The position numbers were made by a program, and so were the translations under genes. This document shows positions 1 through 64,000 of a stretch of 64,000 bases of DNA, in pieces. The DNA comes from Escherichia coli. Its GTDB lineage: Bacteria > Pseudomonadota > Gammaproteobacteria > Enterobacterales > Enterobacteriaceae. Position 1 is the stretch's first letter. The number at the start of each line of letters is the position of its first letter. The notes below the pieces were generated by a model. It was not told the origin of the DNA, made no database searches, and saw only the letters and a list, made by a program, of their open reading frames with translations. The stretch lies in assembly GCF_024502345.1 (NCBI RefSeq), contig NZ_JALDNN010000001.1; one strand, given 5' to 3'.

Positions 1-74
1 ATCTTTCCCCGGTGACAAAGTGCTAATTGGTCTGTAATGTTCAATGTGTGGCAGGCAAGCCGCCGGTGACTTAG

Positions 75-1270
<1,196 letters not shown>

Positions 1271-1439
1271 TTAATATAAAGACACAAGCAGAGACATTTT
1301 TGGCACGATATAAAAACGCTAAGTTAAAAAATCACTATGACGTGTTGGGTATCAAATGTTCACTGGCATAAACCTCTGTTTCTGATGTAAAACAGATTTT
1401 CTGAGGAGGCGTAAAACCTCCTCGTACTGCGAAATTGAT

Positions 1440-1940
1440 TTAGTGATAGCGATCGATCACGCCAACCAGATAGTGGTCGGTTTGCTGCATGTTGATGCCC
1501 GCTTTTTTAGCGCTGCGGACTTCATCCAGAATGATTTGCAACAGCGTCCCGTCCACGATTTCCTCTTTTCTGTATCGCTTCAGGAAGTTAATCGCTGACT
1601 TATCGTTTGCTGCCTGGGCGTCTTCCGTCAAAGAGGTCAGCGCATTAATGCGCTTCTGGTAATCGCTTACCGTCTGCTCAAACAGATCTTCCAGCGTGGA
1701 AAATTCACCGCACCGGGCGTGTTGCTCCTGTAACACCGGCGTGGCGCCGCTCTGTTTGATGTATTCGTACATGCGCATCATTTGCGTCACCGTATTTTGC
1801 GCCTGATGACGCAAAAATAGTGCGGTGCCATTAAGGCTATTCTCGCTGCACCTCTGGCTGAGCTGAAGATACAAATTTGAGGTATAAAACTCCTGATTCA
1901 TTTGCGCATTCAGTTTTTGAACTATTCCGCTAGCGATCAT
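1440..1940 (-). CDS. ferritin-like protein (bacterial non-heme ferritin family, FtnB-like), 166 aa
   Basis: 166-aa ORF with ferritin-like sequence pattern (N-terminal NQEFYTSNLYLQ, C-terminal LLQIILDEVRSAKKAG); isolated between the IS5-like element and IS26. Confidence 0.7.
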   Translation of the reverse strand: MIASGIVQKLNAQMNQEFYTSNLYLQLSQRCSENSLNGTALFLRHQAQNTVTQMMRMYEYIKQSGATPVLQEQHARCGEFSTLEDLFEQTVSDYQKRINALTSLTEDAQAANDKSAINFLKRYRKEEIVDGTLLQIILDEVRSAKKAGINMQQTDHYLVGVIDRYH

Positions 1941-2358
1941 AGGACTTCCTTATTTCTTGTCATCTCAGAAAACGGTCACTCTTCGAAAAAATAACCAGAA
2001 TAAAAGCGATTCTTTCGCTTTTTTTATTGCGCCTGGTTACGCAGTCATATTCATTTTAAGTCGGGATGCTCCTTATTTAAATATCCAACCCTACTATCGC
2101 ATTTCTATCTGGCATTATTCTGTGATGGTGTTTCGATATTCACACTCCCTGTGCCAATCCTTTCTTATCGACAGTAGGAAACTTCCTCCGGCTATTCTGC
2201 TGAACACGATTAGGGGCACTGTTGCAAAGTTAGCGATGAGGCAGCGTTTTGTCTTATTCAAAGGCCTTACATTTCAAAAACTCTGCTTACCAGGCGCATT
2301 TCGGGTGATGCTGCCAACTTACTGATTTAGTGTATGATGGTGTTTTTGAGGTGCTCCA

Positions 2359-2634
2359 GTGGCTTCTGTTTCTATCAGCTGTCCCTCCTGTTCAGCTACT
2401 GACGGGGTGGTGCGTAACGGCAAAAGCACCGCCGGACATCAGCGCTATCTCTGCTCTCACTGCCGTAAAACATGGCAACTGCAGTTCACTTACACCGCTT
2501 CTCAACCCGGTACGCACCAGAAAATCATTGATATGGCCATGAATGGCGTTGGATGCCGGGCAACCGCCCGCATTATGGGCGTTGGCCTCAACACGATTTT
2601 CCGCCATTTAAAAAACTCAGGCCGCAGTCGGTAA
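2359..2634 (+). CDS. insA: IS1 InsA (91 aa)
   Basis: Protein [43 protein letters not shown] matches IS1 InsA with its zinc-finger-like Cys pattern. Confidence 0.95.
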
Positions 2635-3056
2635 CCTCGCGCATACAGCCGGGCAGTGACGTCATCGTCTGCGCGGAAATGGACGAACAGTGGGGATACG
2701 TCGGGGCTAAATCGCGCCAGCGCTGGCTGTTTTACGCGTATGACAGGCTCCGGAAGACGGTTGTTGCGCACGTATTCGGTGAACGCACTATGGCGACGCT
2801 GGGGCGTCTTATGAGCCTGCTGTCACCCTTTGACGTGGTGATATGGATGACGGATGGCTGGCCGCTGTATGAATCCCGCCTGAAGGGAAAGCTGCACGTA
2901 ATCAGCAAGCGATATACGCAGCGAATTGAGCGGCATAACCTGAATCTGAGGCAGCACCTGGCACGGCTGGGACGGAAGTCGCTGTCGTTCTCAAAATCGG
3001 TGGAGCTGCATGACAAAGTCATCGGGCATTATCTGAACATAAAACACTATCAATAA
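2553..3056 (+). CDS. insB: IS1 InsB reading frame (InsAB' transposase produced by -1 frameshift)
   Basis: ORF overlapping the insA 3' end in the -1 frame; slippery motif AAAAAAC at 2610-2616; protein matches IS1 InsB. Confidence 0.93.
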
Positions 3057-3066
3057 GTTGGAGTCA

Positions 3067-3765
3067 TTACCGCATTTCGCCCAGGGGATCACCATAATAA
3101 AATGCTGAGGCCTGGCCTTTGCGTAGTGCACACATCACCTCAATACCTTTGATGGTAGCGTAAGCCGTCTTCATGGATTTAAATCCCAGCGTGGCGCCGA
3201 TTATCCGTTTCAGTTTGCCATAATCGCATTCAATCACGTTGTTCCGGTACTTAATCTGTCGGTGTTCAACGTCAGACGGGCACCGGCCTTCGCGTTTGAG
3301 CAGAGCAAGCGCGCGACCATAGGCGGGCGCTTTATCCGTGTTGATGAATCGCGGGATCTGCCACTTCTTCACGTTGTTGAGGATTTTACCCAGAAACCGG
3401 TATGCAGCTTTGCTGTTACGACGGGAGGAGAGATAAAAATCGACAGTGCGGCCCCGGCTGTCGACGGCCCGGTACAGATACGCCCAGCGGCCATTGACCT
3501 TCACGTAGGTTTCATCCATGTGCCACGGGCAAAGATCGGAAGGGTTACGCCAGTACCAGCGCAGCCGTTTTTCCATTTCAGGCGCATAACGCTGAACCCA
3601 GCGGTAAATCGTGGAGTGATCGACATTCACTCCGCGTTCAGCCAGCATCTCCTGCAGCTCACGGTAACTGATGCCGTATTTGCAGTACCAGCGTACGGCC
3701 CACAGAATGATGTCACGCTGAAAATGCCGGCCTTTGAATGGGTTCATGTGCAGCTCCATCAGCAA
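3067..3765 (-). pseudogene. tnpA: IS26 transposase (Tnp26) disrupted by IS1
   Basis: Protein MNPFKGRHFQRDIILWAVRWYCKYGISYRELQ matches IS26 Tnp; likely start codon at 3745-3747. The frame runs into the IS1 end and stops at 3067-3069; the native C-terminal codons (LVSRVFEM) lie on the other side of IS1 at about 2267-2302. Confidence 0.88.
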
Positions 3766-3810
3766 AAGGGGATGATAAGTTTATCACCACCGACTATTTG
3801 CAACAGTGCC

Positions 3811-4053
3811 GAGCAGATTGTCTTTGCCCTGAAGCAGGCTGAGCTGGGTACGCCCGTACCGGAAGTCTGCCGCAAGCTGGGCATCTCCGATGCCACGTTC
3901 TACACCTGGCGCAAAAAGTACGGCGGGATTTCTCCTTCAGAGCTGAAACATATGCGGCAGCTCGAAGAGGAAAACCTTCGCCTGAAGAAGCTGGTTGCCG
4001 ACCTGAGTCTCGACAAGGCCATGCTGCAGGACGTGCTGGCAAAAAAGAGCTGA
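3811..4053 (+). pseudogene. IS3-family orfA fragment (HTH / leucine-zipper part), N-terminus removed by IS26
   Basis: Frame is open from the IS26 boundary: AEQIVFALKQAELGTPVPEVCRKLGISDATFYTWRKKYGG...LAKKS, stop at 4051-4053. The ORF-track entry 3262-4053 is an artefact that reads back across IS26. Confidence 0.75.
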
Positions 4054-4253
4054 CGCTGGCACGCCTGCGCGAGTGGGTCAGGGACTTACAGACCCGCTAC
4101 GGTGCCAGTGAAAGACAGGTCTGCTTTGCGCTGAAGATCAGCCGCAGTTCGTTCCGGTACCGCTCCGTTGCGGCAGACGACAGCGCACTGCGACTGCGCA
4201 TCAGGGAGATAACCGAAACCCGTGTCCACTATGGCTACCGCAGAGTCCACGTC

Positions 4254-4895
4254 ATGCTGAAACGGGAAGGCTGGCGCGATAATCACAAGCGTGTTTACCG
4301 GCTTTACCGCGAGCAGGGATTATCGCTGCGGCTGAAACGCCCCCGCCGCAATAAATCTGCGCTGAAACGTCAGCCACAGCCGCAGGGGCTGTATCCCAAT
4401 CATGTATGGGGGATGGATTTTGTCTCCGATGCGCTGTTTGACGGTCGCCGGCTTCGCCTGCTGACGGTAATCGATCTCTACACGCGCGAATGTCTGGGGA
4501 TCTGCGTGGGCCAGAACCTGCGCTCTTCAGAAGTGGCGGAGATGCTGGACACTATCGCGTTGAGACGCCCATTACCGCAGCTACTGAAGACAGATAATGG
4601 CTCTGAATTTGCAGGGAAAATGCTGGATAAATGGGTGTACGAACGTGATATCCGGATCGATTTCTCACGGCCAGGCACGCCCACGGATAATGCTACGGTG
4701 GAGTCATTCAACGGCAGGCTGCGGCAGGAGTGCCTGAACGAGAACTGGTTTATGTCCAAGGAGGATGCCCGGTGCAAAATCGAGGTCTGGCGCATACACT
4801 ATAACCAGAGTCGTCCCCATTCTGCACTGGGCTGGATGACCCCGTGCGAATTCGCCGAGAAATCTGCCGGTTGCCAGAATAAGCAACCAACCTGA
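4254..4895 (+). CDS. IS3-family orfB (integrase-core domain), probably expressed as an OrfAB fusion
   Basis: The -1 frame relative to orfA is open from about 4047 (KKELTLARLREWVRDLQTRYGASERQVCF); the ORF track starts it at M4254; integrase-core C-terminus (RPHSALGWMTPCEFAE). Confidence 0.8.
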   Translation: MLKREGWRDNHKRVYRLYREQGLSLRLKRPRRNKSALKRQPQPQGLYPNHVWGMDFVSDALFDGRRLRLLTVIDLYTRECLGICVGQNLRSSEVAEMLDTIALRRPLPQLLKTDNGSEFAGKMLDKWVYERDIRIDFSRPGTPTDNATVESFNGRLRQECLNENWFMSKEDARCKIEVWRIHYNQSRPHSALGWMTPCEFAEKSAGCQNKQPT

Positions 4896-4915
4896 AGCCG
4901 GTTATTCCTGATTAT

Positions 4916-4947
4916 AGGCTCCGTTTGGGAAACGGAAAATATTGTAC
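4916..4947. repeat. outer 32 nt of a Tn3-family 38-bp terminal inverted repeat (copy a), split by an IS110-family insertion
   Basis: AGGCTCCGTTTGGGAAACGGAAAATATTGTAC resembles the intact IR at 15751-15788 (GGGGTCCGCTTGGAAAACGGAAATTATCCCAC read from outside); the remaining GTTAAG follows the IS at 6311-6316. Confidence 0.6.
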
Positions 4948-6310
4948 TATAAGGGCTTCCCCGGCATGTCAACGCCGGTTTTATAGTTTCTGTCTGCTCG
5001 TCAGTAAAATAAAGGGGAGAGACTGCGGTACTATAAACGGCCATGATAAATCGTTATCGATTCGGGCCCTGATGAAAGACGCGCGTGAGGTTCTTGTTCG
5101 TTAAGCGGATACGTATATCCTGTACAATAGCCAGATAGGCCTCACGGGGTCTAACCCTTTTTCATCAACGAGTTGCAGGTCAGATGGTTATACTGCTTTG
5201 TGCTTTAGCTGGCTGAGTACAGCCTGAAATCATCACCGTAATGCAACGATGCCCAGCACAGCCTCGCGTTTTTGGCGGCGATGGCTACAACAGCCCGCCA
5301 GTACCCCCTGCGCTCAACCAACTTACAAACCCAACGGCTGAATGAGTCAGTCCTTTTCTCTGCACCAATCAAAACCGAACGGGCCCCCTGAACCAGAAGC
5401 GTTCGCAGATATGAATCGCCCGCTTTCGTTATTCTGCCAAGCTTTGATTTTCCGCCACTGCTGTACTGTGATGGTGTAAGTCCCAGCCAGGCTGCCAGTT
5501 GGCGTCCATTCTTAAAATCATGGGCATTACCGATACTGGCGACCAGCGCACAGGCCGTTGTGGGACCAATCCCTTTCAGTTCCATCAGTCGTTGGCTGCG
5601 GTGATCCGTTTTTGCCATGCGGGACAGGATCCGGTCATATTCAGCGATGTTATCTTCAATGCGATTAATGTGTTCCAGCAGATCATCAACGCATTGCTGA
5701 ACCTGAAGCGGCAAAGAATTCTTCTGTTCAGAAACGATGTGGCGCAGGGCATCTGTACTTTGTGGAGCGATGACGCCGAATTCAGATATCAAACCTCTTA
5801 ATCGGTTATATGTTGCTGTTTTCTCTTCGATAAAACCTTGTCTGGTACGGTGTAGACATTGCATCGCCTGCTGGCTCTCATCCTTCACTGGCACGAACCG
5901 CATATGCGGGCGACGGACAGCCTCACAAATAGCCTGGGCATCAGCTGCATCATTTTTTCCTGATTTACCGGCCATGCGATATGGCGATACGAACTTTGCA
6001 GCCATCAAACGGGGCTCATGGCCATACTGCCGAAACACTCTTGCCCAGTAATGGGCGCCTGAGCACGCCTCCATCCCGATAACACAGGGAGGCAGGCTTG
6101 CAATTAACTCAGGAAGTGCAGCACGCGATACTTTAGGTTTAACCAGAACAGTTTTTCCATTTTGATCAACGCAGTGAACAGCGAACACATTTTTAGCAAG
6201 ATCGATACCGACAGTAGTGATAGTCATAACGAATCCCTCCAGGGCTATGTTTACCCCATGATTGCACAAGAGCTAATCAGGCACATATCCAGGGGAAGTC
6301 CCTTCCATTC
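4948..6310 (-). mobile_element. IS110-family insertion sequence, copy A (IS1111 / IS4321-IS5075-like), 1363 bp
   Basis: Bounded by TATAAGGGCTTCCCC (4948-) and GGGGAAGTCCCTTCCATTC (-6310); contains one IS110-family transposase gene; inserted inside a Tn3-family IR with no target duplication. Confidence 0.85.
5205..6227 (-). CDS. IS110-family transposase (340 aa from MTITTVGIDLAKN)
   Basis: N-terminal VGIDLAKN motif typical of IS110-family transposases; the ORF track begins 14 codons upstream, but copy B starts at the MTITTVGID methionine (6225-6227 here). Confidence 0.88.
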   Translation of the reverse strand: MTITTVGIDLAKNVFAVHCVDQNGKTVLVKPKVSRAALPELIASLPPCVIGMEACSGAHYWARVFRQYGHEPRLMAAKFVSPYRMAGKSGKNDAADAQAICEAVRRPHMRFVPVKDESQQAMQCLHRTRQGFIEEKTATYNRLRGLISEFGVIAPQSTDALRHIVSEQKNSLPLQVQQCVDDLLEHINRIEDNIAEYDRILSRMAKTDHRSQRLMELKGIGPTTACALVASIGNAHDFKNGRQLAAWLGLTPSQYSSGGKSKLGRITKAGDSYLRTLLVQGARSVLIGAEKRTDSFSRWVCKLVERRGYWRAVVAIAAKNARLCWASLHYGDDFRLYSAS

Positions 6311-6350
6311 GTTAAGATCAAATTTTAACCTGTAATACACTGATAAATTA

Positions 6351-6382
6351 GGGGCCCGCTTGGAAAACGGAAAATATCCTAC
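6351..6382. repeat. outer 32 nt of a Tn3-family 38-bp terminal inverted repeat (copy b), split by the second IS110-family insertion
   Basis: GGGGCCCGCTTGGAAAACGGAAAATATCCTAC, then the IS, then GTTAAG at 7746-7751 running directly into the tnpA remnant; together these reconstruct a 38-bp IR closely matching 15751-15788. Confidence 0.75.
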
Positions 6383-7745
6383 TATAAGGGCTTCCCCGAA
6401 CAGTCAACGCCGGTTTTTAATTTCTGTCTGTTCATCAATGAAAGGCAAGGGATAAGACTGCGCTACTATAAACGGTCATGCTGAATCGCTAGTGATTCGG
6501 ACCCTGATGAAAGACGCTCGTGAGATCCTCCTTCGTTAATCGGATAGTGATATCCAGTAGGATATGCAGATACTTCTCACGGGGGTCTAACCCTTTACCA
6601 TCAACAATTTACAGTTCAGTTACTACTCAGTTAAATTTTTCATGTTGTTGAATACAGTCTGAAGTCATCGCCGTAATGTAATGATGCCCAGCACAACCTC
6701 GCATTCTTGGCGGCGATTGCAACGACAGCACGCCAGTATCCCCGCCTACCAATCAACGAGCAGACCCAACGGCTAAACGGGTCCGTTCTATTCTCTGCCC
6801 CTACCATTACAGAACGGGCTCCCTGGACCAGTAGGGTTCGCAGATAGGCATCACCCGCTTTTGTTATCCTGCCAAGCTTTGATTTTCCGCCACTACTGTA
6901 TTGTGATGGCGTTAGCCCCAACCAGGCTGCCAGTTGGCGCCCGTTCTTAAAATCATGGGCATTGCCAATACTGGCGACCAGCGCACTCGCTGTGGTGGGC
7001 CCAACACCTTTCAGTTCCATTAACTGCTGGCTGCGATGATCTGTTTTGGCCACACGAGATAATACCCTGTCATATTCGGCGATTTTCTCTTCAATATTAG
7101 TGACATGTGTCAATAGATCATCAATGCACAGCCTAACCTGTACTGGCAGAGTTTCCTTCTGGTCAGAAACAACATGACGCAGAGCATCAGTGCTTTGTGG
7201 GGCAATAACCCCGAATTCAGATATCAGGCCCCGAAGACGGTTATACGTTGCTGTTCTTTCCTGGATAAATCCCTGTCTTGTCCGATGTAAGCATTGCATT
7301 GCCTGCTGGCTTTCGTCTTTGACTGGTACAAAGCGCATATGCGGCCGCTGCACTGCCTCACAAATAGCTATTGCATCAGCTGCATCATTTTTCCCGGTCT
7401 TACCCGCCATGCGATAGGGTGAGACAAATTTCGGAGCCATCAACCGGACATCATGGCCATACTGCCTGAATAATCTTGCCCAATAGTGGGCACCCGAGCA
7501 GGCTTCCATTCCAATGACACAGGGAGGTAAACCTGCGATGAGTTCAGAAAGTGCTGCACGCGACACCTTGGGTTTAACCAGAACAGCTTTACCATTTTGG
7601 TCAATGCAGTGAACAGCAAACACATTTTTAGCAAGATCGATACCGACAGTGGTGATGGTCATAACGAATCCCTCTGGGTCAATGTTTATCCTATGATTGC
7701 ACGAAAGTTAATCAGGCGCATATCTAGGGGAAGTCCCTTCCATTC
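6383..7745 (-). mobile_element. IS110-family insertion sequence, copy B, 1363 bp
   Basis: Same termini and same length as copy A; the transposase is about 88 percent identical to copy A by eye; inserted at the equivalent position of a second IR copy in the same orientation. Confidence 0.85.
6640..7662 (-). CDS. IS110-family transposase (340 aa)
   Basis: Intact ORF, a paralogue of the copy A transposase. Confidence 0.9.
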   Translation of the reverse strand: MTITTVGIDLAKNVFAVHCIDQNGKAVLVKPKVSRAALSELIAGLPPCVIGMEACSGAHYWARLFRQYGHDVRLMAPKFVSPYRMAGKTGKNDAADAIAICEAVQRPHMRFVPVKDESQQAMQCLHRTRQGFIQERTATYNRLRGLISEFGVIAPQSTDALRHVVSDQKETLPVQVRLCIDDLLTHVTNIEEKIAEYDRVLSRVAKTDHRSQQLMELKGVGPTTASALVASIGNAHDFKNGRQLAAWLGLTPSQYSSGGKSKLGRITKAGDAYLRTLLVQGARSVMVGAENRTDPFSRWVCSLIGRRGYWRAVVAIAAKNARLCWASLHYGDDFRLYSTT

Positions 7746-7746
7746 G

Positions 7747-8088
7747 TTAAGCCTGTTTTTTATACAGACTGCTATCTACTGAGCGTAACGAACGGTATTT
7801 TCCCTGTCCCAGCTTGAGGTTTGTTCGCCAGACGTAATCTCCACTCAAGTTGATGTGTTCCCATCCCAGCGGGGACAGATGAGAAATCAGCTGTTCATTT
7901 AGTGGGATCCCTTTTCGCTTCAGAGAATCTATGGCTCTTTCTATATATACCGTATTCCACAGTGAGATCGCCGCAGTCAGCAATGTCAGCCCGCTGGCCC
8001 GGTAGCTCTGGTTTTCCAGTCCCCGGTCTCTGATTTCCCCCAGCCGGTGCATAAAGACTGCTCGCGCTATAACAGCGCCCCCCCCCAC
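7747..8088 (-). pseudogene. tnpA: Tn3-family transposase TnpA, C-terminal remnant (about 110 codons)
   Basis: [53 protein letters not shown]...LYKKQA parallels the C-terminus of the intact TnpA at 12771-15755; ends next to the split IR; similarity is lost upstream at a poly-C tract near 8078-8086. Confidence 0.8.
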
Positions 8089-8267
8089 GAATCCCTGAAT
8101 AACCTGACACCGGAAGAGTACCGGCTGATGGCTGAAACCCCGGAAATCTCAAAAAGTGCGCGGAACTAAATCGGGTGACATAAAAAATTTCGAATGCTAA
8201 GAGGGCCGGCAGTCACCAGTAAAACCATAATGAGTAACTGCCTGATTAAAGTTGTGGGGATGTATAA

Positions 8268-9044
8268 TTAAAGATTAACGACTTCACCATCTTCAGGGAT
8301 ACTAACCTGGTCAGTAATCTTATTAAGATCTACATACTCATGGATTTCTTTTCGGGTTTGTCCAAAATGATTTACAGATTCCATATGTGTGGAAATAATA
8401 TGTGCTTTTGGAAGTATGTTATGTGTCCTTAGCACATCTTCTTTACCCATGATAATAGGCCCCAGATTTTCCACCTGCGCATATCCCGTATTCAGGATAA
8501 CGATATCAGGCTGATATTTATGCATAACCTGCTCTACATCATTAATCCAGATAGTATCACCAACTATATAGATAGTCTTTTCGCCATCAGACTGGAGAAT
8601 AACCCCCATAGCTTCACCTAATAGCTCTGCCGCAGCGGGGTTGCGGAATGCCTCATCACTACCATGTTGACAGTGAGTTGGAATTAAGCGAATTCCGGCG
8701 TATTCAATTTCATTATCAAGAACTTGTAGGTTAATAAATCCATCGCGGGCCAGTTCGTTTTTGTCTTCAGTATTCTGTACAAAAATAAGCATATCGCGAG
8801 GGATCAGCGCCCGGGCAGCAGCATCCCAGTGGTCATCATGCGTATGAGTAACAATAATAGCATCTACATCAATAACCTCTGATACCGGTAGAGGTAAGTC
8901 AACAAGAGGGTTCCGTAAATGGCGGTTCATCGTCAATGGAAAACCAGGGAATGAACCTTTTGCTGATAACATCGGGTCAATCAGGATTTTTTTTCCTGCA
9001 TAATGAATAATTGCAGTGGCGTTACGGATCTGATGAAATTTCAT
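8268..9044 (-). CDS. MBL-fold metallo-hydrolase (258 aa)
   Basis: Metal-binding motif THTHDDHWD (HxHxDH); no N-terminal signal peptide, so not an obvious secreted class B beta-lactamase. Confidence 0.8.
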   Translation of the reverse strand: MKFHQIRNATAIIHYAGKKILIDPMLSAKGSFPGFPLTMNRHLRNPLVDLPLPVSEVIDVDAIIVTHTHDDHWDAAARALIPRDMLIFVQNTEDKNELARDGFINLQVLDNEIEYAGIRLIPTHCQHGSDEAFRNPAAAELLGEAMGVILQSDGEKTIYIVGDTIWINDVEQVMHKYQPDIVILNTGYAQVENLGPIIMGKEDVLRTHNILPKAHIISTHMESVNHFGQTRKEIHEYVDLNKITDQVSIPEDGEVVNL

Positions 9045-9114
9045 AATAGAACTCCAGTTCTGTATTAACAGAACACAGTAAGAGGATTAATTTACTTTCC
9101 AGCTGGCAGAAGTT

Positions 9115-9896
9115 TTATATCGCTTCTGAACCCCTGAATGTTTTTCGCCATACGGACGGCGATACGCCAAATTTTGCGATAAACTTTTCCCGTAAAGATG
9201 TTGCGGAACTAAAACCAACCAGCTCAGATACCTTCTGTACAGAGTGGGCTGTAGATTCCAGTAATACCTGCGCTTCTCTCAGACGCTCCGTTGTTAACCA
9301 GTCAACCAGTGTCATGCCCGTCGACTGTCGGAAGCGGCGTGTAAAGGTTCGTCGGCTCATGCTAACGACTTCACAAAGTTCATCCAGCGTCCAGCGTCTG
9401 GCCAGGTCCTGGCGCAGCGTTTCAACCAGCAGAATTATCTGGCGATCCTTTGTTGCAGATGGAAAAGGCATCTGAATATACTGAGCCTGTCCCCCGTCCC
9501 GATGAGGCGGGATCACCATTCGCCTTGCTATCTGATTGGCAATATTGCTCCCGTACAACTCCCTGACCAGATACAGACAGCAGTCCATACCCGCACCTGT
9601 ACCGGCAGAAGTAATAATATTATCGTCAGCTACATAGAGCGCATTCATATCCAGGTGGGTATTCGGAAACCGTGACTGAAAATCACTCTCATACAACCAG
9701 TGTGTCGACGCGTTTCTTGCATCCAGTAGTCCTGAATAGGCCAGAGCATAGGCACCAAGGCACAAACCCACAATGGTGGCATTATGCTGTGCAGCTTCCC
9801 GGAGTGCTTCCGTTAACTGTGGCTCCGGTACAATGTCAGGCGATGGCCAGAAAGGAACTATAACCATGTCAGCAGTACGTAACACCGATAAGTCAT
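9115..9896 (-). pseudogene. GlxA-type regulator (DJ-1/PfpI-like domain + AraC-family HTH), C-terminal part of a gene split by the IS2-like element
   Basis: DJ-1-type nucleophile region IVGLCLGAYALA followed by an AraC-type HTH (RRTFTRRFRQSTGMTLVDWL); the frame stays open upstream to the IS boundary at 9896. Confidence 0.8.
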
Positions 9897-9987
9897 TGAT
9901 GTAGCCCCCTGAAACACCGGACAGTAGCTGTATCTCCAGATAAGAGATAGGCTTGAATATATGTCTAACACTAACGCCAATTTTGAG

Positions 9988-10356
9988 ATGACCGGGATCC
10001 TGTTAGGGCAAGAAGTCCGTAAACGTAAAACTCCTCAGGAGAAGATCGCCATTATCCAGCAGACGATGGAGCCGGGTATGAATGTCTCCCATGTCGCCCG
10101 CCTGCATGGTATCCAGCCCAGCCTGCTGTTTAAGTGGAAGAAGCAATATCAGGAAGGCAGCCTCACCGCCGTTGCGGCTGGAGAGGAAGTCGTTCCTGCT
10201 TCTGAGCTTACTGCTGCTCTGAAGCAGGTCCGGGAGCTTCAGCGCCTTCTGGGCAAGAAAACGATGGAAGTTGAGATCCTGAAAGAAGCCGTGGAGTACG
10301 GTCAGTCGCGAAAATGGATAGCGCACGCGCCCTTGTTGCCAAAGGACGGGGAATAG
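9988..10356 (+). CDS. IS2-like orfA (InsC-like)
   Basis: [25 protein letters not shown]...[18 protein letters not shown] parallels IS2 InsC; start taken at the internal ATG 9988 rather than the ORF-track start 9961. Confidence 0.85.
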
Positions 10357-11195
10357 CCATGGTCAGCCGGACCATGGGCGTGTCGCGTGCGCAACTGTCA
10401 CTGCGGATTAACCGTTCTGCCGACTGGCAGGACAGGCGCTGTAACCGGCGTAATGAAGAAGCAGACGCAGAAATACTGTCGGCTATCCTCAACATTATCA
10501 GCGATATGCCGAGTTATGGTTATCGACGCGTGTGGGGCATCCTGCGCAAGCAACGTCGCACAGAGGGACAGCCACCTGTGAATGCCAAACGGCTTTACAG
10601 GATAATGAGCGAGCATAACCTGTTGTTGTTGCATCACAAACCAGAGCGACCGAAGCGTGAACATAAGGGCAAGATAGCGGTGGCAGAAAGCGATATGCGC
10701 TGGTGTTCAGATGGCTTCGAGTTCGGCTGCGACAACGGCGAAAAACTGCGGGTAACGTTCGCGCTGGACTGCTGCGACCGTGAGGCCATAGACTGGGCAG
10801 CAAGCACGGGAGGCTATGACAGTTCGACCGTGCAGGATGTGATGCTGAGGTCGGTGGAAAAGCGCTTCGGCGACAGGTTGCCCGACACAGCGGTGCAGTG
10901 GCTGACGGATAACGGTTCAGCGTATACCGCGTATGAAACGCGGAGGTTCGCGAGAGAGCTGAATCTGGAGCCCTGCACAACAGCGGTGAGCAGCCCGCAG
11001 AGTAATGGCATGGCCGAACGGTTCGTGAAAACGATGAAAGAAGACTATATCGCGTTCATGCCAAAACCGGATGTGAGAACAGCACTGCGAAACCTTGCAG
11101 TAGCGTTCACGCATTACAATGAAAACCACCCGCACAGCGCGCTGGGATATCACTCCCCGAGGGAATACCGGCGGCAGCGGACATCGTTAACTTAA
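10314..11195 (+). CDS. IS2-like orfB (InsD-like, integrase-core domain)
   Basis: MDSARAL...[26 protein letters not shown]...WLTDNGS...[13 protein letters not shown] parallels IS2 InsD. Confidence 0.88.
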
Positions 11196-11232
11196 GATAC
11201 AAAAGCTGTTCGGAGATGGAGGGTCAAGATCA

Positions 11233-11419
11233 ACACCGATAAGTCATATTCCGGTGTAATATGCATACCATGTGAGGTTTTTATAGTCTTTCCCTGCACG
11301 GAGCATAAAACAACGTTAAATAATGAATGGTCCGGGATAATATCTGCAAAAATTGCCAGGGGTACGGAGAGATGAAATGCACTGATATCATCGGTTATCA
11401 AAATGGCTATCTTTTTCAT
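11233..11419 (-). pseudogene. GlxA-type regulator, N-terminal 61 codons (MKKIAILITDDISAFHLSVPLAIF)
   Basis: Start codon at 11417-11419 with a GGAGAG ribosome-binding site; the frame ends inside the IS2-like element; the sequence continues in 9115-9896 after a 15-16 bp direct repeat. Confidence 0.75.
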
Positions 11420-11438
11420 TTCATACTCTCCTGTAAGA

Positions 11439-11843
11439 TTAACTAATCTGACGTACGATATCGTTATAATCAAAGTGCGCACGTTTTTCCTTAATTTTAC
11501 CGCCTTCAATAGTCAGCAGCATCATCAGAGAAATACGTACTTTTTTCCCGGTTGGTTTATATCCGTGCATTTCATTATTGTGGATACCTTCAAAAACAAC
11601 ATAAGCTACGACTTTATCCGCTTCACTGATAAGAACTTCAGGCTTCATGCTGAAGCCCCGGAATCCATCAAGTGTGGCAGTTTCAGATGCGATAAAACCG
11701 TCAACTCCATGAATGGGGTTATCTATCTGTGAATAGAAAACAAAGTCACTGGAGCAAAGTGATTTAAGGGTTAAAAAATCATAACCTTCAAGAGCCTGAT
11801 AAAAATCATGTACAAGTTTTTCATTTGAGTTTTTCATGGTCAT
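11439..11843 (-). CDS. SnoaL-like / NTF2-fold protein (134 aa)
   Basis: Small ORF 19 bp upstream of the regulator gene on the same strand; sequence pattern resembles SnoaL/ketosteroid-isomerase-like proteins (family call is tentative). Confidence 0.6.
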   Translation of the reverse strand: MTMKNSNEKLVHDFYQALEGYDFLTLKSLCSSDFVFYSQIDNPIHGVDGFIASETATLDGFRGFSMKPEVLISEADKVVAYVVFEGIHNNEMHGYKPTGKKVRISLMMLLTIEGGKIKEKRAHFDYNDIVRQIS

Positions 11844-12035
11844 TCACCTTTTTGTCTGGAGTAAGGACATTCTACGTGGTGTACACAAGTGAGTGCGAGT
11901 GACCAAAAAGACATTAATCAACATGATTGGGCCATTGTTATGAGAAAAAGGCTCCCCCCGCTGGGTTTCAACATCTGCCTGTGTTAAGCCCGCTCATAGC
12001 ACATAGCATAACGTCCAGCTGAGAACTCACGGTCA

Positions 12036-12611
12036 TTACTGTCCTGCCTTTACCCTGAGTATGGTTTGCCGGGTTGTATTAAACTCCCGAGCAATGGCGC
12101 TGATACTGGCCCCGGCCTTAATACGTGCAATCACAGAAAGTTTCTGTTCTTCATTCAGTGTTGAAGGACGGCCAAACCGCTTTCCGGCAGCTTTCGCTCT
12201 CGCAATACCAGAGTGCGTACGCTCAAGAAGCAAATCCCTTTCAAATTCTGCCACAGCAGAGATGACCTGCATGGTCATTTTTCCTGCCGGGCTTGTCAAA
12301 TCAACTCCGCCCAGCGCGAGGCAGTGAACGCGAATATCTGAAGCAGCCAGTTGTTCAACCGTTTTTCTGATATCCATCGCATTGCGCCCCAGTCGGTCGA
12401 GTTTAGTAACAATCAGCACATCACCATTTTCCATGCGATCAAGCAGCCGGATAAATCCGGGGCGTTCGCTGGCAGCAACCGAACCACTGATATGCTCCTC
12501 AATCAGTCGCTGGGGTCTGATGGCAAAACCCGCCGTTTCAATTTCACGCCGCTGATTTTCTGTAGTCTGTTCCAGAGTGGAGACCCGGCAATAAGCAAAA
12601 ACTCGTGACAT
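12036..12611 (-). CDS. tnpR: serine recombinase / resolvase TnpR (191 aa from [15 protein letters not shown])
   Basis: N-terminal catalytic serine motif (YCRVST) and C-terminal HTH; divergent from tnpA; start taken at the internal ATG 12609-12611 rather than the ORF-track start. Confidence 0.88.
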
Positions 12612-12770
12612 AGGAAACTTTCCGTACGTAAAGGATGTCCGAATTATAGCGTGTGTACGAAATAAATTTCGCTTACTTTCGGACATACTGTCAGCTTAGT
12701 GTACGAAACCGACCGGTTTCGGTCACAGCGAACAAATAACAGATGAAAACTATACGCGAGGGAGGCATTT

Positions 12771-15755
12771 ATGCCACGGCGACAGATACTGAGCAGCGAA
12801 GAGCAGGAACGCTTACTGGTTATACCAGATGATGAAATTATTCTGACCCGAATGTGTTTTCTGAACGAACCGGATATTGCGCTCATTAATAAGCACCGAA
12901 GGCCAGCGAATCGCCTGGGCTTTGCTGTATTACTCTGTTATCTGCGTGGACCTGGATTTATTCCGGACAAAAGCAGTGCTCCTCACAATGGCGTTGTATC
13001 CAGGGTTGCTTCCCGACTGAAACTTCAGCCTGATTTATGGCCGGAATATGCATCCAGAGAGCAAACCCGCTGGGAACATCTGACCGAACTTTATCGCTAC
13101 CTGGAACTATCCCCGTTCAGCCGGTCAATGCAAAAAGACTGTATCCGTCATCTGCACCCCTATGCCATGCGAACTGACAAAGGATTTATGCTGGCGGAAG
13201 AAATGCTCAGCTGGCTACATAACAATAATGTTATTTTCCCTTCTGTTGAAGTGATCGAACGGACGCTTGCCGAAGTCGTCACGCTCGCTAACAGATCGGT
13301 ATTTTCGACACTTACCGCGCAACTGGAAAAGCAGCATAAATCAGCACTCGACAGCCTGCTCATATCAGAGGGTGAACAACCTTCCCGTCTGGCATGGCTG
13401 CTACAGCCTCCGGGTAAAATAAACGGTAAAAATGTGCTGCAACATATCGACCGGCTTAATTCCATCGCTGCGCTGGGGTTGCCTGATGGTATTGCACTTT
13501 CCGTTCACCAGAACAGGTTGCTTAAACTGGCGCGTGAGGGCCGGAAAATGAGCAGCAGGGACCTGGCAAAATTCACCGATGTCAGACGTTACGCTACGCT
13601 GGTTTGTATAATAACAGAGGCCAGGGCCACCCTGACTGACGAAGTGATTGATCTGCACGAGCGTATCCTGGGTAGTCTGTTCAGCAGGGCAAAACGCACG
13701 CAGGCCGAACGGCTCCAGCAAACGGGAAAGCTTATTCAGAGCAAGCTGAAGCAGTACGTTACCGTCGGGCAGGCGTTACTTAACGCCAGAGAATCCGGGG
13801 AAGATCCCTGGACTGCAATAGAAGATGTCCTTCCCTGGCAGGAATTCATCAACAGCGTGGAAGAAACGCGGTTTCTTTCCCGTAAGGGCAATTTCGACGC
13901 GCTTCATCTGATCACCGAAAAATACAGTACGTTGCGTAAATATGCCCCGCGTATGCTGTCAGCATTGCAGTTCATGGCGACACCTGCGGCGCAGGCGCTC
14001 AGCGATGCGCTGGACACCATAACGGAAATGTACCGTAAACAACTTCGTAAAGTGCCGCCATCAGCGCCAACAGGGTTTATCCCTGAAAGCTGGCGAAAAC
14101 TGGTGCTCACGCCTTCAGGCATCGACCGCAAGTACTACGAGTTTTGCGTACTGAATGAACTCAAGGGTGCATTACGTTCCGGTGATATCTGGGTAAAAGG
14201 ATCGCGCCGCTACAAAAATTTTGATGATTATCTCATCCCGACTGCTGAGTTTGAGAAATCCCGACATAATGACCAGTTACAGTTGGCCGTTCAGACCGAT
14301 AGCCAGGCATACCTTCAGGCCCGTATGACTCTTCTTGCATCTCGGCTGGAAGAAGTTAACGCGATGGCGCTTGCCGGTGATTTGCCCGATGTAGATATCT
14401 CAGATAAAGGCGTAAAAATCACTCCACTGGAGAACAGCGTTCCTTCAGGTGTTTCGCCCTTTGCAGATTTGGTCTATGGCATGCTTCCCCATCCGAAAAT
14501 TACGGAGATACTGGAAGAAGTTGATAGCTGGACGGGATTTACGCGTCACTTCGCGCACCTCAAAAATAATAACGTCAGACCAAAAGACGGAAGACTGTTG
14601 CTGACCACCATTCTGGCTGACGGCATCAACCTTGGGCTGACAAAAATGGCGGAATCCTGCCCTGGGGCCACAAGATCGTCACTCGAAGGTATTCAGACAT
14701 GGTACATCAGGGATGAAACTTATTCAGCGGCACTGGCCGAGCTGGTCAACGCACAGAAAGAGCGGCCTCTGGCCGCATTCTGGGGCGACGGGACAACATC
14801 GTCGTCAGACGGGCAGAACTTTCGGGTAGGCAGTCACGGACGTTATGCCGGTCAGGTCAATCTTAAATATGGTCAGGAGCCGGGCGTGCAGATTTATACG
14901 CATATCTCAGACCAATACAGCCCGTTCTACGCCAAAGTGATCAGCCGGGTGCGCGACTCAACCCACGTGCTTGATGGCCTGCTGTACCATGAAAGCGATC
15001 TGGAAATTACCGAGCATTACACCGATACCGCAGGCTTCACTGAACATGTTTTCGCCCTGATGCACCTGCTGGGATTCGCTTTTGCGCCAAGGATCCGTGA
15101 TCTTCATGACAAGCGGCTGTTTATTCATGGAAAGGCCGAGCGCTATCCGGGGCTTCAGTCTGTCATATCAACAACCTGCCTGAATATCAAAGACATTGAG
15201 TCGCACTGGGATGAGGTATTGCGCCTGGCAACCTCGATTAAGCAGGGGACAGTCACCGCATCACTGATGATGAAAAAGTTAGCCAGTTACCCAAAACAGA
15301 ATGGACTTGCCAAAGCGCTGAGAGAGATTGGCCGCATCGAACGGACACTATTTATGCTGGACTGGTTCCGTGATCCCGGTCTGCGCCGACGCGTGCAGGC
15401 GGGGCTGAATAAGGGTGAGGCCCGTAATGCCCTTGCGCGAGCGGTCTTTTTGCACCGTCTGGGTGAAATAAGGGATCGTGGGCTGGAGAATCAGAGTTAT
15501 CGCGCCAGCGGGCTGACATTACTGACAGCAGCGATCACGTTGTGGAACACGGTATATATAGAAAGAGCTATTGAGTCACTAAAACGAAAGGGTATCCCGA
15601 TAAATGAGCAACTGGTCTCTCATCTTTCTCCCCTGGGCTGGGAACATATCAATCTGAGTGGAGATTACGTCTGGCGTAATAATCTTAAGCTGGGATCCGG
15701 AAAATACCGCTCATTACGTACAGTCGATACCGCTTTGTACAAAAAACAGTCTTAG
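12771..15755 (+). CDS. tnpA: Tn3-family transposase TnpA (994 aa)
   Basis: Size and sequence pattern typical of Tn3-family TnpA (about 1000 aa); the stop codon lies inside the terminal IR. Confidence 0.93.
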   Translation: MPRRQILSSEEQERLLVIPDDEIILTRMCFLNEPDIALINKHRRPANRLGFAVLLCYLRGPGFIPDKSSAPHNGVVSRVASRLKLQPDLWPEYASREQTRWEHLTELYRYLELSPFSRSMQKDCIRHLHPYAMRTDKGFMLAEEMLSWLHNNNVIFPSVEVIERTLAEVVTLANRSVFSTLTAQLEKQHKSALDSLLISEGEQPSRLAWLLQPPGKINGKNVLQHIDRLNSIAALGLPDGIALSVHQNRLLKLAREGRKMSSRDLAKFTDVRRYATLVCIITEARATLTDEVIDLHERILGSLFSRAKRTQAERLQQTGKLIQSKLKQYVTVGQALLNARESGEDPWTAIEDVLPWQEFINSVEETRFLSRKGNFDALHLITEKYSTLRKYAPRMLSALQFMATPAAQALSDALDTITEMYRKQLRKVPPSAPTGFIPESWRKLVLTPSGIDRKYYEFCVLNELKGALRSGDIWVKGSRRYKNFDDYLIPTAEFEKSRHNDQLQLAVQTDSQAYLQARMTLLASRLEEVNAMALAGDLPDVDISDKGVKITPLENSVPSGVSPFADLVYGMLPHPKITEILEEVDSWTGFTRHFAHLKNNNVRPKDGRLLLTTILADGINLGLTKMAESCPGATRSSLEGIQTWYIRDETYSAALAELVNAQKERPLAAFWGDGTTSSSDGQNFRVGSHGRYAGQVNLKYGQEPGVQIYTHISDQYSPFYAKVISRVRDSTHVLDGLLYHESDLEITEHYTDTAGFTEHVFALMHLLGFAFAPRIRDLHDKRLFIHGKAERYPGLQSVISTTCLNIKDIESHWDEVLRLATSIKQGTVTASLMMKKLASYPKQNGLAKALREIGRIERTLFMLDWFRDPGLRRRVQAGLNKGEARNALARAVFLHRLGEIRDRGLENQSYRASGLTLLTAAITLWNTVYIERAIESLKRKGIPINEQLVSHLSPLGWEHINLSGDYVWRNNLKLGSGKYRSLRTVDTALYKKQS

Positions 15756-15788
15756 CGTGGGATAATTTCCGTTTTCCAAGCGGACCCC
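15751..15788. repeat. Tn3-family 38-bp terminal inverted repeat (tnpA-proximal end)
   Basis: Reverse complement reads GGGGTCCGCTTGGAAAACGGAAATTATCCCACGCTAAG; starts with GGGG and ends TAAG, as in Tn3-family IRs. Confidence 0.85.
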
Positions 15789-15858
15789 AGGGAGAGCTGA
15801 GAACATTAAATTTTAATATAAACAAAGAATTACCTTCTTAGCGTACGTTACCGTCCCA

Positions 15859-16092
15859 TTGGCCCTCAAACCCCTCAACACCCTGATGGAACGTTTTTTT
15901 AGAAGTCTGAAAACAGAATGGGTGCCGGATAATGGATACGCTAATTTTAGCGAAGCCAGCACAGCGATAACGAATTACATAACGGGATATTACAGCCAGC
16001 TCAGACCTCATCAATATAACGGTAGTTTGACGCGGAATGAATCAGAACGATTGCTCTGGAAAAACTCTAAAGCCGTGGCCAACTATTGTTGA
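15859..16092 (+). pseudogene. IS3-family orfB C-terminal fragment
   Basis: MERFFRSLKTEWVP...YYSQLRPHQYNGSLTRNESERLLW is the typical C-terminus of an IS3-family OrfB; only about 75-90 codons remain (frame open from about 15817), directly to the right of the Tn3-family IR. Confidence 0.7.
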
Positions 16093-16103
16093 CCACTACA
16101 CAT

Positions 16104-16571
16104 CTATTTTATAGGTAACCCCTTAAAAGATTTAATCTCCTTGATACTGAAACTGGTATTCATCTCCTTTATATTCCCAATTTTTCGTATCCTTATCATT
16201 GATACGTTGTGAAAATCATCCATATCTTTTACTACAAGATGCAGAAGATAGTCGTATCTTCCGGAGATATTATGACAGGCAATTACATTATCAATCTTCA
16301 TTATTTCTGCCTCAAAATATTGCATGCACTCCTCGGAATGAAGATCTAATGTAATATTCATGAATGCATAAAAATTGTATCCAAGGCTTTTCGGTTCGAT
16401 AAAAGCCCGATAGTTTTTTATCACTTCCTGCTCTAAAAACTTTAGCCGTTTCCAGCAGGCTGGAGGGGAAAGAAAAACACGCTTGGCAATCTCAGCGTTG
16501 TTCAGCCTGCCATCTTCCTGCAAGAAATTTAAAATCTGCATATCAACTTTGTCAAGCTTTACCATGTTCAA
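16104..16571 (-). CDS. Lrp/AsnC-family transcriptional regulator (155 aa)
   Basis: N-terminal HTH (DKVDMQILNFLQEDGRLNNAEIAKRV) and C-terminal RAM-like region; divergently arranged to the transporter gene across an AT-rich 200-bp spacer. Confidence 0.85.
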   Translation of the reverse strand: MNMVKLDKVDMQILNFLQEDGRLNNAEIAKRVFLSPPACWKRLKFLEQEVIKNYRAFIEPKSLGYNFYAFMNITLDLHSEECMQYFEAEIMKIDNVIACHNISGRYDYLLHLVVKDMDDFHNVSMIRIRKIGNIKEMNTSFSIKEIKSFKGLPIK

Positions 16572-16773
16572 CCTCCTGTGATAGCAATCATATTCGTAAT
16601 TTTATGAAATAAAATTAACCAAATCAATAAAAACAAGAAATAAGATAAGCCATAAATTGTAAAAATAGTTAATTTTAAAAAGATAATTAATATACTTACC
16701 GGGTAGAATCATTTATGAAGTGCAAACCTCTGTAAATAATTACCATAAAATATCCTCACACAGGAATATACCT

Positions 16774-18081
16774 ATGACCATATTGGAACAGAACATCGAC
16801 AGGGCCTCATTATCGCCAGAAGAGTGGAAAAAACTAACCCGATTTGACAGTACAGATGTAGGATGGATTATCATAAGCATAGGTATGGCTATCGGCGCCG
16901 GGATTGTGTTTTTACCGGTCCAGGTGGGGCTTATTGGATTGTGGGTATTCCTGCTTTCTTCCATCATTGGTTATCCGGCCATGTACCTGTTTCAAAGATT
17001 GTTTATCAATACGCTGGCAGATTCACGAGAGTGTAAAGACTATCCCGGTGTCATCGAGGGCTATCTGGGAAAAAACTGGGGAATGCTCCTCGGTCTGCTC
17101 TACTTTCTCATGCTGGTCATCTGGATATTCGCCTACCCTACGGCGTTGACTAACGATACAGCGTCGTATTTACACACGTTTGGCTTAACTGAGGGTCTTT
17201 TATCAGAGAACCCTTTCTATGGCCTAATTCTTATTACATTTCTTGTGCTTATTGCTTCACGTAGTGAAGAGCTCTTGTTCAGGATTTCCTCTTTCATGGT
17301 GTTATCAAAACTGGTGGTAGTGCTTATCCTGGGGTTGATGATGGTCAGCATGTGGGACCTCTCCAAAAACATCGGTTCATTCCCTTCTTTTAGTATTTTA
17401 ATCAAAAACGCCATTATCACCTTGCCATTTACGTTGACATCAATCCTGTTTATTCAGTCTTTGAGTCCGATGGTAATTTCATATCGTGCAAAAAACAAAT
17501 CTATAGAAGTGGCAAGATATAAAGCGCTAAGAGCAATGAATATCGCTTTTGGTACACTATTCATCGTTGTTTTCTTTTATGCATTATCATTCACTTTCGC
17601 CCTCGGTCACGATGAAGCTGTCAAAGCCTACGAGCAAAATATTTCAGCACTGGCTATTGCCGCACAGTTTATTGAAGGAGATGCAGCAAAGTATGTGACG
17701 CCAGTTGGTGTTGCATTGAATATCTTTGCCCTGATGACTGCCTTCTTCGGCGTTTACCTCGGGTTCAAAGAGGCTGTACAGGGACTGGCGATGAACGCAT
17801 TGACCCGTTTTATACCTTCAGAGAAAATCAATAAAAAAACGCTTAATGTTGGTATTGTCATTTTCACTATTGCCATCGCCTGGGGGGCAATCGTTCTGAA
17901 CCTGCCGGTTCTGCTATTCACCTCAATCTGCAGCCCCATTTTCGGCATTGTTGGTTGCTTAATCCCTGCTTATCTGGTTTACAAGGTACCCTCCCTTCAC
18001 CGATATAAAGGGTTTTCTCTGTATCTGATCATCTTTACTGGCATCCTGCTCTGTATTTCTCCGTTCCTGAAATTCATTTAA
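16774..18081 (+). CDS. HAAAP-family amino acid transporter (TdcC/SdaC/TyrP-like), about 435 aa
   Basis: Multi-span membrane protein with N-terminal W...IGAG..FLP motif; start taken at ATG 16774 (AGGA ribosome-binding site upstream) rather than the GTG at 16720. Confidence 0.82.
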   Translation: MTILEQNIDRASLSPEEWKKLTRFDSTDVGWIIISIGMAIGAGIVFLPVQVGLIGLWVFLLSSIIGYPAMYLFQRLFINTLADSRECKDYPGVIEGYLGKNWGMLLGLLYFLMLVIWIFAYPTALTNDTASYLHTFGLTEGLLSENPFYGLILITFLVLIASRSEELLFRISSFMVLSKLVVVLILGLMMVSMWDLSKNIGSFPSFSILIKNAIITLPFTLTSILFIQSLSPMVISYRAKNKSIEVARYKALRAMNIAFGTLFIVVFFYALSFTFALGHDEAVKAYEQNISALAIAAQFIEGDAAKYVTPVGVALNIFALMTAFFGVYLGFKEAVQGLAMNALTRFIPSEKINKKTLNVGIVIFTIAIAWGAIVLNLPVLLFTSICSPIFGIVGCLIPAYLVYKVPSLHRYKGFSLYLIIFTGILLCISPFLKFI

Positions 18082-18112
18082 ACAAACATATATGTCCAAA
18101 GAAGGTTAAATT

Positions 18113-19318
18113 ATGAAGTACAATTTTGATGAAATTATCAACAGAAAAAATACTGATGCCCTGAACTACGATGGGTGGAGACAATATATATTCAAGGCCG
18201 ACAAGAGTGCCCGCTTTGACTTTAAGGACGATGAATTTGTCAGAATGTGGGTCGCTGATATGGATTTTGCGACACCTCCGGAAATCCTTGCAGCGATTCA
18301 GGAGAGGCTTGATAAAAAAATACTCGGTTACACAAAAGTTTACGATGATGAGTACTATCATATTTTCCACAACTGGTGCCAGAGACGCTATGACTGGAAT
18401 ATAGATACCACAGAGATCGTGCTTTCACCGGGCATTATTCCTGCACTTAACCGTCTGGTACCGTTACTGACACAACAGGATGAAAGTGTGTTGATCAATA
18501 CACCATCCTATACGCCGTTTAAGCAGGCTGGAGACTATAGCTATCGTCGAGTGATCTGTTCTGATTTGCTGAAACAGGACAATGAATACATTATTGACTT
18601 CAACGATATGGAGAAAAAACTAACCGATCCTTCTCTAAATATTAAGCTGTTCATTTTATCCAATCCGCAAAATCCAACCGGGATGGTCTGGTCAGAACAA
18701 GAATTAATGAGAATGGGGCAGTTGTGCCTTAAAAACAATGTCTGGATCATTTCAGACGAAATACATTGTGATTTACTGAGAAATGGGATCAATCATATCC
18801 CGATGGCAAAACTGTTCCCAGACACTGATAAGATCATCACCTGTATGGCACCAAGCAAAACCTTTAATCTTGCCGGAAATCTGATGTCCCATATTTTTAT
18901 TAAAAATGAAAAGGTCAGAAAAGAATGGTTACGTCTTTATGATGAGTTTCTTTCACCACTGAGTCTGGCTGCGACCAAAGCGGCCTGGTCCCGGTGCGAC
19001 GAGTGGCTGGAACAATTAAAACACTATCTTGATGATAACTTCAGACTGGTAGAAAAATTTACCCAGGAACACTTTCCTGACGCAAACTTTAAAATTCCCG
19101 ATGCAACTTATCTGGCATGGATAAATATTGAGAAATACCTGCCACCGCAGGTAGACAGACAACAGCTTTCTCTCTATTTCGCCAACCAGACGGGAATACT
19201 GCTTGAAGGCGGGAACATGTTTGTAAGCAATGGAGAGGGTTACATACGGATTAATCTTGCCTGTCCACGCGCCGTGATACAAGAAGGATTAGAGAGAATA
19301 AGAAAAGCACTGAAATAG
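18113..19318 (+). CDS. PLP-dependent C-S lyase, MalY/PatB family (401 aa)
   Basis: Shares motif pattern with MalY as recalled (DMDFATPP, SNPQNPTG, ISDEIH, SKTFNLAG with the putative PLP lysine); a GAAGG ribosome-binding site precedes the ATG. Confidence 0.82.
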   Translation: MKYNFDEIINRKNTDALNYDGWRQYIFKADKSARFDFKDDEFVRMWVADMDFATPPEILAAIQERLDKKILGYTKVYDDEYYHIFHNWCQRRYDWNIDTTEIVLSPGIIPALNRLVPLLTQQDESVLINTPSYTPFKQAGDYSYRRVICSDLLKQDNEYIIDFNDMEKKLTDPSLNIKLFILSNPQNPTGMVWSEQELMRMGQLCLKNNVWIISDEIHCDLLRNGINHIPMAKLFPDTDKIITCMAPSKTFNLAGNLMSHIFIKNEKVRKEWLRLYDEFLSPLSLAATKAAWSRCDEWLEQLKHYLDDNFRLVEKFTQEHFPDANFKIPDATYLAWINIEKYLPPQVDRQQLSLYFANQTGILLEGGNMFVSNGEGYIRINLACPRAVIQEGLERIRKALK

Positions 19319-19352
19319 TAAATCCCTGAAAATTTCAGCCTGATCGTCCAAA

Positions 19353-19380
19353 AGGTCGCAGTTTAAACAATGCGACCTTT
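19353..19380 (+). terminator. putative intrinsic terminator after the C-S lyase gene
   Basis: Perfect 8-bp stem AGGTCGCA / TGCGACCT with a 10-nt loop, followed by TT and an A/T-rich tail. Confidence 0.45.
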
Positions 19381-19507
19381 ATACCGGATAATTTAGCATG
19401 TTGAACCGATTTTCGGAGACTCTCTATCGCGCTGGACGGCTCTGCATGTACATTGTCGCCTGAAAAATAATATCAGGGATATAAATAGCCTGTTAATACC
19501 TCGTTTC

Positions 19508-20565
19508 GGCTTTGTTGAATAAATCAGATTTCGGGTAAGTCTCCCCCGTAGCGGGTTGTGTTTTCAGGCAATACGCACGCTTTCAGGCATACCTGCTTTC
19601 GTCATTTTGTTCAGCGCTCGTACCAGGGCCATAGCCTCTGCAACCTGACCATCGTAGTCACGCAGTGTCAGTGAACCCCCGAACAGCTGTTTTACCCGGT
19701 ACATCGCCGTTTCCGCTATCGAGCGACGGTTGTAATCTGTTGTCCATTTCCACCGCGCATTACTCCCGGTCATTCGCTGATTAGCCACTGCACGGTTACG
19801 GTCTGCATATTCACCGGGCCAGTAACCCGCACCTTTTCGGGGAGGGATAAGCGCGCTGATTTTCTTACGCCGCAGTTCATCGTGACATAGCCGGGTATCG
19901 TAAGCGCCATCGGCGGCGGCTGACCTGATTTTCCGGTGGGTTTGCCGGATTAACCCGGGGAAGGCCTCTGAGTCCGTAACGTTGTTCAGCGACAGGTCAG
20001 CGCAGATGATTTCATGTGTTTTACTGTCAACGGCGAGATGCAGCTTACGCCAGATACGGCGGCGTTCCTGGCCATGCTTTTTGACTTTCCACTCGCCTTC
20101 ACCGAAGACCTTCAGCCCGGTGGAATCAATTACCAGGTGTGCGATTTCACCCCGGGTGGGCGTTTTGAAACTGACATTAACCGACTTTGCCCGCCTGCTG
20201 ACACAGCTGTAATCCGGGCAGCGTAGCGGAACGTTCATCAGAGAAAAAATGGAATCAATAAAGCCCTGCGCAGCGCGCAGGGTCAGCCTGAATACGCGTT
20301 TAATGACCAAGCACAGTCGTGATGGCAAGGTCAGAATAGCGCTGAGGTCTGCCTCGTGAAGAAGGTGTTGCTGACTCATACCAGGCCTGAATAGCTTCAT
20401 CATCCAGCCAGAAAGTTATGGAGCCACGGTTGATGAGGGCTTTATTGTAGGTGGGCCAGTTGGTGATTTTGAACTTTTGCTTTGCCACGGAACGGTCTGC
20501 GTTGTCGGGAAGATACGTGATCTGATCCTTCAACTCAGCAAAAGTTCGATTTATTCAACAAAGCC
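19508..20565 (-). mobile_element. IS903-like element, copy 1 (1058 bp), flanked by a 9-bp target duplication
   Basis: IRs GGCTTTGTTGAATAAATC at 19508- and inverted ending 20565; direct repeats CCTCGTTTC at 19499-19507 and 20566-20574. Confidence 0.93.
19564..20533 (-). pseudogene. IS903 transposase, frameshifted
   Basis: Split into two ORFs (20300-20533 and 19564-20403); relative to copy 2 there is a 1-nt insertion near 20309-20310 (accaagcac versus accagcac). Confidence 0.9.
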
Positions 20566-20598
20566 CCTCGTTTCCTCTCTTCATGACACCCTGACTCA

Positions 20599-21135
20599 TT
20601 AATATAGTGTCACAGCATTGTGAGGGCACTGGACAACGCATTCGCCACAACCATCACAGCGTTCGTTGTCAGCCGACATCCGTCCAGACTCATTAATAAA
20701 GCAAGCCTGTCGTGGGCATACATCCACGCACTGTTTACACTGTCTGACAGGATTCACACAGGCAGAGTTACAGAACACCGGGCGCAGTCCGGTATCAAAA
20801 CGAGACTGCACGCGTAGCGCGTCACTCGAACATGCTGCGATACACAAACCACAGCCATCACAACTGGCATATTCAATCATCAGTTGCGGGTAACCGTCTT
20901 CATGTCTGGACAGGACTCCCATTGGGCAGACATCAATGCACTGACTACATTGGGTACACTGGGTTATGAACTCCGCATCAGGAACCGCCCCTGGCGGCAA
21001 CGAATGTCCCAGCCGGGTAGACAGTACTTCTGGCGTTGTGTGCTTTGCCGCGCTGACAAACGCACGAAACAGTCCGCGCCGACTGACGTGCCGGTGAGCC
21101 ATCAATTCATGATAATATTTCTCTGATTTGTTCAT
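20599..21135 (-). CDS. NapF-like ferredoxin-type protein (polyferredoxin, 178 aa)
   Basis: Four Cys-cluster motifs (CxxCxxCxxxCP-like) and an N-terminal RRGLF motif; start overlaps the stop of the DmsD-like gene by 4 nt. Confidence 0.72.
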   Translation of the reverse strand: MNKSEKYYHELMAHRHVSRRGLFRAFVSAAKHTTPEVLSTRLGHSLPPGAVPDAEFITQCTQCSQCIDVCPMGVLSRHEDGYPQLMIEYASCDGCGLCIAACSSDALRVQSRFDTGLRPVFCNSACVNPVRQCKQCVDVCPRQACFINESGRMSADNERCDGCGECVVQCPHNAVTLY

Positions 21136-21728
21136 CCGAAATACAGCCGCTTCACCGCAGGTTGCAACGCCCGTTGCTGTTGCAAATCCTGCAAATAGCG
21201 CGTGGTCACGGCGGCAAGGCGAGCATAGAACGGACTCACCCTGTTGCCCTGCAGACGTTCAAGATAGCGATATCCCCACGGTAACAAATAAACCTCTAAC
21301 AGCTGATTAACTGCCGCATCTTTTCCAGCATCAAGTATCGCACTGCAGGCTAACAACATCAGCCCAAACTGATCTTCCGGCTCATTTTGACCCGAATTAA
21401 AAGTCATTCCCTGAGACTGCAGAAACGCCCGGTACTTAGCGGTGGTATTGCCCATTAGCAGGTTATCGCGTTCCAGCCAGACAGATCCCCAGGGTGGCAC
21501 GGGCATCTCGCCCTGCCCTTCAAACAGCACGGAGAATTGCCATGCCAGTTCGTCATTATCGGGAAACGGCCAGTCTGCGCACAGTGAAGCTGTTCCCGCA
21601 GGGTCGCTCCATGGGTACAGCTCCGACAGAGTGGGCAGACAATCGAAAAGTGCTTTCACCTCTGGTCGTTCCGGAGAGTAGTAAAACAGTGCACCGAGGA
21701 TCCTCGGTAATACAATATTGGGGGACAT
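21132..21728 (-). CDS. TorD/DmsD-family redox-enzyme maturation chaperone (198 aa)
   Basis: Motifs ILGALFYY.PE, PWGSVWL and NEPEDQFG parallel E. coli DmsD as recalled, at roughly 35-40 percent identity. Confidence 0.8.
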   Translation of the reverse strand: MSPNIVLPRILGALFYYSPERPEVKALFDCLPTLSELYPWSDPAGTASLCADWPFPDNDELAWQFSVLFEGQGEMPVPPWGSVWLERDNLLMGNTTAKYRAFLQSQGMTFNSGQNEPEDQFGLMLLACSAILDAGKDAAVNQLLEVYLLPWGYRYLERLQGNRVSPFYARLAAVTTRYLQDLQQQRALQPAVKRLYFG

Positions 21729-21771
21729 CCTGAGTTCTCCTGAAAACAGAGCGGCTACAGCCGCTCACAGA

Positions 21772-22557
21772 TTACATCGGCAACGTCCACAGGTTGTAGA
21801 ATGCGATCCTACCCACCAGTTCCGCAGCGATAACCACCAGTGACGTGGTCGCCAGAACGGCCACATTAGTTTTGAGTCGTACCCAGGCCACCACACCGAC
21901 AATGCCGACAGCTAGCAGTACAACCTGAGCAGTGAACCAACTGGATTGAGCCGCAGTTAGCACCCCATCAGCATCCATAAGCGTCAAAATATAGCCTGGA
22001 CGCAGGCAGAAGCTGACCAGAATCGCCAGCACACTCACCAGCAACCCCAGGCGCAGACCAAACAGTCCGGCCAGAATGCCACCTCCGATCATCGGAGTCA
22101 GTACCATCATCACCGTAGTGTAAGATGTCCGCCAGGTGACCACCGTCGGCAACTGATAGATTTGCGGGATGGCGAAGATAAAAACCACCCCCACCGCGGC
22201 CGCCAGCCACACCAGTCCTTTACATAACGAAGCCGCTCCACGATTGAGAAGCAACCCCAGTGCGCCCAGCCCGCCAAGTGTCGCAAACACTGCCGATAAC
22301 ACGATTTCGTTGCTCATCGGTGAATGGCCCACTCGCAGCAACATATTCAATGCTCGTAAAGGCTGGCCTACATGGAAAATGCCCAGCAACACCCCAACGC
22401 CAAACAGACACATCGCGGAGAAAAGACCAACGGCCATACGCTGCCTGTCAATCTGCCCCAGGGTGCCGCCAATCAGCAACAGAATAAACGCGCCAACTGC
22501 GCTCTGAGTAAAGACGGTAAAAAAGACCAGAGGTAACTCATGCATTGCGCACCTCAC
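21772..22557 (-). CDS. DmsC-like membrane anchor subunit
   Basis: Hydrophobic multi-span protein (HELPLVFFTVFTQSAVGAF) resembling DmsC/YnfH; follows the Fe-S subunit gene with overlap. Confidence 0.8.
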   Translation of the reverse strand: MRCAMHELPLVFFTVFTQSAVGAFILLLIGGTLGQIDRQRMAVGLFSAMCLFGVGVLLGIFHVGQPLRALNMLLRVGHSPMSNEIVLSAVFATLGGLGALGLLLNRGAASLCKGLVWLAAAVGVVFIFAIPQIYQLPTVVTWRTSYTTVMMVLTPMIGGGILAGLFGLRLGLLVSVLAILVSFCLRPGYILTLMDADGVLTAAQSSWFTAQVVLLAVGIVGVVAWVRLKTNVAVLATTSLVVIAAELVGRIAFYNLWTLPM

Positions 22558-23164
22558 TCATGTTCATGATGGCCCCTTCCTTGTCTCCCGTCGGGCGGGC
22601 CTTCGGATGGGGTTTAATAATAAGGTTAGGATGAGTAAACGACGCGGCGGGCAGCGGCGCGATTTCATTCTCAGTGCCATACTTCTTCCGTAACTCATCG
22701 ATCGGCCCGAAATCCAGCGCGCGCTGTGGACAAGAGTCCACGCAAATTGGTCGCAGATTTTTCTCCAGTCGATCAAGGCAACCATCGCACTTACGCATCA
22801 CTTTGGCCTGAGCATCAAATTGTGGCGCGCCATACGGGCAGCGCATTTCGCAATAACGGCATCCGACACAAATATTGTCATCGACCAGCACCAGTCCGTC
22901 CTCTTCACGTTTGTGCATCGCTCCGGTAGGACATCCGGAGACACAAACCGGTTCATCACAGTGGTTACAGGCAATAGAGAGGTAGTAGGTAAAAGTGTCG
23001 TTGTGCCAGCTTTCTCCTTCTTTCGCCCAACTTCCGCCACCATATTCATATACCCGACGGAATTTCGGGCCCACGTCCAGATCTTTATTATCCTTGCAAC
23101 TGACCTGGCAGGTTTTGCAGCCTGAGCAACGCGAGGAGTCAACATAAAAGCCATACTGTTTCAT
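22538..23164 (-). CDS. DmsB-like Fe-S subunit (four-cluster ferredoxin, 208 aa)
   Basis: MKQYGFYVDSSRCSGCKTCQVSCKD...CNHCDEP.C...CVGCRYCEMRCPYGAPQ parallels E. coli DmsB/YnfG. Confidence 0.88.
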   Translation of the reverse strand: MKQYGFYVDSSRCSGCKTCQVSCKDNKDLDVGPKFRRVYEYGGGSWAKEGESWHNDTFTYYLSIACNHCDEPVCVSGCPTGAMHKREEDGLVLVDDNICVGCRYCEMRCPYGAPQFDAQAKVMRKCDGCLDRLEKNLRPICVDSCPQRALDFGPIDELRKKYGTENEIAPLPAASFTHPNLIIKPHPKARPTGDKEGAIMNMSEVRNA

Positions 23165-23177
23165 TGCGGATCACTCC

Positions 23178-25361
23178 CTAAGCGCGTTTGATTTCAACCA
23201 GGTTGGTATGTTGCGGGTTCCCTTTCGCCAGCGGCGACGGCAGGTGGCTGGTCAATGTGTTAATACATCCACCCACGTCCACACCGTTGCTGTCCAGTCG
23301 GGTCCACGCGCCTTGCGGCATTGCCACCACGCCCGGCAGGATGCGCTGTGTCACCTTGCAGGGGATCTCCACCACACCGCGATCGTTGAATACATGGACC
23401 ATATCGCCTGATTTCAACTGACGCACGCTGGCGTCTATCGGGTTGATCCAGACTTCATCCGGTACCGCTTCATGCAGCATCAGCACACTGGCATATGTTG
23501 AGTGCGTGTGACCTTTGGTGTGAAAACCGCTCATCTGTAGCGGATACTTTGCTGTCAGACTCTTGTTCAGATGGGACTCTGTCACTATACAAAATTCAGG
23601 AACAGCCGGAATGCGATCTCCTTCCGGTAGTGTCCAGGCTTTAGCCAGTTCCGCCAGAGTGTGCGAGTAAATCTCAATCTTCCCGGAAGGTGTCGTCAGT
23701 GGACTGGCAACCGGATCATGGCGGAAATCAGCAAGGATAATACTGTCCTCATCACGAGTACCTTGCTGATCGATAACCCCCATATTCATTGCAACTTCCC
23801 ATTCAGGCAGATATGATCGCTTCTCTTTAACTTGTCCGTAATGCTTCGCCATCCACTCTGCCTGAGTACGCCCCTCAGTAAAACGCTCTCTTACCCCAAG
23901 ATGCCCCGCAATATCTGCACAGATATCATAGGTACTGCGTACTTCCCACATCGGTGTGATCGTTTTTTGCATTGCAATCATGTAATGGTGAGAACCGGCT
24001 GCATAGGAACTGTCCACCAGATCCTCGGCTTCTAAGTAGCTAGTTTCTGGAAGAAGGATATCGGCAAAGCGGGCACTGGCAGTCATATGATTATCAATAA
24101 CCACGATAGTTTCGCACAGGCTGTCATCTTCAAGTATTTTGCGTGTACGATTGATATTTCCATGTTGATTCAGAAGTGCATTCCCGGCCTGGTTGAAGAA
24201 CAGTTTAATACCGGTTTTCAGTTTATCCGCGCCTTTAACCCCCATAGTGGTGGCTGTCATTTTTTCCGGACTTTGAATCGCATCTGTCCACAGATAGCAG
24301 GGGATTGACACCTTAACGGGATTTTCACCAATCGGCAGAGCAGGAACACCATAAGGTGTTCCGTATGTCCAGTTCCCATTGTTGGTTCCTGGCAATCCAA
24401 AATGACCCGTCAGGGCAGGAAGTATCTGAACCGCTCTGGAAGTCTGTTCACCATTTGCATGACGCTGTGGCCCCCATCCCTGGGCAATGAAACAGGCCCG
24501 AGCTTCGGCCATTTCACGTGCCAACTGGCGAATACGAATAGCCGGGATGCCACAGATATCTGCCGCCCATTCAGGTGTTTTTTCGACGCCGTCATCACCG
24601 TTACCCAGAACATAGTCTTTATAACTGGCATTTGGTTTCGCCGTTTCCGGAAGGGTGCTACGATCATAACCGACACAATAAGTATTGACTCGTTCTTCGT
24701 CGATCAGATTTTCTTTTATCAACGTGTGTGCAATAGCTGCTACCAGTGCAGCATCGGTTGTAGGGCGAATTGGTAACCATTCAGCATGTTCTGTAACAAC
24801 AGAGTCTGTATAGCGCGGATCGATGATAATCACCCGGGCGCCTGATATTTCCAGCGCACGGCGCAGTTCTTCAACTTGCCCACCACCGGACATCCGAGTC
24901 TCAGATAAATTCAGACCAAAAAAAACCACAAGATCAGAATGCGCAATCTGGCTAAAATGACTGGCAAACTGTACTCCTGTAGCACCATACGTGTAAGATG
25001 TGGCGGTAAAGTTTTGAGCGTTTGAGTAATTATTGTAATACTGCAGAAAACCGCCATTCAGGTTCAATAACCTTTTCCATGCGGGTGTTCCTTGGTTATG
25101 ATAATACGCGCCAGATTGATAATTAAAATAGATTGCTTCATTTCCATATTTTTCAGAAACGCGCTTTAATTCAGCGGCAATAAAGGCTGTGGCCTCATCC
25201 CATGAAATACGTTTAAATTTCCCTTCTCCGCGTTTACCAACACGTTTCATCGGATATTTAATCCGGTCAGGGCTGTAAACTCGCCAGCGGCTGGAACGAC
25301 CTCGCAGACAGGGACGGATTTGGTGTTCACCGAATACCGAATCATCCTTAGCATCTTCCGG
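23178..25361 (-). pseudogene. DmsA-like molybdopterin oxidoreductase catalytic subunit, 5'-truncated by IS903 copy 2
   Basis: Frame stays open to the IS903 boundary (PEDAKDDSVFGEHQIRPCLRGRSSRWRVYSPDRIKYPMKRVG) and matches DmsA from about residue 85; the Tat signal and N-terminal Cys-cluster region are missing. Confidence 0.88.
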
Positions 25362-26418
25362 GGCTTTGTTGAATAAATCGAACTTTTGCTGAGTTGAAGG
25401 ATCAGATCACGTATCTTCCCGACAACGCAGACCGTTCCGTGGCAAAGCAAAAGTTCAAAATCACCAACTGGCCCACCTACAATAAAGCCCTCATCAACCG
25501 TGGCTCCATAACTTTCTGGCTGGATGATGAAGCTATTCAGGCCTGGTATGAGTCAGCAACACCTTCTTCACGAGGCAGACCTCAGCGCTATTCTGACCTT
25601 GCCATCACGACTGTGCTGGTCATTAAACGCGTATTCAGGCTGACCCTGCGCGCTGCGCAGGGCTTTATTGATTCCATTTTTTCTCTGATGAACGTTCCGC
25701 TACGCTGCCCGGATTACAGCTGTGTCAGCAGGCGGGCAAAGTCGGTTAATGTCAGTTTCAAAACGCCCACCCGGGGTGAAATCGCACACCTGGTAATTGA
25801 TTCCACCGGGCTGAAGGTCTTCGGTGAAGGCGAGTGGAAAGTCAAAAAGCATGGCCAGGAACGCCGCCGTATCTGGCGTAAGCTGCATCTCGCCGTTGAC
25901 AGTAAAACACATGAAATCATCTGCGCTGACCTGTCGCTGAACAACGTTACGGACTCAGAGGCCTTCCCCGGGTTAATCCGGCAAACCCACCGGAAAATCA
26001 GGTCAGCCGCCGCCGATGGCGCTTACGATACCCGGCTATGTCACGATGAACTGCGGCGTAAGAAAATCAGCGCGCTTATCCCTCCCCGAAAAGGTGCGGG
26101 TTACTGGCCCGGTGAATATGCAGACCGTAACCGTGCAGTGGCTAATCAGCGAATGACCGGGAGTAATGCGCGGTGGAAATGGACAACAGATTACAACCGT
26201 CGCTCGATAGCGGAAACGGCGATGTACCGGGTAAAACAGCTGTTCGGGGGTTCACTGACACTGCGTGACTACGATGGTCAGGTTGCAGAGGCTATGGCCC
26301 TGGTACGAGCGCTGAACAAAATGACGAAAGCAGGTATGCCTGAAAGCGTGCGTATTGCCTGAAAACACAACCCGCTACGGGGGAGACTTACCCGAAATCT
26401 GATTTATTCAACAAAGCC
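25362..26418 (+). mobile_element. IS903-like element, copy 2 (1057 bp), without target duplication
   Basis: IRs GGCTTTGTTGAATAAATCG at 25362- and inverted ending 26418; flanks ATCTTCCGG and CCGGTTGAA are not a direct repeat. Confidence 0.93.
25394..26362 (+). CDS. IS903 transposase (intact; likely 307 aa from the GTG at 25439)
   Basis: Matches IS903/IS102-type transposase as recalled (KQKFKITNWPTYNKALINRGS...MPESVRIA); the ORF track extends it upstream to a TTG. Confidence 0.92.
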   Translation: MKDQITYLPDNADRSVAKQKFKITNWPTYNKALINRGSITFWLDDEAIQAWYESATPSSRGRPQRYSDLAITTVLVIKRVFRLTLRAAQGFIDSIFSLMNVPLRCPDYSCVSRRAKSVNVSFKTPTRGEIAHLVIDSTGLKVFGEGEWKVKKHGQERRRIWRKLHLAVDSKTHEIICADLSLNNVTDSEAFPGLIRQTHRKIRSAAADGAYDTRLCHDELRRKKISALIPPRKGAGYWPGEYADRNRAVANQRMTGSNARWKWTTDYNRRSIAETAMYRVKQLFGGSLTLRDYDGQVAEAMALVRALNKMTKAGMPESVRIA

Positions 26419-28326
26419 CCGGTTGAATTTGGTCGCTTCAATGGCGGGGTAATTGATGCAAAGATCAAACGCTTCAACGCTGATGATAGCAAGGTGAAAT
26501 TGGGTTATCGCACTACGCGTTCGGACTGGTTAACATCGCATATCGATGAGAATAACAAGAGCGCATTTAATCAAGGCTCTTCAGGAAGTACTTATTACTC
26601 CCCAGATTTTAAAAAGAACTTTTATACCTTGTCGTTTAATCAGGAACTCGCTGATAACTTCGGCGTTACCGCCGTTTTATCGCGCCGCCAGTCTGATATC
26701 ACCCGCGCGGATTATGTTTCGAATGACGGCATTGTCGCCGGTCGGGCACAGTATAAAAACGTTATCGATACTGCATTGAGCAAATTTACCTGGTTTGCCA
26801 GCGACCGCTTTACCCACGATTTAACCTTAAAATATACCGGCTCCAGCCGTGATTATAATACCAGCACCTTCCCGCAGTCTGATCGCGAAATGGGTAATAA
26901 ATCCTACGGTCTGGCATGGGATATGGATACGCAGCTCGCATGGGCCAAACTGCGTACCACCGTTGGTTGGGATCATATTAGTGATTATACCCGTCACGAT
27001 CATGACATCTGGTACACCGAACTTTCATGTACATATGGTGATATTACAGGGCGTTGCACCCGTGGCGGATTAGGACACATTTCCCAGGCTGTAGATAATT
27101 ACACCTTCAAAACACGCCTGGACTGGCAAAAATTCGCCGTGGGTAATGTTTCGCATCAACCCTACTTCGGCGCGGAATACATCTATTCTGATGCGTGGAC
27201 TGAACGCCATAACCAGTCTGAATCCTATGTGATTAATGCTGCCGGAAAGAAAACTAACCATACCATTTACCATAAAGGTAAAGGCAGCCAGGGAATTGAC
27301 AACTACACGCTGTATATGGCGGATCGCATTAGCTGGCGTAATGTGTCATTAATGCCCGGCGTGCGGTATGACTATGACAACTATCTGTCAAACCACAATA
27401 TCTCCCCGCGCTTTATGACGGAATGGGATATTTTTGCTGATCAAACCTCAATGATTACAGCAGGTTATAACCGTTACTATGGCGGGAATATTCTTGATAT
27501 GGGATTACGTGATATCCGCAATAGCTGGACGGAATCGGTATCAGGCAATAAAACCCTGACGCGTTATCAGGATTTGAAAACGCCTTATAACGATGAACTG
27601 GCAATGGGATTGCAGCAGAAAATCGGTAAGAACGTTATTGCGCGCGCAAACTATGTTTACCGTGAAGCGCATGATCAAATCAGCAAAAGCAGTCGTACCG
27701 ACAGCGCGACTAAAACCACCATTACTGAATATAACAACGACGGCAAAACAAAAACGCATTCGTTCAACCTCAGTTTTGAACTGGCCGAACCCCTGCATAT
27801 CAGCCAGGTAGATATTAACCCGCAAATTGTCTTTAGCTATATCAAGAGCAAGGGCAACTTGTCGTTAAACAATGGTTATGAGGAGAGCAATACCGGTGAT
27901 AACCAGGTGGTTTATAACGGCAATCTGGTTTCTTACGATAGCGTTCCAGTGGCGGATTTTAATAACCCATTAAAGATCTCCTTAAACATGGATTTCACGC
28001 ATCAACCGAGCGGGTTGGTGTGGGCGAATACGCTGGCCTGGCAAGAAGCGCGTAAAGCTCGCATTATCCTGGGTAAGACGAATGCGCAATACATCAGCGA
28101 ATATTCAGATTACAAGCAGTATGTTGACGAAAAACTGGATAGCAGCCTGACCTGGGACACCCGCTTGTCCTGGACGCCACAATTTCTGAAACAACAAAAC
28201 CTGACGATCAGTGCCGATATTCTCAATGTACTGGATAGCAAAACCGCGGTTGATACAACGAATACCGGTGTGGCGACCTACGCCAGTGGCCGTACTTTCT
28301 GGCTTGATGTCAGCATGAAATTTTAA
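26419..28326 (+). pseudogene. yddB: TonB-dependent outer-membrane receptor YddB, 5'-truncated (C-terminal ~635 codons)
   Basis: Frame is open from the IS903 boundary with no start or signal peptide; C-terminal beta-barrel ending in F; position upstream of pqqL as in K-12. Confidence 0.85.
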
Positions 28327-28343
28327 TAGTTCGGATTTTACTT

Positions 28344-28367
28344 AACCGGGTAAATTCGCCCGGTTTT
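28344..28367 (+). terminator. putative terminator hairpin after yddB
   Basis: Stem AACCGGG / CCCGGTT with an 8-nt loop, followed by TTTT. Confidence 0.5.
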
Positions 28368-28370
28368 CGC

Positions 28371-31166
28371 ATGGAGATAATTATGAGAAACCTCTGTTTC
28401 TTACTGACGTTAGTGGCAACTCTGTTGCTCCCCGGGCGGCTGATTGCCGCCGCCTTACTGCAGGATGAAAAGTTAATTACCGGACAACTGGACAATGGCT
28501 TGCGATATATGATTTATCCGCATGCTCAACCAAAGGATCAGGTAAATTTATGGCTGCAAATTCATACCGGTTCATTGCAGGAAGAAGACAATGAGTGCGG
28601 CGTGGCTCATTTTGTAGAACATATGATGTTTAACGGCACAAAAACATGGCCGGGTAATAAAGTCATCGAAACATTTGAGTCAATGGGCCTGCGTTTTGGT
28701 CGCGATGTTAATGCCTATACCAGCTATGACGAAACGGTGTATCAGGTGAGTTTGCCAACTACGCAGAAACAAAATCTGCAACAAGTGATGGCAATCTTCA
28801 GTGAATGGAGTAATGCCGCAACCTTTGAAAAACTCGAAGTAGACGCTGAACGCGGCGTAATTACTGAGGAATGGCGTGCCCATCAGGATGCGAAATGGCG
28901 CACCTCTCAGGCGCGCCGCCCTTTCCTGCTGGCAAATACCCGTAATTTAGACCGTGAACCTATCGGCCTGATGGATACTGTCGCCACGGTCACACCGGCA
29001 CAATTGCGCCAATTTTATCAACGCTGGTATCAACCAAATAATATGACCTTTATCGTGGTTGGCGATATCGACAGTAAAGAAGCGCTGGCGCTGATAAAGG
29101 ATAATTTAAGTAAGCTTCCGGCTAACAAAGCAGCTGAAAATCGCGTCTGGCCGACAAAAGCCGAAAACCACCTGCGCTTTAATATCATTAATGATAAAGA
29201 AAACCGGGTGAACGGCATCGCACTCTATTATCGCCTGCCAATGGTACAAGTGAACGATGAGCAAAGCTTTATCGAACAGGCTGAATGGAGCATGTTAGTT
29301 CAGCTGTTCAATCAACGTCTGCAGGAACGTATACAGTCGGGCGAGTTGAAGACTATTTCTGGCGGCACTGCGCGCAGCGTTAAAATTGCACCCGATTATC
29401 AGTCGCTGTTTTTCCGTGTAAATGCACGAGACGATAATATGCAGGATGCTGCGAATGCATTAATGGCAGAGTTGGCAACCATTGATCAGCATGGTTTTTC
29501 TGCTGAAGAACTCGATGATGTCAAATCTACCCGCCTCACCTGGCTGAAAAATGCGGTTGATCAGCAAGCTGAACGTGATTTACGTATGCTGACCAGTCGC
29601 CTGGCATCAAGCTCATTAAATAATACGCCGTTCTTGTCGCCGGAAGAGACATATCAACTTTCGAAACGTCTGTGGCAGCAAATTACCGTGCAAAGTCTGG
29701 CGGAAAAATGGCAGCAGTTAAGAAAGAACCAGGACGCATTTTGGGAGCAAATGGTAAACAATGAGCTTGCCGCCAAAAAAGCATTGTCTCCTGCGGCTAT
29801 CCTGGCGCTGGAAAAAGAGTACGCCAACAAAAAGCTGGCGGCTTACATCTTCCCAGGCAGAAATTTATCGTTAACAGTAGACGCTGACCCACAGGCGGAA
29901 ATTAGCAGCAAAGAAACGCTGGCTGAGAATCTGACATCATTAACACTTTCCAATGGTGCCAGGGTTATTCTGGCAAAATCCGCGGGTGAAGAGCAAAAGC
30001 TACAAATTATTGCCATATCGAATAAAGGCGATTTAAGTTTCCCTGCGCAGCAAAAATCACTTATCGCGCTGGCAAATAAAGCAGTTAGCGGAAGCGGCGT
30101 TGGCGAACTCTCCTCTTCCAGCCTGAAACGCTGGAGTGCGGAAAACTCGGTAACCATGAGCAGTAAAGTCAGTGGCATGAATACGTTGTTCTCCGTTAGC
30201 GCGCGGACTAATAACCCTGAACCTGGTTTCCAGTTGATTAACCAGCGAATCACCCACAGCACGATTAACGACAATATTTGGGCATCGCTACAAAATGCTC
30301 AAATTCAGGCGTTGAAAACGCTCGACCAGCGTCCAGCGGAGAAATTCGCCCAGCAGATGTATGAGACGCGCTATGCTGATGACCGCACGAAATTACTGCA
30401 AGAAAATCAGATTGCACAGTTTACTGCCGCGGATGCGCTGGCTGCCGATCGCCAGTTGTTTTCATCTCCAGCGGATATCACGTTTGTCATTGTCGGTAAT
30501 GTCGCAGAAGACAAACTCGTGGCGTTAATTACGCGTTACTTAGGATCAATCAAACACTCTGATTCGCCATTAGCCGCAGGTAAACCATTAACTCGCGCGA
30601 CGGACAACGCATCGGTTACTGTAAAAGAACAAAATGAACCTGTGGCACAGGTTTCACAGTGGAAGCGTTATGATTCCCGGACACCTGTTAATCTGGCGAC
30701 GCGTATGGCGCTCGATGCTTTTAACGTCGCACTGGCAAAAGATCTACGCGTTAATATTCGTGAACAGGCATCTGGGGCATACAGCGTTTCTTCTCGCCTC
30801 TCGGTTGATCCTCAGGCCAAAGATATCAGTCATTTGCTGGCTTTTACTTGTCAACCAGAACGACATGATGAACTGTTAACGTTAGCGAATGAAGTGATGG
30901 TTAAGCGTCTGGCTAAAGGGATCAGTGAGCAAGAACTGAATGAATACCAGCAAAACGTTCAGCGCAGCCTCGATATCCAACAGCGTAGCGTTCAACAATT
31001 AGCGAACACCATTGTAAATAGTCTTATTCAATATGACGATCCTGTAGCATGGACTGAGCAGGAGCAATTGTTGAAACAAATGACGGTAGAGAATGTTAAC
31101 ACTGCCGTTAAACAATATCTTTCTCATCCGGTAAATACTTATACCGGAGTAGTATTGCCAAAATAA
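28371..31166 (+). CDS. pqqL: periplasmic zinc metallopeptidase PqqL (M16 family), 931 aa
   Basis: Signal peptide plus the inverted zinc-binding motif HFVEH; length and neighbours match K-12 pqqL. Confidence 0.92.
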   Translation: MEIIMRNLCFLLTLVATLLLPGRLIAAALLQDEKLITGQLDNGLRYMIYPHAQPKDQVNLWLQIHTGSLQEEDNECGVAHFVEHMMFNGTKTWPGNKVIETFESMGLRFGRDVNAYTSYDETVYQVSLPTTQKQNLQQVMAIFSEWSNAATFEKLEVDAERGVITEEWRAHQDAKWRTSQARRPFLLANTRNLDREPIGLMDTVATVTPAQLRQFYQRWYQPNNMTFIVVGDIDSKEALALIKDNLSKLPANKAAENRVWPTKAENHLRFNIINDKENRVNGIALYYRLPMVQVNDEQSFIEQAEWSMLVQLFNQRLQERIQSGELKTISGGTARSVKIAPDYQSLFFRVNARDDNMQDAANALMAELATIDQHGFSAEELDDVKSTRLTWLKNAVDQQAERDLRMLTSRLASSSLNNTPFLSPEETYQLSKRLWQQITVQSLAEKWQQLRKNQDAFWEQMVNNELAAKKALSPAAILALEKEYANKKLAAYIFPGRNLSLTVDADPQAEISSKETLAENLTSLTLSNGARVILAKSAGEEQKLQIIAISNKGDLSFPAQQKSLIALANKAVSGSGVGELSSSSLKRWSAENSVTMSSKVSGMNTLFSVSARTNNPEPGFQLINQRITHSTINDNIWASLQNAQIQALKTLDQRPAEKFAQQMYETRYADDRTKLLQENQIAQFTAADALAADRQLFSSPADITFVIVGNVAEDKLVALITRYLGSIKHSDSPLAAGKPLTRATDNASVTVKEQNEPVAQVSQWKRYDSRTPVNLATRMALDAFNVALAKDLRVNIREQASGAYSVSSRLSVDPQAKDISHLLAFTCQPERHDELLTLANEVMVKRLAKGISEQELNEYQQNVQRSLDIQQRSVQQLANTIVNSLIQYDDPVAWTEQEQLLKQMTVENVNTAVKQYLSHPVNTYTGVVLPK

Positions 31167-31173
31167 TAACAGC

Positions 31174-31202
31174 CCCGTCAACACATCGTTGGCGGGAATT
31201 TT
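31174..31202 (+). terminator. putative intrinsic terminator after pqqL
   Basis: 8-bp stem CCCGTCAA / TTGGCGGG (one G-U pair) with a 7-nt loop, followed by AATTTTA. Confidence 0.4.
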
Positions 31203-31428
31203 AGCAATATTCGCCATTTTTATGTAATAATTTTATAAATTCGTTCAAAATAATAACAAAGTACTAATAGTGATATTTTAAGGTCTGATTTTTACGTGAT
31301 AATTCAGGAGGCACAGAAAGCGCATAAAAATAACAACATAAAACACCTTTTCACCACCCAAGAATTCTCTATTGCATTGTTTTTTAATGAAAAAATATTA
31401 TTCCAATAATATCTCACGATAAATAACA

Positions 31429-31448
31429 TTAGGATTTTGTTATTTAAA
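31429..31448 (+). promoter_or_regulatory. GAD box (GadE / GadX-W binding site) in the gadB promoter
   Basis: Exact match to the 20-bp GAD box consensus TTAGGATTTTGTTATTTAAA, about 80 bp upstream of the gadB ATG. Confidence 0.75.
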
Positions 31449-31527
31449 CCAGAGTCCTTTGCACTTGCTTACTTTATCGATAAATCCTACTTTTTTAATG
31501 CGATCCAATCATTTTAAGGAGTTTAAA

Positions 31528-32928
31528 ATGGATAAGAAGCAAGTAACGGATTTAAGGTCGGAACTACTCGATTCACGTTTTGGTGCGAAGTCTATTTCCA
31601 CTATCGCAGAATCAAAACGTTTTCCGCTGCACGAAATGCGCGACGATGTCGCATTTCAGATTATCAATGATGAATTATATCTTGATGGCAACGCTCGTCA
31701 GAACCTGGCCACTTTCTGCCAGACCTGGGACGACGAAAACGTCCACAAGTTGATGGATTTATCCATTAACAAAAACTGGATCGACAAAGAAGAATATCCG
31801 CAATCCGCAGCCATCGACCTGCGTTGCGTAAATATGGTTGCCGATCTGTGGCATGCGCCTGCGCCGAAAAATGGTCAGGCCGTTGGCACCAACACCATTG
31901 GTTCTTCCGAGGCCTGTATGCTCGGCGGGATGGCGATGAAATGGCGTTGGCGCAAGCGTATGGAAGCTGCAGGCAAACCAACGGATAAACCAAACCTGGT
32001 GTGCGGTCCGGTGCAAATCTGCTGGCATAAATTCGCCCGCTACTGGGATGTGGAGCTGCGTGAGATCCCTATGCGCCCCGGTCAGTTGTTTATGGATCCG
32101 AAACGCATGATTGAAGCCTGCGACGAAAATACCATCGGCGTGGTGCCGACTTTCGGCGTGACCTACACCGGTAACTATGAGTTCCCGCAACCGCTGCACG
32201 ATGCGCTGGATAAATTCCAGGCCGACACCGGTATCGACATCGACATGCACATCGACGCCGCCAGCGGTGGCTTTCTGGCACCGTTCGTCGCCCCGGATAT
32301 CGTCTGGGACTTCCGCCTGCCGCGTGTGAAATCGATCAGTGCTTCAGGCCATAAATTCGGTCTGGCTCCGCTGGGCTGCGGCTGGGTTATCTGGCGTGAC
32401 GAAGAAGCGCTGCCGCAGGAACTGGTGTTCAACGTTGACTACCTGGGTGGTCAAATTGGTACTTTCGCCATCAACTTCTCCCGCCCGGCGGGTCAGGTAA
32501 TTGCACAGTACTATGAATTCCTGCGCCTCGGTCGTGAAGGCTACACCAAAGTACAGAACGCCTCTTACCAGGTTGCCGCTTATCTGGCGGATGAAATCGC
32601 CAAACTGGGGCCGTATGAGTTCATCTGTACGGGTCGCCCGGACGAAGGCATCCCGGCGGTTTGCTTCAAACTGAAAGATGGTGAAGATCCGGGATACACC
32701 CTGTACGACCTCTCTGAACGTCTGCGTCTGCGCGGCTGGCAGGTTCCGGCCTTCACTCTCGGCGGTGAAGCCACCGACATCGTGGTGATGCGCATTATGT
32801 GTCGTCGCGGCTTCGAAATGGACTTTGCTGAACTGTTGCTGGAAGACTACAAAGCCTCCCTGAAATATCTCAGCGATCACCCGAAACTGCAGGGTATTGC
32901 CCAGCAGAACAGCTTTAAACATACCTGA
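31528..32928 (+). CDS. gadB: glutamate decarboxylase beta (466 aa)
   Basis: [40 protein letters not shown]..., PLP enzyme; adjacent to gadC; start at ATG 31528, not the upstream ORF-track start. Confidence 0.97.
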
Positions 32929-32948
32929 TAACGTTTAACGGTAACGGT

Positions 32949-32974
32949 GTCCCGAAACGAACCCGTTTCGGGAC
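32949..32974 (+). terminator. strong hairpin in the gadB-gadC intergenic region (possible partial terminator)
   Basis: 11-bp stem GTCCCGAAACG / CGTTTCGGGAC with a 4-nt loop; only a weak T-rich tail follows. Confidence 0.5.
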
Positions 32975-33083
32975 AATTTCCAAAGTCTGTTCACTGGCAT
33001 TAGCAACGGAAAATATTGTTCTGAATACGCTTCAGAACAAAACAGGTGCGGTTCCGACAGGAATACCGTTTTAGGGGGATAAT

Positions 33084-34619
33084 ATGGCTACATCAGTACA
33101 GACAGGTAAAGCTAAGCAGCTCACATTACTCGGATTCTTTGCCATAACGGCATCGATGGTAATGGCTGTTTATGAATACCCTACCTTCGCAACATCGGGC
33201 TTTTCATTAGTCTTCTTCCTGCTATTAGGCGGGATTTTATGGTTTATTCCCGTGGGACTTTGTGCTGCGGAAATGGCCACCGTCGACGGCTGGGAAGAAG
33301 GTGGTGTCTTCGCCTGGGTATCAAATACTCTGGGGCCGAGATGGGGATTTGCAGCGATCTCATTTGGCTATCTGCAAATCGCCATTGGTTTTATTCCGAT
33401 GCTCTATTTCGTGTTAGGGGCACTCTCCTACATCCTGAAATGGCCAGCGCTGAATGAAGACCCCATTACCAAAACTATTGCAGCACTCATCATTCTTTGG
33501 GCGCTGGCATTAACGCAGTTTGGTGGCACGAAATACACGGCGCGAATTGCTAAAGTTGGCTTCTTCGCCGGTATCCTGTTACCTGCATTTATTTTGATCG
33601 CATTAGCGGCTATTTATCTGCACTCCGGTGCCCCCGTTGCTATCGAAATGGATTCGAAGACCTTCTTCCCTGACTTCTCTAAAGTGGGCACCCTGGTTGT
33701 ATTTGTTGCCTTCATTTTGAGTTATATGGGCGTAGAAGCTTCCGCAACCCACGTCAATGAAATGAGTAACCCAGGGCGCGACTATCCACTGGCTATGTTA
33801 CTGCTGATGGTGGCGGCAATCTGCTTAAGCTCTGTTGGTGGTTTGTCTATTGCGATGGTCATTCCGGGTAATGAAATCAACCTCTCCGCAGGGGTAATGC
33901 AAACCTTTACCGTTCTGATGTCCCATGTGGCACCGGAAATTGAGTGGACGGTTCGCGTGATCTCCGCACTGCTGTTGCTGGGTGTTCTGGCGGAAATCGC
34001 CTCCTGGATTGTTGGTCCTTCTCGCGGGATGTATGTCACAGCGCAGAAAAACCTGCTGCCAGCGGCATTCGCTAAAATGAACAAAAATGGCGTACCGGTA
34101 ACGCTGGTCATTTCGCAGCTGGTGATTACTTCTATCGCGTTGATCATCCTCACCAATACCGGTGGCGGTAACAACATGTCCTTCCTGATCGCTCTGGCGC
34201 TGACGGTGGTGATTTATCTGTGTGCTTATTTCATGCTGTTTATTGGCTACATTGTGTTGGTTCTTAAACATCCTGACTTAAAACGCACATTTAATATCCC
34301 TGGTGGTAAAGGGGTGAAACTGGTCGTGGCAATTGTCGGTCTGCTGACTTCAATTATGGCGTTTATTGTTTCCTTCCTGCCGCCGGATAACATCCAGGGT
34401 GATTCTACCGATATGTATGTTGAATTACTGGTTGTTAGTTTCCTGGTGGTACTTGCCCTGCCCTTTATTCTCTATGCTGTTCATGATCGTAAAGGCAAAG
34501 CGAATACCGGCGTCACTCTGGAGCCAATCAACAGTCAGAACGCACCAAAAGGTCACTTCTTCCTGCACCCGCGTGCACGTTCACCACACTATATTGTGAT
34601 GAATGACAAGAAACACTAA
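33084..34619 (+). CDS. gadC: glutamate:GABA antiporter (511 aa)
   Basis: APC-family transporter immediately downstream of gadB; sequence matches GadC (XasA) as recalled. Confidence 0.97.
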
Positions 34620-34644
34620 CCATGTCTGAATGGTTATAAGACAA

Positions 34645-34672
34645 GGGAGCGATAAGTCATCGCTCCCTTTTT
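34645..34672 (+). terminator. intrinsic terminator after gadC
   Basis: 9-bp stem GGGAGCGAT / ATCGCTCCC with a 5-nt loop, followed by TTTTT. Confidence 0.75.
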
Positions 34673-34749
34673 CGTGCTTGCTGTCGTATTGACTTAACCG
34701 GGATAAGTACGAGAATGAGCGCACATCTGTTTACCGGAAACCAGCACAT

Positions 34750-36069
34750 ATGGATATCTGCTCCCGAAACAAGAAATTAACGATTAGAAGACCAGCGATA
34801 CTAGTTGCACTGGCACTTTTACTGTGTAGTTGTAAAAGCACGCCTCCAGAGTCCATGGTGACACCACCAGCAGGTTCAAAGCCACCAGCCACGACGCAAC
34901 AATCGTCACAACCGATGCGTGGCATCTGGCTGGCCACGGTTTCTCGGCTCGACTGGCCTCCGGTTTCCTCGGTTAACATTAGTAACCCCACCAGCCGGGC
35001 CCGTGTACAACAACAGGCGATGATCGACAAACTGGATCATCTGCAACGTCTCGGCATAAACACGGTCTTTTTCCAGGTCAAGCCGGACGGTACCGCCCTG
35101 TGGCCATCGAAAATTTTGCCGTGGTCCGATCTTATGACCGGTAAGATTGGTGAAAATCCGGGTTACGATCCGCTGCAATTTATGCTCGACGAAGCCCACA
35201 AGCGTGGGATGAAAGTACACGCCTGGTTTAACCCCTATCGCGTATCGGTTAATACGAAGCCCGGTACTATCAGGGAACTGAATAGCACTCTGCCTCAACA
35301 ACCGGCGAGCGTCTATGTGCAACACCGCGACTGGATCAGAACGTCTGGCGATCGCTTTGTCCTCGACCCGGGCATCCCTGAGGTTCAGGACTGGATCACA
35401 TCAATAGTCGCAGAAGTGGTTTCCCGCTATCCCGTAGATGGCGTGCAGTTTGACGACTATTTCTATACGGAGTCACCGGGTTCACGGCTAAATGATAACG
35501 AAACGTACCGTAAATACGGAGGCGCATTTGCGTCAAAAGCAGACTGGCGGCGCAACAATACTCAGCAGTTAATTGCAAAGGTATCGCACACCATTAAAAG
35601 CATTAAGCCGGGAGTCGAATTTGGTGTTAGCCCGGCAGGCGTGTGGCGTAACCGATCACACGATCCGCTCGGTTCCGATACCCGAGGCGCGGCAGCCTAT
35701 GACGAATCCTACGCTGACACCCGTCGATGGGTGGAACAAGGATTGCTGGATTACATTGCTCCCCAAATTTACTGGCCGTTCTCACGGAGTGCCGCGCGTT
35801 ATGACGTGTTGGCAAAATGGTGGGCGGATGTCGTTAAACCGACCAGGACCCGCCTGTATATCGGTATCGCCTTCTATAAAGTGGGTGAACCTTCAAAGAT
35901 AGAGCCAGACTGGATGATTAACGGCGGCGTACCGGAACTGAAAAAGCAGCTCGATCTTAACGATGCGGTACCAGAAATTAGCGGCACCATCTTGTTCCGT
36001 GAGGACTATCTGAATAAACCGCAGACTCAACAAGCGGTCAGCTATCTGCAAAGTCGTTGGGGCAGTTAA
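34750..36069 (+). CDS. yddW: lipoprotein YddW (glycoside-hydrolase-like), 439 aa
   Basis: Lipobox LLCSC in the signal peptide; position between gadC and dosC as in K-12. Confidence 0.9.
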   Translation: MDICSRNKKLTIRRPAILVALALLLCSCKSTPPESMVTPPAGSKPPATTQQSSQPMRGIWLATVSRLDWPPVSSVNISNPTSRARVQQQAMIDKLDHLQRLGINTVFFQVKPDGTALWPSKILPWSDLMTGKIGENPGYDPLQFMLDEAHKRGMKVHAWFNPYRVSVNTKPGTIRELNSTLPQQPASVYVQHRDWIRTSGDRFVLDPGIPEVQDWITSIVAEVVSRYPVDGVQFDDYFYTESPGSRLNDNETYRKYGGAFASKADWRRNNTQQLIAKVSHTIKSIKPGVEFGVSPAGVWRNRSHDPLGSDTRGAAAYDESYADTRRWVEQGLLDYIAPQIYWPFSRSAARYDVLAKWWADVVKPTRTRLYIGIAFYKVGEPSKIEPDWMINGGVPELKKQLDLNDAVPEISGTILFREDYLNKPQTQQAVSYLQSRWGS

Positions 36070-36440
36070 ACTCCCATTCTTACTTTGTAACAAGCCGGTG
36101 CTTTACCCACTGGCTTGTTACCCTCTTGAACTATCCCACCAGCAATCATGCTTACTAAAGTCAAATTAACCACGCAATTAACGACACTTAGTTAAATAGC
36201 CATAATCCCCCTAATAAAAATGTATGAATATGAAAAACCATACGATATTCGCAGTCACCGAAAAATAATTACGATGGGCTATACTCTTCTGAAGAACAGT
36301 AGCGTAGATTGAAACTGTCCTAAGTCGCTTATTTCTTTTCAGTATATCTTCATATTTCAGGAGAATATGGTGCAGTTAGTCGATCTCGCACGTTGCGTTT
36401 TGATTCCGTCTGATTTCCCAGCCTTATAAAGGTGTGAATT

Positions 36441-37823
36441 ATGGAGATGTATTTTAAAAGAATGAAAGATGAGTGGACCGGACTTGTCGAACAGGCAGAT
36501 CCGCCCATTCGTGCTAAAGCCGCGGAAATTGCCGTTGCGCATGCTCATTATCTGAGTATTGAGTTTTATCGAATTGTCCGCATCGACCCGCATGCCGAAG
36601 AATTCTTGAGTAATGAACAAGTTGAGCGGCAGTTGAAAAGTGCGATGGAACGCTGGATTATTAACGTGCTTTCTGCCCAGGTTGACGATGTCGAAAGGCT
36701 AATACAAATCCAGCATACCGTCGCGGAAGTGCATGCCCGCATAGGAATTCCGGTAGAAATTGTCGAGATGGGGTTTCGGGTGCTGAAAAAGATCCTCTAT
36801 CCGGTAATCTTCTCTTCGGATTATTCTGCCGCAGAAAAACTTCAGGTCTACCATTTCTCGATTAACAGTATTGATATCGCTATGGAAGTGATGACCCGCG
36901 CGTTTACCTTTAGTGACAGTAGTGCCTCAAAAGAAGATGAAAACTATCGTATCTTCTCGTTACTGGAAAACGCCGAAGAAGAAAAAGAACGGCAAATAGC
37001 CTCAATACTTTCATGGGAAATAGATATCATCTATAAAATCCTGCTGGATTCTGATTTAGGCAGTAGTTTGCCTTTAAGCCAGGCTGATTTTGGCCTGTGG
37101 TTTAACCATAAAGGTCGACATTATTTTAGCGGCATTGCCGAAGTAGGCCATATCTCCCGTCTGATTCAGGATTTCGACGGTATTTTCAATCAAACCATGC
37201 GTAACACCAGGAATTTGAATAACAGAAGTTTGCGGGTGAAATTTTTATTACAGATAAGAAATACTGTATCGCAAATTATTACCTTGCTGCGTGAATTGTT
37301 TGAAGAAGTATCGCGCCACGAAGTCGGTATGGATGTACTGACGAAATTACTTAACCGCCGTTTCCTGCCGACTATCTTCAAACGCGAAATTGCCCATGCC
37401 AACCGGACCGGTACACCGCTGTCAGTGCTGATTATTGACGTTGATAAATTCAAAGAGATCAACGATACGTGGGGCCATAACACTGGCGATGAAATTCTGC
37501 GTAAAGTCTCTCAGGCCTTTTATGACAACGTCCGCAGTAGTGATTATGTTTTCCGCTACGGGGGCGATGAATTTATCATTGTTTTGACTGAAGCTTCTGA
37601 AAACGAAACGTTACGTACCGCAGAACGTATTCGCAGTCGGGTGGAGAAAACCAAACTGAAAGCCGCAAACGGCGAAGATATTGCCCTCTCACTTTCCATC
37701 GGTGCCGCCATGTTTAATGGTCATCCTGACTATGAGCGCCTCATTCAAATAGCCGATGAAGCTCTGTATATCGCCAAAAGACGAGGTAGAAACCGTGTTG
37801 AACTCTGGAAAGCCAGTCTTTAG
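36441..37823 (+). CDS. dosC: diguanylate cyclase DosC (globin-coupled sensor, GGDEF), 460 aa
   Basis: C-terminal GGDEF domain (RYGGDEF); its stop abuts the dosP upstream region. Confidence 0.95.
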   Translation: MEMYFKRMKDEWTGLVEQADPPIRAKAAEIAVAHAHYLSIEFYRIVRIDPHAEEFLSNEQVERQLKSAMERWIINVLSAQVDDVERLIQIQHTVAEVHARIGIPVEIVEMGFRVLKKILYPVIFSSDYSAAEKLQVYHFSINSIDIAMEVMTRAFTFSDSSASKEDENYRIFSLLENAEEEKERQIASILSWEIDIIYKILLDSDLGSSLPLSQADFGLWFNHKGRHYFSGIAEVGHISRLIQDFDGIFNQTMRNTRNLNNRSLRVKFLLQIRNTVSQIITLLRELFEEVSRHEVGMDVLTKLLNRRFLPTIFKREIAHANRTGTPLSVLIIDVDKFKEINDTWGHNTGDEILRKVSQAFYDNVRSSDYVFRYGGDEFIIVLTEASENETLRTAERIRSRVEKTKLKAANGEDIALSLSIGAAMFNGHPDYERLIQIADEALYIAKRRGRNRVELWKASL

Positions 37824-37847
37824 ATGCGCCAGGATGCAGAGGTAATC

Positions 37848-40247
37848 ATGAAGCTAACCGATGCGGATAATGCCGCTGATGGCATTTTTTTCCCCGCCCT
37901 TGAGCAAAATATGATGGGTGCGGTGTTAATTAACGAAAATGATGAAGTGATGTTTTTCAACCCCGCCGCAGAGAAGCTCTGGGGATACAAACGTGAAGAA
38001 GTCATTGGCAATAACATTGATATGCTGATTCCGCGGGATTTGCGTCCTGCGCATCCTGAATACATTCGTCACAACCGTGAAGGCGGTAAAGCGCGCGTCG
38101 AGGGGATGAGTCGGGAGCTGCAGCTGGAGAAAAAAGACGGCAGTAAAATCTGGACCCGTTTTGCGCTATCGAAAGTGAGCGCCGAGGGGAAAGTTTATTA
38201 CCTGGCGCTGGTACGGGATGCCAGCGTAGAAATGGCGCAAAAAGAACAGACCCGACAATTGATTATTGCCGTTGACCATCTCGACCGACCGGTGATTGTC
38301 CTCGATCCGGAACGCCATATTGTGCAGTGCAATCGCGCATTTACCGAAATGTTTGGTTACTGCATTAGCGAAGCCAGCGGTATGCAGCCCGATACACTCC
38401 TGAACATTCCTAAATTCCCTGCCGATAACCGCATTCGTTTACAACAGTTGCTATGGAAAACCGCCCGCGATCAGGACGAATTTCTGCTGCTGACGCGCAC
38501 CGGTGAAAAAATCTGGATTAAAGCCTCTATCAGCCCGGTTTATGACGTGCTCGCGCATCTGCAGAACCTGGTAATGACTTTCTCGGATATCACCGAAGAA
38601 CGGCAGATCCGCCAGCTTGAAGGCAATATTCTCGCCGCCATGTGCAGCAGCCCGCCATTTCATGAAATGGGGGAAATCATTTGTCGTAACATCGAATCTG
38701 TTCTCAACGAATCGCATGTTTCGCTGTTCGCACTGCGCAACGGGATGCCGATACACTGGGCGTCATCTTCCCACGGTGCAGAAGTTCAAAATGCGCAAAG
38801 CTGGTCAGCGACCATTCGTCAGCGTGATGGCGCGCCTGCGGGGATCCTGCAAATTAAAACCTCGTCAGGAGCAGAAACCAGCGCCTTTATCGAACGCGTG
38901 GCAGATATCAGCCAGCATATGGCCGCGCTGGCGCTGGAACAGGAAAAAAGCCGTCAGCATATTGAACAACTCATCCAATTTGATCCGATGACCGGTCTGC
39001 CAAATCGCAATAACCTGCACAATTACCTCGATGACCTTGTCGACAAAGCCGTCTCTCCGGTGGTGTATCTCATCGGTGTTGACCATATTCAGGATGTGAT
39101 TGATAGCCTTGGCTATGCGTGGGCCGATCAGGCATTGCTGGAAGTGGTCAATCGCTTTCGTGAAAAACTCAAACCGGATCAGTATCTCTGTCGTATCGAA
39201 GGTACGCAGTTTGTCCTCGTGAGCCTGGAAAACGACGTCAGTAACATTACCCAAATCGCCGATGAGCTACGGAATGTGGTCAGCAAGCCGATAATGATTG
39301 ACGATAAACCCTTCCCGCTTACCTTGAGTATTGGCATCAGCTACGACGTGGGTAAAAACCGCGATTACCTGCTCTCTACTGCTCACAATGCAATGGATTA
39401 TATTCGCAAGAATGGCGGTAACGGCTGGCAGTTCTTCAGCCCGGCGATGAACGAAATGGTAAAAGAGCGTTTGGTTTTAGGCGCAGCGCTGAAAGAAGCG
39501 ATTAGCAATAACCAACTGAAACTGGTTTACCAGCCGCAAATCTTCGCAGAAACGGGTGAACTGTACGGCATCGAAGCCCTTGCTCGCTGGCACGATCCCC
39601 AGCATGGTCATGTGCCCCCTTCACGGTTTATTCCTCTCGCAGAAGAGATTGGTGAAATCGAAAATATTGGGCGCTGGGTCATCGCGGAAGCTTGCCGTCA
39701 GTTAGCAGAATGGCGTAGCCAGAATATTCATATCCCGGCGCTTTCCGTTAACTTGTCGGCACTGCACTTTCGCAGTAATCAACTGCCTAATCAGGTGTCT
39801 GATGCAATGCAAGCCTGGGGTATTGACGGCCACCAGCTGACGGTGGAAATCACGGAAAGCATGATGATGGAACACGATACCGAAATCTTTAAGCGCATTC
39901 AGATCCTGCGTGATATGGGCGTGGGTTTATCGGTAGATGATTTTGGCACGGGCTTTTCCGGATTATCCCGCTTAGTCAGTCTTCCGGTAACGGAAATCAA
40001 AATTGACAAAAGTTTTGTCGATCGTTGTCTGACGGAAAAACGCATCCTTGCCTTACTTGAAGCCATTACCAGCATTGGGCAAAGCCTCAATTTAACCGTC
40101 GTGGCGGAAGGCGTCGAAACCAAAGAGCAATTTGAGATGCTACGCAAGATCCACTGTCGCGTTATTCAGGGATATTTCTTTTCCCGCCCCCTACCCGCCG
40201 AAGAAATTCCAGGCTGGATGAGCAGCGTGTTACCGCTGAAAATCTGA
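37848..40247 (+). CDS. dosP: c-di-GMP phosphodiesterase DosP (heme-PAS, EAL), 799 aa
   Basis: MKLTDADNAADGIFFPALEQ start; PAS, GGDEF-like and EAL regions; start taken at ATG 37848 rather than 37824. Confidence 0.95.
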   Translation: MKLTDADNAADGIFFPALEQNMMGAVLINENDEVMFFNPAAEKLWGYKREEVIGNNIDMLIPRDLRPAHPEYIRHNREGGKARVEGMSRELQLEKKDGSKIWTRFALSKVSAEGKVYYLALVRDASVEMAQKEQTRQLIIAVDHLDRPVIVLDPERHIVQCNRAFTEMFGYCISEASGMQPDTLLNIPKFPADNRIRLQQLLWKTARDQDEFLLLTRTGEKIWIKASISPVYDVLAHLQNLVMTFSDITEERQIRQLEGNILAAMCSSPPFHEMGEIICRNIESVLNESHVSLFALRNGMPIHWASSSHGAEVQNAQSWSATIRQRDGAPAGILQIKTSSGAETSAFIERVADISQHMAALALEQEKSRQHIEQLIQFDPMTGLPNRNNLHNYLDDLVDKAVSPVVYLIGVDHIQDVIDSLGYAWADQALLEVVNRFREKLKPDQYLCRIEGTQFVLVSLENDVSNITQIADELRNVVSKPIMIDDKPFPLTLSIGISYDVGKNRDYLLSTAHNAMDYIRKNGGNGWQFFSPAMNEMVKERLVLGAALKEAISNNQLKLVYQPQIFAETGELYGIEALARWHDPQHGHVPPSRFIPLAEEIGEIENIGRWVIAEACRQLAEWRSQNIHIPALSVNLSALHFRSNQLPNQVSDAMQAWGIDGHQLTVEITESMMMEHDTEIFKRIQILRDMGVGLSVDDFGTGFSGLSRLVSLPVTEIKIDKSFVDRCLTEKRILALLEAITSIGQSLNLTVVAEGVETKEQFEMLRKIHCRVIQGYFFSRPLPAEEIPGWMSSVLPLKI

Positions 40248-40504
40248 CAAATTCCTCTCGCCCGCACTCGCGGGTTTTCATTTAACGTGACACTGTCACT
40301 TAAATACTGTGATTTCAGCTACGATTCCGGGAGATTCCTTCCTTAACTTCCCCTCTTGCACCAAAACTGCACTACGCTGCACAAATGTTGATCAAAAGTT
40401 AAAAAATATAACTTTAAGCTAGCATTCTGGCGCTTATCCCGGCATGGCATGAGATCTGCATAAGCGGAAAGCGCAGCAAATTTTGTCTTATACAGGAACC
40501 GTTT

Positions 40505-41086
40505 ATGTCGGATACCACCGAACTGGTTGATTTAGCCGTGATCTTCCCTGATCTGGAGATCGAATTGAAATACGCCTGCGCTGATAACATCACAGGTAAA
40601 GCTATTTATCAGCAAGCGCGTTGTCTGTTACACAAGGATGCGATTACCGCGCTGGCGAAAAGTATCAGTATCGCCCAGCTCTCAGGCTTACAACTGGTGA
40701 TTTACGATGCGTACCGCCCACAACAAGCACAGGCGATGTTGTGGCAAGCCTGCCCAGACCCGCAATATGTTGTTGATGTGACGGTCGGTTCTAATCACAG
40801 CCGTGGCACGGCGATCGACCTGACGCTTCGTGATGAGCACGGGAACATCCTCGATATGGGCGCAGGGTTCGATGAAATGCACGAGCGCTCCCATGCTTAC
40901 CATCCTTCCGTCCCGCCCGCCGCTCAGCGCAATCGCCTGTTGCTGAATGCGATAATGACTGGTGGCGGTTTTGTCGGTATCTCCAGCGAATGGTGGCACT
41001 TCGAATTACCCCAGGCAGCGAGTTACCCTCTGCTCGCTGATCAATTCTCTTGTTTTATATCCCCTGGCACGCAGCACGTCAGTTAA
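40505..41086 (+). CDS. ddpX: D-Ala-D-Ala dipeptidase (VanX-like), 193 aa
   Basis: Sequence and position at the head of the ddp operon. Confidence 0.95.
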   Translation: MSDTTELVDLAVIFPDLEIELKYACADNITGKAIYQQARCLLHKDAITALAKSISIAQLSGLQLVIYDAYRPQQAQAMLWQACPDPQYVVDVTVGSNHSRGTAIDLTLRDEHGNILDMGAGFDEMHERSHAYHPSVPPAAQRNRLLLNAIMTGGGFVGISSEWWHFELPQAASYPLLADQFSCFISPGTQHVS

Positions 41087-41099
41087 TCAGGAAACTGTC

Positions 41100-42650
41100 A
41101 TGAAGAGATCGATATCGTTTCGTCCAACATTGCTCGCGCTCGTCCTTGCCACAACTTTCCCGGTTGCGCACGCCGCCGTACCGAAAGATATGCTGGTGAT
41201 TGGTAAGGCCGCCGATCCACAAAACCTCGACCCGGCGGTAACAATAGATAATAACGACTGGACAGTGACCTACCCGTCTTATCAGCGGCTGGTTCAGTAC
41301 AAAACGGACGGTGATAAAGGCTCAACCGACGTTGAAGGCGATCTGGCAAGTAGCTGGAAAGCGTCTGACGAACAAAAAGACTGGACGTTCACCCTGAAGG
41401 ACAATGCTAAATTTGCCGATGGCACACCTGTCACTGCCGAAGCAGTAAAACTCTCTTTTGAGCGGTTACTAAAAATCGGCCAGGGGCCAGCAGAAGCATT
41501 TCCCAAAGATTTAAAGATTGATGCTCCCGACGAACATACGGTGAAGTTTACCCTTAGCCAACCATTCGCACCGTTCCTCTACACGCTGGCGAATGACGGT
41601 GCATCCATTATCAATCCGGCGGTCTTAAAGGAACATGCAGCGGATGATGCTCGCGGCTTCCTCGCGCAAAATACCGCCGGTTCCGGACCATTTATGCTGA
41701 AAAGCTGGCAAAAAGGTCAGCAATTAGTTCTGGTGCCAAATCCGCATTACCCCGGCAATAAACCGAACTTTAAGCGAGTATCGGTAAAAATTATCGGTGA
41801 AAGTGCCTCCCGTCGCCTGCAGCTCTCCCGTGGCGACATTGACATTGCCGATGCGCTGCCGGTGGATCAACTCAACGCCCTGAAGCAGGAAAATAAAGTC
41901 AATGTGGCAGAGTATCCGTCACTGCGCGTCACCTATCTGTATCTGAATAACAGCAAAGCGCCACTTAATCAGGCGGATCTGCGTCGGGCCATTTCCTGGT
42001 CTACGGATTATCAGGGAATGGTTAACGGCATTCTGAGTGGTAACGGAAAACAGATGCGCGGCCCGATTCCGGAAGGCATGTGGGGCTACGATGCGACGGC
42101 AATGCAATACAACCATGACGAAACGAAAGCCAAAGCCGAATGGGATAAAGTGAAGAGCAAACCCACCAGCCTGACGTTTCTCTACTCCGATAACGATCCG
42201 AACTGGGAGCCTATTGCTCTGGCGACACAATCCAGTCTCAACAAGCTGGGCATCAATGTGAAGCTGGAAAAGCTGGCGAACGCCACCATGCGCGACAGAG
42301 TGGGTAAAGGTGATTACGACATTGCGATTGGCAACTGGAGTCCGGATTTTGCCGACCCGTATATGTTTATGAATTACTGGTTTGAGTCAGATAAAAAAGG
42401 TCTGCCGGGTAACCGCTCGTTCTATGAAAACAGTGAGGTCGATAAGTTACTGCGCAATGCGCTTGCGACCACCGACCAGACGCAGCGTACCCGAGACTAC
42501 CAGCAGGCACAGAAAATCGTCATTGATGACGCTGCTTATGTGTACCTGTTCCAGAAAAACTACCAACTGGCGATGAACAAAGAGGTGAAAGGCTTTGTAT
42601 TCAATCCCATGCTGGAACAGGTCTTCAATATCAATACCATGAGTAAATAA
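41100..42650 (+). CDS. ddpA: dipeptide ABC transporter periplasmic binding protein (516 aa)
   Basis: Signal peptide MKRSISFRPTLLALVLATTFPVAHA; start at ATG 41100 (the ORF track begins further upstream inside ddpX). Confidence 0.95.
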   Translation: MKRSISFRPTLLALVLATTFPVAHAAVPKDMLVIGKAADPQNLDPAVTIDNNDWTVTYPSYQRLVQYKTDGDKGSTDVEGDLASSWKASDEQKDWTFTLKDNAKFADGTPVTAEAVKLSFERLLKIGQGPAEAFPKDLKIDAPDEHTVKFTLSQPFAPFLYTLANDGASIINPAVLKEHAADDARGFLAQNTAGSGPFMLKSWQKGQQLVLVPNPHYPGNKPNFKRVSVKIIGESASRRLQLSRGDIDIADALPVDQLNALKQENKVNVAEYPSLRVTYLYLNNSKAPLNQADLRRAISWSTDYQGMVNGILSGNGKQMRGPIPEGMWGYDATAMQYNHDETKAKAEWDKVKSKPTSLTFLYSDNDPNWEPIALATQSSLNKLGINVKLEKLANATMRDRVGKGDYDIAIGNWSPDFADPYMFMNYWFESDKKGLPGNRSFYENSEVDKLLRNALATTDQTQRTRDYQQAQKIVIDDAAYVYLFQKNYQLAMNKEVKGFVFNPMLEQVFNINTMSK

Positions 42651-42651
42651 C

Positions 42652-43674
42652 GTGACCTTCTGGAGTATTTTACGCCAACGCTGCTGGGGGCTGGTGCTCG
42701 TGATGGCGGGGGTCTGTGTGATTACGTTTATTATCTCGCATCTGATCCCCGGCGATCCGGCGCGGTTATTGGCAGGTGACCGCGCCAGCGATGCTATCGT
42801 GGAAAATATTCGCCAGCAACTGGGACTGGACCAGCCACTGTATGTACAGTTTTACCGCTACGTCAGCGACCTGTTTCATGGTGACCTGGGAACATCCATT
42901 CGTACTGGGCGTCCGGTGTTGGAAGAGTTGCGTATATTTTTCCCGGCAACGCTGGAGCTGGCTTTTTGTGCCCTGCTGCTGGCACTCTTGATTGGCATCC
43001 CGCTGGGCATACTCTCTGCAGTCTGGCGAAATCGCTGGCTGGATCATCTGGTGCGAATAATGGCCATTACCGGAATCTCCACACCTGCGTTCTGGCTTGG
43101 GCTGGGCGTCATTGTGCTGTTTTATGGTCATCTGCAAATTCTTCCCGGCGGCGGAAGGCTTGATGACTGGCTGGATCCACCAACGCACGTTACCGGCTTT
43201 TATCTGCTCGATGCGCTGCTTGAAGGTAACGGTGAAGTCTTCTTCAATGCGCTGCAACATCTCATCTTACCGGCATTAACGCTGGCGTTCGTTCACCTGG
43301 GAATTGTCGCTCGCCAGATCCGCTCAGCGATGCTGGAACAATTGAGTGAAGACTACATTCGTACCGCCCGGGCCAGCGGCTTGCCTGGCTGGTATATCGT
43401 TTTATGTTATGCGCTACCCAATGCGTTGATCCCATCGATTACCGTATTAGGTCTGGCGCTGGGCGATTTGTTGTATGGCGCAGTGCTCACCGAAACCGTT
43501 TTTGCCTGGCCCGGAATGGGGGCATGGGTAGTAACATCAATACAGGCGCTCGACTTCCCGGCAGTGATGGGCTTTGCCGTCGTGGTTTCATTTGCTTATG
43601 TGCTGGTCAACCTGGTGGTGGATTTGCTCTATTTGTGGATTGATCCGCGTATCGGACGTCGAGGTGGTGAATGA
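42652..43674 (+). CDS. ddpB: dipeptide ABC transporter permease
   Basis: ABC permease with the EAA-loop region; operon position. Confidence 0.95.
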   Translation: MTFWSILRQRCWGLVLVMAGVCVITFIISHLIPGDPARLLAGDRASDAIVENIRQQLGLDQPLYVQFYRYVSDLFHGDLGTSIRTGRPVLEELRIFFPATLELAFCALLLALLIGIPLGILSAVWRNRWLDHLVRIMAITGISTPAFWLGLGVIVLFYGHLQILPGGGRLDDWLDPPTHVTGFYLLDALLEGNGEVFFNALQHLILPALTLAFVHLGIVARQIRSAMLEQLSEDYIRTARASGLPGWYIVLCYALPNALIPSITVLGLALGDLLYGAVLTETVFAWPGMGAWVVTSIQALDFPAVMGFAVVVSFAYVLVNLVVDLLYLWIDPRIGRRGGE

Positions 43675-44567
43675 TGCTAAGCGAGGAAACGTCCGCCGTA
43701 CGCCCACAAAAACAAACGCGATTTAACGGTGCAAAACTGGTATGGATGCTGAAAGGCAGTCCGCTCACCGTGACCGGCGCAGTCATCATTGTATTAATGC
43801 TACTGATGATGATTTTTTCACCGTGGTTGGCGACGCATGATCCCAACGCCATTGATTTATCCGCCCGCCTTTTGCCGCCTTCTGCGGCGCACTGGTTTGG
43901 CACCGATGAAGTGGGACGCGATCTGTTTAGCCGCGTACTGGTCGGCAGTCAGCAATCAATTCTCGCCGGATTAGTCGTGGTTGCCATTGCGGGTATGATT
44001 GGTTCGCTACTCGGATGTCTATCCGGTGTGCTTGGCGGACGCGCAGACGCCATCATCATGCGCATCATGGACATTATGCTGTCGATTCCTTCGTTGGTAC
44101 TGACAATGGCACTGGCTGCCGCTCTCGGGCCGAGTTTGTTTAACGCCATGCTGGCTATTGCTATTGTGCGAATTCCCTTTTATGTGCGCCTGGCGCGGGG
44201 GCAAGCATTAGTTGTACGCCAGTATACCTATGTTCAGGCGGCGAAAACCTTTGGCGCGTCTCGTTGGCATCTGATCAACTGGCATATTTTACGTAACTCC
44301 CTACCGCCGCTGATCGTGCAGGCATCGCTGGATATCGGTAGCGCGATTTTAATGGCCGCCACGTTGGGATTTATTGGCCTGGGTGCTCAACAACCGAGTG
44401 CTGAATGGGGCGCGATGGTAGCAAATGGTCGCAACTATGTACTCGATCAGTGGTGGTATTGCGCATTTCCGGGGGCAGCGATTTTGCTTACCGCCGTCGG
44501 GTTTAATCTCTTTGGTGATGGTATTCGCGATCTGCTTGACCCGAAATCAGGAGGAAAGCAGTCATGA
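43671..44567 (+). CDS. ddpC: dipeptide ABC transporter permease
   Basis: ABC permease; overlaps neighbouring genes by 4 nt on each side. Confidence 0.95.
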   Translation: MMLSEETSAVRPQKQTRFNGAKLVWMLKGSPLTVTGAVIIVLMLLMMIFSPWLATHDPNAIDLSARLLPPSAAHWFGTDEVGRDLFSRVLVGSQQSILAGLVVVAIAGMIGSLLGCLSGVLGGRADAIIMRIMDIMLSIPSLVLTMALAAALGPSLFNAMLAIAIVRIPFYVRLARGQALVVRQYTYVQAAKTFGASRWHLINWHILRNSLPPLIVQASLDIGSAILMAATLGFIGLGAQQPSAEWGAMVANGRNYVLDQWWYCAFPGAAILLTAVGFNLFGDGIRDLLDPKSGGKQS

Positions 44568-45550
44568 CCCAACCCGTTCTGGACATTCAACAGCTGCATT
44601 TGAGTTTCCCCGGTTTTAACGGTGATGTTCACGCGCTCAACAATGTGTCCTTGCAGATTAACCGCAGTGAAATTGTCGGTCTGGTGGGAGAATCCGGCTC
44701 AGGTAAATCAGTCACCGCAATGCTGATTATGCGTCTGCTACCGACGGGCAGTTATTGCGTACATCGGGGGCAGATTTCACTGCTGGGAGAAGATGTTCTT
44801 AACGCTCGGGAAAAACAGCTTCGTCAGTGGCGCGGCGCACGAGTGGCGATGATCTTTCAGGAACCGATGACCGCTCTTAATCCGACACGTCGAATAGGTC
44901 TTCAGATGATGGACGTAATCCGCCATCATCAACCAATAAGTCGTCGGGAAGCCAGAGCTAAAGCGATTGCCCTGCTGGAAGAGATGCAAATCCCGGATGC
45001 CGTGGAAGTTATGTCGCGCTATCCGTTTGAGCTTTCAGGTGGTATGCGCCAGCGGGTTATGATTGCGCTGGCATTTTCCTGCGAGCCGCAATTGATTATT
45101 GCCGACGAACCGACTACGGCGCTGGACGTCACGGTACAGTTGCAGGTACTGCGTTTGCTTAAACATAAAGCCCGCGCCAGTGGAACTGCGGTACTGTTCA
45201 TCAGCCATGATATGGCCGTGGTGTCGCAACTGTGCGATAGCGTTTACGTGATGTATGCCGGAAGCGTAATTGAAAGCGGCGTGACGGCAGACGTTATCCA
45301 TCATCCCCGGCATCCGTATACCATTGGTTTGCTGCAATGCGCACCAGAACATGGAGTACCACGCCAGCCATTACCCGCCATTCCAGGGACGGTACCATAC
45401 CTCACCCATTTGCCTGACGGCTGCGCTTTTCGCGATCGTTGCTATGCGGCAGGTGCACAGTGTGAAAACGTCCCGGCGCTGACAGCGTGTGGTGACAACA
45501 ACCAGCGCTGCGCCTGTTGGTATCCGCAGCAGGAGGTCATAAGTGTCTGA
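44564..45550 (+). CDS. ddpD: dipeptide ABC transporter ATP-binding protein
   Basis: Walker A GESGSGKS and ABC signature LSGGMRQR. Confidence 0.95.
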   Translation: MTQPVLDIQQLHLSFPGFNGDVHALNNVSLQINRSEIVGLVGESGSGKSVTAMLIMRLLPTGSYCVHRGQISLLGEDVLNAREKQLRQWRGARVAMIFQEPMTALNPTRRIGLQMMDVIRHHQPISRREARAKAIALLEEMQIPDAVEVMSRYPFELSGGMRQRVMIALAFSCEPQLIIADEPTTALDVTVQLQVLRLLKHKARASGTAVLFISHDMAVVSQLCDSVYVMYAGSVIESGVTADVIHHPRHPYTIGLLQCAPEHGVPRQPLPAIPGTVPYLTHLPDGCAFRDRCYAAGAQCENVPALTACGDNNQRCACWYPQQEVISV

Positions 45551-46469
45551 CACGTTATTAACGTTACGCGACGTCCATATCAATTTCCCGGCCCGTAAAA
45601 ACTGGCTTGGTAAAACTACGGAACATGTTCATGCCATTAATGGTATTGATTTACAGATCCGCCGTGGTGAAACCTTAGGGATCGTCGGCGAGTCAGGCTG
45701 CGGCAAAAGCACCCTCGCACAGCTTTTAATGGGCATGCTGCAACCGAGCCACGGGCAGTACATCCGTTCAGGCTCACAACGCATTATGCAGATGGTGTTT
45801 CAGGACCCGCTCTCTTCGCTTAATCCGCGCTTACCGGTGTGGCGCATCATCACAGAACCGCTCTGGATAGCTAAGCGTAGTAGTGAACAACAGCGGCGAG
45901 CGTTGGCAGAGGAGCTGGCTGTGCAGGTGGGTATTCGTCCGGAGTATCTCGACCGCCTGCCTCATGCGTTCTCCGGCGGGCAGCGGCAACGCATCGCCAT
46001 TGCCAGAGCACTCTCTTCGCAGCCTGACGTGATTGTGCTTGATGAGCCAACCTCGGCGCTGGATATCTCCGTGCAGGCGCAGATCCTCAATTTACTGGTA
46101 ACGCTACAGGAAAATCACGGGCTGACTTATGTGCTGATTTCACACAATGTCTCGGTGATACGTCATATGAGCGATCGGGTGGCGGTGATGTATCTCGGGC
46201 AGATTGTAGAACTGGGCGACGCGCAACAGGTGCTAACGGCTCCGGCACATCCATACACCCGATTATTGCTGGATTCCCTCCCCGCCATTGATAAACCGCT
46301 GGAGGAAGAATGGGCATTACGTAAAACGGAACTGCCAGGAAACCGCACGTTGCCGCAAGGCTGTTTTTTCTACGAACGTTGCCCTCTGGCAACCCACGGA
46401 TGTGAAGTCCGGCAATCATTAACAATAAGGGAGAACGGACGTGAGATCCGGTGCTGGCGGGCGCTGTAG
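45543..46469 (+). CDS. ddpF: dipeptide ABC transporter ATP-binding protein
   Basis: Walker A GESGCGKST and ABC signature FSGGQRQR. Confidence 0.95.
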   Translation: MSDTLLTLRDVHINFPARKNWLGKTTEHVHAINGIDLQIRRGETLGIVGESGCGKSTLAQLLMGMLQPSHGQYIRSGSQRIMQMVFQDPLSSLNPRLPVWRIITEPLWIAKRSSEQQRRALAEELAVQVGIRPEYLDRLPHAFSGGQRQRIAIARALSSQPDVIVLDEPTSALDISVQAQILNLLVTLQENHGLTYVLISHNVSVIRHMSDRVAVMYLGQIVELGDAQQVLTAPAHPYTRLLLDSLPAIDKPLEEEWALRKTELPGNRTLPQGCFFYERCPLATHGCEVRQSLTIRENGREIRCWRAL

Positions 46470-46483
46470 AGATGCTAACAACG

Positions 46484-46520
46484 CATCAGGCATTCACGCG
46501 CCTGACGCGTCATCCGGCAA
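46484..46520. repeat. REP-like palindromic element between the convergent ddpF and osmC genes
   Basis: CGCATCAGGC ... GCCTGACGCGTCATCCGGCA contains REP-like inverted motifs; probably a bidirectional terminator region. Confidence 0.45.
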
Positions 46521-46524
46521 TGCT

Positions 46525-46956
46525 TTACGATTTCAACTGGTAATCAAGCGTAATTTCCGCTTTCAGTACCTGAGAAACCGGGCATCCTGCTTTTGCTTTC
46601 TGGATGATGCCGTCAAAGGTAGAGGCATCAATACCCGGCACCGCAACTTCACTCTTCAGTGCGATTTTCGTAATCGCAAAACCGGCATCCACTTTATCCA
46701 GCGACACATCGGCGGTGGTATCAATCGATGTTGGCGTAAATCCCGCTTCCCCCAGCATTAATGAAAGCGCCATTGAGAAACATGCGGCATGCGCTGCGCC
46801 AATCAGTTCTTCAGGGTTAGTTCCTTTTTCGCCTTCAAAACGCGTGTTAAATCCATACGGCTGTTGGTTCAGCACGCCACTCTCGGTGGATACTGTTCCC
46901 TTCCCGCGTTTGATATCGCCTTCCCAGTGTGCCTGACCTTTCTTATGGATTGTCAT
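46525..46956 (-). CDS. osmC: osmotically inducible peroxiredoxin OsmC (143 aa)
   Basis: MTIHKKGQAHWEGDIKRGKGTVSTESGVLNQQPYGFNTRFEG matches OsmC as recalled. Confidence 0.96.
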   Translation of the reverse strand: MTIHKKGQAHWEGDIKRGKGTVSTESGVLNQQPYGFNTRFEGEKGTNPEELIGAAHAACFSMALSLMLGEAGFTPTSIDTTADVSLDKVDAGFAITKIALKSEVAVPGIDASTFDGIIQKAKAGCPVSQVLKAEITLDYQLKS

Positions 46957-47067
46957 TGTTGCTCTCCTGTGGGCTTAAAAAGGAAATTATAGACTACGTG
47001 AGAAACAGCACGAGGATAAGCAGGATATTCCGAATAAAAATCCGGCAGAAATATTACTTCTGTACTT

Positions 47068-47103
47068 AAATTAAATTCCCACAATAAATTAAATTCCCAC
47101 AAT
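47068..47103. repeat. perfect 18-bp tandem direct repeat (2 units) in the osmC-bdm intergenic region
   Basis: AAATTAAATTCCCACAAT at 47068-47085 and again at 47086-47103. Confidence 0.9.
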
Positions 47104-47319
47104 AGATTACCGGGAATATATAACCCAAAAGATATTGTATCAATATTAATCGGATCATACCAATCACAATCCCTATGAATATCATGGAGTTAAAATATAA
47201 AAATCATCAACCAGGACTAATCTTAACAACGAAGCGGCAAATATTTGCCATGCTGAATGTGCTTTATAAATCTGCGATCCGTAGCAGACACCATAAATAC
47301 ACAGACACGGAGAATCACT

Positions 47320-47535
47320 ATGTTTACTTATTATCAGGCAGAAAATTCAACAGCAGAACCCGCTCTGGTTAATGCCATTGAGCAAGGCCTTCGGGCACAG
47401 CACGGTGTTGTCACTGAAGATGACATTCTCATGGAGCTGACCAAATGGGTGGAAGCTTCTGATAACGACATCCTCAGTGATATCTACCAGCAAACGATCA
47501 ATTATGTGGTCAGTGGCCAGCACCCTACGCTTTAA
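47320..47535 (+). CDS. bdm: biofilm-dependent modulation protein Bdm (71 aa)
   Basis: MFTYYQAENSTAEPALVNAIEQGLRAQHGVVTEDDILMELTKW; start at ATG 47320 within the longer ORF-track frame. Confidence 0.9.
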   Translation: MFTYYQAENSTAEPALVNAIEQGLRAQHGVVTEDDILMELTKWVEASDNDILSDIYQQTINYVVSGQHPTL

Positions 47536-47636
47536 GGTGCTATGCTTGATCGGCAACCTAATTTAGGGGTTTAGCACGTGTTTCTTCGCTACGGCGATGT
47601 TGTCCTTAAAACTAGCTACAGGATTGAGGAGTTAAA

Positions 47637-47774
47637 ATGAAATCGAACCGTCAGGCACGTCATATTCTTGGACTGGACCATAAAATTTCTAACCAGCGCA
47701 AAATAGTTACCGAAGGTGACAAATCCAGCGTAGTAAATAACCCAACCGGCAGAAAACGCCCCGCTGAAAAGTAA
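47637..47774 (+). CDS. sra: stationary-phase-induced ribosome-associated protein Sra (45 aa)
   Basis: Not in the ORF track (under 60 aa); translates to [45 protein letters not shown] with a GAGGAG ribosome-binding site upstream and a terminator downstream. Confidence 0.9.
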
Positions 47775-47804
47775 TTCATAACCATCAGTCCTCAATGACG
47801 ATTA

Positions 47805-47839
47805 AACACCATTGCCTGCGCAATGGTGTTTTTGTTTTT
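47805..47839 (+). terminator. intrinsic terminator after sra
   Basis: 10-bp stem AACACCATTG / CAATGGTGTT with a 6-nt loop, followed by TTTGTTTTT. Confidence 0.8.
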
Positions 47840-47930
47840 ATCTGCTTTATACTTGGGGCCGACGCCCTGGCGGTAAAGCAAAGACGATAAAAGCCCCCCA
47901 GGGATGGATATTCAAAAAAGAGTGAGTGAC

Positions 47931-49628
47931 ATGGAACCAAAAACAAAAAAACAGCGTTCGCTTTATATCCCTTACGCTGGCCCTGTACTGCTGGAATTTC
48001 CGTTGTTGAATAAAGGCAGTGCCTTCAGCATGGAAGAACGCCGTAACTTCAACCTGCTGGGGTTACTGCCGGAAGTGGTCGAAACCATCGAAGAACAAGC
48101 GGAACGAGCATGGATCCAGTATCAGGGATTCAAAACCGAAATCGACAAACACATCTACCTGCGTAACATCCAGGACACTAACGAAACCCTCTTCTACCGT
48201 CTGGTAAACAATCATCTTGATGAGATGATGCCTGTTATTTATACCCCAACCGTCGGCGCAGCCTGTGAGCGTTTTTCTGAGATCTACCGCCGTTCACGCG
48301 GCGTGTTTATCTCTTACCAGAACCGGCACAATATGGACGATATTCTGCAAAACGTGCCGAACCATAATATTAAAGTGATTGTGGTGACTGACGGTGAACG
48401 TATTCTGGGGCTTGGTGACCAGGGCATCGGTGGGATGGGCATTCCAATCGGTAAACTGTCGCTCTATACCGCCTGTGGCGGCATCAGCCCGGCGTATACC
48501 CTTCCGGTGGTGCTGGATGTCGGGACCAACAACCAGCAGCTGCTTAACGATCCGCTGTATATGGGCTGGCGTAATCCACGTATCACTGACGATGAATACT
48601 ATGAATTCGTTGATGAATTTATCCAGGCTGTGAAACAACGCTGGCCGGACGTGCTGTTGCAGTTTGAAGACTTTGCTCAAAAAAATGCGATGCCGTTACT
48701 TAACCGCTATCGCAATGAAATTTGTTCTTTTAACGATGACATTCAGGGCACTGCGGCGGTAACAGTCGGCACACTGATCGCAGCCAGCCGCGCGGCAGGT
48801 GGTCAGTTAAGCGAGAAAAAAATCGTCTTCCTTGGCGCAGGTTCAGCGGGATGCGGCATTGCCGAAATGATCATCGCCCAGACCCAGCGCGAAGGATTAA
48901 GCGAGGAAGCAGCGCGGCAGAAAGTCTTTATGGTCGATCGCTTTGGCTTGCTGACTGACAAGATGCCGAACCTGCTGCCTTTCCAGACCAAACTGGTGCA
49001 GAAACGCGAAAACCTCAGTGACTGGGATACCGACAGCGATGTGCTGTCACTGCTGGATGTGGTGCGCAATGTAAAACCAGATATTCTGATTGGCGTCTCA
49101 GGACAGACCGGGCTGTTTACGGAAGAGATCATCCGTGAGATGCATAAACACTGTCCGCGTCCGATCGTGATGCCGCTGTCTAACCCGACGTCACGCGTGG
49201 AAGCCACACCGCAGGACATTATCGCCTGGACCGAAGGTAACGCGCTGGTCGCCACTGGCAGCCCGTTTAATCCAGTGGTATGGAAAGATAAAATCTACCC
49301 TATCGCCCAGTGTAACAACGCCTTTATTTTCCCTGGCATCGGGCTGGGTGTTATTGCTTCCGGCGCGTCACGTATCACCGATGAGATGCTGATGTCAGCA
49401 AGTGAAACGCTTGCTCAGTATTCGCCGCTGGTGCTGAACGGCGAAGGTCTGGTACTACCGGAACTGAAAGATATTCAGAAAGTCTCCCGCGCAATTGCGT
49501 TTGCGGTTGGCAAAATGGCGCAGCAGCAAGGCGTGGCGGTGAAAACGTCTGCTGAAGCTTTGCAACAAGCCATTGACGATAATTTCTGGCAAGCCGAATA
49601 CCGCGACTACCGCCGTACCTCCATCTAA
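47931..49628 (+). CDS. maeA: NAD-dependent malic enzyme (565 aa)
   Basis: [32 protein letters not shown] start; start at ATG 47931 rather than the ORF-track start 47904. Confidence 0.96.
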
Positions 49629-49761
49629 GCCTGCGCCCGGTAGTGAAGGCTACCGGGCTATTTCCCTCTCCCTTTTTCAGATCTCATCCATACTGGGTAG
49701 TGGCGAATAAATCTCATTTGCCTCACCTGCTATGCAGAACATCATCCGAAAAGGAGGAACT

Positions 49762-50772
49762 ATGAAGGCTGCAGTTGTTACGAAGGATCATCATGTTGAC
49801 GTTACGGATAAAACACTGCGCTCACTGAAACATGGCGAAGCCCTGCTGAAAATGGAGTGTTGTGGTGTATGTCATACCGATCTTCATGTTAAGAATGGCG
49901 ATTTTGGTGACAAAACCGGCGTAATTCTGGGCCATGAAGGCATCGGTGTGGTGGCAGAAGTTGGCCCAGGTGTCACCTCATTAAAACCAGGCGATCGTGC
50001 CAGCGTGGCGTGGTTTTACGAAGGATGCGGTCATTGCGAATACTGTAACAGTGGTAACGAAACGCTCTGCCGTTCAGTTAAAAATGCCGGATACAGCGTT
50101 GATGGCGGGATGGCGGAAGAGTGCATCGTGGTCGCCGATTACGCGGTAAAAGTGCCAGATGGTCTGGACTCAGCGGCGGCCAGCAGCATTACCTGTGCGG
50201 GCGTCACCACCTACAAAGCCGTTAAACTGTCAAAAATTCGTCCCGGTCAGTGGATTGCTATCTACGGTCTTGGCGGTCTGGGTAACCTCGCCCTGCAATA
50301 CGCGAAGAATGTCTTTAACGCGAAAGTGATCGCCATTGATGTCAATGATGAGCAGTTAAAACTGGCAACCGAAATGGGTGCAGATTTAGCGATTAACTCA
50401 CGCACCGAAGACGCCGCCAAAATTGTGCAGGAGAAAACCGGTGGCGCTCACGCTGCGGTGGTAACAGCAGTTGCTAAAGCTGCGTTTAACTCGGCAGTTG
50501 ATGCTGTCCGTGCAGGCGGTCGTGTTGTGGCTGTCGGTCTGCCGCCGGAGTCTATGAGCCTGGATATCCCACGTCTTGTGCTGGATGGTATTGAAGTGGT
50601 CGGTTCGCTGGTCGGCACGCGCCAGGATTTAACTGAAGCCTTCCAGTTTGCCGCCGAAGGCAAAGTGGTGCCGAAAGTCGCCCTGCGTCCGTTAGCGGAC
50701 ATCAACACCATCTTTACCGAGATGGAAGAAGGCAAAATCCGTGGCCGTATGGTGATTGATTTCCGCCGCTAA
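49762..50772 (+). CDS. adhP: alcohol dehydrogenase, propanol-preferring (336 aa)
   Basis: Zinc-ADH motifs ([15 protein letters not shown]); start at ATG 49762 preceded by AAGGAGG. Confidence 0.96.
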
Positions 50773-50917
50773 GAGGCCTTTGCTGCGACTGCCATGTTCG
50801 GGTCGCAGCATCGCACACTCTCCAACATGAAATGGCTAAATGGATTATTGTTGCGTAGGAAGGAACAATAATGATAGTGTTCCCAGAGAAGGAACGCTAC
50901 TGAGAGTAAAGACACTA

Positions 50918-51202
50918 ATGAAAATGGCCAATCATCCCCGCCCGGGGGACATTATTCAGGAATCACTGGACGAACTTAATGTCAGCCTGCGCGAGTTTGC
51001 CAGAGCAATGGAAATTGCTCCCTCAACGGCAAGCCGATTGCTGACAGGAAAAGCAGCTTTGACGCCAGAAATGGCAATTAAACTTTCCGTGGTGATCGGC
51101 AGTTCGCCGCAAATGTGGCTGAATCTGCAAAACGCCTGGAGTCTGGCAGAGGCAGAAAAAACGGTGGATGTGTCGCGATTACGCCGTCTGGTTACGCAAT
51201 AA
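50918..51202 (+). CDS. yddM: HigA-family HTH protein YddM (94 aa)
   Basis: XRE-type HTH ([37 protein letters not shown]); start at the internal ATG 50918. Confidence 0.85.
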
Positions 51203-51254
51203 AAAAATGGCACCTTATAAAGCGCCATTTGAAACTGATGACAAATGCAACATT

Positions 51255-51352
51255 GCCCGATGCGCTACGCTTATCAGGCCTACACGTTCACTGCAATCTA
51301 TTGGATTTGAACGGTTTGTAGGCCGGATAAGGCGTTCACGCCGCATCCGGCA
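51255..51352. repeat. REP / BIME repetitive extragenic palindromes (two inverted REP units)
   Basis: GCCCGATGCGCTACGCTTATCAGGCCTAC and GTAGGCCGGATAAGGCGTTCACGCCGCATCCGGCA match the REP consensus pattern. Confidence 0.8.
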
Positions 51353-51430
51353 TGAACAAAGCCTACGTTGTCTACAATATGAAAATGACGCCTTTTACAG
51401 CGCCATTTTCAGCTTAAAGTTCAAAAGAGA

Positions 51431-64000: not shown

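Follow-up and report, generated by a model that had tools for sequence, protein, structure and literature searches.

The stretch of Escherichia coli DNA analysed here (64,000 nucleotides of contig NZ_JALDNN010000001.1, hereafter the window) carries tnpR, a spacer with the putative res site and tnpA, as an initial annotation had claimed; domain searches confirm the two genes, and TGTnCGAAA dyads are present in the spacer. The annotation was also right about a canonical 38-bp right inverted repeat (IRR), which holds the tnpA stop codon in its inner end. The question raised by this locus is where the element ends on the other side. A degenerate repeat at 11950-11988, a one-ended or decayed element, and a larger structure with its true left repeat among the IS110-occupied inverted repeats (IRs) further left had all been proposed.

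The last proposal holds. We are highly confident that the tnpR-res-tnpA block belongs, as the right-hand transposition module, to a complete Tn3-family transposon with two ends that covers 6351-15788, its left repeat (IRL) starting at 6351, 5.6 kb to the left of the degenerate candidate. The uninterrupted form, found on the E. coli plasmid pAA-ST131 (NZ_KY706108.1), measures 6,723 bp (~6.7 kb), and alignment of the window with the reference copy gives 99.7-99.9% identity from IRL to IRR, two insertion sequences (IS) excepted. From left to right, the transposon consists of IRL, the 3′ remnant of a related tnpA, an IS3-type fragment, genes for an MBL-fold hydrolase, a GlxA/AraC-type regulator and a SnoaL-like cyclase, tnpR, res, tnpA and IRR (Table 1). 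It is an ordinary mosaic within the Tn3 family; literature searches by IR sequence and cargo returned no Tn name or description for it.

Table 1. Features of the transposon copy in the window (comparison loci are given by their L numbers).
Feature	Position	Strand	Basis
IRL, outer 32 of 38 nt: GGGGCCCGCTTGGAAAACGGAAAATATCCTAC	6351-6382	+	Exact match to IRL of intact copies in L001, L006, L008, L010; found as inverted-repeat pair by repeat search
IS110-family IS (IS1111-type, IS5708-like), 1,363 bp (boundary +/-1), between IRL positions 32/33	6383-7745	-	Pfam, NCBIfam, empty sites
IRL, inner 6 nt (GTTAAG)	7746-7751	+	Continuity with intact IRL in L001, L006
3′ remnant of a second, related tnpA, last 107 codons (324 nt)	7747-8070	-	RefSeq copies: partial Tn3 family transposase
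Short C-terminal fragment of IS3-family integrase (orfB), inside the transposon	8085-8171	+	In L001 at 6340-6425; 'integrase, incomplete' in L004, L010
MBL-fold metallo-hydrolase passenger gene, 258 aa	8268-9044	-	Pfam Lactamase_B_2 3.3e-13; RefSeq annotation in all copies
GlxA-type regulator (DJ-1/PfpI + AraC HTH) passenger gene, 3′ part	9115-9896	-	Pfam HTH_18, HTH_AraC, DJ-1_PfpI
IS2-like IS3-family IS, 1,335 bp; orfA 9961-10356, orfB 10314-11195	9897-11231	+	Pfam HTH_Tnp_1 + rve
GlxA-type regulator gene, 5′ part	11232-11419	-	Alignment to L001 8136-8323
SnoaL-like 'ester cyclase' passenger gene, 134 aa	11439-11843	-	Pfam SnoaL 1e-24; RefSeq annotation
tnpR, serine resolvase, 191 aa, N-terminus with conserved serine	12036-12611	-	Pfam Resolvase 5.8e-38 + HTH_7; translation
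Putative res region, 159-bp tnpR-tnpA spacer	12612-12770	.	Repeated TGTnCGAAA-type half-sites in dyads
tnpA, intact Tn3-family DDE transposase, 994 aa	12771-15755	+	Pfam DDE_Tnp_Tn3 7e-150 + DUF4158; NCBIfam NF033527
IRR, 38 bp: GGGGTCCGCTTGGAAAACGGAAATTATCCCACGCTAAG	15751-15788	-	Overlaps tnpA stop codon; homology to >100 plasmid copies ends at 15788/15789

The ends of the transposon are set by target duplications. The intact copy on pAA-ST131 has IRL (GGGGCCCGCTTGGAAAACGGAAAATATCCTACGTTAAG) and IRR with ATATT on each side, and perfect 5-bp duplications border copies at three more unrelated sites, namely TCATT (EC24 chromosome), TGCTA (AH62 chromosome) and TAAAT (p2017.13.01CC_3), the probability of each such match by chance being about 1/1024. 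The 5-bp duplication expected of the Tn3 family is thus seen in four independent copies and is missing from the window copy and from that on pSE11-2, which has also lost tnpR. The two repeats are of the Tn3 type (~38 bp, GGGG...TAAG) and identical at 34 of 38 positions in the intact form; in the window copy, an IS divides IRL into 32 + 6 nt. The suggestion of a one-ended or decayed element accordingly falls, intact two-ended copies being flanked by duplications at IRL and IRR. Complete or nearly complete copies occur in 10 of 5,426 complete E. coli genomes and truncated ones in many more, so that the transposon is rare in E. coli yet recurs.

Both transposition proteins contain their full family domains. 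TnpA has the length of a Tn3-type DDE transposase (~1000 aa); the DDE_Tnp_Tn3 match spans the whole 389-position profile, and NCBIfam transpos_Tn3 (NF033527) scores 1209.9 bits (cutoff 500). At the amino acid level, the protein in the window is 100% identical to that of the duplication-bearing pAA-ST131 copy. By family membership, the element would be expected to move by replicative transposition: TnpA would act on both 38-bp repeats, forming a cointegrate and duplicating 5 bp of the target, and the serine resolvase TnpR would then resolve the cointegrate at res (PMC7157771). With tnpR and tnpA divergent, res and its three subsites are expected between the genes (PMC7157771). Repeat patterns in the spacer suggest where these subsites may lie, one putative dyad being GTGTACGAAACCG/CGGTTTCGGTCAC at 12699-12726 (repeat search). 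A promoter and terminator scan of 11800-12800 gave nothing above shuffled expectation. Many E. coli chromosomes share a homology break at the position corresponding to 12730; recombination at res was rejected as its cause, as in L006 and L007 the break proved to be an IS1 insertion or deletion in res.

The passenger genes (hydrolase, regulator and cyclase) have no recognisable resistance function. The tnpA remnant next to IRL, which belongs to the transposon in all copies, matches the 3′ terminus of the resident tnpA at 81% of nucleotides and 89% of amino acids (BLASTP, 95 of 107 identical); a repeat search reports the pair as an inverted repeat, 7745-8067 against 15435-15757, at 81%.

Two insertions came later in the window copy, an IS110/IS1111-type element in IRL (between positions 32 and 33) and an IS2-like element in the regulator gene. 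The latter splits a gene that is intact in L001 (954 nt, 7370-8323), where the IS is absent, and is found in the window copy only. It is bordered by a 16-bp direct repeat, AACACCGATAAGTCAT (9881-9896 and 11232-11247), that is single-copy in L001, and scores 416.5 bits for the NCBIfam IS2 TnpB subfamily (below the 597-bit cutoff) and 199 bits for transpos_IS3. The element in IRL has a transposase ORF at 6640-7662 with Pfam DEDD_Tnp_IS110 (PF01548) and Transposase_20 (PF02371) domains, an NCBIfam transpos_IS110 score of 356.8 bits and subterminal repeats GGGCTTCCCC / GGGGAAGTCCC; its counterpart in L005 is named IS5708 family transposase in RefSeq. Uninterrupted IRLs are present in L006 (7989-8026) and L001 (5970-6007). 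In the window, two diverged IS110-type copies occupy the same TAC|GTTAAG position in two IRs, and strain mip270_04 has empty sites for both, without duplication. A DEDD transposase, subterminal repeats and site-specific insertion without target duplication are all as in the IS110/IS1111 group.

Because the IS5708-like element begins with TATAAG, 36 of the 38 IRL positions remain contiguous. These first bases mimic the displaced GTTAAG, and the transposon could, though improbably, stay mobile with the IS as a passenger. IS5075, by comparison, sits at IR position 22/23 in L004, L005 and L011, where it occupies the IRs of this transposon and, unlike the IS5708-like element at 32/33, destroys the repeat. 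According to the title of Partridge & Hall 2003 (reference 1 of PMC11187229), IS5075 targets the IRs of Tn21-family transposons.

The window copy itself is located in a chromosomal island of E. coli, with a relic of another Tn3-family transposon on each side, two different ones in all. Its flanks (AATTA and AGGGA) do not match, which holds likewise for the copies in the same island in L004 and L005. Unmatched flanks leave arrival by simple transposition unsupported; together with the position between two relics, they indicate that the window copy either underwent rearrangement once inserted or was put together at this site. Its own left and right junctions have no plasmid match in PLSDB and were met only in island copies on chromosomes, L004 and L005 among them. 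The left flank's continuation in other replicons (CTGCGCACCTCC..., L003) is absent elsewhere in the window, where it was sought as a sign of an inversion or a split target.

Among the alternatives to our reading, the one that survives best has the 6.7-kb transposon originate by assembly in the island and takes the island copy as the ancestor of the duplication-bearing copies; we consider this unlikely, though it deserves some weight. The IRL-tnpA remnant end, 33 bp inside a further repeat (IR_a, at 4916), would have been joined by deletion to the cargo-tnpR-res-tnpA-IRR part lying in a Tn1000-like tnpA, the joined parts being the ends of two different Tn21-type elements, and the island copy would never have had a target duplication. 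The relics of two different Tn3-family elements on its flanks and the 81%-diverged second tnpA end at its left would fit such an origin, and so would the lack of a reciprocal junction (IRR followed by AATTACTGCG...), for which a search of 5,426 complete E. coli genomes gave only partial, IR-only matches. However, a missing reciprocal junction is weak negative evidence, and recombination between copies at different sites, or an adjacent deletion, would explain the unmatched flanks equally well. Both this birthplace reading and the carriage of the IS5708-like element by a still-mobile transposon (36/38 repeat) are improbable.

A functional unit larger than the 6.7-kb transposon, which would then be nested within it, appears very improbable. 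To the left, IR_a (AGGCTCCGTTTGGGAAACGGAAAATATTGTAC...GTTAAG, also IS110-occupied) has the orientation of IRL and is identical to it at 29 of 38 positions, but it lacks the terminal GGGG and is found on its own, with its 33-bp inner flank, in many plasmids, e.g. in L003. To the right, IRR is followed by 48 bp of a Tn1000-like tnpA 3′ end (15789-15836) and by a second 38-bp repeat, IR_b (15837-15874). IR_b is oriented as IRR is; against its being an outer end, these 86 bp match the terminus of a Tn1000-like transposon at about 91% identity, the TnpA of that transposon shares just 29% identity with that of our element, and the remainder of this Tn1000-like transposon is absent from the window. 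IR_a and IR_b are moreover of different types, and no copy bounded by either with a duplication was seen. The IS3-family orfB fragment noticed in the initial annotation does exist on this side; it begins at 15875, abutting IR_b, and not immediately right of IRR. The module thus did not land in or next to an IS3 element, as had been supposed. Its right border falls within the 3′-terminal part of the Tn1000-like remnant, and it is the repeat of that remnant, not the module, that truncates orfB.

That the element is the tnpR-res-tnpA module only, one-ended or with a decayed left repeat at 11950-11988, can be dismissed almost entirely: the candidate does share the GG start and GTTAAG end of the true repeats, and the homology of modules with about 97% identity and other cargo stops near it, at the tnpR stop codon (12039-12042) in >100 plasmids, but its identity (15/38 to IRR, 17/38 to the true IRL, best ungapped) is at chance level, it lies outside those ~97% modules, and it is internal to every copy of 99.9-100% identity, the ends of which are set by duplications at IRL and IRR. 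On both strands of the window, about 4,400 38-mers match IRR at 15 or more positions and about 740 match the true IRL at 17 or more; real IR copies score 33-38 in the same comparison. The resemblance is hence a chance one; the candidate is part of the cargo and lies in the intergenic spacer that separates the cyclase gene from tnpR. The flanks reported with it, AAAAA (11945-11949) and AGGGA (15789-15793), were read correctly. The initial annotation would have yielded to a reference copy with its left repeat elsewhere and without 11950-11988; reference copies do place the repeat elsewhere, but they keep this sequence as cargo, and it is absent only from the ~97% modules. For one of these, with SulP/USP cargo in Salmonella p33836-1, no left IR was found within 5 kb upstream.

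As to the relatives of the complete transposon, TnpA (~990 aa) is 56% identical over 99% of its length to transposases of the TnAs3, ISPa38 and TnShfr1 families, which we take to form part of the Tn21 subgroup. The best named matches and the IR type suggest an affinity with this subgroup: the 38-bp repeats are of the GGGG...AAAACGGAAA...ACGCTAAG type, they are targeted by IS5075/IS4321-type IS1111-family elements, and the target duplication is 5 bp. The element differs from the subgroup in a cargo without recognisable resistance function and in its divergent tnpR (-) and tnpA (+), which flank the res region as they do in Tn3; in Tn501 of the Tn21 subgroup, tnpR is colinear with tnpA and res lies upstream (PMC7157771). 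The divergent layout is shared with Tn5403 and Tn1000 (gamma-delta), and a Tn1000-like IR and tnpA end directly adjoin our element. Our element belongs to neither, as its TnpA shares only 36% identity with a transposase fragment that RefSeq assigns to the 'Tn5403 family' and 29% with Tn1000-like TnpA.

An unnamed relative on plasmid NZ_CP019987.1 of Citrobacter werkmanii BF-6 is much closer, with TnpA 86% identical over all 994 aa and repeats identical at 36 of 38 positions. It has SulP/USP cargo upstream of tnpR, and its resolvase (207 aa) differs in being colinear with tnpA and only 28% identical. One transposase lineage has therefore been joined to two unrelated resolution modules.

In Tn1721, a Tn21-subgroup transposon, a shortened second copy of the tnpA 3′ end comes next after the cargo-side IR. 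In our element, too, the cargo-side IR is followed by an inward-facing tnpA remnant of 324 nt. By analogy, this suggests that the cargo may have been captured between two inverted transposon ends, one copy then being mostly deleted. In contrast to Tn1721, the remnant shares no more than 81% identity with the resident tnpA, and it thus comes from a related element and is not a duplicate of the resident gene; no internal third IR was found in the element.

This finding matters little beyond correct annotation, in that the locus holds a standard Tn3-family transposon with defined ends, a cargo and several insertion events. It is also a place where IS1111-type elements accumulate in Tn21-type IRs, hiding the transposon ends from annotators working by eye. 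Module shuffling in the Tn3 family is clearly illustrated here: a Tn21-like transposase and IRs go together with a divergent resolvase module of Tn3 style, and the 86%-identical transposase of the relative works alongside an unrelated colinear resolvase.

The left terminal inverted repeat (IRL) of this Tn3-family transposon lies at window position 6351, where an IS110-family element splits it. A repeat search of the window pairs the right terminal inverted repeat (IRR) with GGGGCCCGCTTGGAAAACGGAAAATATCCTAC... at 6351 (87% over 38 nt), and 7745–8067, inverted, with the 323-nt 3′ end of tnpA (81%). By megablast against PLSDB, E. coli plasmid pAA-ST131 (NZ_KY706108.1) matches window 7745–15789 at 99.9–100%; its left IR is unbroken (GGGGCCCGCTTGGAAAACGGAAAATATCCTACGTTAAG), and the unit from IRL to IRR is 6,723 bp long with ATATT on both sides. 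This uninterrupted copy is used as reference (L001). A script run on all collected copies identified three further insertions, independent of one another, each with an exact 5-bp duplication at its ends: TCATT in the EC24 chromosome (next to an integrase, close to a cluster of tRNA genes), TGCTA around an internally deleted copy in the AH62 chromosome, and TAAAT in plasmid p2017.13.01CC_3. Four copies carry such duplications; therefore the unit between IRL and IRR is a genuine transposon and has transposed in its entirety on four or more occasions. The initial annotation had considered, as the third of its alternatives, a larger structure with an IS110-occupied left IR, and the intact pAA-ST131 copy and the duplications show this alternative to be correct.

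The degenerate left IR proposed at 11950–11988 is not real; the stretch is intergenic, with the SnoaL-like cyclase gene on one side and the end of tnpR on the other. In the best ungapped register it matches IRR at 15/38 and the true IRL at 17/38 positions, which is chance level: on both strands of the window, about 4,400 38-mers match IRR and about 740 match IRL equally well. With the same scoring, genuine IR copies reach 33–38 and a diverged solo IR 28–29. The candidate is hence rejected as a chance resemblance.

The genes of the module and its right IR are as first described, namely a resolvase (N-terminal 12 aa read from translation), a Tn3-type transposase (1209.9 bits against NCBIfam transpos_Tn3, cutoff 500), and a 38-bp IR whose inner end contains the tnpA stop codon; Pfam, NCBIfam and the sequence itself support this. 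According to ORF list and sequence, tnpR and tnpA are on opposite strands, separated by 159 bp. This spacer (12612–12770) contains repeated TGTnCGAAA-type half-sites set as dyads, the clearest being GTGTACGAAACCG/CGGTTTCGGTCAC at 12699–12726, adjoining tnpA. Where tnpR and tnpA of a Tn3-type element diverge, the region between them holds res with its three subsites, of which site III adjoins tnpR and site I is the place of recombination (PMC7157771). Because of this layout, the dyad is a candidate site I. Many island copies in E. coli chromosomes are cut by IS1 at res point 12730 and have lost tnpA (L006 and L007, two of the collected copies, were compared). In L007, the tnpA' remnant is moreover duplicated in tandem next to IRL.

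Features of the transposon and its surroundings (window coordinates unless stated otherwise)
Feature	Coordinates	Strand	Details
IR_a, solo diverged IR	4916–4947 + 6311–6316		AGGCTCCGTTTGGGAAACGGAAAATATTGTAC / GTTAAG
Second IS110-type element, in IR_a	4948–6310		transposase ORF 5205–6269
IRL, outer 32 nt	6351–6382		split from inner part
IS110-family element, IS1111 type, within IRL			1,363 bp; DEDD_Tnp_IS110 + Transposase_20
IRL, inner GTTAAG	7746–7751
MBL-fold hydrolase gene (cargo)	8268–9044
GlxA-type DJ-1/AraC regulator gene (cargo)			intact in reference, broken in window
IS2-like IS3-family element	9897–11231		1,335 bp; inside regulator gene
SnoaL-like cyclase gene (cargo)	11439–11843
tnpR, serine resolvase	12036–12611	-	191 aa; Pfam Resolvase 5.8e-38, HTH_7 3.9e-13
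tnpA, Tn3-type transposase	12771–15755	+	994 aa; DDE_Tnp_Tn3 7e-150, DUF4158 6.3e-44
IRR	15751–15788	-	38 bp; GGGGTCCGCTTGGAAAACGGAAATTATCCCACGCTAAG; from sequence
Second IR, Tn1000 type	15837–15874	-	GGGGTTTGAGGGCCAATGGGACGGTAACGTACGCTAAG; 48 bp right of IRR, same orientation
Reference element	NZ_KY706108.1 70092–76814	reverse	6,723 bp

Except for two insertions, window and reference are 99.7–99.9% identical in the alignment. The window copy (9,438 bp, 6351–15788) is the reference with both ISs and 16 duplicated base pairs added, and with a 1-bp indel. The IS in IRL has subterminal repeats GGGCTTCCCC / GGGGAAGTCCC. Inward of IRL lie 107 codons left over from a related tnpA (89% amino acid identity), followed by a short IS3-type integrase fragment and the cargo genes, after which the element ends with tnpR, res, tnpA and IRR, in this order. 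A 16-bp direct repeat, AACACCGATAAGTCAT, flanks the IS2-like element at 9881–9896 and 11232–11247 and is single-copy in the reference (L001 8136–8151). Duplications of IS3-family elements usually measure 3–5 bp, and this repeat is far longer than expected for the family.

Two different IS1111-type elements occupy two distinct fixed sites of one 38-bp IR. The IS5708-like element in IRL occupies IR position 32/33 (window 6382/6383) and starts with TATAAG, because of which the IR remains contiguous at 36/38. IS5075 occupies the element's IRs at position 22/23 in three other copies (L004, 9010, and L005, 4674 and 15375, both from the same island; and L011), and its insertion destroys the IR. IR_a, left of IRL, is split at the identical TAC|GTTAAG position, and the IS110-type elements in the two IRs are about 80–87% identical to each other; this doubling gives 4916–6350 the appearance of a 1,435-bp tandem repeat (80–87% identity). 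L005 carries three consecutive IS110-family elements in the same region (unnamed, IS5075, IS5708-like). In strain mip270_04, IR_a and IRL are both unoccupied, that is, empty sites.

E. coli chromosomal sequence (pqqL, yddB, gadBC, dosP) makes up the window from about 26420 on, and therefore the element lies in a chromosomal mosaic island, which is also present with both window junctions in the E. coli chromosomes NZ_CP062853.1 and NZ_LR536431.1. In the window, a ~1.06-kb IS occurs in two perfect inverted copies (19508–20567 and 25360–26418; arms of 802 + 258 nt, 100% complementary), enclosing ~4.8 kb with genes of the DMSO/selenate-reductase type; chromosomal homology (pqqL–gadBC region) starts at the end of the right copy, at about 26420. 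Arranged in this way, the pair resembles a composite transposon placed at the border of the island.

On the left, 33 bp separate IRL from IR_a, and IR_a with these 33 bp is found alone in many plasmids, followed by unrelated sequence. On the right, a Tn1000-like tnpA contributes its final 48 bp (15789–15836), which lead into the second IR, belonging to the same Tn1000-like element; these 86 bp share ~91% identity with the termini of intact elements, which thousands of plasmids carry. The IS3-family orfB fragment, initially placed immediately right of IRR, starts beyond this second IR (15875–16092), by which it is truncated, and not by the module. The relics on the two sides of the element thus derive from two different Tn3-family transposons, and the 5-bp flanks of the window copy, AATTA (left) vs AGGGA (right), show no duplication. 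The unmatched flanks may be due to a second copy, through recombination or deletion, or else the element may have been put together on site out of two separate ends. A query built as a synthetic reciprocal junction had no match in 5,426 complete genomes, which is evidence too weak to separate the two explanations. If recombination of two copies were true, the parental junctions would be left ...GATAAATTA with right AATTA..., and left ...TTTTGAAGGGA.

The outer 20 nt of IRR (15769–15788) are identical to CCGTTTTCCAAGCGGACCCC, a published reverse primer for colicin V PCR (Table 1, PMC12456677), and this identity indicates that the "colicin V" primer would anneal to a Tn3-family IR, not to a colicin-specific sequence.

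Literature search found no name for the element. Of the 5,426 complete E. coli genomes, 10 have the element complete or nearly so, and many more have it in truncated form. The module from tnpR to IRR is present at ~97% identity in more than 100 plasmids (Klebsiella, Salmonella, Providencia and other genera), where homology ends exactly at the tnpR stop codon (12039–12042) and other cargo follows, e.g. SulP and USP genes; cargo is therefore swapped at the tnpR-distal border. A Citrobacter element has a TnpA 86% identical and near-identical IRs, but its resolvase is colinear with its tnpA and only 28% identical to the TnpR studied here. Among named families, TnAs3, ISPa38 and TnShfr1 come closest (56% identity); the Tn5403 family and the Tn1000-like element reach 36% and 29%. 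The IR type, together with IS5075 in the IRs of three other copies, points to a Tn21-type transposition module combined with a divergent resolution module in the style of Tn3. Within its well-understood family, the element is an ordinary case.

Follow-up and report, generated by a model that had tools for sequence, protein, structure and literature searches.

A regulator, a transporter, and a carbon-sulfur (C-S) lyase encoded side by side on an Escherichia coli chromosome constitute, as judged from their protein families, a new version of a known cysteine-breakdown operon. We put the probability at roughly 0.6 that this triad, which spans 3.2 kb of the 64,000-nucleotide stretch of DNA that we analyzed (the window), is a self-contained operon, acquired horizontally, for taking up and cleaving cysteine-type amino acids. 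Its most likely function would be to import, under regulation, S-substituted L-cysteines or cysteine itself and to cleave them by beta-elimination. In the gut, the production of H2S and volatile thiols is governed by how bacteria break down cysteine and its derivatives, a process that also bears on tolerance of antibiotics and oxidants and on survival in the presence of plant thiosulfinates. The triad appears to be a mobile form of the cyuPA design in which the enzyme has been exchanged for an unrelated PLP enzyme that probably tolerates oxygen. The lyase is akin to an enzyme of the bacterial clusters that tolerate the sulfur toxins of garlic and onion; because it is wired here to a cysteine-type importer and an amino acid sensor, an imported cysteine derivative is pointed to as its substrate, and the triad offers a concrete handle on the role of the conserved C-S lyase in allicin-tolerance clusters. 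Our literature search found no paper describing a regulator-transporter-lyase triad, nor one that would make it a well-characterized operon with an unrelated function, an outcome that the preliminary description of this DNA had allowed for.

Three intact open reading frames (ORFs) lie where that description, made from the sequence alone, had placed them (Table 1). The ORFs and NCBIfam matches agree with the arrangement it proposed: an Lrp/AsnC-family regulator divergent from a HAAAP transporter, with a C-S lyase beginning 31 bp past the transporter stop codon. The IS3-family fragment and IS903 copy 1 likewise flank the block at the positions described, and the block is, as had been noted, richer in AT than its surroundings: its GC content is 40.2%, compared to 49.2% for the whole window, 50.6% for the Tn3 genes, and 51.2% for the dms-like operon, and that of the divergent spacer is 25.5%. 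Nucleotide homology to Proteus starts at 16102 and spans exactly the three genes. The proposed horizontal origin of the module is supported, and the acquisition appears to be recent, since the module is 100% identical to another E. coli copy. The triad is carried by 1 of 5,426 complete E. coli genomes and by 8 of 72,556 plasmids, all 8 from Klebsiella.

Table 1. Features of the triad module and its neighborhood, with window coordinates
Feature	Coordinates	Strand	Evidence
IS3-family transposase fragment (integrase core, without N terminus); left module boundary here	15859..16092	+	ORF list; RefSeq partial integrase-core protein; IS3-family matches
Lrp/AsnC-family (feast/famine type) regulator, 153 aa	16104..16565	-	ORF list; NCBIfam; PDB relatives
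Divergent control region	16566..16773	.	Sequence, repeat, and promoter scans; roles inferred
HAAAP/STP-family amino acid importer, CyuP (YhaO) paralogue, 435 aa	16774..18081	+	Identity; NJ tree; TIGR00814
PLP-dependent PatB/MalY-type cysteine-S-conjugate beta-lyase, 401 aa, long-N-terminal-loop subgroup (FnaPatB1, ShPatB, AltI)	18113..19318	+	TIGR04350; PDB matches
IS903 copy 1, simple insertion in lyase/napF-like intergenic region, transposase frameshifted	19508..20565	-	Comparison with NZ_LR536431.1
Convergent napF-like/dmsD/dmsC-like/dmsB/dmsA-like operon	20599..25361	-	NCBIfam; junction comparison

The three genes are co-conserved elsewhere, and our synteny search recovered them in two gene orders: the same order inside the core chromosome of Proteus and a different one in Providencia and Morganella. 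The triad was also found with an added RidA in a gut-metagenome lineage (L102), and in Pectobacterium, Citrobacter, and Klebsiella islands and plasmids. The fetched flanks of 80 loci of distant long-loop PatB homologues (a set other than the FnaPatB1 and ShPatB loci) held no CyuP-type importer and no AsnC regulator.

The usual companions of the module, which the preliminary description missed, are a DmsABC-type operon and an allicin-tolerance-like cluster; in the window, the triad is intact, but the dms-like operon is broken and the alt-like cluster is missing. Physical linkage between the dms-like operon and the triad holds for all copies of the at-least-90% lyase clade whose flanks were read, with the operon ending after dmsD on Klebsiella plasmids, and the same triad/dms junction occurs at loci L001, L002, and L094-L101. 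Its NCBIfam scores are 97 bits for NapF, 146 for DmsD, and 281 for DmsB (TIGR02951), and the DmsA/YnfE family model (TIGR02166) scores 984 bits with a match that begins at profile position 109. The dmsA-like gene lacks ~258 nt of its 5' end, which was taken by IS903 copy 2, and because of this loss the operon should be inactive here. IS903 copy 1, which is 99.9% identical to copy 2 with one 1-bp gap and has its transposase split into ORFs 19564-20403 and 20300-20533, generated a 9-bp target duplication (CCTCGTTTC, at 19499-19507 and 20566-20574); the E. coli relative NZ_LR536431.1 is without this copy and shows a 9-bp overlap across the insertion point.

The transporter ORF spans 16720-18081 (+), and we start the protein at the ATG at 16774 because the resulting 435 aa matches all homologues; the spacer of the preliminary description (16572-16773) is consistent with this start. 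Over 425 aa, the protein shares 75% identity with E. coli K-12 CyuP, compared to 26% with SdaC and 25% with TdcC. It scores 437 bits against TIGR00814, the HAAAP serine/threonine-transporter subfamily, over profile positions 1-397, under the cutoff of 525.8, as does CyuP itself (504 bits). In our NJ tree, the triad transporters form a clade (100/100) that is sister to canonical CyuP, and Proteus holds a separate canonical 443-aa YhaO besides its triad paralogue; a search of solved structures found no relative. On identity and tree topology, the transporter is a member of the CyuP subfamily, in a distinct paralogue clade, and not the CyuP orthologue. Because CyuP reportedly imports cysteine specifically and reaches half-maximal uptake near 20 µM (PMC9040844), cysteine import is the simplest reading of the 75% identity. 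The retention of both proteins in Proteus, in separate clades with 100% bootstrap support, nevertheless suggests that their roles differ.

The lyase scores 360.5 bits against the PatB family C-S lyase model TIGR04350 (curated cutoff, 340). The preliminary description had considered that it might instead group with true aminotransferases, a candidate assignment that we rejected: aminotransferase models reach at most 104 bits against cutoffs above 370, and the best equivalog reaches 104 against a cutoff of 624. Of the 16 solved proteins that match it best, nearly all are C-S lyases, some of them putative (FnaPatB1, ShPatB, BsPatB, cystalysin, MalY, and others), the closest being FnaPatB1 (PDB 7QUG; 505 bits, 54% identity) and ShPatB (PDB 6QP1; 419 bits, 48% identity). 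MalY is a weaker match (188 bits), and identity to BsPatB is 38%. The Schiff-base (PLP) lysine K249, in an SKTFN motif, and R379 are invariant in 23 homologues and align with ShPatB K246 and R376, and Y25 aligns with Tyr25 of ShPatB and a Tyr of FnaPatB1; BsPatB is without this N-terminal segment. Most of the apolar pocket of ShPatB is retained, but position 277 is Asp where ShPatB has Phe and FnaPatB1 has Tyr, which weakens any argument for a hydrophobic conjugate as the substrate. In L102 and in a Bacteroidota element, RidA (2-aminoacrylate deaminase family) is fused into the operon, and it occurs in the fetched flanks of 7 of 80 distant lyase-homologue loci, adjoining the lyase in several. 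This linkage in relatives is what a high-flux beta-eliminase would need, and it lends indirect support to a predicted beta-eliminase activity.

The full ORF of the regulator spans 16104-16571 (-); the true start is probably the ATG at 16565, given an AGGAGG 7 nt upstream and the same annotation in RefSeq. With an N-terminal HTH_AsnC domain and a C-terminal RAM (AsnC_trans_reg) ligand domain in ~150 aa, the protein has the architecture that defines the Lrp/AsnC family; its homologues bear PF13404/PF13412/PF01037, and its best PDB relatives are the Lrp/AsnC proteins 2p5v and 2gqq (full-length alignment). Orthology to Lrp or AsnC was rejected, since its full-length NCBIfam scores (Lrp, 108 bits; AsnC, 66 bits) fall far under the equivalog cutoffs of 233 and 227. 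So was orthology to CyuR: identity to E. coli CyuR/DecR is 30%, compared to 81-82% for the Proteus and Providencia copies, and the CyuR operator GAAwAAATTGTxGxxATTTsyCC has no match in the window at up to 3 mismatches.

All of the elements that we describe in the control region have putative roles. A perfect 9+9 palindrome (TAATTTTAT-GAA-ATAAAATTA, at 16597-16617), with comparable palindromes at the same offset in L102 and upstream of the Providencia regulator, is a candidate operator that stands weakly above chance in such AT-rich DNA, an equally long arm having arisen in 39 of 2,000 shuffles. Overlapping the palindrome is a candidate promoter for the regulator, which the promoter scan placed with its -35 at 16627-16622 and its -10 at 16604-16599. 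A CRP-like TGTGA-N6-TCATA lies at 16577-16592; the pattern TGTGA-N6-TCA(T/A)A, which was picked after the sequences had been viewed, occurs only once in the 64-kb window and is preserved in the window, Klebsiella, Proteus, and L102 versions.

From these protein families, we infer a mechanism in which the Lrp/AsnC-type regulator would bind the AT-rich divergent spacer, activate the transporter-lyase operon in response to an amino acid effector, and also control its own promoter. The CyuP-paralogue permease would bring in the substrate, which the PatB-type PLP lyase would split by alpha,beta-elimination into pyruvate, ammonium, and a sulfur-containing leaving group. That group would vary with the substrate: cysteine would yield H2S, S-alkyl-cysteines a thiol, mixed disulfides a persulfide, and sulfoxides a sulfenic acid and hence a thiosulfinate.

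The likeliest physiological substrate, at about even odds, is an S-substituted L-cysteine of Allium/Brassica or thiosulfinate-plus-cysteine origin, namely, an S-alk(en)yl-cysteine, its sulfoxide, or S-alk(en)ylmercapto-cysteine. Such a substrate is favored because Proteus keeps a canonical YhaO/CyuP besides the triad paralogue, because the lyase is 55% identical to that of the Pantoea ananatis alt cluster with 11 of 12 pocket positions the same, and because sequence-distinct alt-like clusters recur within 10 kb. FnaPatB1 (PMC11203769) and ShPatB (PMC7385124) cleave S-alkyl-cysteine conjugates, and alliinase action on cysteine sulfoxides is possible for PatB enzymes (PMC13197776). The main alternative, free L-cysteine, we consider somewhat unlikely. 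The triad would then simply break down or detoxify cysteine, as an oxygen-tolerant functional equivalent of cyuPA in which the lyase acts as a cysteine desulfhydrase yielding H2S, pyruvate, and ammonium and the alt links are incidental, a full scenario that we regard as rather unlikely. Cysteine desulfhydration is common among PatB/MalY/cystalysin-type enzymes, which favors this scenario, as do the operon layout, which is that of cyuR/cyuPA, and the preliminary comparison with E. coli cysteine detoxification, which still holds. The 75% identity of the transporter to a carrier described as specific for cysteine weighs on the same side (PMC9040844), and because CyuA is oxygen sensitive (PMC9040844), replacing it with a PLP enzyme would let the pathway run under oxic conditions as well. 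Against these points stand the two separate carrier clades in Proteus, the membership of the lyase in a Tyr25-loop subgroup characterized on S-alkyl conjugates, the nearby recurrence of sequence-distinct alt-like clusters, a regulator that is only 30% identical to CyuR, and the lack of a CyuR box in the DNA.

A beta-lyase module acting on cystathionine, cystine, or lanthionine in methionine or sulfur salvage (a MetC back-up like Bacillus subtilis PatB or E. coli MalY), or a MalY-like moonlighting regulator, appears highly improbable to us. BsPatB and MalY do have cystathionine beta-lyase activity (PMC7385124), and the distal amino group of such substrates could pair with the pocket residue Asp277, but the lyase shares only 38% identity with BsPatB and matches MalY more weakly, ShPatB-type pockets discriminate against cystathionine (PMC7385124), small monoamino acids are the cargo of CyuP-type carriers (PMC9040844), and a dedicated importer with an amino acid-responsive activator is not usual for biosynthetic MetC back-ups. 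A different kind of objection is that the module is silent passenger DNA in this host, intact through recency rather than selection and stranded in an island whose partner genes have been destroyed. The IS5, IS1, IS3, IS110, IS2, Tn3, and IS903 elements around it, the truncated dmsA-like gene, an FtrA-like gene cut by IS2, the 100% identity to another E. coli copy that marks recent acquisition, and the single occurrence among complete E. coli genomes all fit this view. The three ORFs and the control region are, however, uninterrupted and identical to copies elsewhere, and IS903 copy 1 inserted 189 bp past the lyase stop codon, outside the operon. We regard passenger status as very unlikely, and it bears only on the present use of the module by its host, not on the identity of the module.

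Beyond the uptake-and-cleavage operon itself, the triad might supply the uptake function of a mobile gene set with which bacteria use and tolerate the organosulfur compounds of Allium and Brassica, a larger claim that we hold to be distinctly unlikely. The CyuP paralogue would import S-alk(en)yl-L-cysteines, their sulfoxides, or S-alk(en)ylmercapto-cysteine formed from thiosulfinate and cysteine; the AltI-type lyase would yield pyruvate, ammonium, and a reactive sulfur product for the alt-like thiol-redox genes to handle; and the DmsABC-type reductase that is linked to the triad in a widespread block of eight genes would act outside the cell, reducing the sulfoxide or thiosulfinate there. If true, this would give a substrate class to the so-far-unexplained C-S lyase of thiosulfinate-tolerance clusters, and clinical Klebsiella, Citrobacter, Enterobacter, and E. 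coli islands and plasmids would carry a diet-linked sulfur-metabolism trait. Homologues of AltR, AltE, AltD, AltC, AltA, AltB, AltJ, and Gor repeatedly adjoin the triad in relatives (L001, L003, L007, L097-L100, and L102), and sequence-distinct alt-like clusters lie within 10 kb of it in E. coli LR536431, Citrobacter-type islands, Providencia, and L102; a Bacteroidota conjugative element shows the same association more weakly. The triad and the alt-like genes are separated by IS elements in most islands, and their co-localization could be hitchhiking on crowded mobile elements. The fetched flanks of the Proteus, Pectobacterium, and Morganella triads and the window contained no alt genes; when 11 Alt proteins were searched against the window by tblastn, the lyase alone matched, with no other alt gene and none of the thiol-redox cohort that the TetR repressor AltR controls in alt/TTG clusters (OYE/AltA, SDR/AltB, DsbA/AltC, Trx/AltD, CMD/AltE, OsmC/AltJ, with or without Gor).

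The putative C-S lyase of alt clusters in Pantoea ananatis, Burkholderia, and Pseudomonas (altI; Burkholderia TTG preprint 10.1101/2024.01.24.577064) is a full-length homologue of the triad lyase. The lyase encoded by B9Q16_RS23030, in the validated allicin-tolerance cluster of P. ananatis PNA 97-1R, matches it over 401 aa (455 bits), the shared pocket positions including W22, Y25, D277, and F279. Alt clusters pair this lyase with an EamA/DMT exporter-type partner, whereas the triad pairs it with an importer and an amino acid-type regulator; they are repressed by the thiosulfinate-sensing TetR regulator AltR (PMC13178969), and the altH-altI pair alone failed to complement a delta-alt mutant (preprint 10.1101/2020.02.12.945675). 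FnaPatB1 (Fusobacterium nucleatum subsp. animalis) and ShPatB (Staphylococcus hominis, PDB 6QP1/6QP2), which release thiols from S-alkyl-L-cysteine conjugates, have the elongated N-terminal loop with Tyr25, the PLP lysine, and the carboxylate-binding arginine in common with the triad lyase. The FnaPatB1 clade carries F22, Y (or F) 135, and Y277 and ShPatB has F at 277 and T at 279, whereas the triad-lyase clade carries W22, P135, and D277.

A known system of the same logic is CyuR (DecR, YbaO)-CyuP (YhaO)-CyuA (YhaM) of E. coli, Salmonella, and Yersinia ruckeri, in which an Lrp/AsnC-type activator and a HAAAP importer likewise serve an enzyme that gives pyruvate, ammonium, and a sulfur product, cyuPA being activated by CyuR together with Crp (PMC9040844). 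The preliminary description drew this parallel by analogy only; it is stronger than was thought then because the transporter is a true homologue, a CyuP paralogue, although the regulator is not the CyuR orthologue and a PLP lyase replaces CyuA. The two enzymes, a 4Fe-4S desulfidase in cyuPA and a fold-type I PLP lyase in the triad, have no significant similarity (E = 8.4). CyuR is encoded at a separate locus and the cyu system is core, whereas the triad regulator adjoins its operon and the triad is mobile and rare; in Proteus, canonical CyuP and the triad paralogue coexist. The sdaCB and tdcABCDEFG operons also combine an STP-family permease with a co-transcribed enzyme that turns an imported hydroxy or thiol amino acid into a 2-oxo acid, and tdc includes a RidA-type deaminase (TdcF), as do some triad variants, but their transporters (SdaC and TdcC) are only 25-26% identical to that of the triad, and their enzyme and regulator families differ.

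The AT-rich module at 16104-19318 is best described as a mobile operon of the CyuP type in which the enzyme has been replaced, by non-orthologous displacement, with a lyase of the AltI/FnaPatB1 type. CyuR, CyuP and CyuA serve cysteine catabolism in E. coli, and AltI is the putative C-S lyase of the allicin (thiosulfinate) tolerance, or alt, cluster. The module is a triad of an Lrp/AsnC regulator, a CyuP-paralogous HAAAP transporter and a PatB-type C-S lyase. ORF calls place the three genes where the preliminary description had put them, with a divergent spacer of 208 bp if the transporter starts at 16774. That description also rightly saw the block as AT-rich (40.2% GC, and 25.5% in the spacer, where the window as a whole has 49.2% and the neighboring Tn3 and dms-like genes have 50-51%) and as flanked by an IS3-family fragment on the left and IS903 copy 1 on the right.

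Features of the triad, its spacer and the surrounding island
Feature	Coordinates	Strand	Remarks
IS5-family element	143-1123		island left part, which also holds IS1 and IS3 fragments
IS110-family genes, two	5205-6269 and 6640-7662
IS2	10314-11195
IS3-family integrase-core fragment	15859-16092		left of module; ORF, matches, RefSeq annotation
Lrp/AsnC regulator gene	ORF 16104-16571; start ATG 16565	-	153 aa; AGGAGG 7 nt before ATG; RefSeq start
CRP-like site TGTGATAGCAATCATA	16577-16592		adjoins regulator start
Perfect palindrome TAATTTTAT-GAA-ATAAAATTA	16597-16617		in spacer; overlaps candidate regulator promoter
Transporter gene	readable from 16720; ATG 16774	+	435 aa; length matches all homologues
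Lyase gene	18113-19318	+	401 aa; begins 31 bp past transporter stop
IS903 copy 1	19508-20565		right of module; simple insertion; 9-bp target duplication CCTCGTTTC
napF-like / dmsD / dmsC-like / dmsB / DmsA/YnfE-family operon	20599-25361	-	NCBIfam; convergent with lyase
IS903 copy 2	25362-26418		inverted

Past IS903 copy 2, NCBIfam matches identify a pitrilysin-like peptidase and then GadB and GadC. These matches and the ORF sizes fit what we take to be the E. coli core run yddB'-pqqL-gadB-gadC-yddW-dosCP-ddp of the K-12 map, and the triad is thus cargo in an IS-dense island of the E. coli chromosome, the left end of which lies beyond the window. Between the two IS903 copies, which are 99.9% identical and inverted relative to each other, lies a dms-like remnant; the transposase of copy 1 is split by a 1-bp indel, and copy 2 forms the junction of a truncated dmsA with a truncated yddB-like gene, a join that an IS-mediated deletion at the island edge may have made. 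The left part of the island (1-11200) consists almost entirely of insertion sequences. Beside Tn3-family tnpR/tnpA, just upstream of the triad (8268-15755), are an MBL-fold hydrolase, an ester-cyclase-like gene and an FtrA/GlxA-type regulator that IS2 interrupts.

Over 425 residues the transporter has 75% identity to E. coli K-12 CyuP (YhaO), against only 25-26% to SdaC and TdcC. As Zhou and Imlay showed (PMC9040844), CyuP imports cysteine specifically, with half-maximal uptake near 20 uM, and is co-transcribed with the oxygen-sensitive 4Fe-4S desulfidase CyuA under the activators CyuR and Crp. In a neighbor-joining tree the canonical CyuP clade has as its sister a 100/100 clade of triad transporters (window, Proteus, the gut-metagenome lineage L102, and P0223); the branch of the Providencia transporter is deeper. 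Proteus carries an additional, canonical 443-aa YhaO. Given the separate sister clade and this coexistence, we reject simple CyuP orthology. A search for related solved structures found none for the transporter.

Against the PatB family C-S lyase model, which has a curated cutoff of 340, the lyase reaches 360.5 bits, and aminotransferase models give at most 104 bits, so its earlier assignment as a PLP-dependent C-S lyase stands. Its closest solved relative is FnaPatB1 of Fusobacterium nucleatum subsp. animalis (7QUG; 505 bits, 54% identity), an enzyme with high activity on cysteine conjugates whose substituents are hydrophobic (PMC11203769). Next comes ShPatB of Staphylococcus hominis (6QP1; 419 bits, 48% identity), a thioalcohol-releasing body-odour enzyme with an apolar pocket around Tyr25 (PMC7385124), followed by B. 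subtilis PatB (38%), cystalysin and MalY. We mapped the pocket with a HMMER alignment (PDB numbering is paper numbering + 6) and a MAFFT alignment. The window lyase keeps Y25, V47, Y73, P135, K249 (the PLP lysine), E365 and R379 of that pocket, in its own numbering, and differs from ShPatB in having I109 for V108, F279 for T276 and D277 for F274. The triad and AltI clades have W22, Y25, V47, Y73, I109, P135, K249, D277, F279, E365 and R379 in common; the FnaPatB1 clade instead has F22, Y or F at 135, and Y277. With the alt-cluster PLP enzyme itself, the window lyase shares 55% identity over its full length (455 bits). That enzyme, described as a putative C-S lyase, goes under an altH/altI wording in one study (10.1101/2020.02.12.945675) and as altI in another (10.1101/2024.01.24.577064); we use the locus tag B9Q16_RS23030.

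The regulator is a typical 153-aa Lrp/AsnC protein, 30% identical to CyuR/DecR. The published CyuR operator (PMC11408624) has no occurrence in the window with up to three mismatches allowed; this result and the 30% identity lead us to reject CyuR orthology. A palindrome similar to that in the spacer lies at equal offset in L102, and another upstream of the Providencia regulator; the window palindrome is marginally above chance, being equalled in 39 of 2000 shuffles (2%) of the AT-rich spacer. The CRP-like pattern TGTGA-N6-TCA(T/A)A, chosen post hoc, recurs in the Klebsiella, Proteus and L102 versions; within the 64-kb window it occurs only once. A promoter scan of the spacer found no good sigma-70 match in the operon direction, which would fit an activator-dependent operon. 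Operator, promoter and CRP-site roles in the spacer are predicted from such motifs. Native cyuPA is Crp-dependent, and the triad has its CRP-like site. Relatives of the regulator in Pseudomonas (58-61% identity) have an APC permease in their context, which is uninformative. On a Serratia plymuthica conjugative element (2397-9110 of loci L106/L107), an AsnC regulator of 59% identity lies divergently to a PALP-family gene (cysteine synthase/desulfhydrase-type) that is disrupted by IS66 and followed by TetR, DsbA and SDR genes, with an OYE-family gene at the end of L107. The arrangement hints, and no more, that a regulator of this type is paired here too with a PLP enzyme for beta-replacement or beta-elimination and with alt-like genes.

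Among 5,426 complete E. coli genomes one, NZ_LR536431.1, has DNA 100% identical to the triad, without the IS903 insertion; 94%-identical DNA is on 8 of 72,556 plasmid records, all eight from Klebsiella. Citrobacter, Klebsiella, Salmonella, E. coli and Pectobacterium have copies whose lyases are at least 90% identical, some on plasmids and others in chromosomal islands that adjoin P4-type integrases. In Proteus terrae the triad keeps its gene order and lies between accC and yhdT-panF-prmA-dusB-fis, where no mobile genes are near it; at the nucleotide level it matches the window at 72% over 16102-19311, exactly the three genes, and the lyase clade at 76-77% occurs in several Proteus species. The Proteus triad (L004, 7947-11203) has 33.9% GC versus 41.5% for its flanks, in core chromosome without IS elements. 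Because it is more AT-rich than those flanks, we reject Proteus as the donor; it is probably also a recipient and not the original source. In Providencia and Morganella the order is lyase, then transporter, with the regulator gene convergent to them, and the Providencia identities are 82% (regulator), 68% (lyase) and 50% (transporter, a more distant CyuP-subfamily member). The three genes thus form a unit across genera within Enterobacterales, in two gene orders. The gut-metagenome lineage (L102/L103) is arranged regulator / transporter-lyase-RidA, and a Bacteroidota conjugative element AsnC / RidA-lyase, without the transporter.

We scanned about 100,000 species genomes with the lyase alignment for wider synteny, and the matches listed were lyases 48-58% identical. 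Among them are 80 loci from other phyla, and not one of the 80 has a related transporter or a related regulator inside ~7 kb, or alt genes or a DmsA-like gene nearby; the linkage is therefore specific to one clade, not general. RidA is in the fetched flanks of 7 of these 80 listed loci, adjoining the lyase in several, as expected of an enzyme that releases 2-aminoacrylate.

Other neighbors vary by lineage. On the Klebsiella plasmids (L002/L003, 10800-11501) an Asp/Glu-racemase-family gene, absent from the window, lies ~500 bp past the regulator gene, which hints at a connection of D-amino acids or racemisation with the module in that plasmid lineage. At 1-2444 of L112/L113, the Morganella island with the reordered triad has another pair built on this plan: a methionine gamma-lyase-like PLP enzyme of Cys/Met metabolism and, after it, a HAAAP-family transporter of 420 aa. 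An AraC regulator accompanies them, as does a homoserine-dehydrogenase-like gene that is annotated in L113 only. A divergent MBL and GlxA pair (55% and 51% identity; L006/L007, 6225-8074) lies a few kb from the Providencia triad, and a 74%-identical Tn3 transposase flanks the L102 variant; the MBL, GlxA and Tn3 genes may be a further recurrent companion or a common transposon vehicle.

The preliminary description overlooked two sets of companions, a DmsABC-type operon and alt-like genes. The DmsABC-type operon, of the S-/N-oxide reductase kind and with NapF-like ferredoxin and DmsD as extras, follows the lyase in every copy at least 90% identical whose flanks were read, although cut short after dmsD on the Klebsiella plasmids; an intact copy lies at 23733-28750 of locus L001. 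Together, triad and operon make up a block of eight genes, seen in Pectobacterium, Citrobacter, Klebsiella and E. coli. The catalytic subunit of the operon falls within the DmsA/YnfE family but below both the DmsA and the YnfE/F cutoffs. In the window the operon is parted from the triad by IS903 copy 1, and ~258 nt at the 5' end of dmsA are lost to copy 2, which leaves the operon dead. All copies have one common junction, so they are not independent evidence, and outside our most speculative reading of the module we do not accept the operon as a functional partner: the single junction, the differing GC (51% versus 40% for the triad) and the absence of such an operon beside the Proteus, Providencia, Morganella and L102 variants leave a functional link unproven.

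For the alt genes our reference was the validated cluster on the onion-virulence plasmid of Pantoea ananatis PNA 97-1R, compared gene by gene. E. coli LR536431 has homologues of AltR, AltE, AltD, the DMT protein, AltC, GorA and AltJ (54-77%) at a distance of 6-12 kb from its triad, and its alt-like cluster spans 2711801-2717866 of NZ_LR536431.1. Citrobacter-type islands have AltJ, AltR, AltE, AltD and AltA homologues (69-88%; their alkene reductase is 80.9% identical to AltA), Providencia has AltR, AltE, AltB, AltA and AltC homologues (44-77%), and in L102 AltC, DMT protein, AltE and AltR homologues directly adjoin the triad with no IS between (56-76%). Identities differ among lineages, which points to separate alt-like clusters, not one inherited junction. 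Within the window only the lyase matches an alt gene. An alt-like cluster (OsmC-TetR-CMD-Trx-OYE-DsbA...; 17827-21129 of locus L097) is very common on clinical plasmids: 485 plasmid records, mostly from Klebsiella, Enterobacter and E. coli, encode its OYE protein at 99% identity or more, and this protein is 81% identical to the validated P. ananatis AltA. Klebsiella also predominates among alt-like matches in an mSphere study (PMC12306174).

The CyuP paralogue would import the substrate under regulation, and the lyase would split it by PLP-dependent beta-elimination into pyruvate, ammonium and a sulfur leaving group, a predicted general mechanism for which family membership, anatomy and co-conservation give good support. 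We favor an S-substituted cysteine as the likely substrate, at a probability of about 0.5, because canonical CyuP exists alongside the transporter paralogue, the lyase pocket is of the Tyr25-loop type, this pocket matches AltI, and sequence-distinct alt-like clusters recur nearby. PatB enzymes can be efficient alliinases that turn S-alk(en)yl-cysteine sulfoxides into thiosulfinates (PMC13197776), which gives a chemical reason for such enzymes near thiosulfinate-tolerance genes. Plain cysteine, to which the specificity of CyuP and parsimony both point, is the main, though less likely, alternative; cystathionine or methionine salvage is unlikely, as the importer and regulator count against it. 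The module may well be unexpressed baggage in this E. coli host, which would leave its identity, a CyuP-type operon with an AltI-like lyase, unchanged.

A literature search found no paper on the triad; two known systems come close. Its working logic is that of cyuR-cyuPA, but two of the defining features of that system, CyuA and CyuR, are missing. With the alt clusters it has the enzyme type in common, whereas their cohort and regulator are not in the window. In AltI-clade loci the lyase gene follows an EamA/DMT gene, and Pseudomonas allicin-resistance regions conserve a "cystathionine beta-lyase" and a DMT permease (PMC7119367); in place of that partner the triad has an importer and an amino-acid-type regulator. 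The component families are all familiar and the logic is ordinary. What is new is the link to thiosulfinate-tolerance clusters, which lends itself to direct testing and bears on mobile elements that are common among clinical Enterobacterales.

Follow-up and report, generated by a model that had tools for sequence, protein, structure and literature searches.

At the border between a large accessory island and the core chromosome of Escherichia coli, two copies of one insertion sequence lie inverted to each other around a 4.8-kb segment, with their IRR ends outermost, raising the question of whether the pair behaved as a unit or whether each copy records an event of its own. We examined this arrangement in a 64,000-nt stretch of chromosomal DNA (the window), for which an earlier interpretation made from the letters alone (the sequence-only reading) had proposed separate histories. 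We conclude that copy 1 is a simple insertion and that copy 2 is, very probably, a scar left where an IS903-associated deletion cut into the right edge of the island, which as a whole lies near hipA.

The 18-bp terminal repeat GGCTTTGTTGAATAAATC occurs at exactly four places in the window (19508 and 25362, and in reverse orientation 20565 and 26418), where none is expected by chance, and the four pair to delimit elements of 1058 bp (copy 1) and 1057 bp (copy 2). Both are IS903B, a 1057-bp insertion sequence of the IS5 family. Alignment of 19508-20565 with the reverse complement of 25362-26418 confirmed a single indel as their sole difference: one extra A in copy 1, which has AA at 20309-20310 in place of a single A. 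The transposase of copy 2 is identical at 304 of 307 residues (99%) to the RefSeq IS903B transposase WP_032413405.1, and scores 357.6 bits with NCBIfam NF033579 (cutoff 140). IS903B normally generates a 9-bp target duplication; one is present at copy 1 and absent at copy 2. The features of the region are located in Table 1.

Table 1. Features flanking and including the two IS903B copies (positions in the 64,000-nt window)
Feature	Position	Strand	Remarks
Lrp/AsnC regulator	16104-16571	-	C-S lyase module (16104..19318); NCBIfam and RefSeq of LR536431
Serine/threonine-type transporter	16720-18081	+	C-S lyase module; NCBIfam and RefSeq of LR536431
PatB/MalY-family C-S lyase	18113-19318	+	C-S lyase module; NCBIfam and RefSeq of LR536431
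Left 9-bp target duplication of copy 1, CCTCGTTTC	19499..19507	.	Single copy at empty sites in LR536431 and L016
IS903B copy 1	19508..20565	-	1058 bp, perfect 18-bp ends; transposase pseudogene, frame from 20488 down to 19564
Right 9-bp target duplication of copy 1, CCTCGTTTC	20566..20574	.	
NapF-like 4Fe-4S protein	20599-21135	-	Reductase operon, distal genes (20599..23164); NCBIfam, RefSeq names
DmsD-type chaperone	21132-21728	-	Reductase operon; NCBIfam, RefSeq names
DmsC-type anchor	21772-22557	-	Reductase operon; NCBIfam, RefSeq names
DmsB-type Fe-S subunit	22538-23164	-	Reductase operon; NCBIfam, RefSeq names
5'-truncated DMSO/selenate-family reductase A gene	23178..25361	-	727 of 813 codons; first 86 codons and promoter missing
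IS903B copy 2	25362..26418	+	1057 bp; intact 307-aa transposase (25439-26362); no target duplication
5'-truncated yddB (TonB-dependent receptor)	26419..28326	+	Codons 156-790; N-terminal 155 residues missing
pqqL	28383..31166	+	First intact core gene right of the junction

The sequence CCTCGTTTC borders copy 1 on both sides, matching at nine of nine positions (chance about 4e-6), and precise empty sites with one CCTCGTTTC exist in E. coli LR536431 and in a contig, L016, from ENA assembly ERZ27278125; because of these empty sites we regard copy 1 as a proven simple insertion. The sequence-only reading had inserted it into contiguous DNA on the strength of its perfect repeat, making the C-S lyase module and the reductase operon former neighbours, and both statements stand: the two adjoin in LR536431 and L016, and the C-S lyase gene lies directly beside the operon in ten further loci. 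The pseudogene call also holds, as the extra A shifts the transposase frame after codon 60 and the frame stops two codons past residue 60. The same base was found at none of 3206 IS903-like places in 5426 E. coli genomes, and an assembly error could account for this 1-nt frameshift. Copy 1 is best explained as a recent simple transposition. It landed between the C-S lyase gene and the final gene of the reductase operon, in the spacer where these two convergent genes meet, and its source was most likely copy 2 or a sibling copy; the private +1 frameshift would have been gained later, if it is not an assembly error.

Around copy 2, comparison of the flanks (ATCTTCCGG and CCGGTTGAA) revealed no 9-bp repeat, and only CCGG is common to both. 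The left flank is a reductase A gene deprived of 258 nt relative to LR536431 (in which the intact gene occupies 18342-20783 of locus L001, with the breakpoint at L001 20525), and the right flank is yddB deprived of 465 nt relative to ATCC 8739 (the intact gene being mapped on L003). Both breakpoints fall on codon boundaries. An intact transposase, a missing duplication and two genes truncated in frame had all been described at this site and are all present; the frame itself is without functional meaning. The further description of the site as a fusion of dmsA' to yddB' survives in part: it is a rearrangement junction and not a gene fusion, because the flanking genes diverge from the IS, each without its own 5' end, and the first of them is not dmsA. 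Its product passes TIGR02166, the dmsA_ynfE subfamily (1051.7 bits, cutoff 777.7), and falls far below the cutoff of the DmsA-specific NF011566 (823.6 bits, cutoff 1600), identifying it as a dmsA paralogue of the DMSO/selenate family. Its TIGR02166 match starts at profile position 74 of 794, and full-length copies have an N-terminal Molybdop_Fe4S4 domain. Assignments of the distal genes of the operon are also supported by Pfam families on L014 and L016; the C-S lyase module matches TIGR04350, TIGR00814 and NF008370, and the corresponding stretch of LR536431 is 99.97% identical. Because it is without its promoter and 5' end, the accessory reductase operon is predicted to be dead.

Collinearity with core E. 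coli begins at 26419 and extends to the end of the window (64000). The island accordingly has its right edge at 26418/26419, in agreement with the earlier view of copy 2 as the right-hand limit of the accessory block. Comparison with ATCC 8739 fixed the deletion endpoint at yddB nt 465/466: starting at yddB nt 466, the yddB-pqqL-gadBC stretch retains its synteny and is 98.87% identical over 9383 nt. The yddB 5' end, yddA and ydeM-ydeP occur nowhere in the 64,000-nt window, within which the proposed loss of the 5' end and of what lay upstream is thereby upheld, and yddB is predicted to be dead in the source strain. No record was found for the 931-aa pqqL ORF or for truncated yddB' products of 610 and 608 aa. 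The right junction, IRR|yddB', recurs without a single base difference in GCA_050022275.1, an independent NCBI assembly, which was reached via an exact pqqL protein look-up and is 99.993% identical over 14.8 kb.

In related genomes the island has the same neighbourhood and orientation but stops on the right at ydeT' (CP062853) or at an ISKpn26|gadC' junction (LR536431); its hipA-side (left) end is visible in CP170298, and in the window that end is scrambled relative to LR536431. The two flanks of copy 2 map far apart in relatives with their relative orientation unchanged: LR536431 has the reductase breakpoint on the same strand as the core genes that come after yddB, from gadC' onwards. In that genome yddB is itself deleted; the yddB breakpoint was mapped on ATCC 8739, with which the yddB'-gadC stretch is collinear. 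Copy 2 therefore connects separate flanks of the same orientation, and the DNA between them is absent from the window, as in an IS-associated deletion. All five simple IS903/IS903B insertions examined elsewhere as controls have perfect 9-bp duplications, and in the one comparison case, PCP06021, an IS903-like element spanning a proven 5114-bp ydeN'-yddB' deletion has none. The displaced flanks of unchanged orientation, the missing duplication and these controls lend support to the earlier attribution of copy 2 to an IS-mediated deletion or to recombination between IS copies. A yddB' junction in 730V1, considered as a remnant of the window's IS junction, proved to be unrelated: it is a deletion that contains no IS and shows 4-5 nt of microhomology.

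The breakpoints have some sequence in common. The palindrome CCGG brackets copy 2, lengthening its inverted repeats to 22 bp, and the native reductase and yddB sequences share CCGGTT[C/G]AATT at 10 of 11 positions, a resemblance also seen in about 0.2% of random pairs. Microhomology through this motif was rejected as the direct cause, every version of it predicting five extra IS-adjacent bases that are not observed. Target preference was likewise set aside as an explanation: the published IS903 target motif, WTTYA-N9-TRAAW (PMC2577343), finds no good match, as judged by eye, at any of the window's three sites.

A deletion of this kind would have removed 258 nt from the start of the reductase A gene, all of the island DNA that lies right of reductase A in relatives (about 16 kb in LR536431) and the core chromosome up to yddB nt 465, joining the island directly to yddB'-pqqL. 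Its most likely route would be intramolecular replicative transposition of IS903 in the deletion mode, that is, an adjacent deletion, which would keep one old junction and make one new one and therefore leave no direct repeat. The literature explains missing duplications by adjacent deletion or by IS-IS recombination, and describes the former as common for IS903 (PMC11708052). We observe directly the anatomy, the empty site, both breakpoints, the loss with orientation retained and the missing duplication; which junction is the older, and whether one IS copy took part or two, we infer.

The contig L016 bears on this inference. It is 100% identical over the reductase segment, is without copy 1, and has an IS903 end at exactly the reductase breakpoint of the window, but that end is IRR, not IRL, and the element thus has the opposite orientation. 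L016 represents a different sublineage, having at the left edge of the block an IS5075-type element that is missing from the window. The orientation of its IS903 is not what a single adjacent deletion would give; to account for it, the same 9-bp target must have been hit twice, the element must have flipped in place, or two IS copies must have been involved. It is conceivable, if rather doubtful, that IS903 flips in place or is deleted via its short terminal repeats, or else that the breakpoint is a strong IS903B target reused in both orientations. In the L016 genome, IRL|ATCTTCCGGTTCAATT would denote a simple insertion in the reductase gene, pointing to independent reuse of the target or a two-IS history, and IRL|CCGGTTGAATTT would denote an in-place flip of an element of the window type.

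Among other explanations, one of some weight supposes two IS903 insertions, in the reductase A gene and in yddB, each with its 9-bp duplication, that recombined with deletion of the DNA between them, either by full-length homologous recombination of direct copies or, if they were inverted as L016 would have it, through their 18-bp terminal repeats. The product would be the same as that of an adjacent deletion, and IS-IS recombination is one of the standard causes of missing duplications (PMC11708052). Simple IS903/IS903B insertions in yddB recur in other strains (three within ~440 nt of the 5' end, a fourth close to the 3' end), oriented like copy 2, and L016 supplies an IS903 at the reductase site. 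Neither precursor junction with a duplication was found, however, in any collection searched: IS903 with a 9-bp duplication was present at neither breakpoint in 5426 complete E. coli genomes, nor was such a precursor found in JGI metagenome contigs or GTDB species representatives, and 72,556 plasmids, searched for the reductase-side junction alone, yielded no precursor of it. A reductase-side junction identical to that of the window was likewise absent from the complete E. coli genomes, the plasmids, the JGI metagenome contigs and the GTDB representatives. The IS orientation in L016 is, moreover, the wrong one for ordinary homologous deletion; the 18-bp route accommodates it with no need for repeated target use, but 18 bp of homology would only very rarely mediate a deletion of more than 30 kb. 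The present data do not discriminate between adjacent deletion and IS-IS recombination, and we consider the two-insertion origin possible, if on the unlikely side.

It is very unlikely that copy 2 lost its duplication by inversion with a third, inverted IS903 outside the window, leaving the yddB 5' end to survive elsewhere. Inversion between inverted IS copies does also give elements without duplications, the left end of the island is scrambled, and, the evidence from the source strain being that of the window, a displaced yddB 5' end in the rest of the genome is conceivable; GTGCCGGTTGAA adjoining an IS903 end elsewhere in the source genome would favour such an event. But an inversion would flip the reductase block with respect to yddB'-pqqL, the blocks of LR536431 and CP062853 are oriented as in the window, and no swapped or reverse-complement duplications connect the flanks of the two copies within it. 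Inversion between the window's own two copies was rejected, since copy 1 keeps its direct duplication and there are no reverse-complement flank pairs. That one or another detail is an artefact, with the source assembly in error about how copy 2 is oriented or placed, or about the extra A of copy 1, we hold to be highly improbable. Single-base indels are typical long-read errors, the extra A is in no other IS903 among the 3206 places, and in L016 it is the other IS end that abuts the reductase breakpoint; the independent assembly nevertheless reproduces the IRR|yddB' junction exactly, and L016, with its IS5075-type element, represents another sublineage. Barely credible is a movement of the 6.9-kb unit 19508-26418 into yddB as a Tn903-like composite transposon, or an arrival of the island via an IS903-mediated cointegrate. 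The layout is indeed that of Tn903, with inverted IS903 copies, IRR ends outermost and one intact transposase, but the outer flanks differ (CCTCGTTTC versus CCGGTTGAA) and share no 9-bp duplication. Copy 1 carries a duplication of its own and corresponds to an exact empty site, the cargo consists of an operon cut short, the lost part of which is found in relatives immediately past the position of the IS, and no record covers at least 80% of the unit.

With copy 1 read as a simple insertion and copy 2 as a deletion scar, the two-copy arrangement is ordinary, textbook IS behaviour and offers nothing new for IS903 biology. Its main value is for annotation: the reductase operon and yddB would be dead remnants in the source strain, and the right edge of the island is fixed, an edge that IS-family elements have eroded to different depths (ydeT', yddB', gadC') across E. 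coli lineages.

Among known systems, both copies resemble IS903/IS903B (IS5 family, IS903 group; the IS of Tn903) in their 1057-bp unit, perfect 18-bp repeats and single 307-aa DDE transposase, 99% identical to the annotated IS903B protein, and in the 9-bp duplication at copy 1; they differ in the private +1 frameshift of copy 1 and in the missing duplication of copy 2, the latter because a rearrangement created at least one of its two junctions. Two inverted IS903 copies around a 4.8-kb segment recall Tn903, but the outer ends have no duplication in common, the insertion of copy 1 was a separate event, and nothing indicates past movement of the unit as a whole. The IS-mediated adjacent deletions of IS903, IS1 and IS150 (reviewed in PMC11708052) offer a further likeness, as an intact IS joins sequences distant in relatives, with orientation preserved and no target duplication in the window; the differences are the precursor, not found in the collections searched, and the opposite IS at the same breakpoint in L016. 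The ydeN'-IS903-like-yddB' junction of E. coli PCP06021 (NZ_CM129877.1) is an independent event that differs in its IS isoform (93% identity across the junction query), its left partner ydeN and its 5114-bp deletion, but there too the link between a truncated upstream gene and yddB' is an IS903-type element lacking a duplication, with a yddB endpoint only 12 nt upstream of that in the window.

The IS903 terminal repeat, GGCTTTGTTGAATAAATC, matches the window at four places (chance expectation, none), which pair into elements of 1058 bp (copy 1) and 1057 bp (copy 2). Aligned with the reverse complement of copy 2, copy 1 differs solely by an extra A, confirming the single indel anticipated by the sequence-only reading. 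Copy 2 encodes a 307-aa transposase that scores well over the cutoff of the IS5-family model NF033579 and is identical to a RefSeq IS903B transposase at 304 of 307 positions; the copy 1 frame meets a stop two codons past residue 60. Because 3206 IS903-like places identified across 5426 complete E. coli genomes all lack the extra A, it must be a mutation private to copy 1 or else an assembly error. The frameshift behind the earlier call of a copy 1 pseudogene is present, and a sequencing origin for it is possible.

Copy 1 is a simple insertion, flanked on both sides by CCTCGTTTC. The same block in E. coli LR536431 (L001; 99.9-99.97% identity) and contig L016 (ENA ERZ27278125) each carry a single CCTCGTTTC and no IS at this site, and the C-S lyase gene immediately adjoins the last gene of the reductase operon in 10 further loci; the proposal that these two modules were once neighbours was correct. 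As the insertion point lies between the ends of two convergent genes, copy 1 disrupts no gene.

No 9-bp repeat surrounds copy 2, whose flanks differ (ATCTTCCGG on the left, CCGGTTGAA on the right); an intact transposase without target duplication is borne out, as is the truncation of both flanking genes (Table). Comparison with ATCC 8739 (L003) locates the endpoint in yddB; the sequence then runs collinear with that genome (98.9% identity) and, rightward to the window end, with the core E. coli chromosome. The left-hand reductase gene reaches the dmsA_ynfE subfamily cutoff, falls far short of the cutoffs specific to DmsA and YnfE, and matches the profile only from position 74; in full-length copies the missing region contains a Molybdop_Fe4S4 domain. 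These matches identify it as an accessory family paralogue that has lost its promoter and N-terminal region, rather than dmsA as first named. Since both truncated genes point away from the IS, the site is a junction and not the gene fusion that had been described. The independent NCBI assembly GCA_050022275.1, which matches at 99.993% identity over 14.8 kb, has exactly the same joint between IRR (the transposase-stop end) and CCGGTTGAA.

Features and coordinates (window unless stated)
Feature	Location	Description
Copy 1 terminal-repeat matches	19508+, 20565-	
Copy 2 terminal-repeat matches	25362+, 26418-	
CCTCGTTTC duplication	19499-19507, 20566-20574	either side of copy 1
Extra A	20309-20310	AA in copy 1
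CCGG	25358-25361, 26419-26422	either side of copy 2
DMSO/selenate-family reductase A-subunit gene	left of copy 2, minus strand	cut after codon 86; first 86 codons absent
Intact reductase A gene	L001 18342-20783	breakpoint L001 20525
yddB'	right of copy 2	from nt 466 (codon 156, first retained) onward
Shared breakpoint motif	L001 20514-20537, L003 8989-9012	native reductase and yddB
Deletion ends in yddB	26419, L004 6118, L009 7010-7015	window, PCP06021, 730V1
IS903 end compared	L016 1-143	vs window 25362-25480 and 26280-26422
Island right edge, CP062853		ydeT'
Island right edge, LR536431		ISKpn26-gadC' junction
Island right edge, window		IS903-yddB'
~16 kb LR536431 segment	right of reductase breakpoint	TetR, gorA, IS200C, OsmC, IS1B, RelE/ParE, ISKpn26
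ISKpn26	75-1270	flanks TTAG / TTAA
TTAAACAGC	36192-36200	empty site

The reductase A gene has been inactivated independently in other samples: it is internally disrupted into two gene calls in L014 and L015, lies at an IS1 junction in L018, and is joined to type VI secretion genes in L017. This recurrence suggests that the operon is often dispensable.

The DNA left of copy 2 is part of a large accessory island, whose start in CP170298 is marked by a truncated hipA and integrase genes. The yddB 5' end, yddA, ydeM, ydeN, ydeO and ydeP occur nowhere within the window, upholding within it the proposed loss of DNA at copy 2, and ~16 kb of island DNA present in LR536431 is missing from this position. 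Island blocks matching the window have the same orientation to the core flank in LR536431, CP062853 and the window, an arrangement that fits a deletion and argues against an inversion at copy 2. At five loci in other genomes (L002, L005, L010, L011, L012), simple insertions of IS903/IS903B all retain perfect 9-bp duplications. Orientation, missing DNA and these duplication controls support the reading of copy 2 as the product of an IS-mediated adjacent deletion or of recombination between IS903 copies.

Missing target duplications have been ascribed to either process, and adjacent deletions are called common for IS903 (PMC11708052). Both leave the same end structure, exactly that found at copy 2. 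We favour adjacent deletion, by which the junction would have arisen through intramolecular transposition, because one IS suffices. Recombination of two IS903 copies across the deleted DNA is nonetheless quite plausible, since yddB is a recurrent target: other strains have three simple insertions within the first ~440 nt of the gene and one close to the 3' end, all oriented as copy 2. A deletion precursor was found in none of the collections searched.

The native breakpoints share CCGGTT[C/G]AATT (10/11), a likeness equalled by ~0.2% of random site pairs; no model tried yields a causal role for it. Three independent deletions end within a 12-nt stretch inside yddB (nt 453-465), that of 730V1 being IS-free, with 4-5 nt microhomology and a type I restriction-modification region as partner. 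Taken with the three simple insertions in the first ~440 nt, these ends may mark the yddB 5' region as a hot spot, although the search was biased toward the nt 453-465 position.

Contig L016 is 100% identical to the window over 20566-25379 and 99.97% over 15767-19507, and has an IS903 end at the identical reductase breakpoint, but this end is IRR where the window has IRL. An IS5075-type element at the left block edge in L016 and LR536431 is absent from the window, where at ~15767 a Tn3-family transposon end adjoins the C-S lyase module; the IS5075-type element marks L016 as a sister sublineage. Ordinary IS-IS recombination never switches the IS end touching a fixed flank. The opposite ends could instead reflect two independent strikes on the same 9-bp target, or an IS flipped in place via its terminal repeats, which CCGG on either side of window copy 2 lengthens to 22 bp. 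Another option is that an ancestor had an IS in each gene, L016-type in the reductase gene and oppositely oriented in yddB, an arrangement making the 18-bp termini direct repeats between which deletion could occur; assembly error is a further one.

Elsewhere, the 4-bp flanks of an ISKpn26 copy differ, and its left flank is the sequence adjoining the LR536431 ISKpn26-gadC' junction, which makes it another rearrangement junction. The island left end is scrambled relative to LR536431, and TTAAACAGC is the empty site for an IS903-like element that in LR536431 separates digH from dosC and has a perfect 9-bp duplication.

The analysis confirms the observation and supports the deletion/rearrangement reading, with minor corrections to gene name, "fusion" and the possible origin of the frameshift. 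In PCP06021 an IS903-like element spans a demonstrated 5114-bp ydeN'-yddB' deletion and, like copy 2, lacks a duplication. The two copies together present standard IS903 behaviour and standard island-edge erosion.

Follow-up and report, generated by a model that had tools for sequence, protein, structure and literature searches.

Systems comparable to the operon analysed here are described in Salmonella enterica and Haemophilus influenzae. The Salmonella enzyme STM4305 is reported to have weak DMSO reductase activity; growth on DMSO depended on it only when it was supplied in trans to a triple mutant, and complementation led the authors to hypothesize that each DmsA may work only with the DmsBC of its own system (bioRxiv 10.1101/2022.11.29.517730). 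A 2025 preprint claims that the same system, "Psr2", is a Mo-independent sulfate reductase (PMC12636705). H. influenzae has a dmsABCDE cluster in which dmsE encodes a NapF homologue and dmsC and dmsD are separated by 111 bp, and two transcription units have been shown (PMC8340005). NapF itself acts in the Fe-S maturation of NapA (PMC10609526).

The window, a 64,000-nucleotide stretch of Escherichia coli DNA, contains five open reading frames on the minus strand (positions 20599-25361) in the order dmsA′-dmsB-dmsC-dmsD-like-napF-like, between two inverted copies of IS903B and in an island rich in IS and Tn3 elements (Table 1). The dmsA-like operon is here an ordinary dead gene remnant, because an insertion sequence has removed the promoter and the first 86 codons of the catalytic gene. 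With high confidence, we read the region as what is left, in inactive form, of an accessory DmsABC-family operon that belongs to the STM4305-type clade and was acquired horizontally. The initial annotation had described an operon of the DMSO-reductase family that differs from dms and ynf, with its own DmsD-like chaperone and NapF-like ferredoxin and with inverted IS903 copies on either side; all of this is borne out.

Table 1. Features of the operon and its surroundings in the window
Feature	Position	Strand	Basis or remark
Lrp/AsnC regulator	16104-16571	-	accompanies operon in VREC0864 too
Serine/threonine-type transporter	16720-18081	+	accompanies operon in VREC0864 too
PatB-family C-S lyase	18113-19318	+	accompanies operon in VREC0864 too
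IS903B copy 1, 1058 bp	19508-20565	-	terminal repeats, RefSeq naming of matching copies
NapF-like (DmsE-like) poly-[4Fe-4S] protein gene	20599-21135	-	TIGR00402, Cys motifs
DmsD/TorD-family redox-enzyme maturation chaperone (predicted), 198 aa	21132-21728	-	PF02613, NF008632
Terminator-like GC-rich hairpin followed by T-run, inside dmsC-like/dmsD-like gap	21749-21766	-	consensus scan only
dmsC-like membrane anchor/quinol oxidase subunit, 257 aa from ATG 22545	21772-22545	-	PF04976
dmsB-like, four-[4Fe-4S] electron-transfer subunit, intact, 208 aa	22538-23164	-	TIGR02951
dmsA-like catalytic subunit gene, 3′ remnant	23178-25361	-	codons 87-813 plus stop
IS903B copy 2, 1057 bp, intact transposase	25362-26418	+	terminal repeats, RefSeq naming of matching copies
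yddB remnant (TonB-dependent receptor), without first 155 codons	26419-28326	+	K-12 homology

Gene content and family placement

Family models were applied as NCBIfam profiles to the operon proteins and as Pfam profiles to the same proteins as found in locus L026. The A subunit, represented by its intact allele in E. coli VREC0864 (locus L001), scores above the cutoff of TIGR02166 (dmsA_ynfE; 1122 bits vs 777.7) and below those of the curated models for DmsA (NF011566; 885.7 bits, cutoff 1600), YnfE (NF041885; 927.4 bits, cutoff 1675) and YnfF (NF041884; 870.3 bits, cutoff 1650). The B subunit exceeds the cutoff of TIGR02951 (281 bits vs 214.1). The C subunit has no match among the NCBIfam models and contains the Pfam domain PF04976 (DmsC). 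The D protein reaches 146 bits with the DmsD model NF008632, under its cutoff of 162, and contains PF02613 (NarJ/TorD/DmsD family). The fifth protein scores 97.1 bits with TIGR00402, just under the cutoff of 102.2, and has four Cys motifs and an N-terminal SRRGLF in the same layout as K-12 NapF, to which it is 27.6% identical; its gene lies outside any nap operon, and RefSeq annotates a shorter, 167-aa form. On these sequence features its product is best called NapF-like or DmsE-like. The Mo-ligand serine of the A subunit is S199, which aligns with K-12 DmsA S205 (Ser176 in the old numbering) and is conserved in all clade members, and the identity of this ligand residue is established knowledge. 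The same residue identity is documented in PMC12636705.

The operon is not a duplication, because its A subunit shares no more than 48-50% identity with DmsA, YnfE and YnfF of K-12. The corresponding values are 60% for the B subunit (DmsB and YnfG), 32-34% for the C subunit (DmsC and YnfH) and 35% for the D protein (DmsD), and comparison with the chromosomal ynf and dms proteins revealed no near-identity. A recent duplication of chromosomal dmsABC or ynfEFGH-dmsD would account for the similar subunit families and gene order, but these identities, together with scores far under the curated DmsA, YnfE and YnfF cutoffs and a location inside an IS- and Tn3-rich island, make it vanishingly improbable. 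In the phylogeny proposed earlier, carried out as a neighbour-joining tree with identities, the A subunit groups with Salmonella STM4305-type proteins, apart from DmsA, YnfE and YnfF. Specifically, it is ~80% identical to Salmonella cluster P0004 and to an S. arizonae locus protein, both standing in for the LT2 STM4305 protein in the comparison. The S. arizonae relative adjoins dcuS-dcuR-dcuB-fumB, which we take to be the LT2 position of STM4305. The earlier description of the substrate as unknown stands only in part, since STM4305 (~80% identical) has been tested for DMSO and is instead claimed in a 2025 preprint to be a sulfate reductase.

Overlaps of 4-20 nt, initially attributed to all the genes, are present at the B/C junction (8 or 20 nt; the longest dmsC-like frame has a GTG start at 22557) and at the D/napF-like junction (4 nt), but not at the other two junctions. 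The A/B junction is a 13-nt gap, and the C/D junction is a 43-nt gap containing the terminator-like hairpin. That a NapF-like gene lies outside the K-12 dms and ynf operons is correct; given H. influenzae dmsE and several Enterobacterales, its presence in such an operon is not unusual. Eight further genomes of Enterobacterales, among them Citrobacter, Intestinirhabdus and Trabulsiella, keep the five-gene order.

The truncated catalytic gene and its intact allele

The search of other genomes for an intact copy that includes the 5′ end and promoter region, suggested in the initial annotation, identified one in E. coli VREC0864 that is 99.9% identical. Window positions 23178-25361 correspond to positions 9001-11184 of that locus at 99.9% nucleotide identity, and the dmsB-like, dmsC-like, dmsD-like and napF-like genes of the window are intact and two SNPs and one codon apart from the VREC0864 copy. 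The VREC0864 copy shares the gadC-digH-dosCP chromosomal neighbourhood with the window copy and is likewise followed by the PatB, transporter, Lrp and Tn3 genes; its A protein is a RefSeq MULTISPECIES entry present on 269 contigs. An FNR-like box with one mismatch, TTGATCATTGTCAA, precedes the intact ATG by 67 nt and is the best match in the 22.8-kb locus, across which the total of FNR-box-like matches is no higher than chance; the box is absent from the window. Judged from this motif, expression of the intact operon is probably FNR-dependent.

The structural facts of the truncation can be read directly from the DNA. Alignment to the intact 813-aa allele reveals that the window copy comprises codons 87-813 and that 86 codons are gone at the boundary of IS903 copy 2, refining the earlier figure of about 85 and confirming that promoter, Tat signal and Cys cluster are missing there. 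The lost part contains M1, the SRRQVIV Tat motif, the signal peptide, and FS0 residues Cys63, Cys67 and Cys71 (three of the four ligands), while Cys104, Mo-ligand Ser199 and the MGD-binding domains are still present. Thus, the intact allele has both a Tat signal peptide and the FS0 motif C-x3-C-x3-C...C (C63, C67, C71 and C104), whereas the window copy has neither and retains only C104 of the motif, because everything before P87 has been replaced by IS903B. A 690-aa sub-ORF of the remnant matches only PF00384 and PF01568 in Pfam, and re-inspection of the window revealed no intact start codon or Tat signal. The missing 5′ end could sit elsewhere in the genome, of which the window covers 64 kb.

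We considered whether the operon might be partly functional, either through read-out from IS903 copy 2 that yields a fragment starting at M124, or through B, C, D and NapF-like proteins acting, for example, with DmsA or YnfE/F. The remnant frame is open over 727 codons and the four downstream genes are intact and nearly unchanged from VREC0864, as such residual function would call for; even so, it is very unlikely. Read upstream of the junction, the dmsA′ frame meets a stop codon 15 codons inside the IS, and inspection of the reading frame found no in-frame start between that stop and ATG 25250 (M124). The M124 product is without the Tat signal and three of the four FS0 ligands. A consensus scan detected no promoter-like site facing dmsA′ at the end of copy 2, whose transposase is transcribed away from dmsA′. 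As for partnership with the K-12 enzymes, the B and C subunits are too far from DmsB/YnfG and DmsC/YnfH (60% and 32-34% identity) to favour it, and the Salmonella preprint hypothesis that DmsA may pair only with cognate DmsBC also argues against it (bioRxiv 10.1101/2022.11.29.517730). The earlier presumption that the operon is inactive is therefore supported by the lost start, Tat signal, FS0 cysteines and promoter region, as far as sequence can tell.

IS903B copies and the dmsA′-yddB′ junction

IS903 is 1057 bp in length; it duplicates 9 bp of its target and can delete DNA next to itself (PMC12670165). The copies in the window conform to the IS903 group (IS5 family): ~1057 bp, GGCTTTGTTGAATAAATC terminal inverted repeats, a 9-bp duplication (copy 1), and an IS5-family transposase (NF033579, 357 bits). 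Copy 1, whose transposase is split by a single additional T at IS position 257, is flanked by the 9-bp duplication CCTCGTTTC (19499-19507 and 20566-20574), and VREC0864 has the empty site, where CCTCGTTTC occurs once. Copy 1 is a simple, independent insertion just downstream of the napF-like gene. Copy 2 has no target duplication, its flanks being ATCTTCCGG and CCGGTTGAA, and homology to K-12 yddB begins exactly at its end, at 26419. Since it has no duplication and fuses dmsA′ to a truncated yddB, copy 2 marks a junction formed by deletion or recombination. This IS903B-associated event has joined dmsA codon 87 to yddB codon 156, and with it went the promoter, the ribosome-binding site, the start codon, the Tat signal and three of the four FS0 cysteines; no functional enzyme can therefore be made.

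The arrangement resembles Tn903, in which inverted IS903-group copies surround the passenger gene aphA1, and could be taken for a composite transposon that picked up the beheaded operon and arrived as one unit. Copy 2 has an intact transposase, and related alleles, found elsewhere on plasmids and chromosomes, are enclosed by IS1 and ISKpn26, as mobility of this kind would suggest. The outer flanks CCTCGTTTC and CCGGTTGAA are unlike, however, and therefore there is no 9-bp duplication for the whole unit. Moreover, copy 1 is flanked by a perfect duplication of its own, the site that it occupies is empty in VREC0864, and beyond copy 1 the passenger DNA runs colinear into the PatB, transporter, Lrp and Tn3 genes as in VREC0864. 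Arrival as one unit is thus extremely unlikely: the inverted-IS bracket is coincidental, because copy 1 inserted independently. The window differs from Tn903 in the missing outer target duplication, in the frameshifted transposase of copy 1, and in copy 2 being a junction.

Predicted function, distribution and known relatives

By homology, the product of the intact operon is most likely a molybdo-bis(MGD) reductase that is exported by Tat and faces the periplasm. In such an enzyme, the DmsC-like subunit would oxidize menaquinol, the DmsB-like subunit would pass electrons onward through four [4Fe-4S] clusters, and the DmsA-like subunit would deliver them via FS0 to Mo, liganded by Ser199. The DmsD-like protein would be a cytoplasmic maturation factor and signal-peptide chaperone, and the NapF-like protein, by analogy with NapF-NapA only, may be a cytoplasmic Fe-S maturation factor that helps to load the FS0 cluster.

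The operon is present in 72 of 5426 complete E. coli genomes and also on 73 plasmids, and in E. coli it is rare, IS-bracketed accessory cargo. It is a long shot that the intact five-gene module is mobile "accessory respiration" cargo conferring a gut-fitness trait beyond DmsABC/YnfEFGH. Such cargo may travel between IS1, ISKpn26 or IS903 copies with mosaic dmsA alleles, and its vehicles may be IncHI1-type and P1-like plasmids and the chromosomes of poultry and human E. coli; repeated independent 5′-end disruptions would then reflect a cost outside the niche. If the Salmonella "Psr2" preprint is right, the module would confer reduction of sulfate or oxyanions at FS0, with the NapF-like protein dedicated to loading this catalytic cluster.

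The family, the subunits and the chaperone-plus-NapF-like arrangement are already described, so nothing here is mechanistically new; the locus is of little importance for mechanism, and its value lies in annotation and evolution. It should be labelled a pseudogene remnant, not a third working reductase, and it illustrates how one IS903B element beheads two divergent operons together, dms-like and yddB-pqqL. Groups that study STM4305/"Psr2" could find it of interest that E. coli plasmids and chromosomes carry a circulating Salmonella-type DmsA paralogue as cargo between IS copies.

Compared with K-12 dmsABC and ynfEFGH-dmsD, the operon is alike in its TIGR02166 and TIGR02951 matches above cutoff, its DmsC Pfam domain and its predicted topology and cofactors, but it is accessory and has its own chaperone and NapF-like gene inside the operon. 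With H. influenzae dmsABCDE, compared by architecture and not by protein sequence, it shares three structural genes, a DmsD chaperone and a NapF homologue, and in both the widest intergenic gap is the one that separates dmsC from dmsD, which measures 111 bp in H. influenzae and 43 nt, including a hairpin, in the window. Salmonella enterica STM4305-STM4308 (STM14_5178-5181, "Psr2") belongs to the same DmsA clade and has the same A-B-C-DmsD-like order. The Salmonella operon has four genes, with no NapF-like gene detected in it, vs five in the window, and its locus is fixed and chromosomal, whereas the window copy is shortened, inactive and situated in a mobile-element island. The residues surrounding the Mo-ligand serine read YYNNYSNAQNFTATSYTY in the window operon and YHNTYSTAQIATATPYTH in Salmonella, and the RHSACLVNCGSRC FS0 motif and the serine itself are common to the STM4305-type enzyme and the intact allele.

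Truncation of the dmsA-like gene

The window operon comprises five minus-strand genes, which, together with the principal mobile elements, are listed in the table below. Curated models assign the products to their families: the A subunit (intact allele as query) scores 1122 bits against TIGR02166 (cutoff 777.7), the dmsB-like protein 281 bits against TIGR02951 (cutoff 214.1), the chaperone 146 bits against the DmsD model, slightly below the cutoff of 162, and the napF-like product 97.1 bits against the NapF model, slightly below the cutoff of 102.2. Pfam matches PF04976 (DmsC) and PF02613 are recorded for identical proteins on a public contig. The tight linkage by overlaps of 4-20 nt described in the initial annotation holds for B and C (8 or 20 nt) and for D and the napF-like gene (4 nt), but not for A and B, separated by 13 nt, or for C and D, separated by 43 nt. 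The C/D gap contains a GC hairpin with a T-run behind it, resembling a terminator (21749-21766, minus strand).

Operon genes and mobile elements of the window
Feature	Coordinates	Strand	Remarks
dmsA-like remnant	23178-25361	minus	ORF call
dmsB-like	22538-23164	minus	208 aa; ORF call
dmsC-like	21772-22545	minus	257 aa from ATG; longest ORF has GTG start at 22557
DmsD/TorD-family chaperone	21132-21728	minus	198 aa; ORF call
NapF-like poly-ferredoxin	20599-21135	minus	178 aa; ORF call
IS903B copy 1	19508-20565	minus	1058 bp
IS903B copy 2	25362-26418	plus	1057 bp; intact transposase
ISKpn26	71-1274		
IS1	2304-3071		
Tn3-family transposase	12771-15755		intact

The initial annotation had suggested seeking an intact copy of the operon in other genomes. 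Among 5426 complete E. coli genomes searched by megablast, an intact copy with 99.9% identity is present on a single chromosome, that of isolate VREC0864 (NZ_LR536431.1; 22.8-kb locus L001), where the dmsA-like gene encodes 813 aa. Window position 25361 corresponds to L001 position 9001, where codon 87 begins. The 86 codons that are gone include the start codon and the signal peptide with its twin-arginine motif, SRRQVIV, as well as residues Cys63, Cys67, and Cys71 of the FS0 motif; Cys104 and the Mo-ligand serine, S199, are kept in the remnant. A serine in the ETRMSGGG motif was also considered as the Mo ligand and was ruled out by alignment, which identifies the serine of YS(N/T)AQ, corresponding to K-12 DmsA S205. 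Comparison with the intact copy thus bears out the earlier reading that the catalytic subunit lacks its N-terminus, Tat signal, and Cys cluster, and re-inspection of the window revealed no intact start codon or Tat signal. Upstream of the junction, the dmsA' frame extends 15 codons into the IS and then reaches a stop, with no ATG, GTG, or TTG in frame ahead of the ATG at 25250 (M124). A consensus scan revealed no promoter directed toward dmsA' at the end of IS903 copy 2, the transposase gene of which is directed away from dmsA'. Alignment of L001 to the window revealed no match elsewhere within the window for the lost 5' end or the upstream island genes. Over the aligned 4.8 kb (remnant dmsA, four downstream genes, and spacers), the window and VREC0864 differ by 2 SNPs and one codon in all, indicating that the four downstream genes are intact.

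In VREC0864, a putative FNR box, TTGATCATTGTCAA (L001 8663-8676; one mismatch; best match in the 22.8-kb locus), precedes the ATG of the intact dmsA-like gene by 67 nt; it is absent from the window. The count of FNR-box matches across the locus is no higher than chance, and TTGATCATTGTCAA is therefore a lead, not proof. Farther upstream, a 'hypothetical' region of 430-aa scale (L001 about 8100-8560) resembles an IS3-family transposase remnant.

The intact form of exactly the window's A protein has a MULTISPECIES entry in RefSeq and occurs on 269 contigs. A contig look-up by a 690-aa sub-ORF gave seven matches; this look-up returns disrupted copies only, and the number is not a breakage rate. 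Independent disruptions in other public assemblies include the same allele with a Q100 stop codon (L026, 5632-6000), with a 1-nt indel (L027), and with a different upstream junction beside T6SS genes (L028); two further public loci, L030 and L032, probably also carry different junctions.

Origin of the two IS903B copies

The two IS903B copies are identical apart from an extra T at IS position 257 of copy 1 (window about 20309), which frameshifts the copy 1 transposase into ORFs of 77 and 279 aa; the copy 2 transposase is intact. Copy 1 has a perfect 9-bp direct repeat, CCTCGTTTC, on both sides, and VREC0864 has an empty site with one CCTCGTTTC, indicating that copy 1 is a simple insertion between the napF-like and PatB-family genes. 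Copy 2 has flanks ATCTTCCGG and CCGGTTGAA, with no target duplication. Homology to K-12 yddB begins exactly at 26419, at codon 156 of 790, leaving yddB without 155 codons, and the window contains nothing from the yddA side of yddA-yddB-pqqL. The mismatched flanks and the exact start of yddB homology indicate that copy 2 marks a junction at which either IS903 deleted adjacent DNA or two IS903 copies recombined. IS903 is described as an element of 1057 bp that makes 9-bp duplications and deletes adjacent sequence (PMC12670165). The anatomy of the copy 2 junction shows that a single IS903B copy removes the start of two divergent operons, the dms-like one and, on the opposite strand, yddB-pqqL.

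Movement of the pair as a composite (Tn903-like) transposon is ruled out by the duplication pattern, since the outer flanks of the pair differ. Inversion of the segment between the inverted copies is likewise ruled out, since its orientation relative to the PatB, transporter, Lrp, and Tn3 genes is the same as in VREC0864, with which the window is colinear beyond copy 1 through all four. Thus, the pair did not move as a unit, and the inner segment was not inverted.

The dmsA'::IS903::yddB' junction is absent from the 5426 complete E. coli genomes. IS903-group insertions in yddB are present at positions other than that of the window in the three complete genomes inspected (L038, L039, and L040: E. 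coli W444, WP7-S17-ESBL-01, and 2017.17.03CC), one near nt 213 and the remaining two near nt 1152, and nine more megablast matches join an IS903-group element to yddB. In L040, an IS903B copy is located between the 5' part of yddB and a pqqL without its N-terminus, an arrangement resembling an adjacent deletion. The pattern suggests a recurrent IS903 target region. In a public contig (L029; ENA ERZ27278125 k141_621, 1-170), IS903 joins dmsA' exactly where it does in the window, at L001 9001, with the opposite IS end touching dmsA'. Homologous recombination cannot swap which IS end meets a flank, and L029 therefore represents either a separate insertion into this site, perhaps a hot spot, or an artefact of assembly.

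Distribution and genomic neighbourhood

At least 80% of the operon is present in 72 of the 5426 complete E. coli genomes, and 71 of these 72 carry, on chromosomes and plasmids, a variant with 85.8% nucleotide identity. The plasmid collection contains 73 matching records (Escherichia, 61; Klebsiella, 8; Salmonella, 4), among which is a second variant, with 74.4% identity. The plasmid operon is located between IS1 and ISKpn26, on IncHI1A and on IncHI1B with P1-like genes nearby (L036, p65COLEC-1; L037, pJSMCR1_2); on one chromosome (L002), the operon is located between ISKpn26 copies. The two plasmid variants have identical B, C, and NapF-like components and differ in A and D, indicating that the alleles are mosaic, or recombinant. 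A literature search for DMSO reductase on plasmids, in connection with IncHI1 or ISKpn26, found nothing relevant.

The island occupies the corresponding chromosomal region of VREC0864, where its far end is formed by an ISKpn26 copy beside a truncated gadC. The island is therefore common to the window and VREC0864, and different IS-associated deletions have affected its edge in the two. Window positions 1-16000 are a dense mobile-element mosaic, containing, in addition to the tabulated elements, IS3-family fragments, two IS110-family genes, a serine recombinase, and an IS2-type transposase that adjoins a GlxA/FtrA-like regulator; from 26419 rightward, the window consists of ordinary E. coli backbone (yddB', pqqL, gadBC, dosCP, ddp, and fdnGHI). 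The VREC0864 counterpart of the Tn3-family transposase is frameshifted, with an IS5075 copy beside it. A block at 16104-19318, encoding a PatB-family C-S lyase, a serine/threonine-type transporter, and an Lrp/AsnC regulator, is beside the operon in both the window and VREC0864. None of ten further Enterobacterales loci examined has this block beside the operon.

Clade, proposed function, and comparison with known systems

The A subunit is only 48-50% identical to its K-12 relatives (DmsA, 48.9%; YnfE, 49.8%; YnfF, 48.1%) and falls far below the curated DmsA, YnfE, and YnfF model scores. These values exclude a simple duplication and agree with the initial annotation, which had set the operon apart from dms and ynf. 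Identities of the other components to K-12 proteins are 60% for B (DmsB/YnfG), 32-34% for C (DmsC/YnfH), 35% for the chaperone (DmsD), and 27.6% for the napF-like product (NapF). In a neighbour-joining tree, the window allele clusters with P0004, a Salmonella enterica protein cluster of 8910 sequences, and with S. arizonae locus L008, to both of which it is about 80% identical, apart from DmsA, YnfE, and YnfF. In L008, the gene adjoins dcuS, dcuR, dcuB, and fumB, a neighbourhood that we take to be that of STM4305 in LT2. The residues flanking the Mo-ligand serine differ between the window allele and those of Salmonella and Citrobacter, so specificity may differ from theirs. The A-B-C-D-napF-like order is found in Intestinirhabdus alba, Citrobacter amalonaticus, C. 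sedlakii, Trabulsiella, Cedecea, Klebsiella sp., and Symbiopectobacterium. In a scan of genome contigs and a 5.8-billion-protein search, the closest non-E. coli proteins were those of Intestinirhabdus alba and a JGI contig, which are just 85-86% identical.

By homology, the DmsC-like subunit of the intact system would oxidise menaquinol, the DmsB-like subunit would relay electrons via four [4Fe-4S] clusters, and the DmsA-like subunit would pass them via FS0 to Mo-bis(MGD), where, on the periplasmic face, an O atom would be taken from an oxyanion or from an S- or N-oxide. The DmsD-like chaperone would hold the Tat leader until the cofactors are in place, and the NapF-like protein may assist cytoplasmic Fe-S loading of the A subunit, as NapF is reported to do for NapA (PMC10609526). 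In one preprint, STM4305 is reported to restore anaerobic growth on DMSO only when supplied in trans to a triple dmsA mutant (bioRxiv 10.1101/2022.11.29.517730); in another, the Salmonella enzyme is claimed, as 'Psr2', to be a Mo-independent, FS0-dependent periplasmic sulfate reductase (PMC12636705).

The observation and interpretation of the initial annotation are thus essentially correct. The locus is a catalogued accessory operon from a studied clade; its architecture is known, and the IS event that inactivated it is a routine one. The Salmonella locus has no fifth gene, matching the published four-gene STM4305-STM4308 operon, whereas the window operon has five. Its architecture, with five genes and a NapF homologue last, is that of H. 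influenzae dmsABCDE, in which dmsE encodes the NapF homologue and dmsABC is transcribed separately from dmsDE (PMC8340005); the hairpin between C and D may likewise divide the structural genes from those for maturation.

Follow-up and report, generated by a model that had tools for sequence, protein, structure and literature searches.

The window, by which we mean the whole 64,000-nucleotide stretch of E. coli DNA analysed here, carries the divergently transcribed genes osmC and bdm, both intact and both reported to be Rcs- and osmotic-stress-regulated. Downstream of bdm lie sra and then maeA. The spacer between osmC and bdm is 363 bp long, and its GC minimum of 0.24 coincides with a short tandem repeat that is the subject of this analysis. 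The flanking ORFs agree with the placement of this repeat in the osmC-bdm divergent control region by the sequence-only reading, a first interpretation of the window made from its letters. The genome closest to the window was that of FDAARGOS_943 (99.5% over 22 kb; 98.7% for the runner-up). In this relative, an IS1A element is located between sra and maeA (locus-extract 2421-3118) and maeA itself (locus-extract 3252 onward) is annotated as frameshifted; the maeA ORF of the window (47904-49628) is intact.

Direct reading of the window revealed two perfect copies of the 18-bp unit AAATTAAATTCCCACAAT, arranged head-to-tail and free of mismatches, and Tandem Repeats Finder recovered the same structure at 47067-47109 with a period of 18, 2.4 copies and 96% matches. 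The perfect 18-bp duplication noticed in the sequence-only reading was thus confirmed by both approaches. Which of the two unit copies should be called the extra one is arbitrary. The fractional copy number reflects a partial third copy, AGATTA, which agrees with the unit start AAATTA at 5/6 positions. A search of the 64-kb window for the unit at up to 3 mismatches returned the two tandem copies only, while matches averaged 0.11 per dinucleotide-preserving shuffle and 0/100 shuffles held at least 2. The repeat had the top tandem-repeat score within the window, where only one other tandem repeat was detected (56940-56978, period 20, 1.9 copies, 89% matches).

Searches for a dispersed repeat family or a structured RNA at this position returned nothing. 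No further copy of the unit was present in the 64 kb at up to 3 mismatches that could point to a dispersed intergenic repeat family of the REP, BIME or ERIC kind, and no Rfam covariance model matched the osmC-bdm spacer at an E-value of up to 1. A target-site duplication or insertion sequence footprint was rejected, since no sequence separates the two copies. Nor do we regard the mechanically called 49-aa ORF that runs through the repeat on the minus strand (46953-47102) as a gene, since it extends across the promoter and start codon of osmC and is unsupported. The features of the spacer are collected in Table 1.

Table 1. Features of the osmC-bdm region in window coordinates, with two IS1 insertions found in the same spacer of other strains.
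Feature	Position	Strand	Basis or remark
osmC CDS, 143 aa, intact	46525..46956	-	ORF; annotation in near-identical RefSeq genomes
osmC transcription start	46984	-	K-12 start, 28 nt upstream of ATG, transferred to the window
osmC core promoter region	46986..47019	-	hexamers, fully conserved in Escherichia
osmC overlapping CTATAAT	46992-46986	-	
osmC -10, TAGTCT	46996-46991	-	
osmC -35, TTATCC	47019-47014	-	17-bp spacer to the -10
Palindromic RcsB-box-like site TCGGAATATCCTGC	47020..47033 (-36 to -49)	-	adjoins the -35 upstream; 6/8 match
Copy 1 of the 18-bp unit AAATTAAATTCCCACAAT	47068..47085	none	direct reading, Tandem Repeats Finder
Copy 2, same letters as copy 1	47086..47103	none	direct reading
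Partial third copy, AGATTA	47104..47109	none	5/6 against the unit start
Promoter-like TTGATA-17-TATATT, facing osmC	47115..47143	-	10/12; just bdm-side of the repeat
bdm-proximal RcsB-box-like site CAGGACTAATCTTA	47212..47225	+	7/8; conserved as far as Citrobacter
Predicted bdm promoter hexamers, TTGCCA (47245-47250) and TATAAA (47265-47270)	47245..47270	+	prediction
bdm CDS, 71 aa, intact	47320..47535	+	ORF; annotation in near-identical RefSeq genomes
IS1B in RM14721 (NZ_CP027105)	locus-extract 2088-2855		target duplication at ~window 47036-47044
IS1A in AB66 (NZ_OZ547461)	locus-extract ~2097-2864		orientation opposite to RM14721; target duplication GCGAAAATA at ~window 47045-47053

The sequence-only reading had left it undecided whether K-12 carries one copy of the unit or two, the second case making the repeat a conserved feature. 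In the alignment, K-12 lacked the second unit: MG1655, DH5α and C600 all possess a single copy in a 344-bp spacer, and a clean 18-bp gap is their sole large difference from the window. The duplication is therefore a strain-level variant and not a conserved feature. Other spacer haplotypes, represented by AR_452, O157 and FDAARGOS_1264, also carry one copy each. Relative to the one-copy length of ~344-345 bp, the spacer is longer by 1.7 helical turns.

We counted carriers with a 52-nt query spanning the two-copy junction, designed so that one-copy genomes lack any 28-mer seed for it. The junction was present in exactly 35 of the 5,426 complete E. coli genomes (0.65%), and every carrier had the K-12-type spacer haplotype. 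Longer two-copy queries of 133-134 nt, built on the AR_452 and O157 haplotypes, were non-discriminating, as one-copy genomes reach 100% coverage of them through two overlapping pieces. An equivalent 52-nt junction query for the TTTCC unit haplotype found no two-copy allele among complete genomes. A synthetic three-copy query matched two-copy spans only, giving no three-copy allele, and the junction was absent from JGI metagenome contigs even with A, C or T allowed at the variable position of the unit. In all 35 carriers the junction occurs at one place per genome, always on the chromosome.

These counts bear directly on two further explanations, namely that the second copy is an artefact of sequencing or assembly, or that it is a feature universal in E. 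coli. We assign practically no weight to either of them, nothing having been found in their favour. The exact junction is common to 35 independent complete assemblies and is consequently not an assembly artefact, and about 99% of E. coli, more than 5,300 genomes with MG1655 among them, carry one copy.

At least four spacer haplotypes are represented among the carriers: (a) the window, FDAARGOS_943/944 and TUM9757, which have a distinct left spacer segment; (b) a group of 17 genomes around strain 05-3629; (c) 11 genomes whose spacer differs from that of MG1655 only by the duplication, among them a tight set of isolates from cattle and humans; and (d) RM11911, RM13745, RM13752 and K99B. Their flanking 2-kb segments are mosaic and differ by up to 1.8%. 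RM11911, for example, is K-12-like on the osmC side and 05-3629-like on the bdm side, while TUM9757 has K-12-like flanks and yet carries the same rare left-spacer haplotype as the window, a pattern that would be best explained by recombination importing a short patch into TUM9757. Judging from these haplotypes, the duplication may have arisen independently between one and about four times.

Over 4.4 kb, the nearest neighbours of both tested carriers were without exception carriers themselves. Since neither had a one-copy twin over this distance, the two-copy allele is stably inherited in both of these clonal groups, and given this stability the locus is not a hypervariable repeat. The finding matters for the possibility that the unit is a contingency-type variable repeat, changing its copy number at high frequency so that the locus acts as a switch. 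A perfect head-to-tail repeat with copy-number polymorphism, scattered over at least four haplotypes with divergent flanks, is what such a switch might look like. It is nevertheless extremely unlikely to be one: only one or two copies, and never three, were seen in 5,426 genomes, both tested clonal groups were uniformly two-copy, and the TUM9757 pattern fits recombinational transfer better than recurrent mutation.

We then related the duplication to the control elements of the spacer. The osmC start of Kim et al. 2012 (PMC3415461, supplement file 2), reported with the upstream sequence TTCGGAATATCCTGCTTATCCTCGTGCTGTTTCTCACGTAGTCTATAATTT, served as the reference point on the osmC side. On the bdm side, the predicted start near 47277 places the duplication ~175-210 bp upstream. 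The ROSE supplement names neither osmC nor bdm. The osmC hexamers would be those reportedly assigned to osmCp1/osmCp2 by Gordia & Gutierrez 1996, and the palindrome upstream of the -35 is presumably the site at which RcsB and NhaR reportedly act (Sturny et al. 2003). An activator site for RcsB/NhaR overlapping osmCp1 was reportedly described by Davalos-Garcia in 2001 and Sturny in 2003, and the RcsB box of bdm is said to have been described by Francez-Charlot in 2005.

The repeat shares the divergent control region with these two activator sites but overlaps neither of them, nor any other mapped or predicted element: it begins ~35 bp past the RcsB/NhaR box of osmC, and its other end is 108 bp short of the bdm box. 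With the consensus TN(G/A)GAN4TC(T/C)NA (from PMC7913699), no RcsB-box match of at least 6/8 was found within 47068-47103, so that the unit itself is without a match to this consensus. A 7/8 RcsB-like match at 47150-47163 was rejected as a chance occurrence, lying as it does in the least conserved segment of the spacer. The idea, raised when the repeat was first noticed, that the duplication could change the copy number or spacing of a regulator site was not borne out for known sites: it lies outside both RcsB-like boxes, at positions -84 to -119 relative to the osmC start as mapped.

A different route to an effect would be for the duplication to create or move a promoter, or to sit in a transcribed leader, and we regard this as very unlikely. 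Only one promoter-like pair, TTCCCA-16-CACAAT, is peculiar to the two-copy allele; it faces bdm and is weak, its 8/12 matches being at background level. No new sigma-70 promoter (hexamers of at least 9/12 with 16-18 bp spacing) was found at the junction, and the scan of the region gave 2 promoter-like sites against a mean of 2.3 in shuffled sequence. The distal TTGATA-17-TATATT site offers a second route, as a transcript from it would begin just before the repeat. This site scores 10/12, lies ~130 bp upstream of the known osmC promoter and has hexamers that are conserved in part within Escherichia; the RNA-polymerase SELEX work of Shimada et al. 2014 independently picked it as a predicted promoter. 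Against its use, the transcription start dataset of Kim et al. 2012 for E. coli contains no start at 47115-47143 and only the proximal osmC start, though this dataset is also without any bdm start. The notion of a transcribed leader gains some support from Salmonella SL1344 (PMC7913699), where yddX, the bdm homologue, starts 30 bp from the osmC start beside the osmC promoter, so that the whole spacer is transcribed there as part of a leader of ~260 nt.

A conservation footprint over six one-copy Escherichia lineages showed two strongly conserved promoter-proximal blocks and a variable centre (0.64-0.76). Exactly on the 18-bp unit, conservation rises locally to 0.87-0.91, compared with 0.64-0.76 in the sequence flanking it, which hints that the unit could be a functional site. 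Candidate factors are suggested by the literature: H-NS and Lrp are reported regulators of osmC, H-NS repressing the osmC promoters by a mechanism described as unknown, and Shimada et al. 2014 attach an 'HNS' flag to the osmC-bdm spacer, at the level of the spacer. The high-affinity H-NS nucleation motif tCGATAAATT (Lang et al. 2007, PMC2094087) is matched at 8/10 positions at 47063-47072 and once more at the new junction (47081-47090). Both matches have a central T-A step and lie in an AT-rich tract of an H-NS-flagged spacer. Neither reproduces the motif perfectly, and the spacer holds many of comparable quality: 16-21 sites match the H-NS template at 7/10 or better, and several match the Lrp consensus at 11/15. 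The new junction also adds an 11/15 match to the Lrp consensus. Because motif matches are frequent in AT-rich DNA and the lineages compared are few, we treat the conservation and the motifs as hints and not as evidence.

Natural insertions provide a further view of the same tract. Many one-copy strains carry an IS1 within the osmC-bdm spacer, and we inspected one of each orientation, 777-bp insertions in RM14721 and AB66 (Table 1). With different 9-bp target duplications and opposite orientations, these two insertions are independent of each other. They lie 14-40 bp from the unit, the AB66 target duplication being 14 bp away, and both sit between the osmC RcsB/NhaR box and the unit, thereby parting the osmC promoter and its box from the unit and all of the spacer on its far side. 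The same IS1-containing match to the locus was found in at least nine further strains (T16R, YY76-1, L37, 19-5, DY612 and others), and place counts suggest a split spacer in about 25 genomes. That natural strains carry IS1 14-40 bp from the unit suggests that the central spacer tolerates disruption, and argues that the central tract is without strong constraint and a hotspot for structural change.

Together, these observations frame the question of whether the duplication is a regulatory variant, in which the unit would be a true binding or nucleation site for H-NS, Lrp or another factor and its doubling would change the silencing of osmC and bdm-sra or the coupling of their promoters in the carrier lineages. 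A modest effect of this kind is the main alternative to near-neutrality, though it is unlikely. The coincidence of the unit with the conservation peak in Escherichia would fit it, as would the H-NS-template and Lrp-consensus matches (8/10 and 11/15) gained at the junction, the H-NS flag of the spacer together with the reported regulation of osmC by H-NS and Lrp, and the presence of the allele in several clonal groups. However, AT-rich DNA commonly yields motif matches this good, the conservation peak comes from six lineages only, the allele reaches a frequency of just 0.65%, and many strains retain IS1 insertions that part the unit from the osmC promoter. Moreover, osmC and bdm go unmentioned in an Lrp ChIP-seq preprint. 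A stronger version, in which the unit would be a conserved operator or nucleation site whose duplication retunes H-NS/Lrp silencing of osmC and bdm-sra and was spread by recombination as advantageous, appears distinctly improbable.

The structure of the one-copy allele points to how the second copy may have arisen. In one-copy strains the unit is bracketed by an imperfect 7-bp direct repeat, TAAATTA and TAGATTA (6/7), whose members are exactly 18 bp apart; in the window, T47067 together with the unit start forms TAAATTA, and TAGATTA overlaps the partial third copy. This microhomology could let a nascent strand re-anneal one unit back, and replication slippage of this kind is the most likely source of the lineage-restricted 18-bp tandem duplication. 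The duplication adds a second copy of an AT-rich element, but neither an activator box nor a strong new promoter, and expression of osmC and bdm-sra most likely changes little or not at all. Any effect that does exist would most plausibly be exerted through nucleoid proteins such as H-NS coating the AT-rich tract, and not through RcsB/NhaR.

We infer both the slippage mechanism and near-neutrality from these patterns, and the duplication is probably a slippage-born, near-neutral length polymorphism in the least constrained centre of the spacer. Against near-neutrality stand the conservation peak on the unit, the additional H-NS-template match at the junction and the reported repression of the osmC promoters by H-NS. 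Several clonal groups, a set of cattle and human isolates included, are moreover fixed for the allele, which would be compatible with selection. Like slipped-strand minisatellite or VNTR indels, the repeat is head-to-tail, has microhomology at the edges of the ancestral unit and varies in copy number between strains. Unlike slipped-strand VNTRs, it exists in two states only (1 or 2 copies) and is stable in the clonal groups tested. To our knowledge, the osmC-bdm repeat is not one of the E. coli MLVA loci. A search of the searchable literature for the repeat sequence found no description, and the duplication, previously undescribed there, is on this reading an ordinary slippage polymorphism.

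The duplication is an allele found rarely in nature, in a stress-promoter region that is itself well studied, and is at most a useful lineage marker. It also supplies a ready natural variant for probing the role of the central AT-rich tract in H-NS/Lrp control of the osmC-bdm spacer. If the unit were truly a binding site, strains with two copies and strains disrupted by IS1 would together provide an allelic series from nature for this question.

AT-rich upstream regulatory DNA elsewhere is also subject to structural change; insertion of IS1 or IS5 upstream activates the H-NS-silenced bgl operon. The osmC-bdm spacer resembles this case in that it has taken two independent IS1 insertions in other strains. 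The duplication itself differs from the bgl insertions in consisting of 18 bp of duplicated local sequence with no mobile element, and activation is not evident.

Mobile elements and larger repeats are present elsewhere in the window. One IS1 copy, 99% identical to the IS1B of RM14721, lies at 2304-3071 on the minus strand. Two inverted copies of a 1,060-bp element (19508-20567 and 25360-26418), which are 99.9% identical to each other and code for a transposase of the IS5 family (NCBIfam NF033579, E 1.9e-86), flank ~4.8 kb in a composite-transposon-like arrangement. Finally, adjacent direct copies of ~1.4 kb each at 4911-6316 and 6347-7751 are 80% identical and probably represent tandem paralogous genes.
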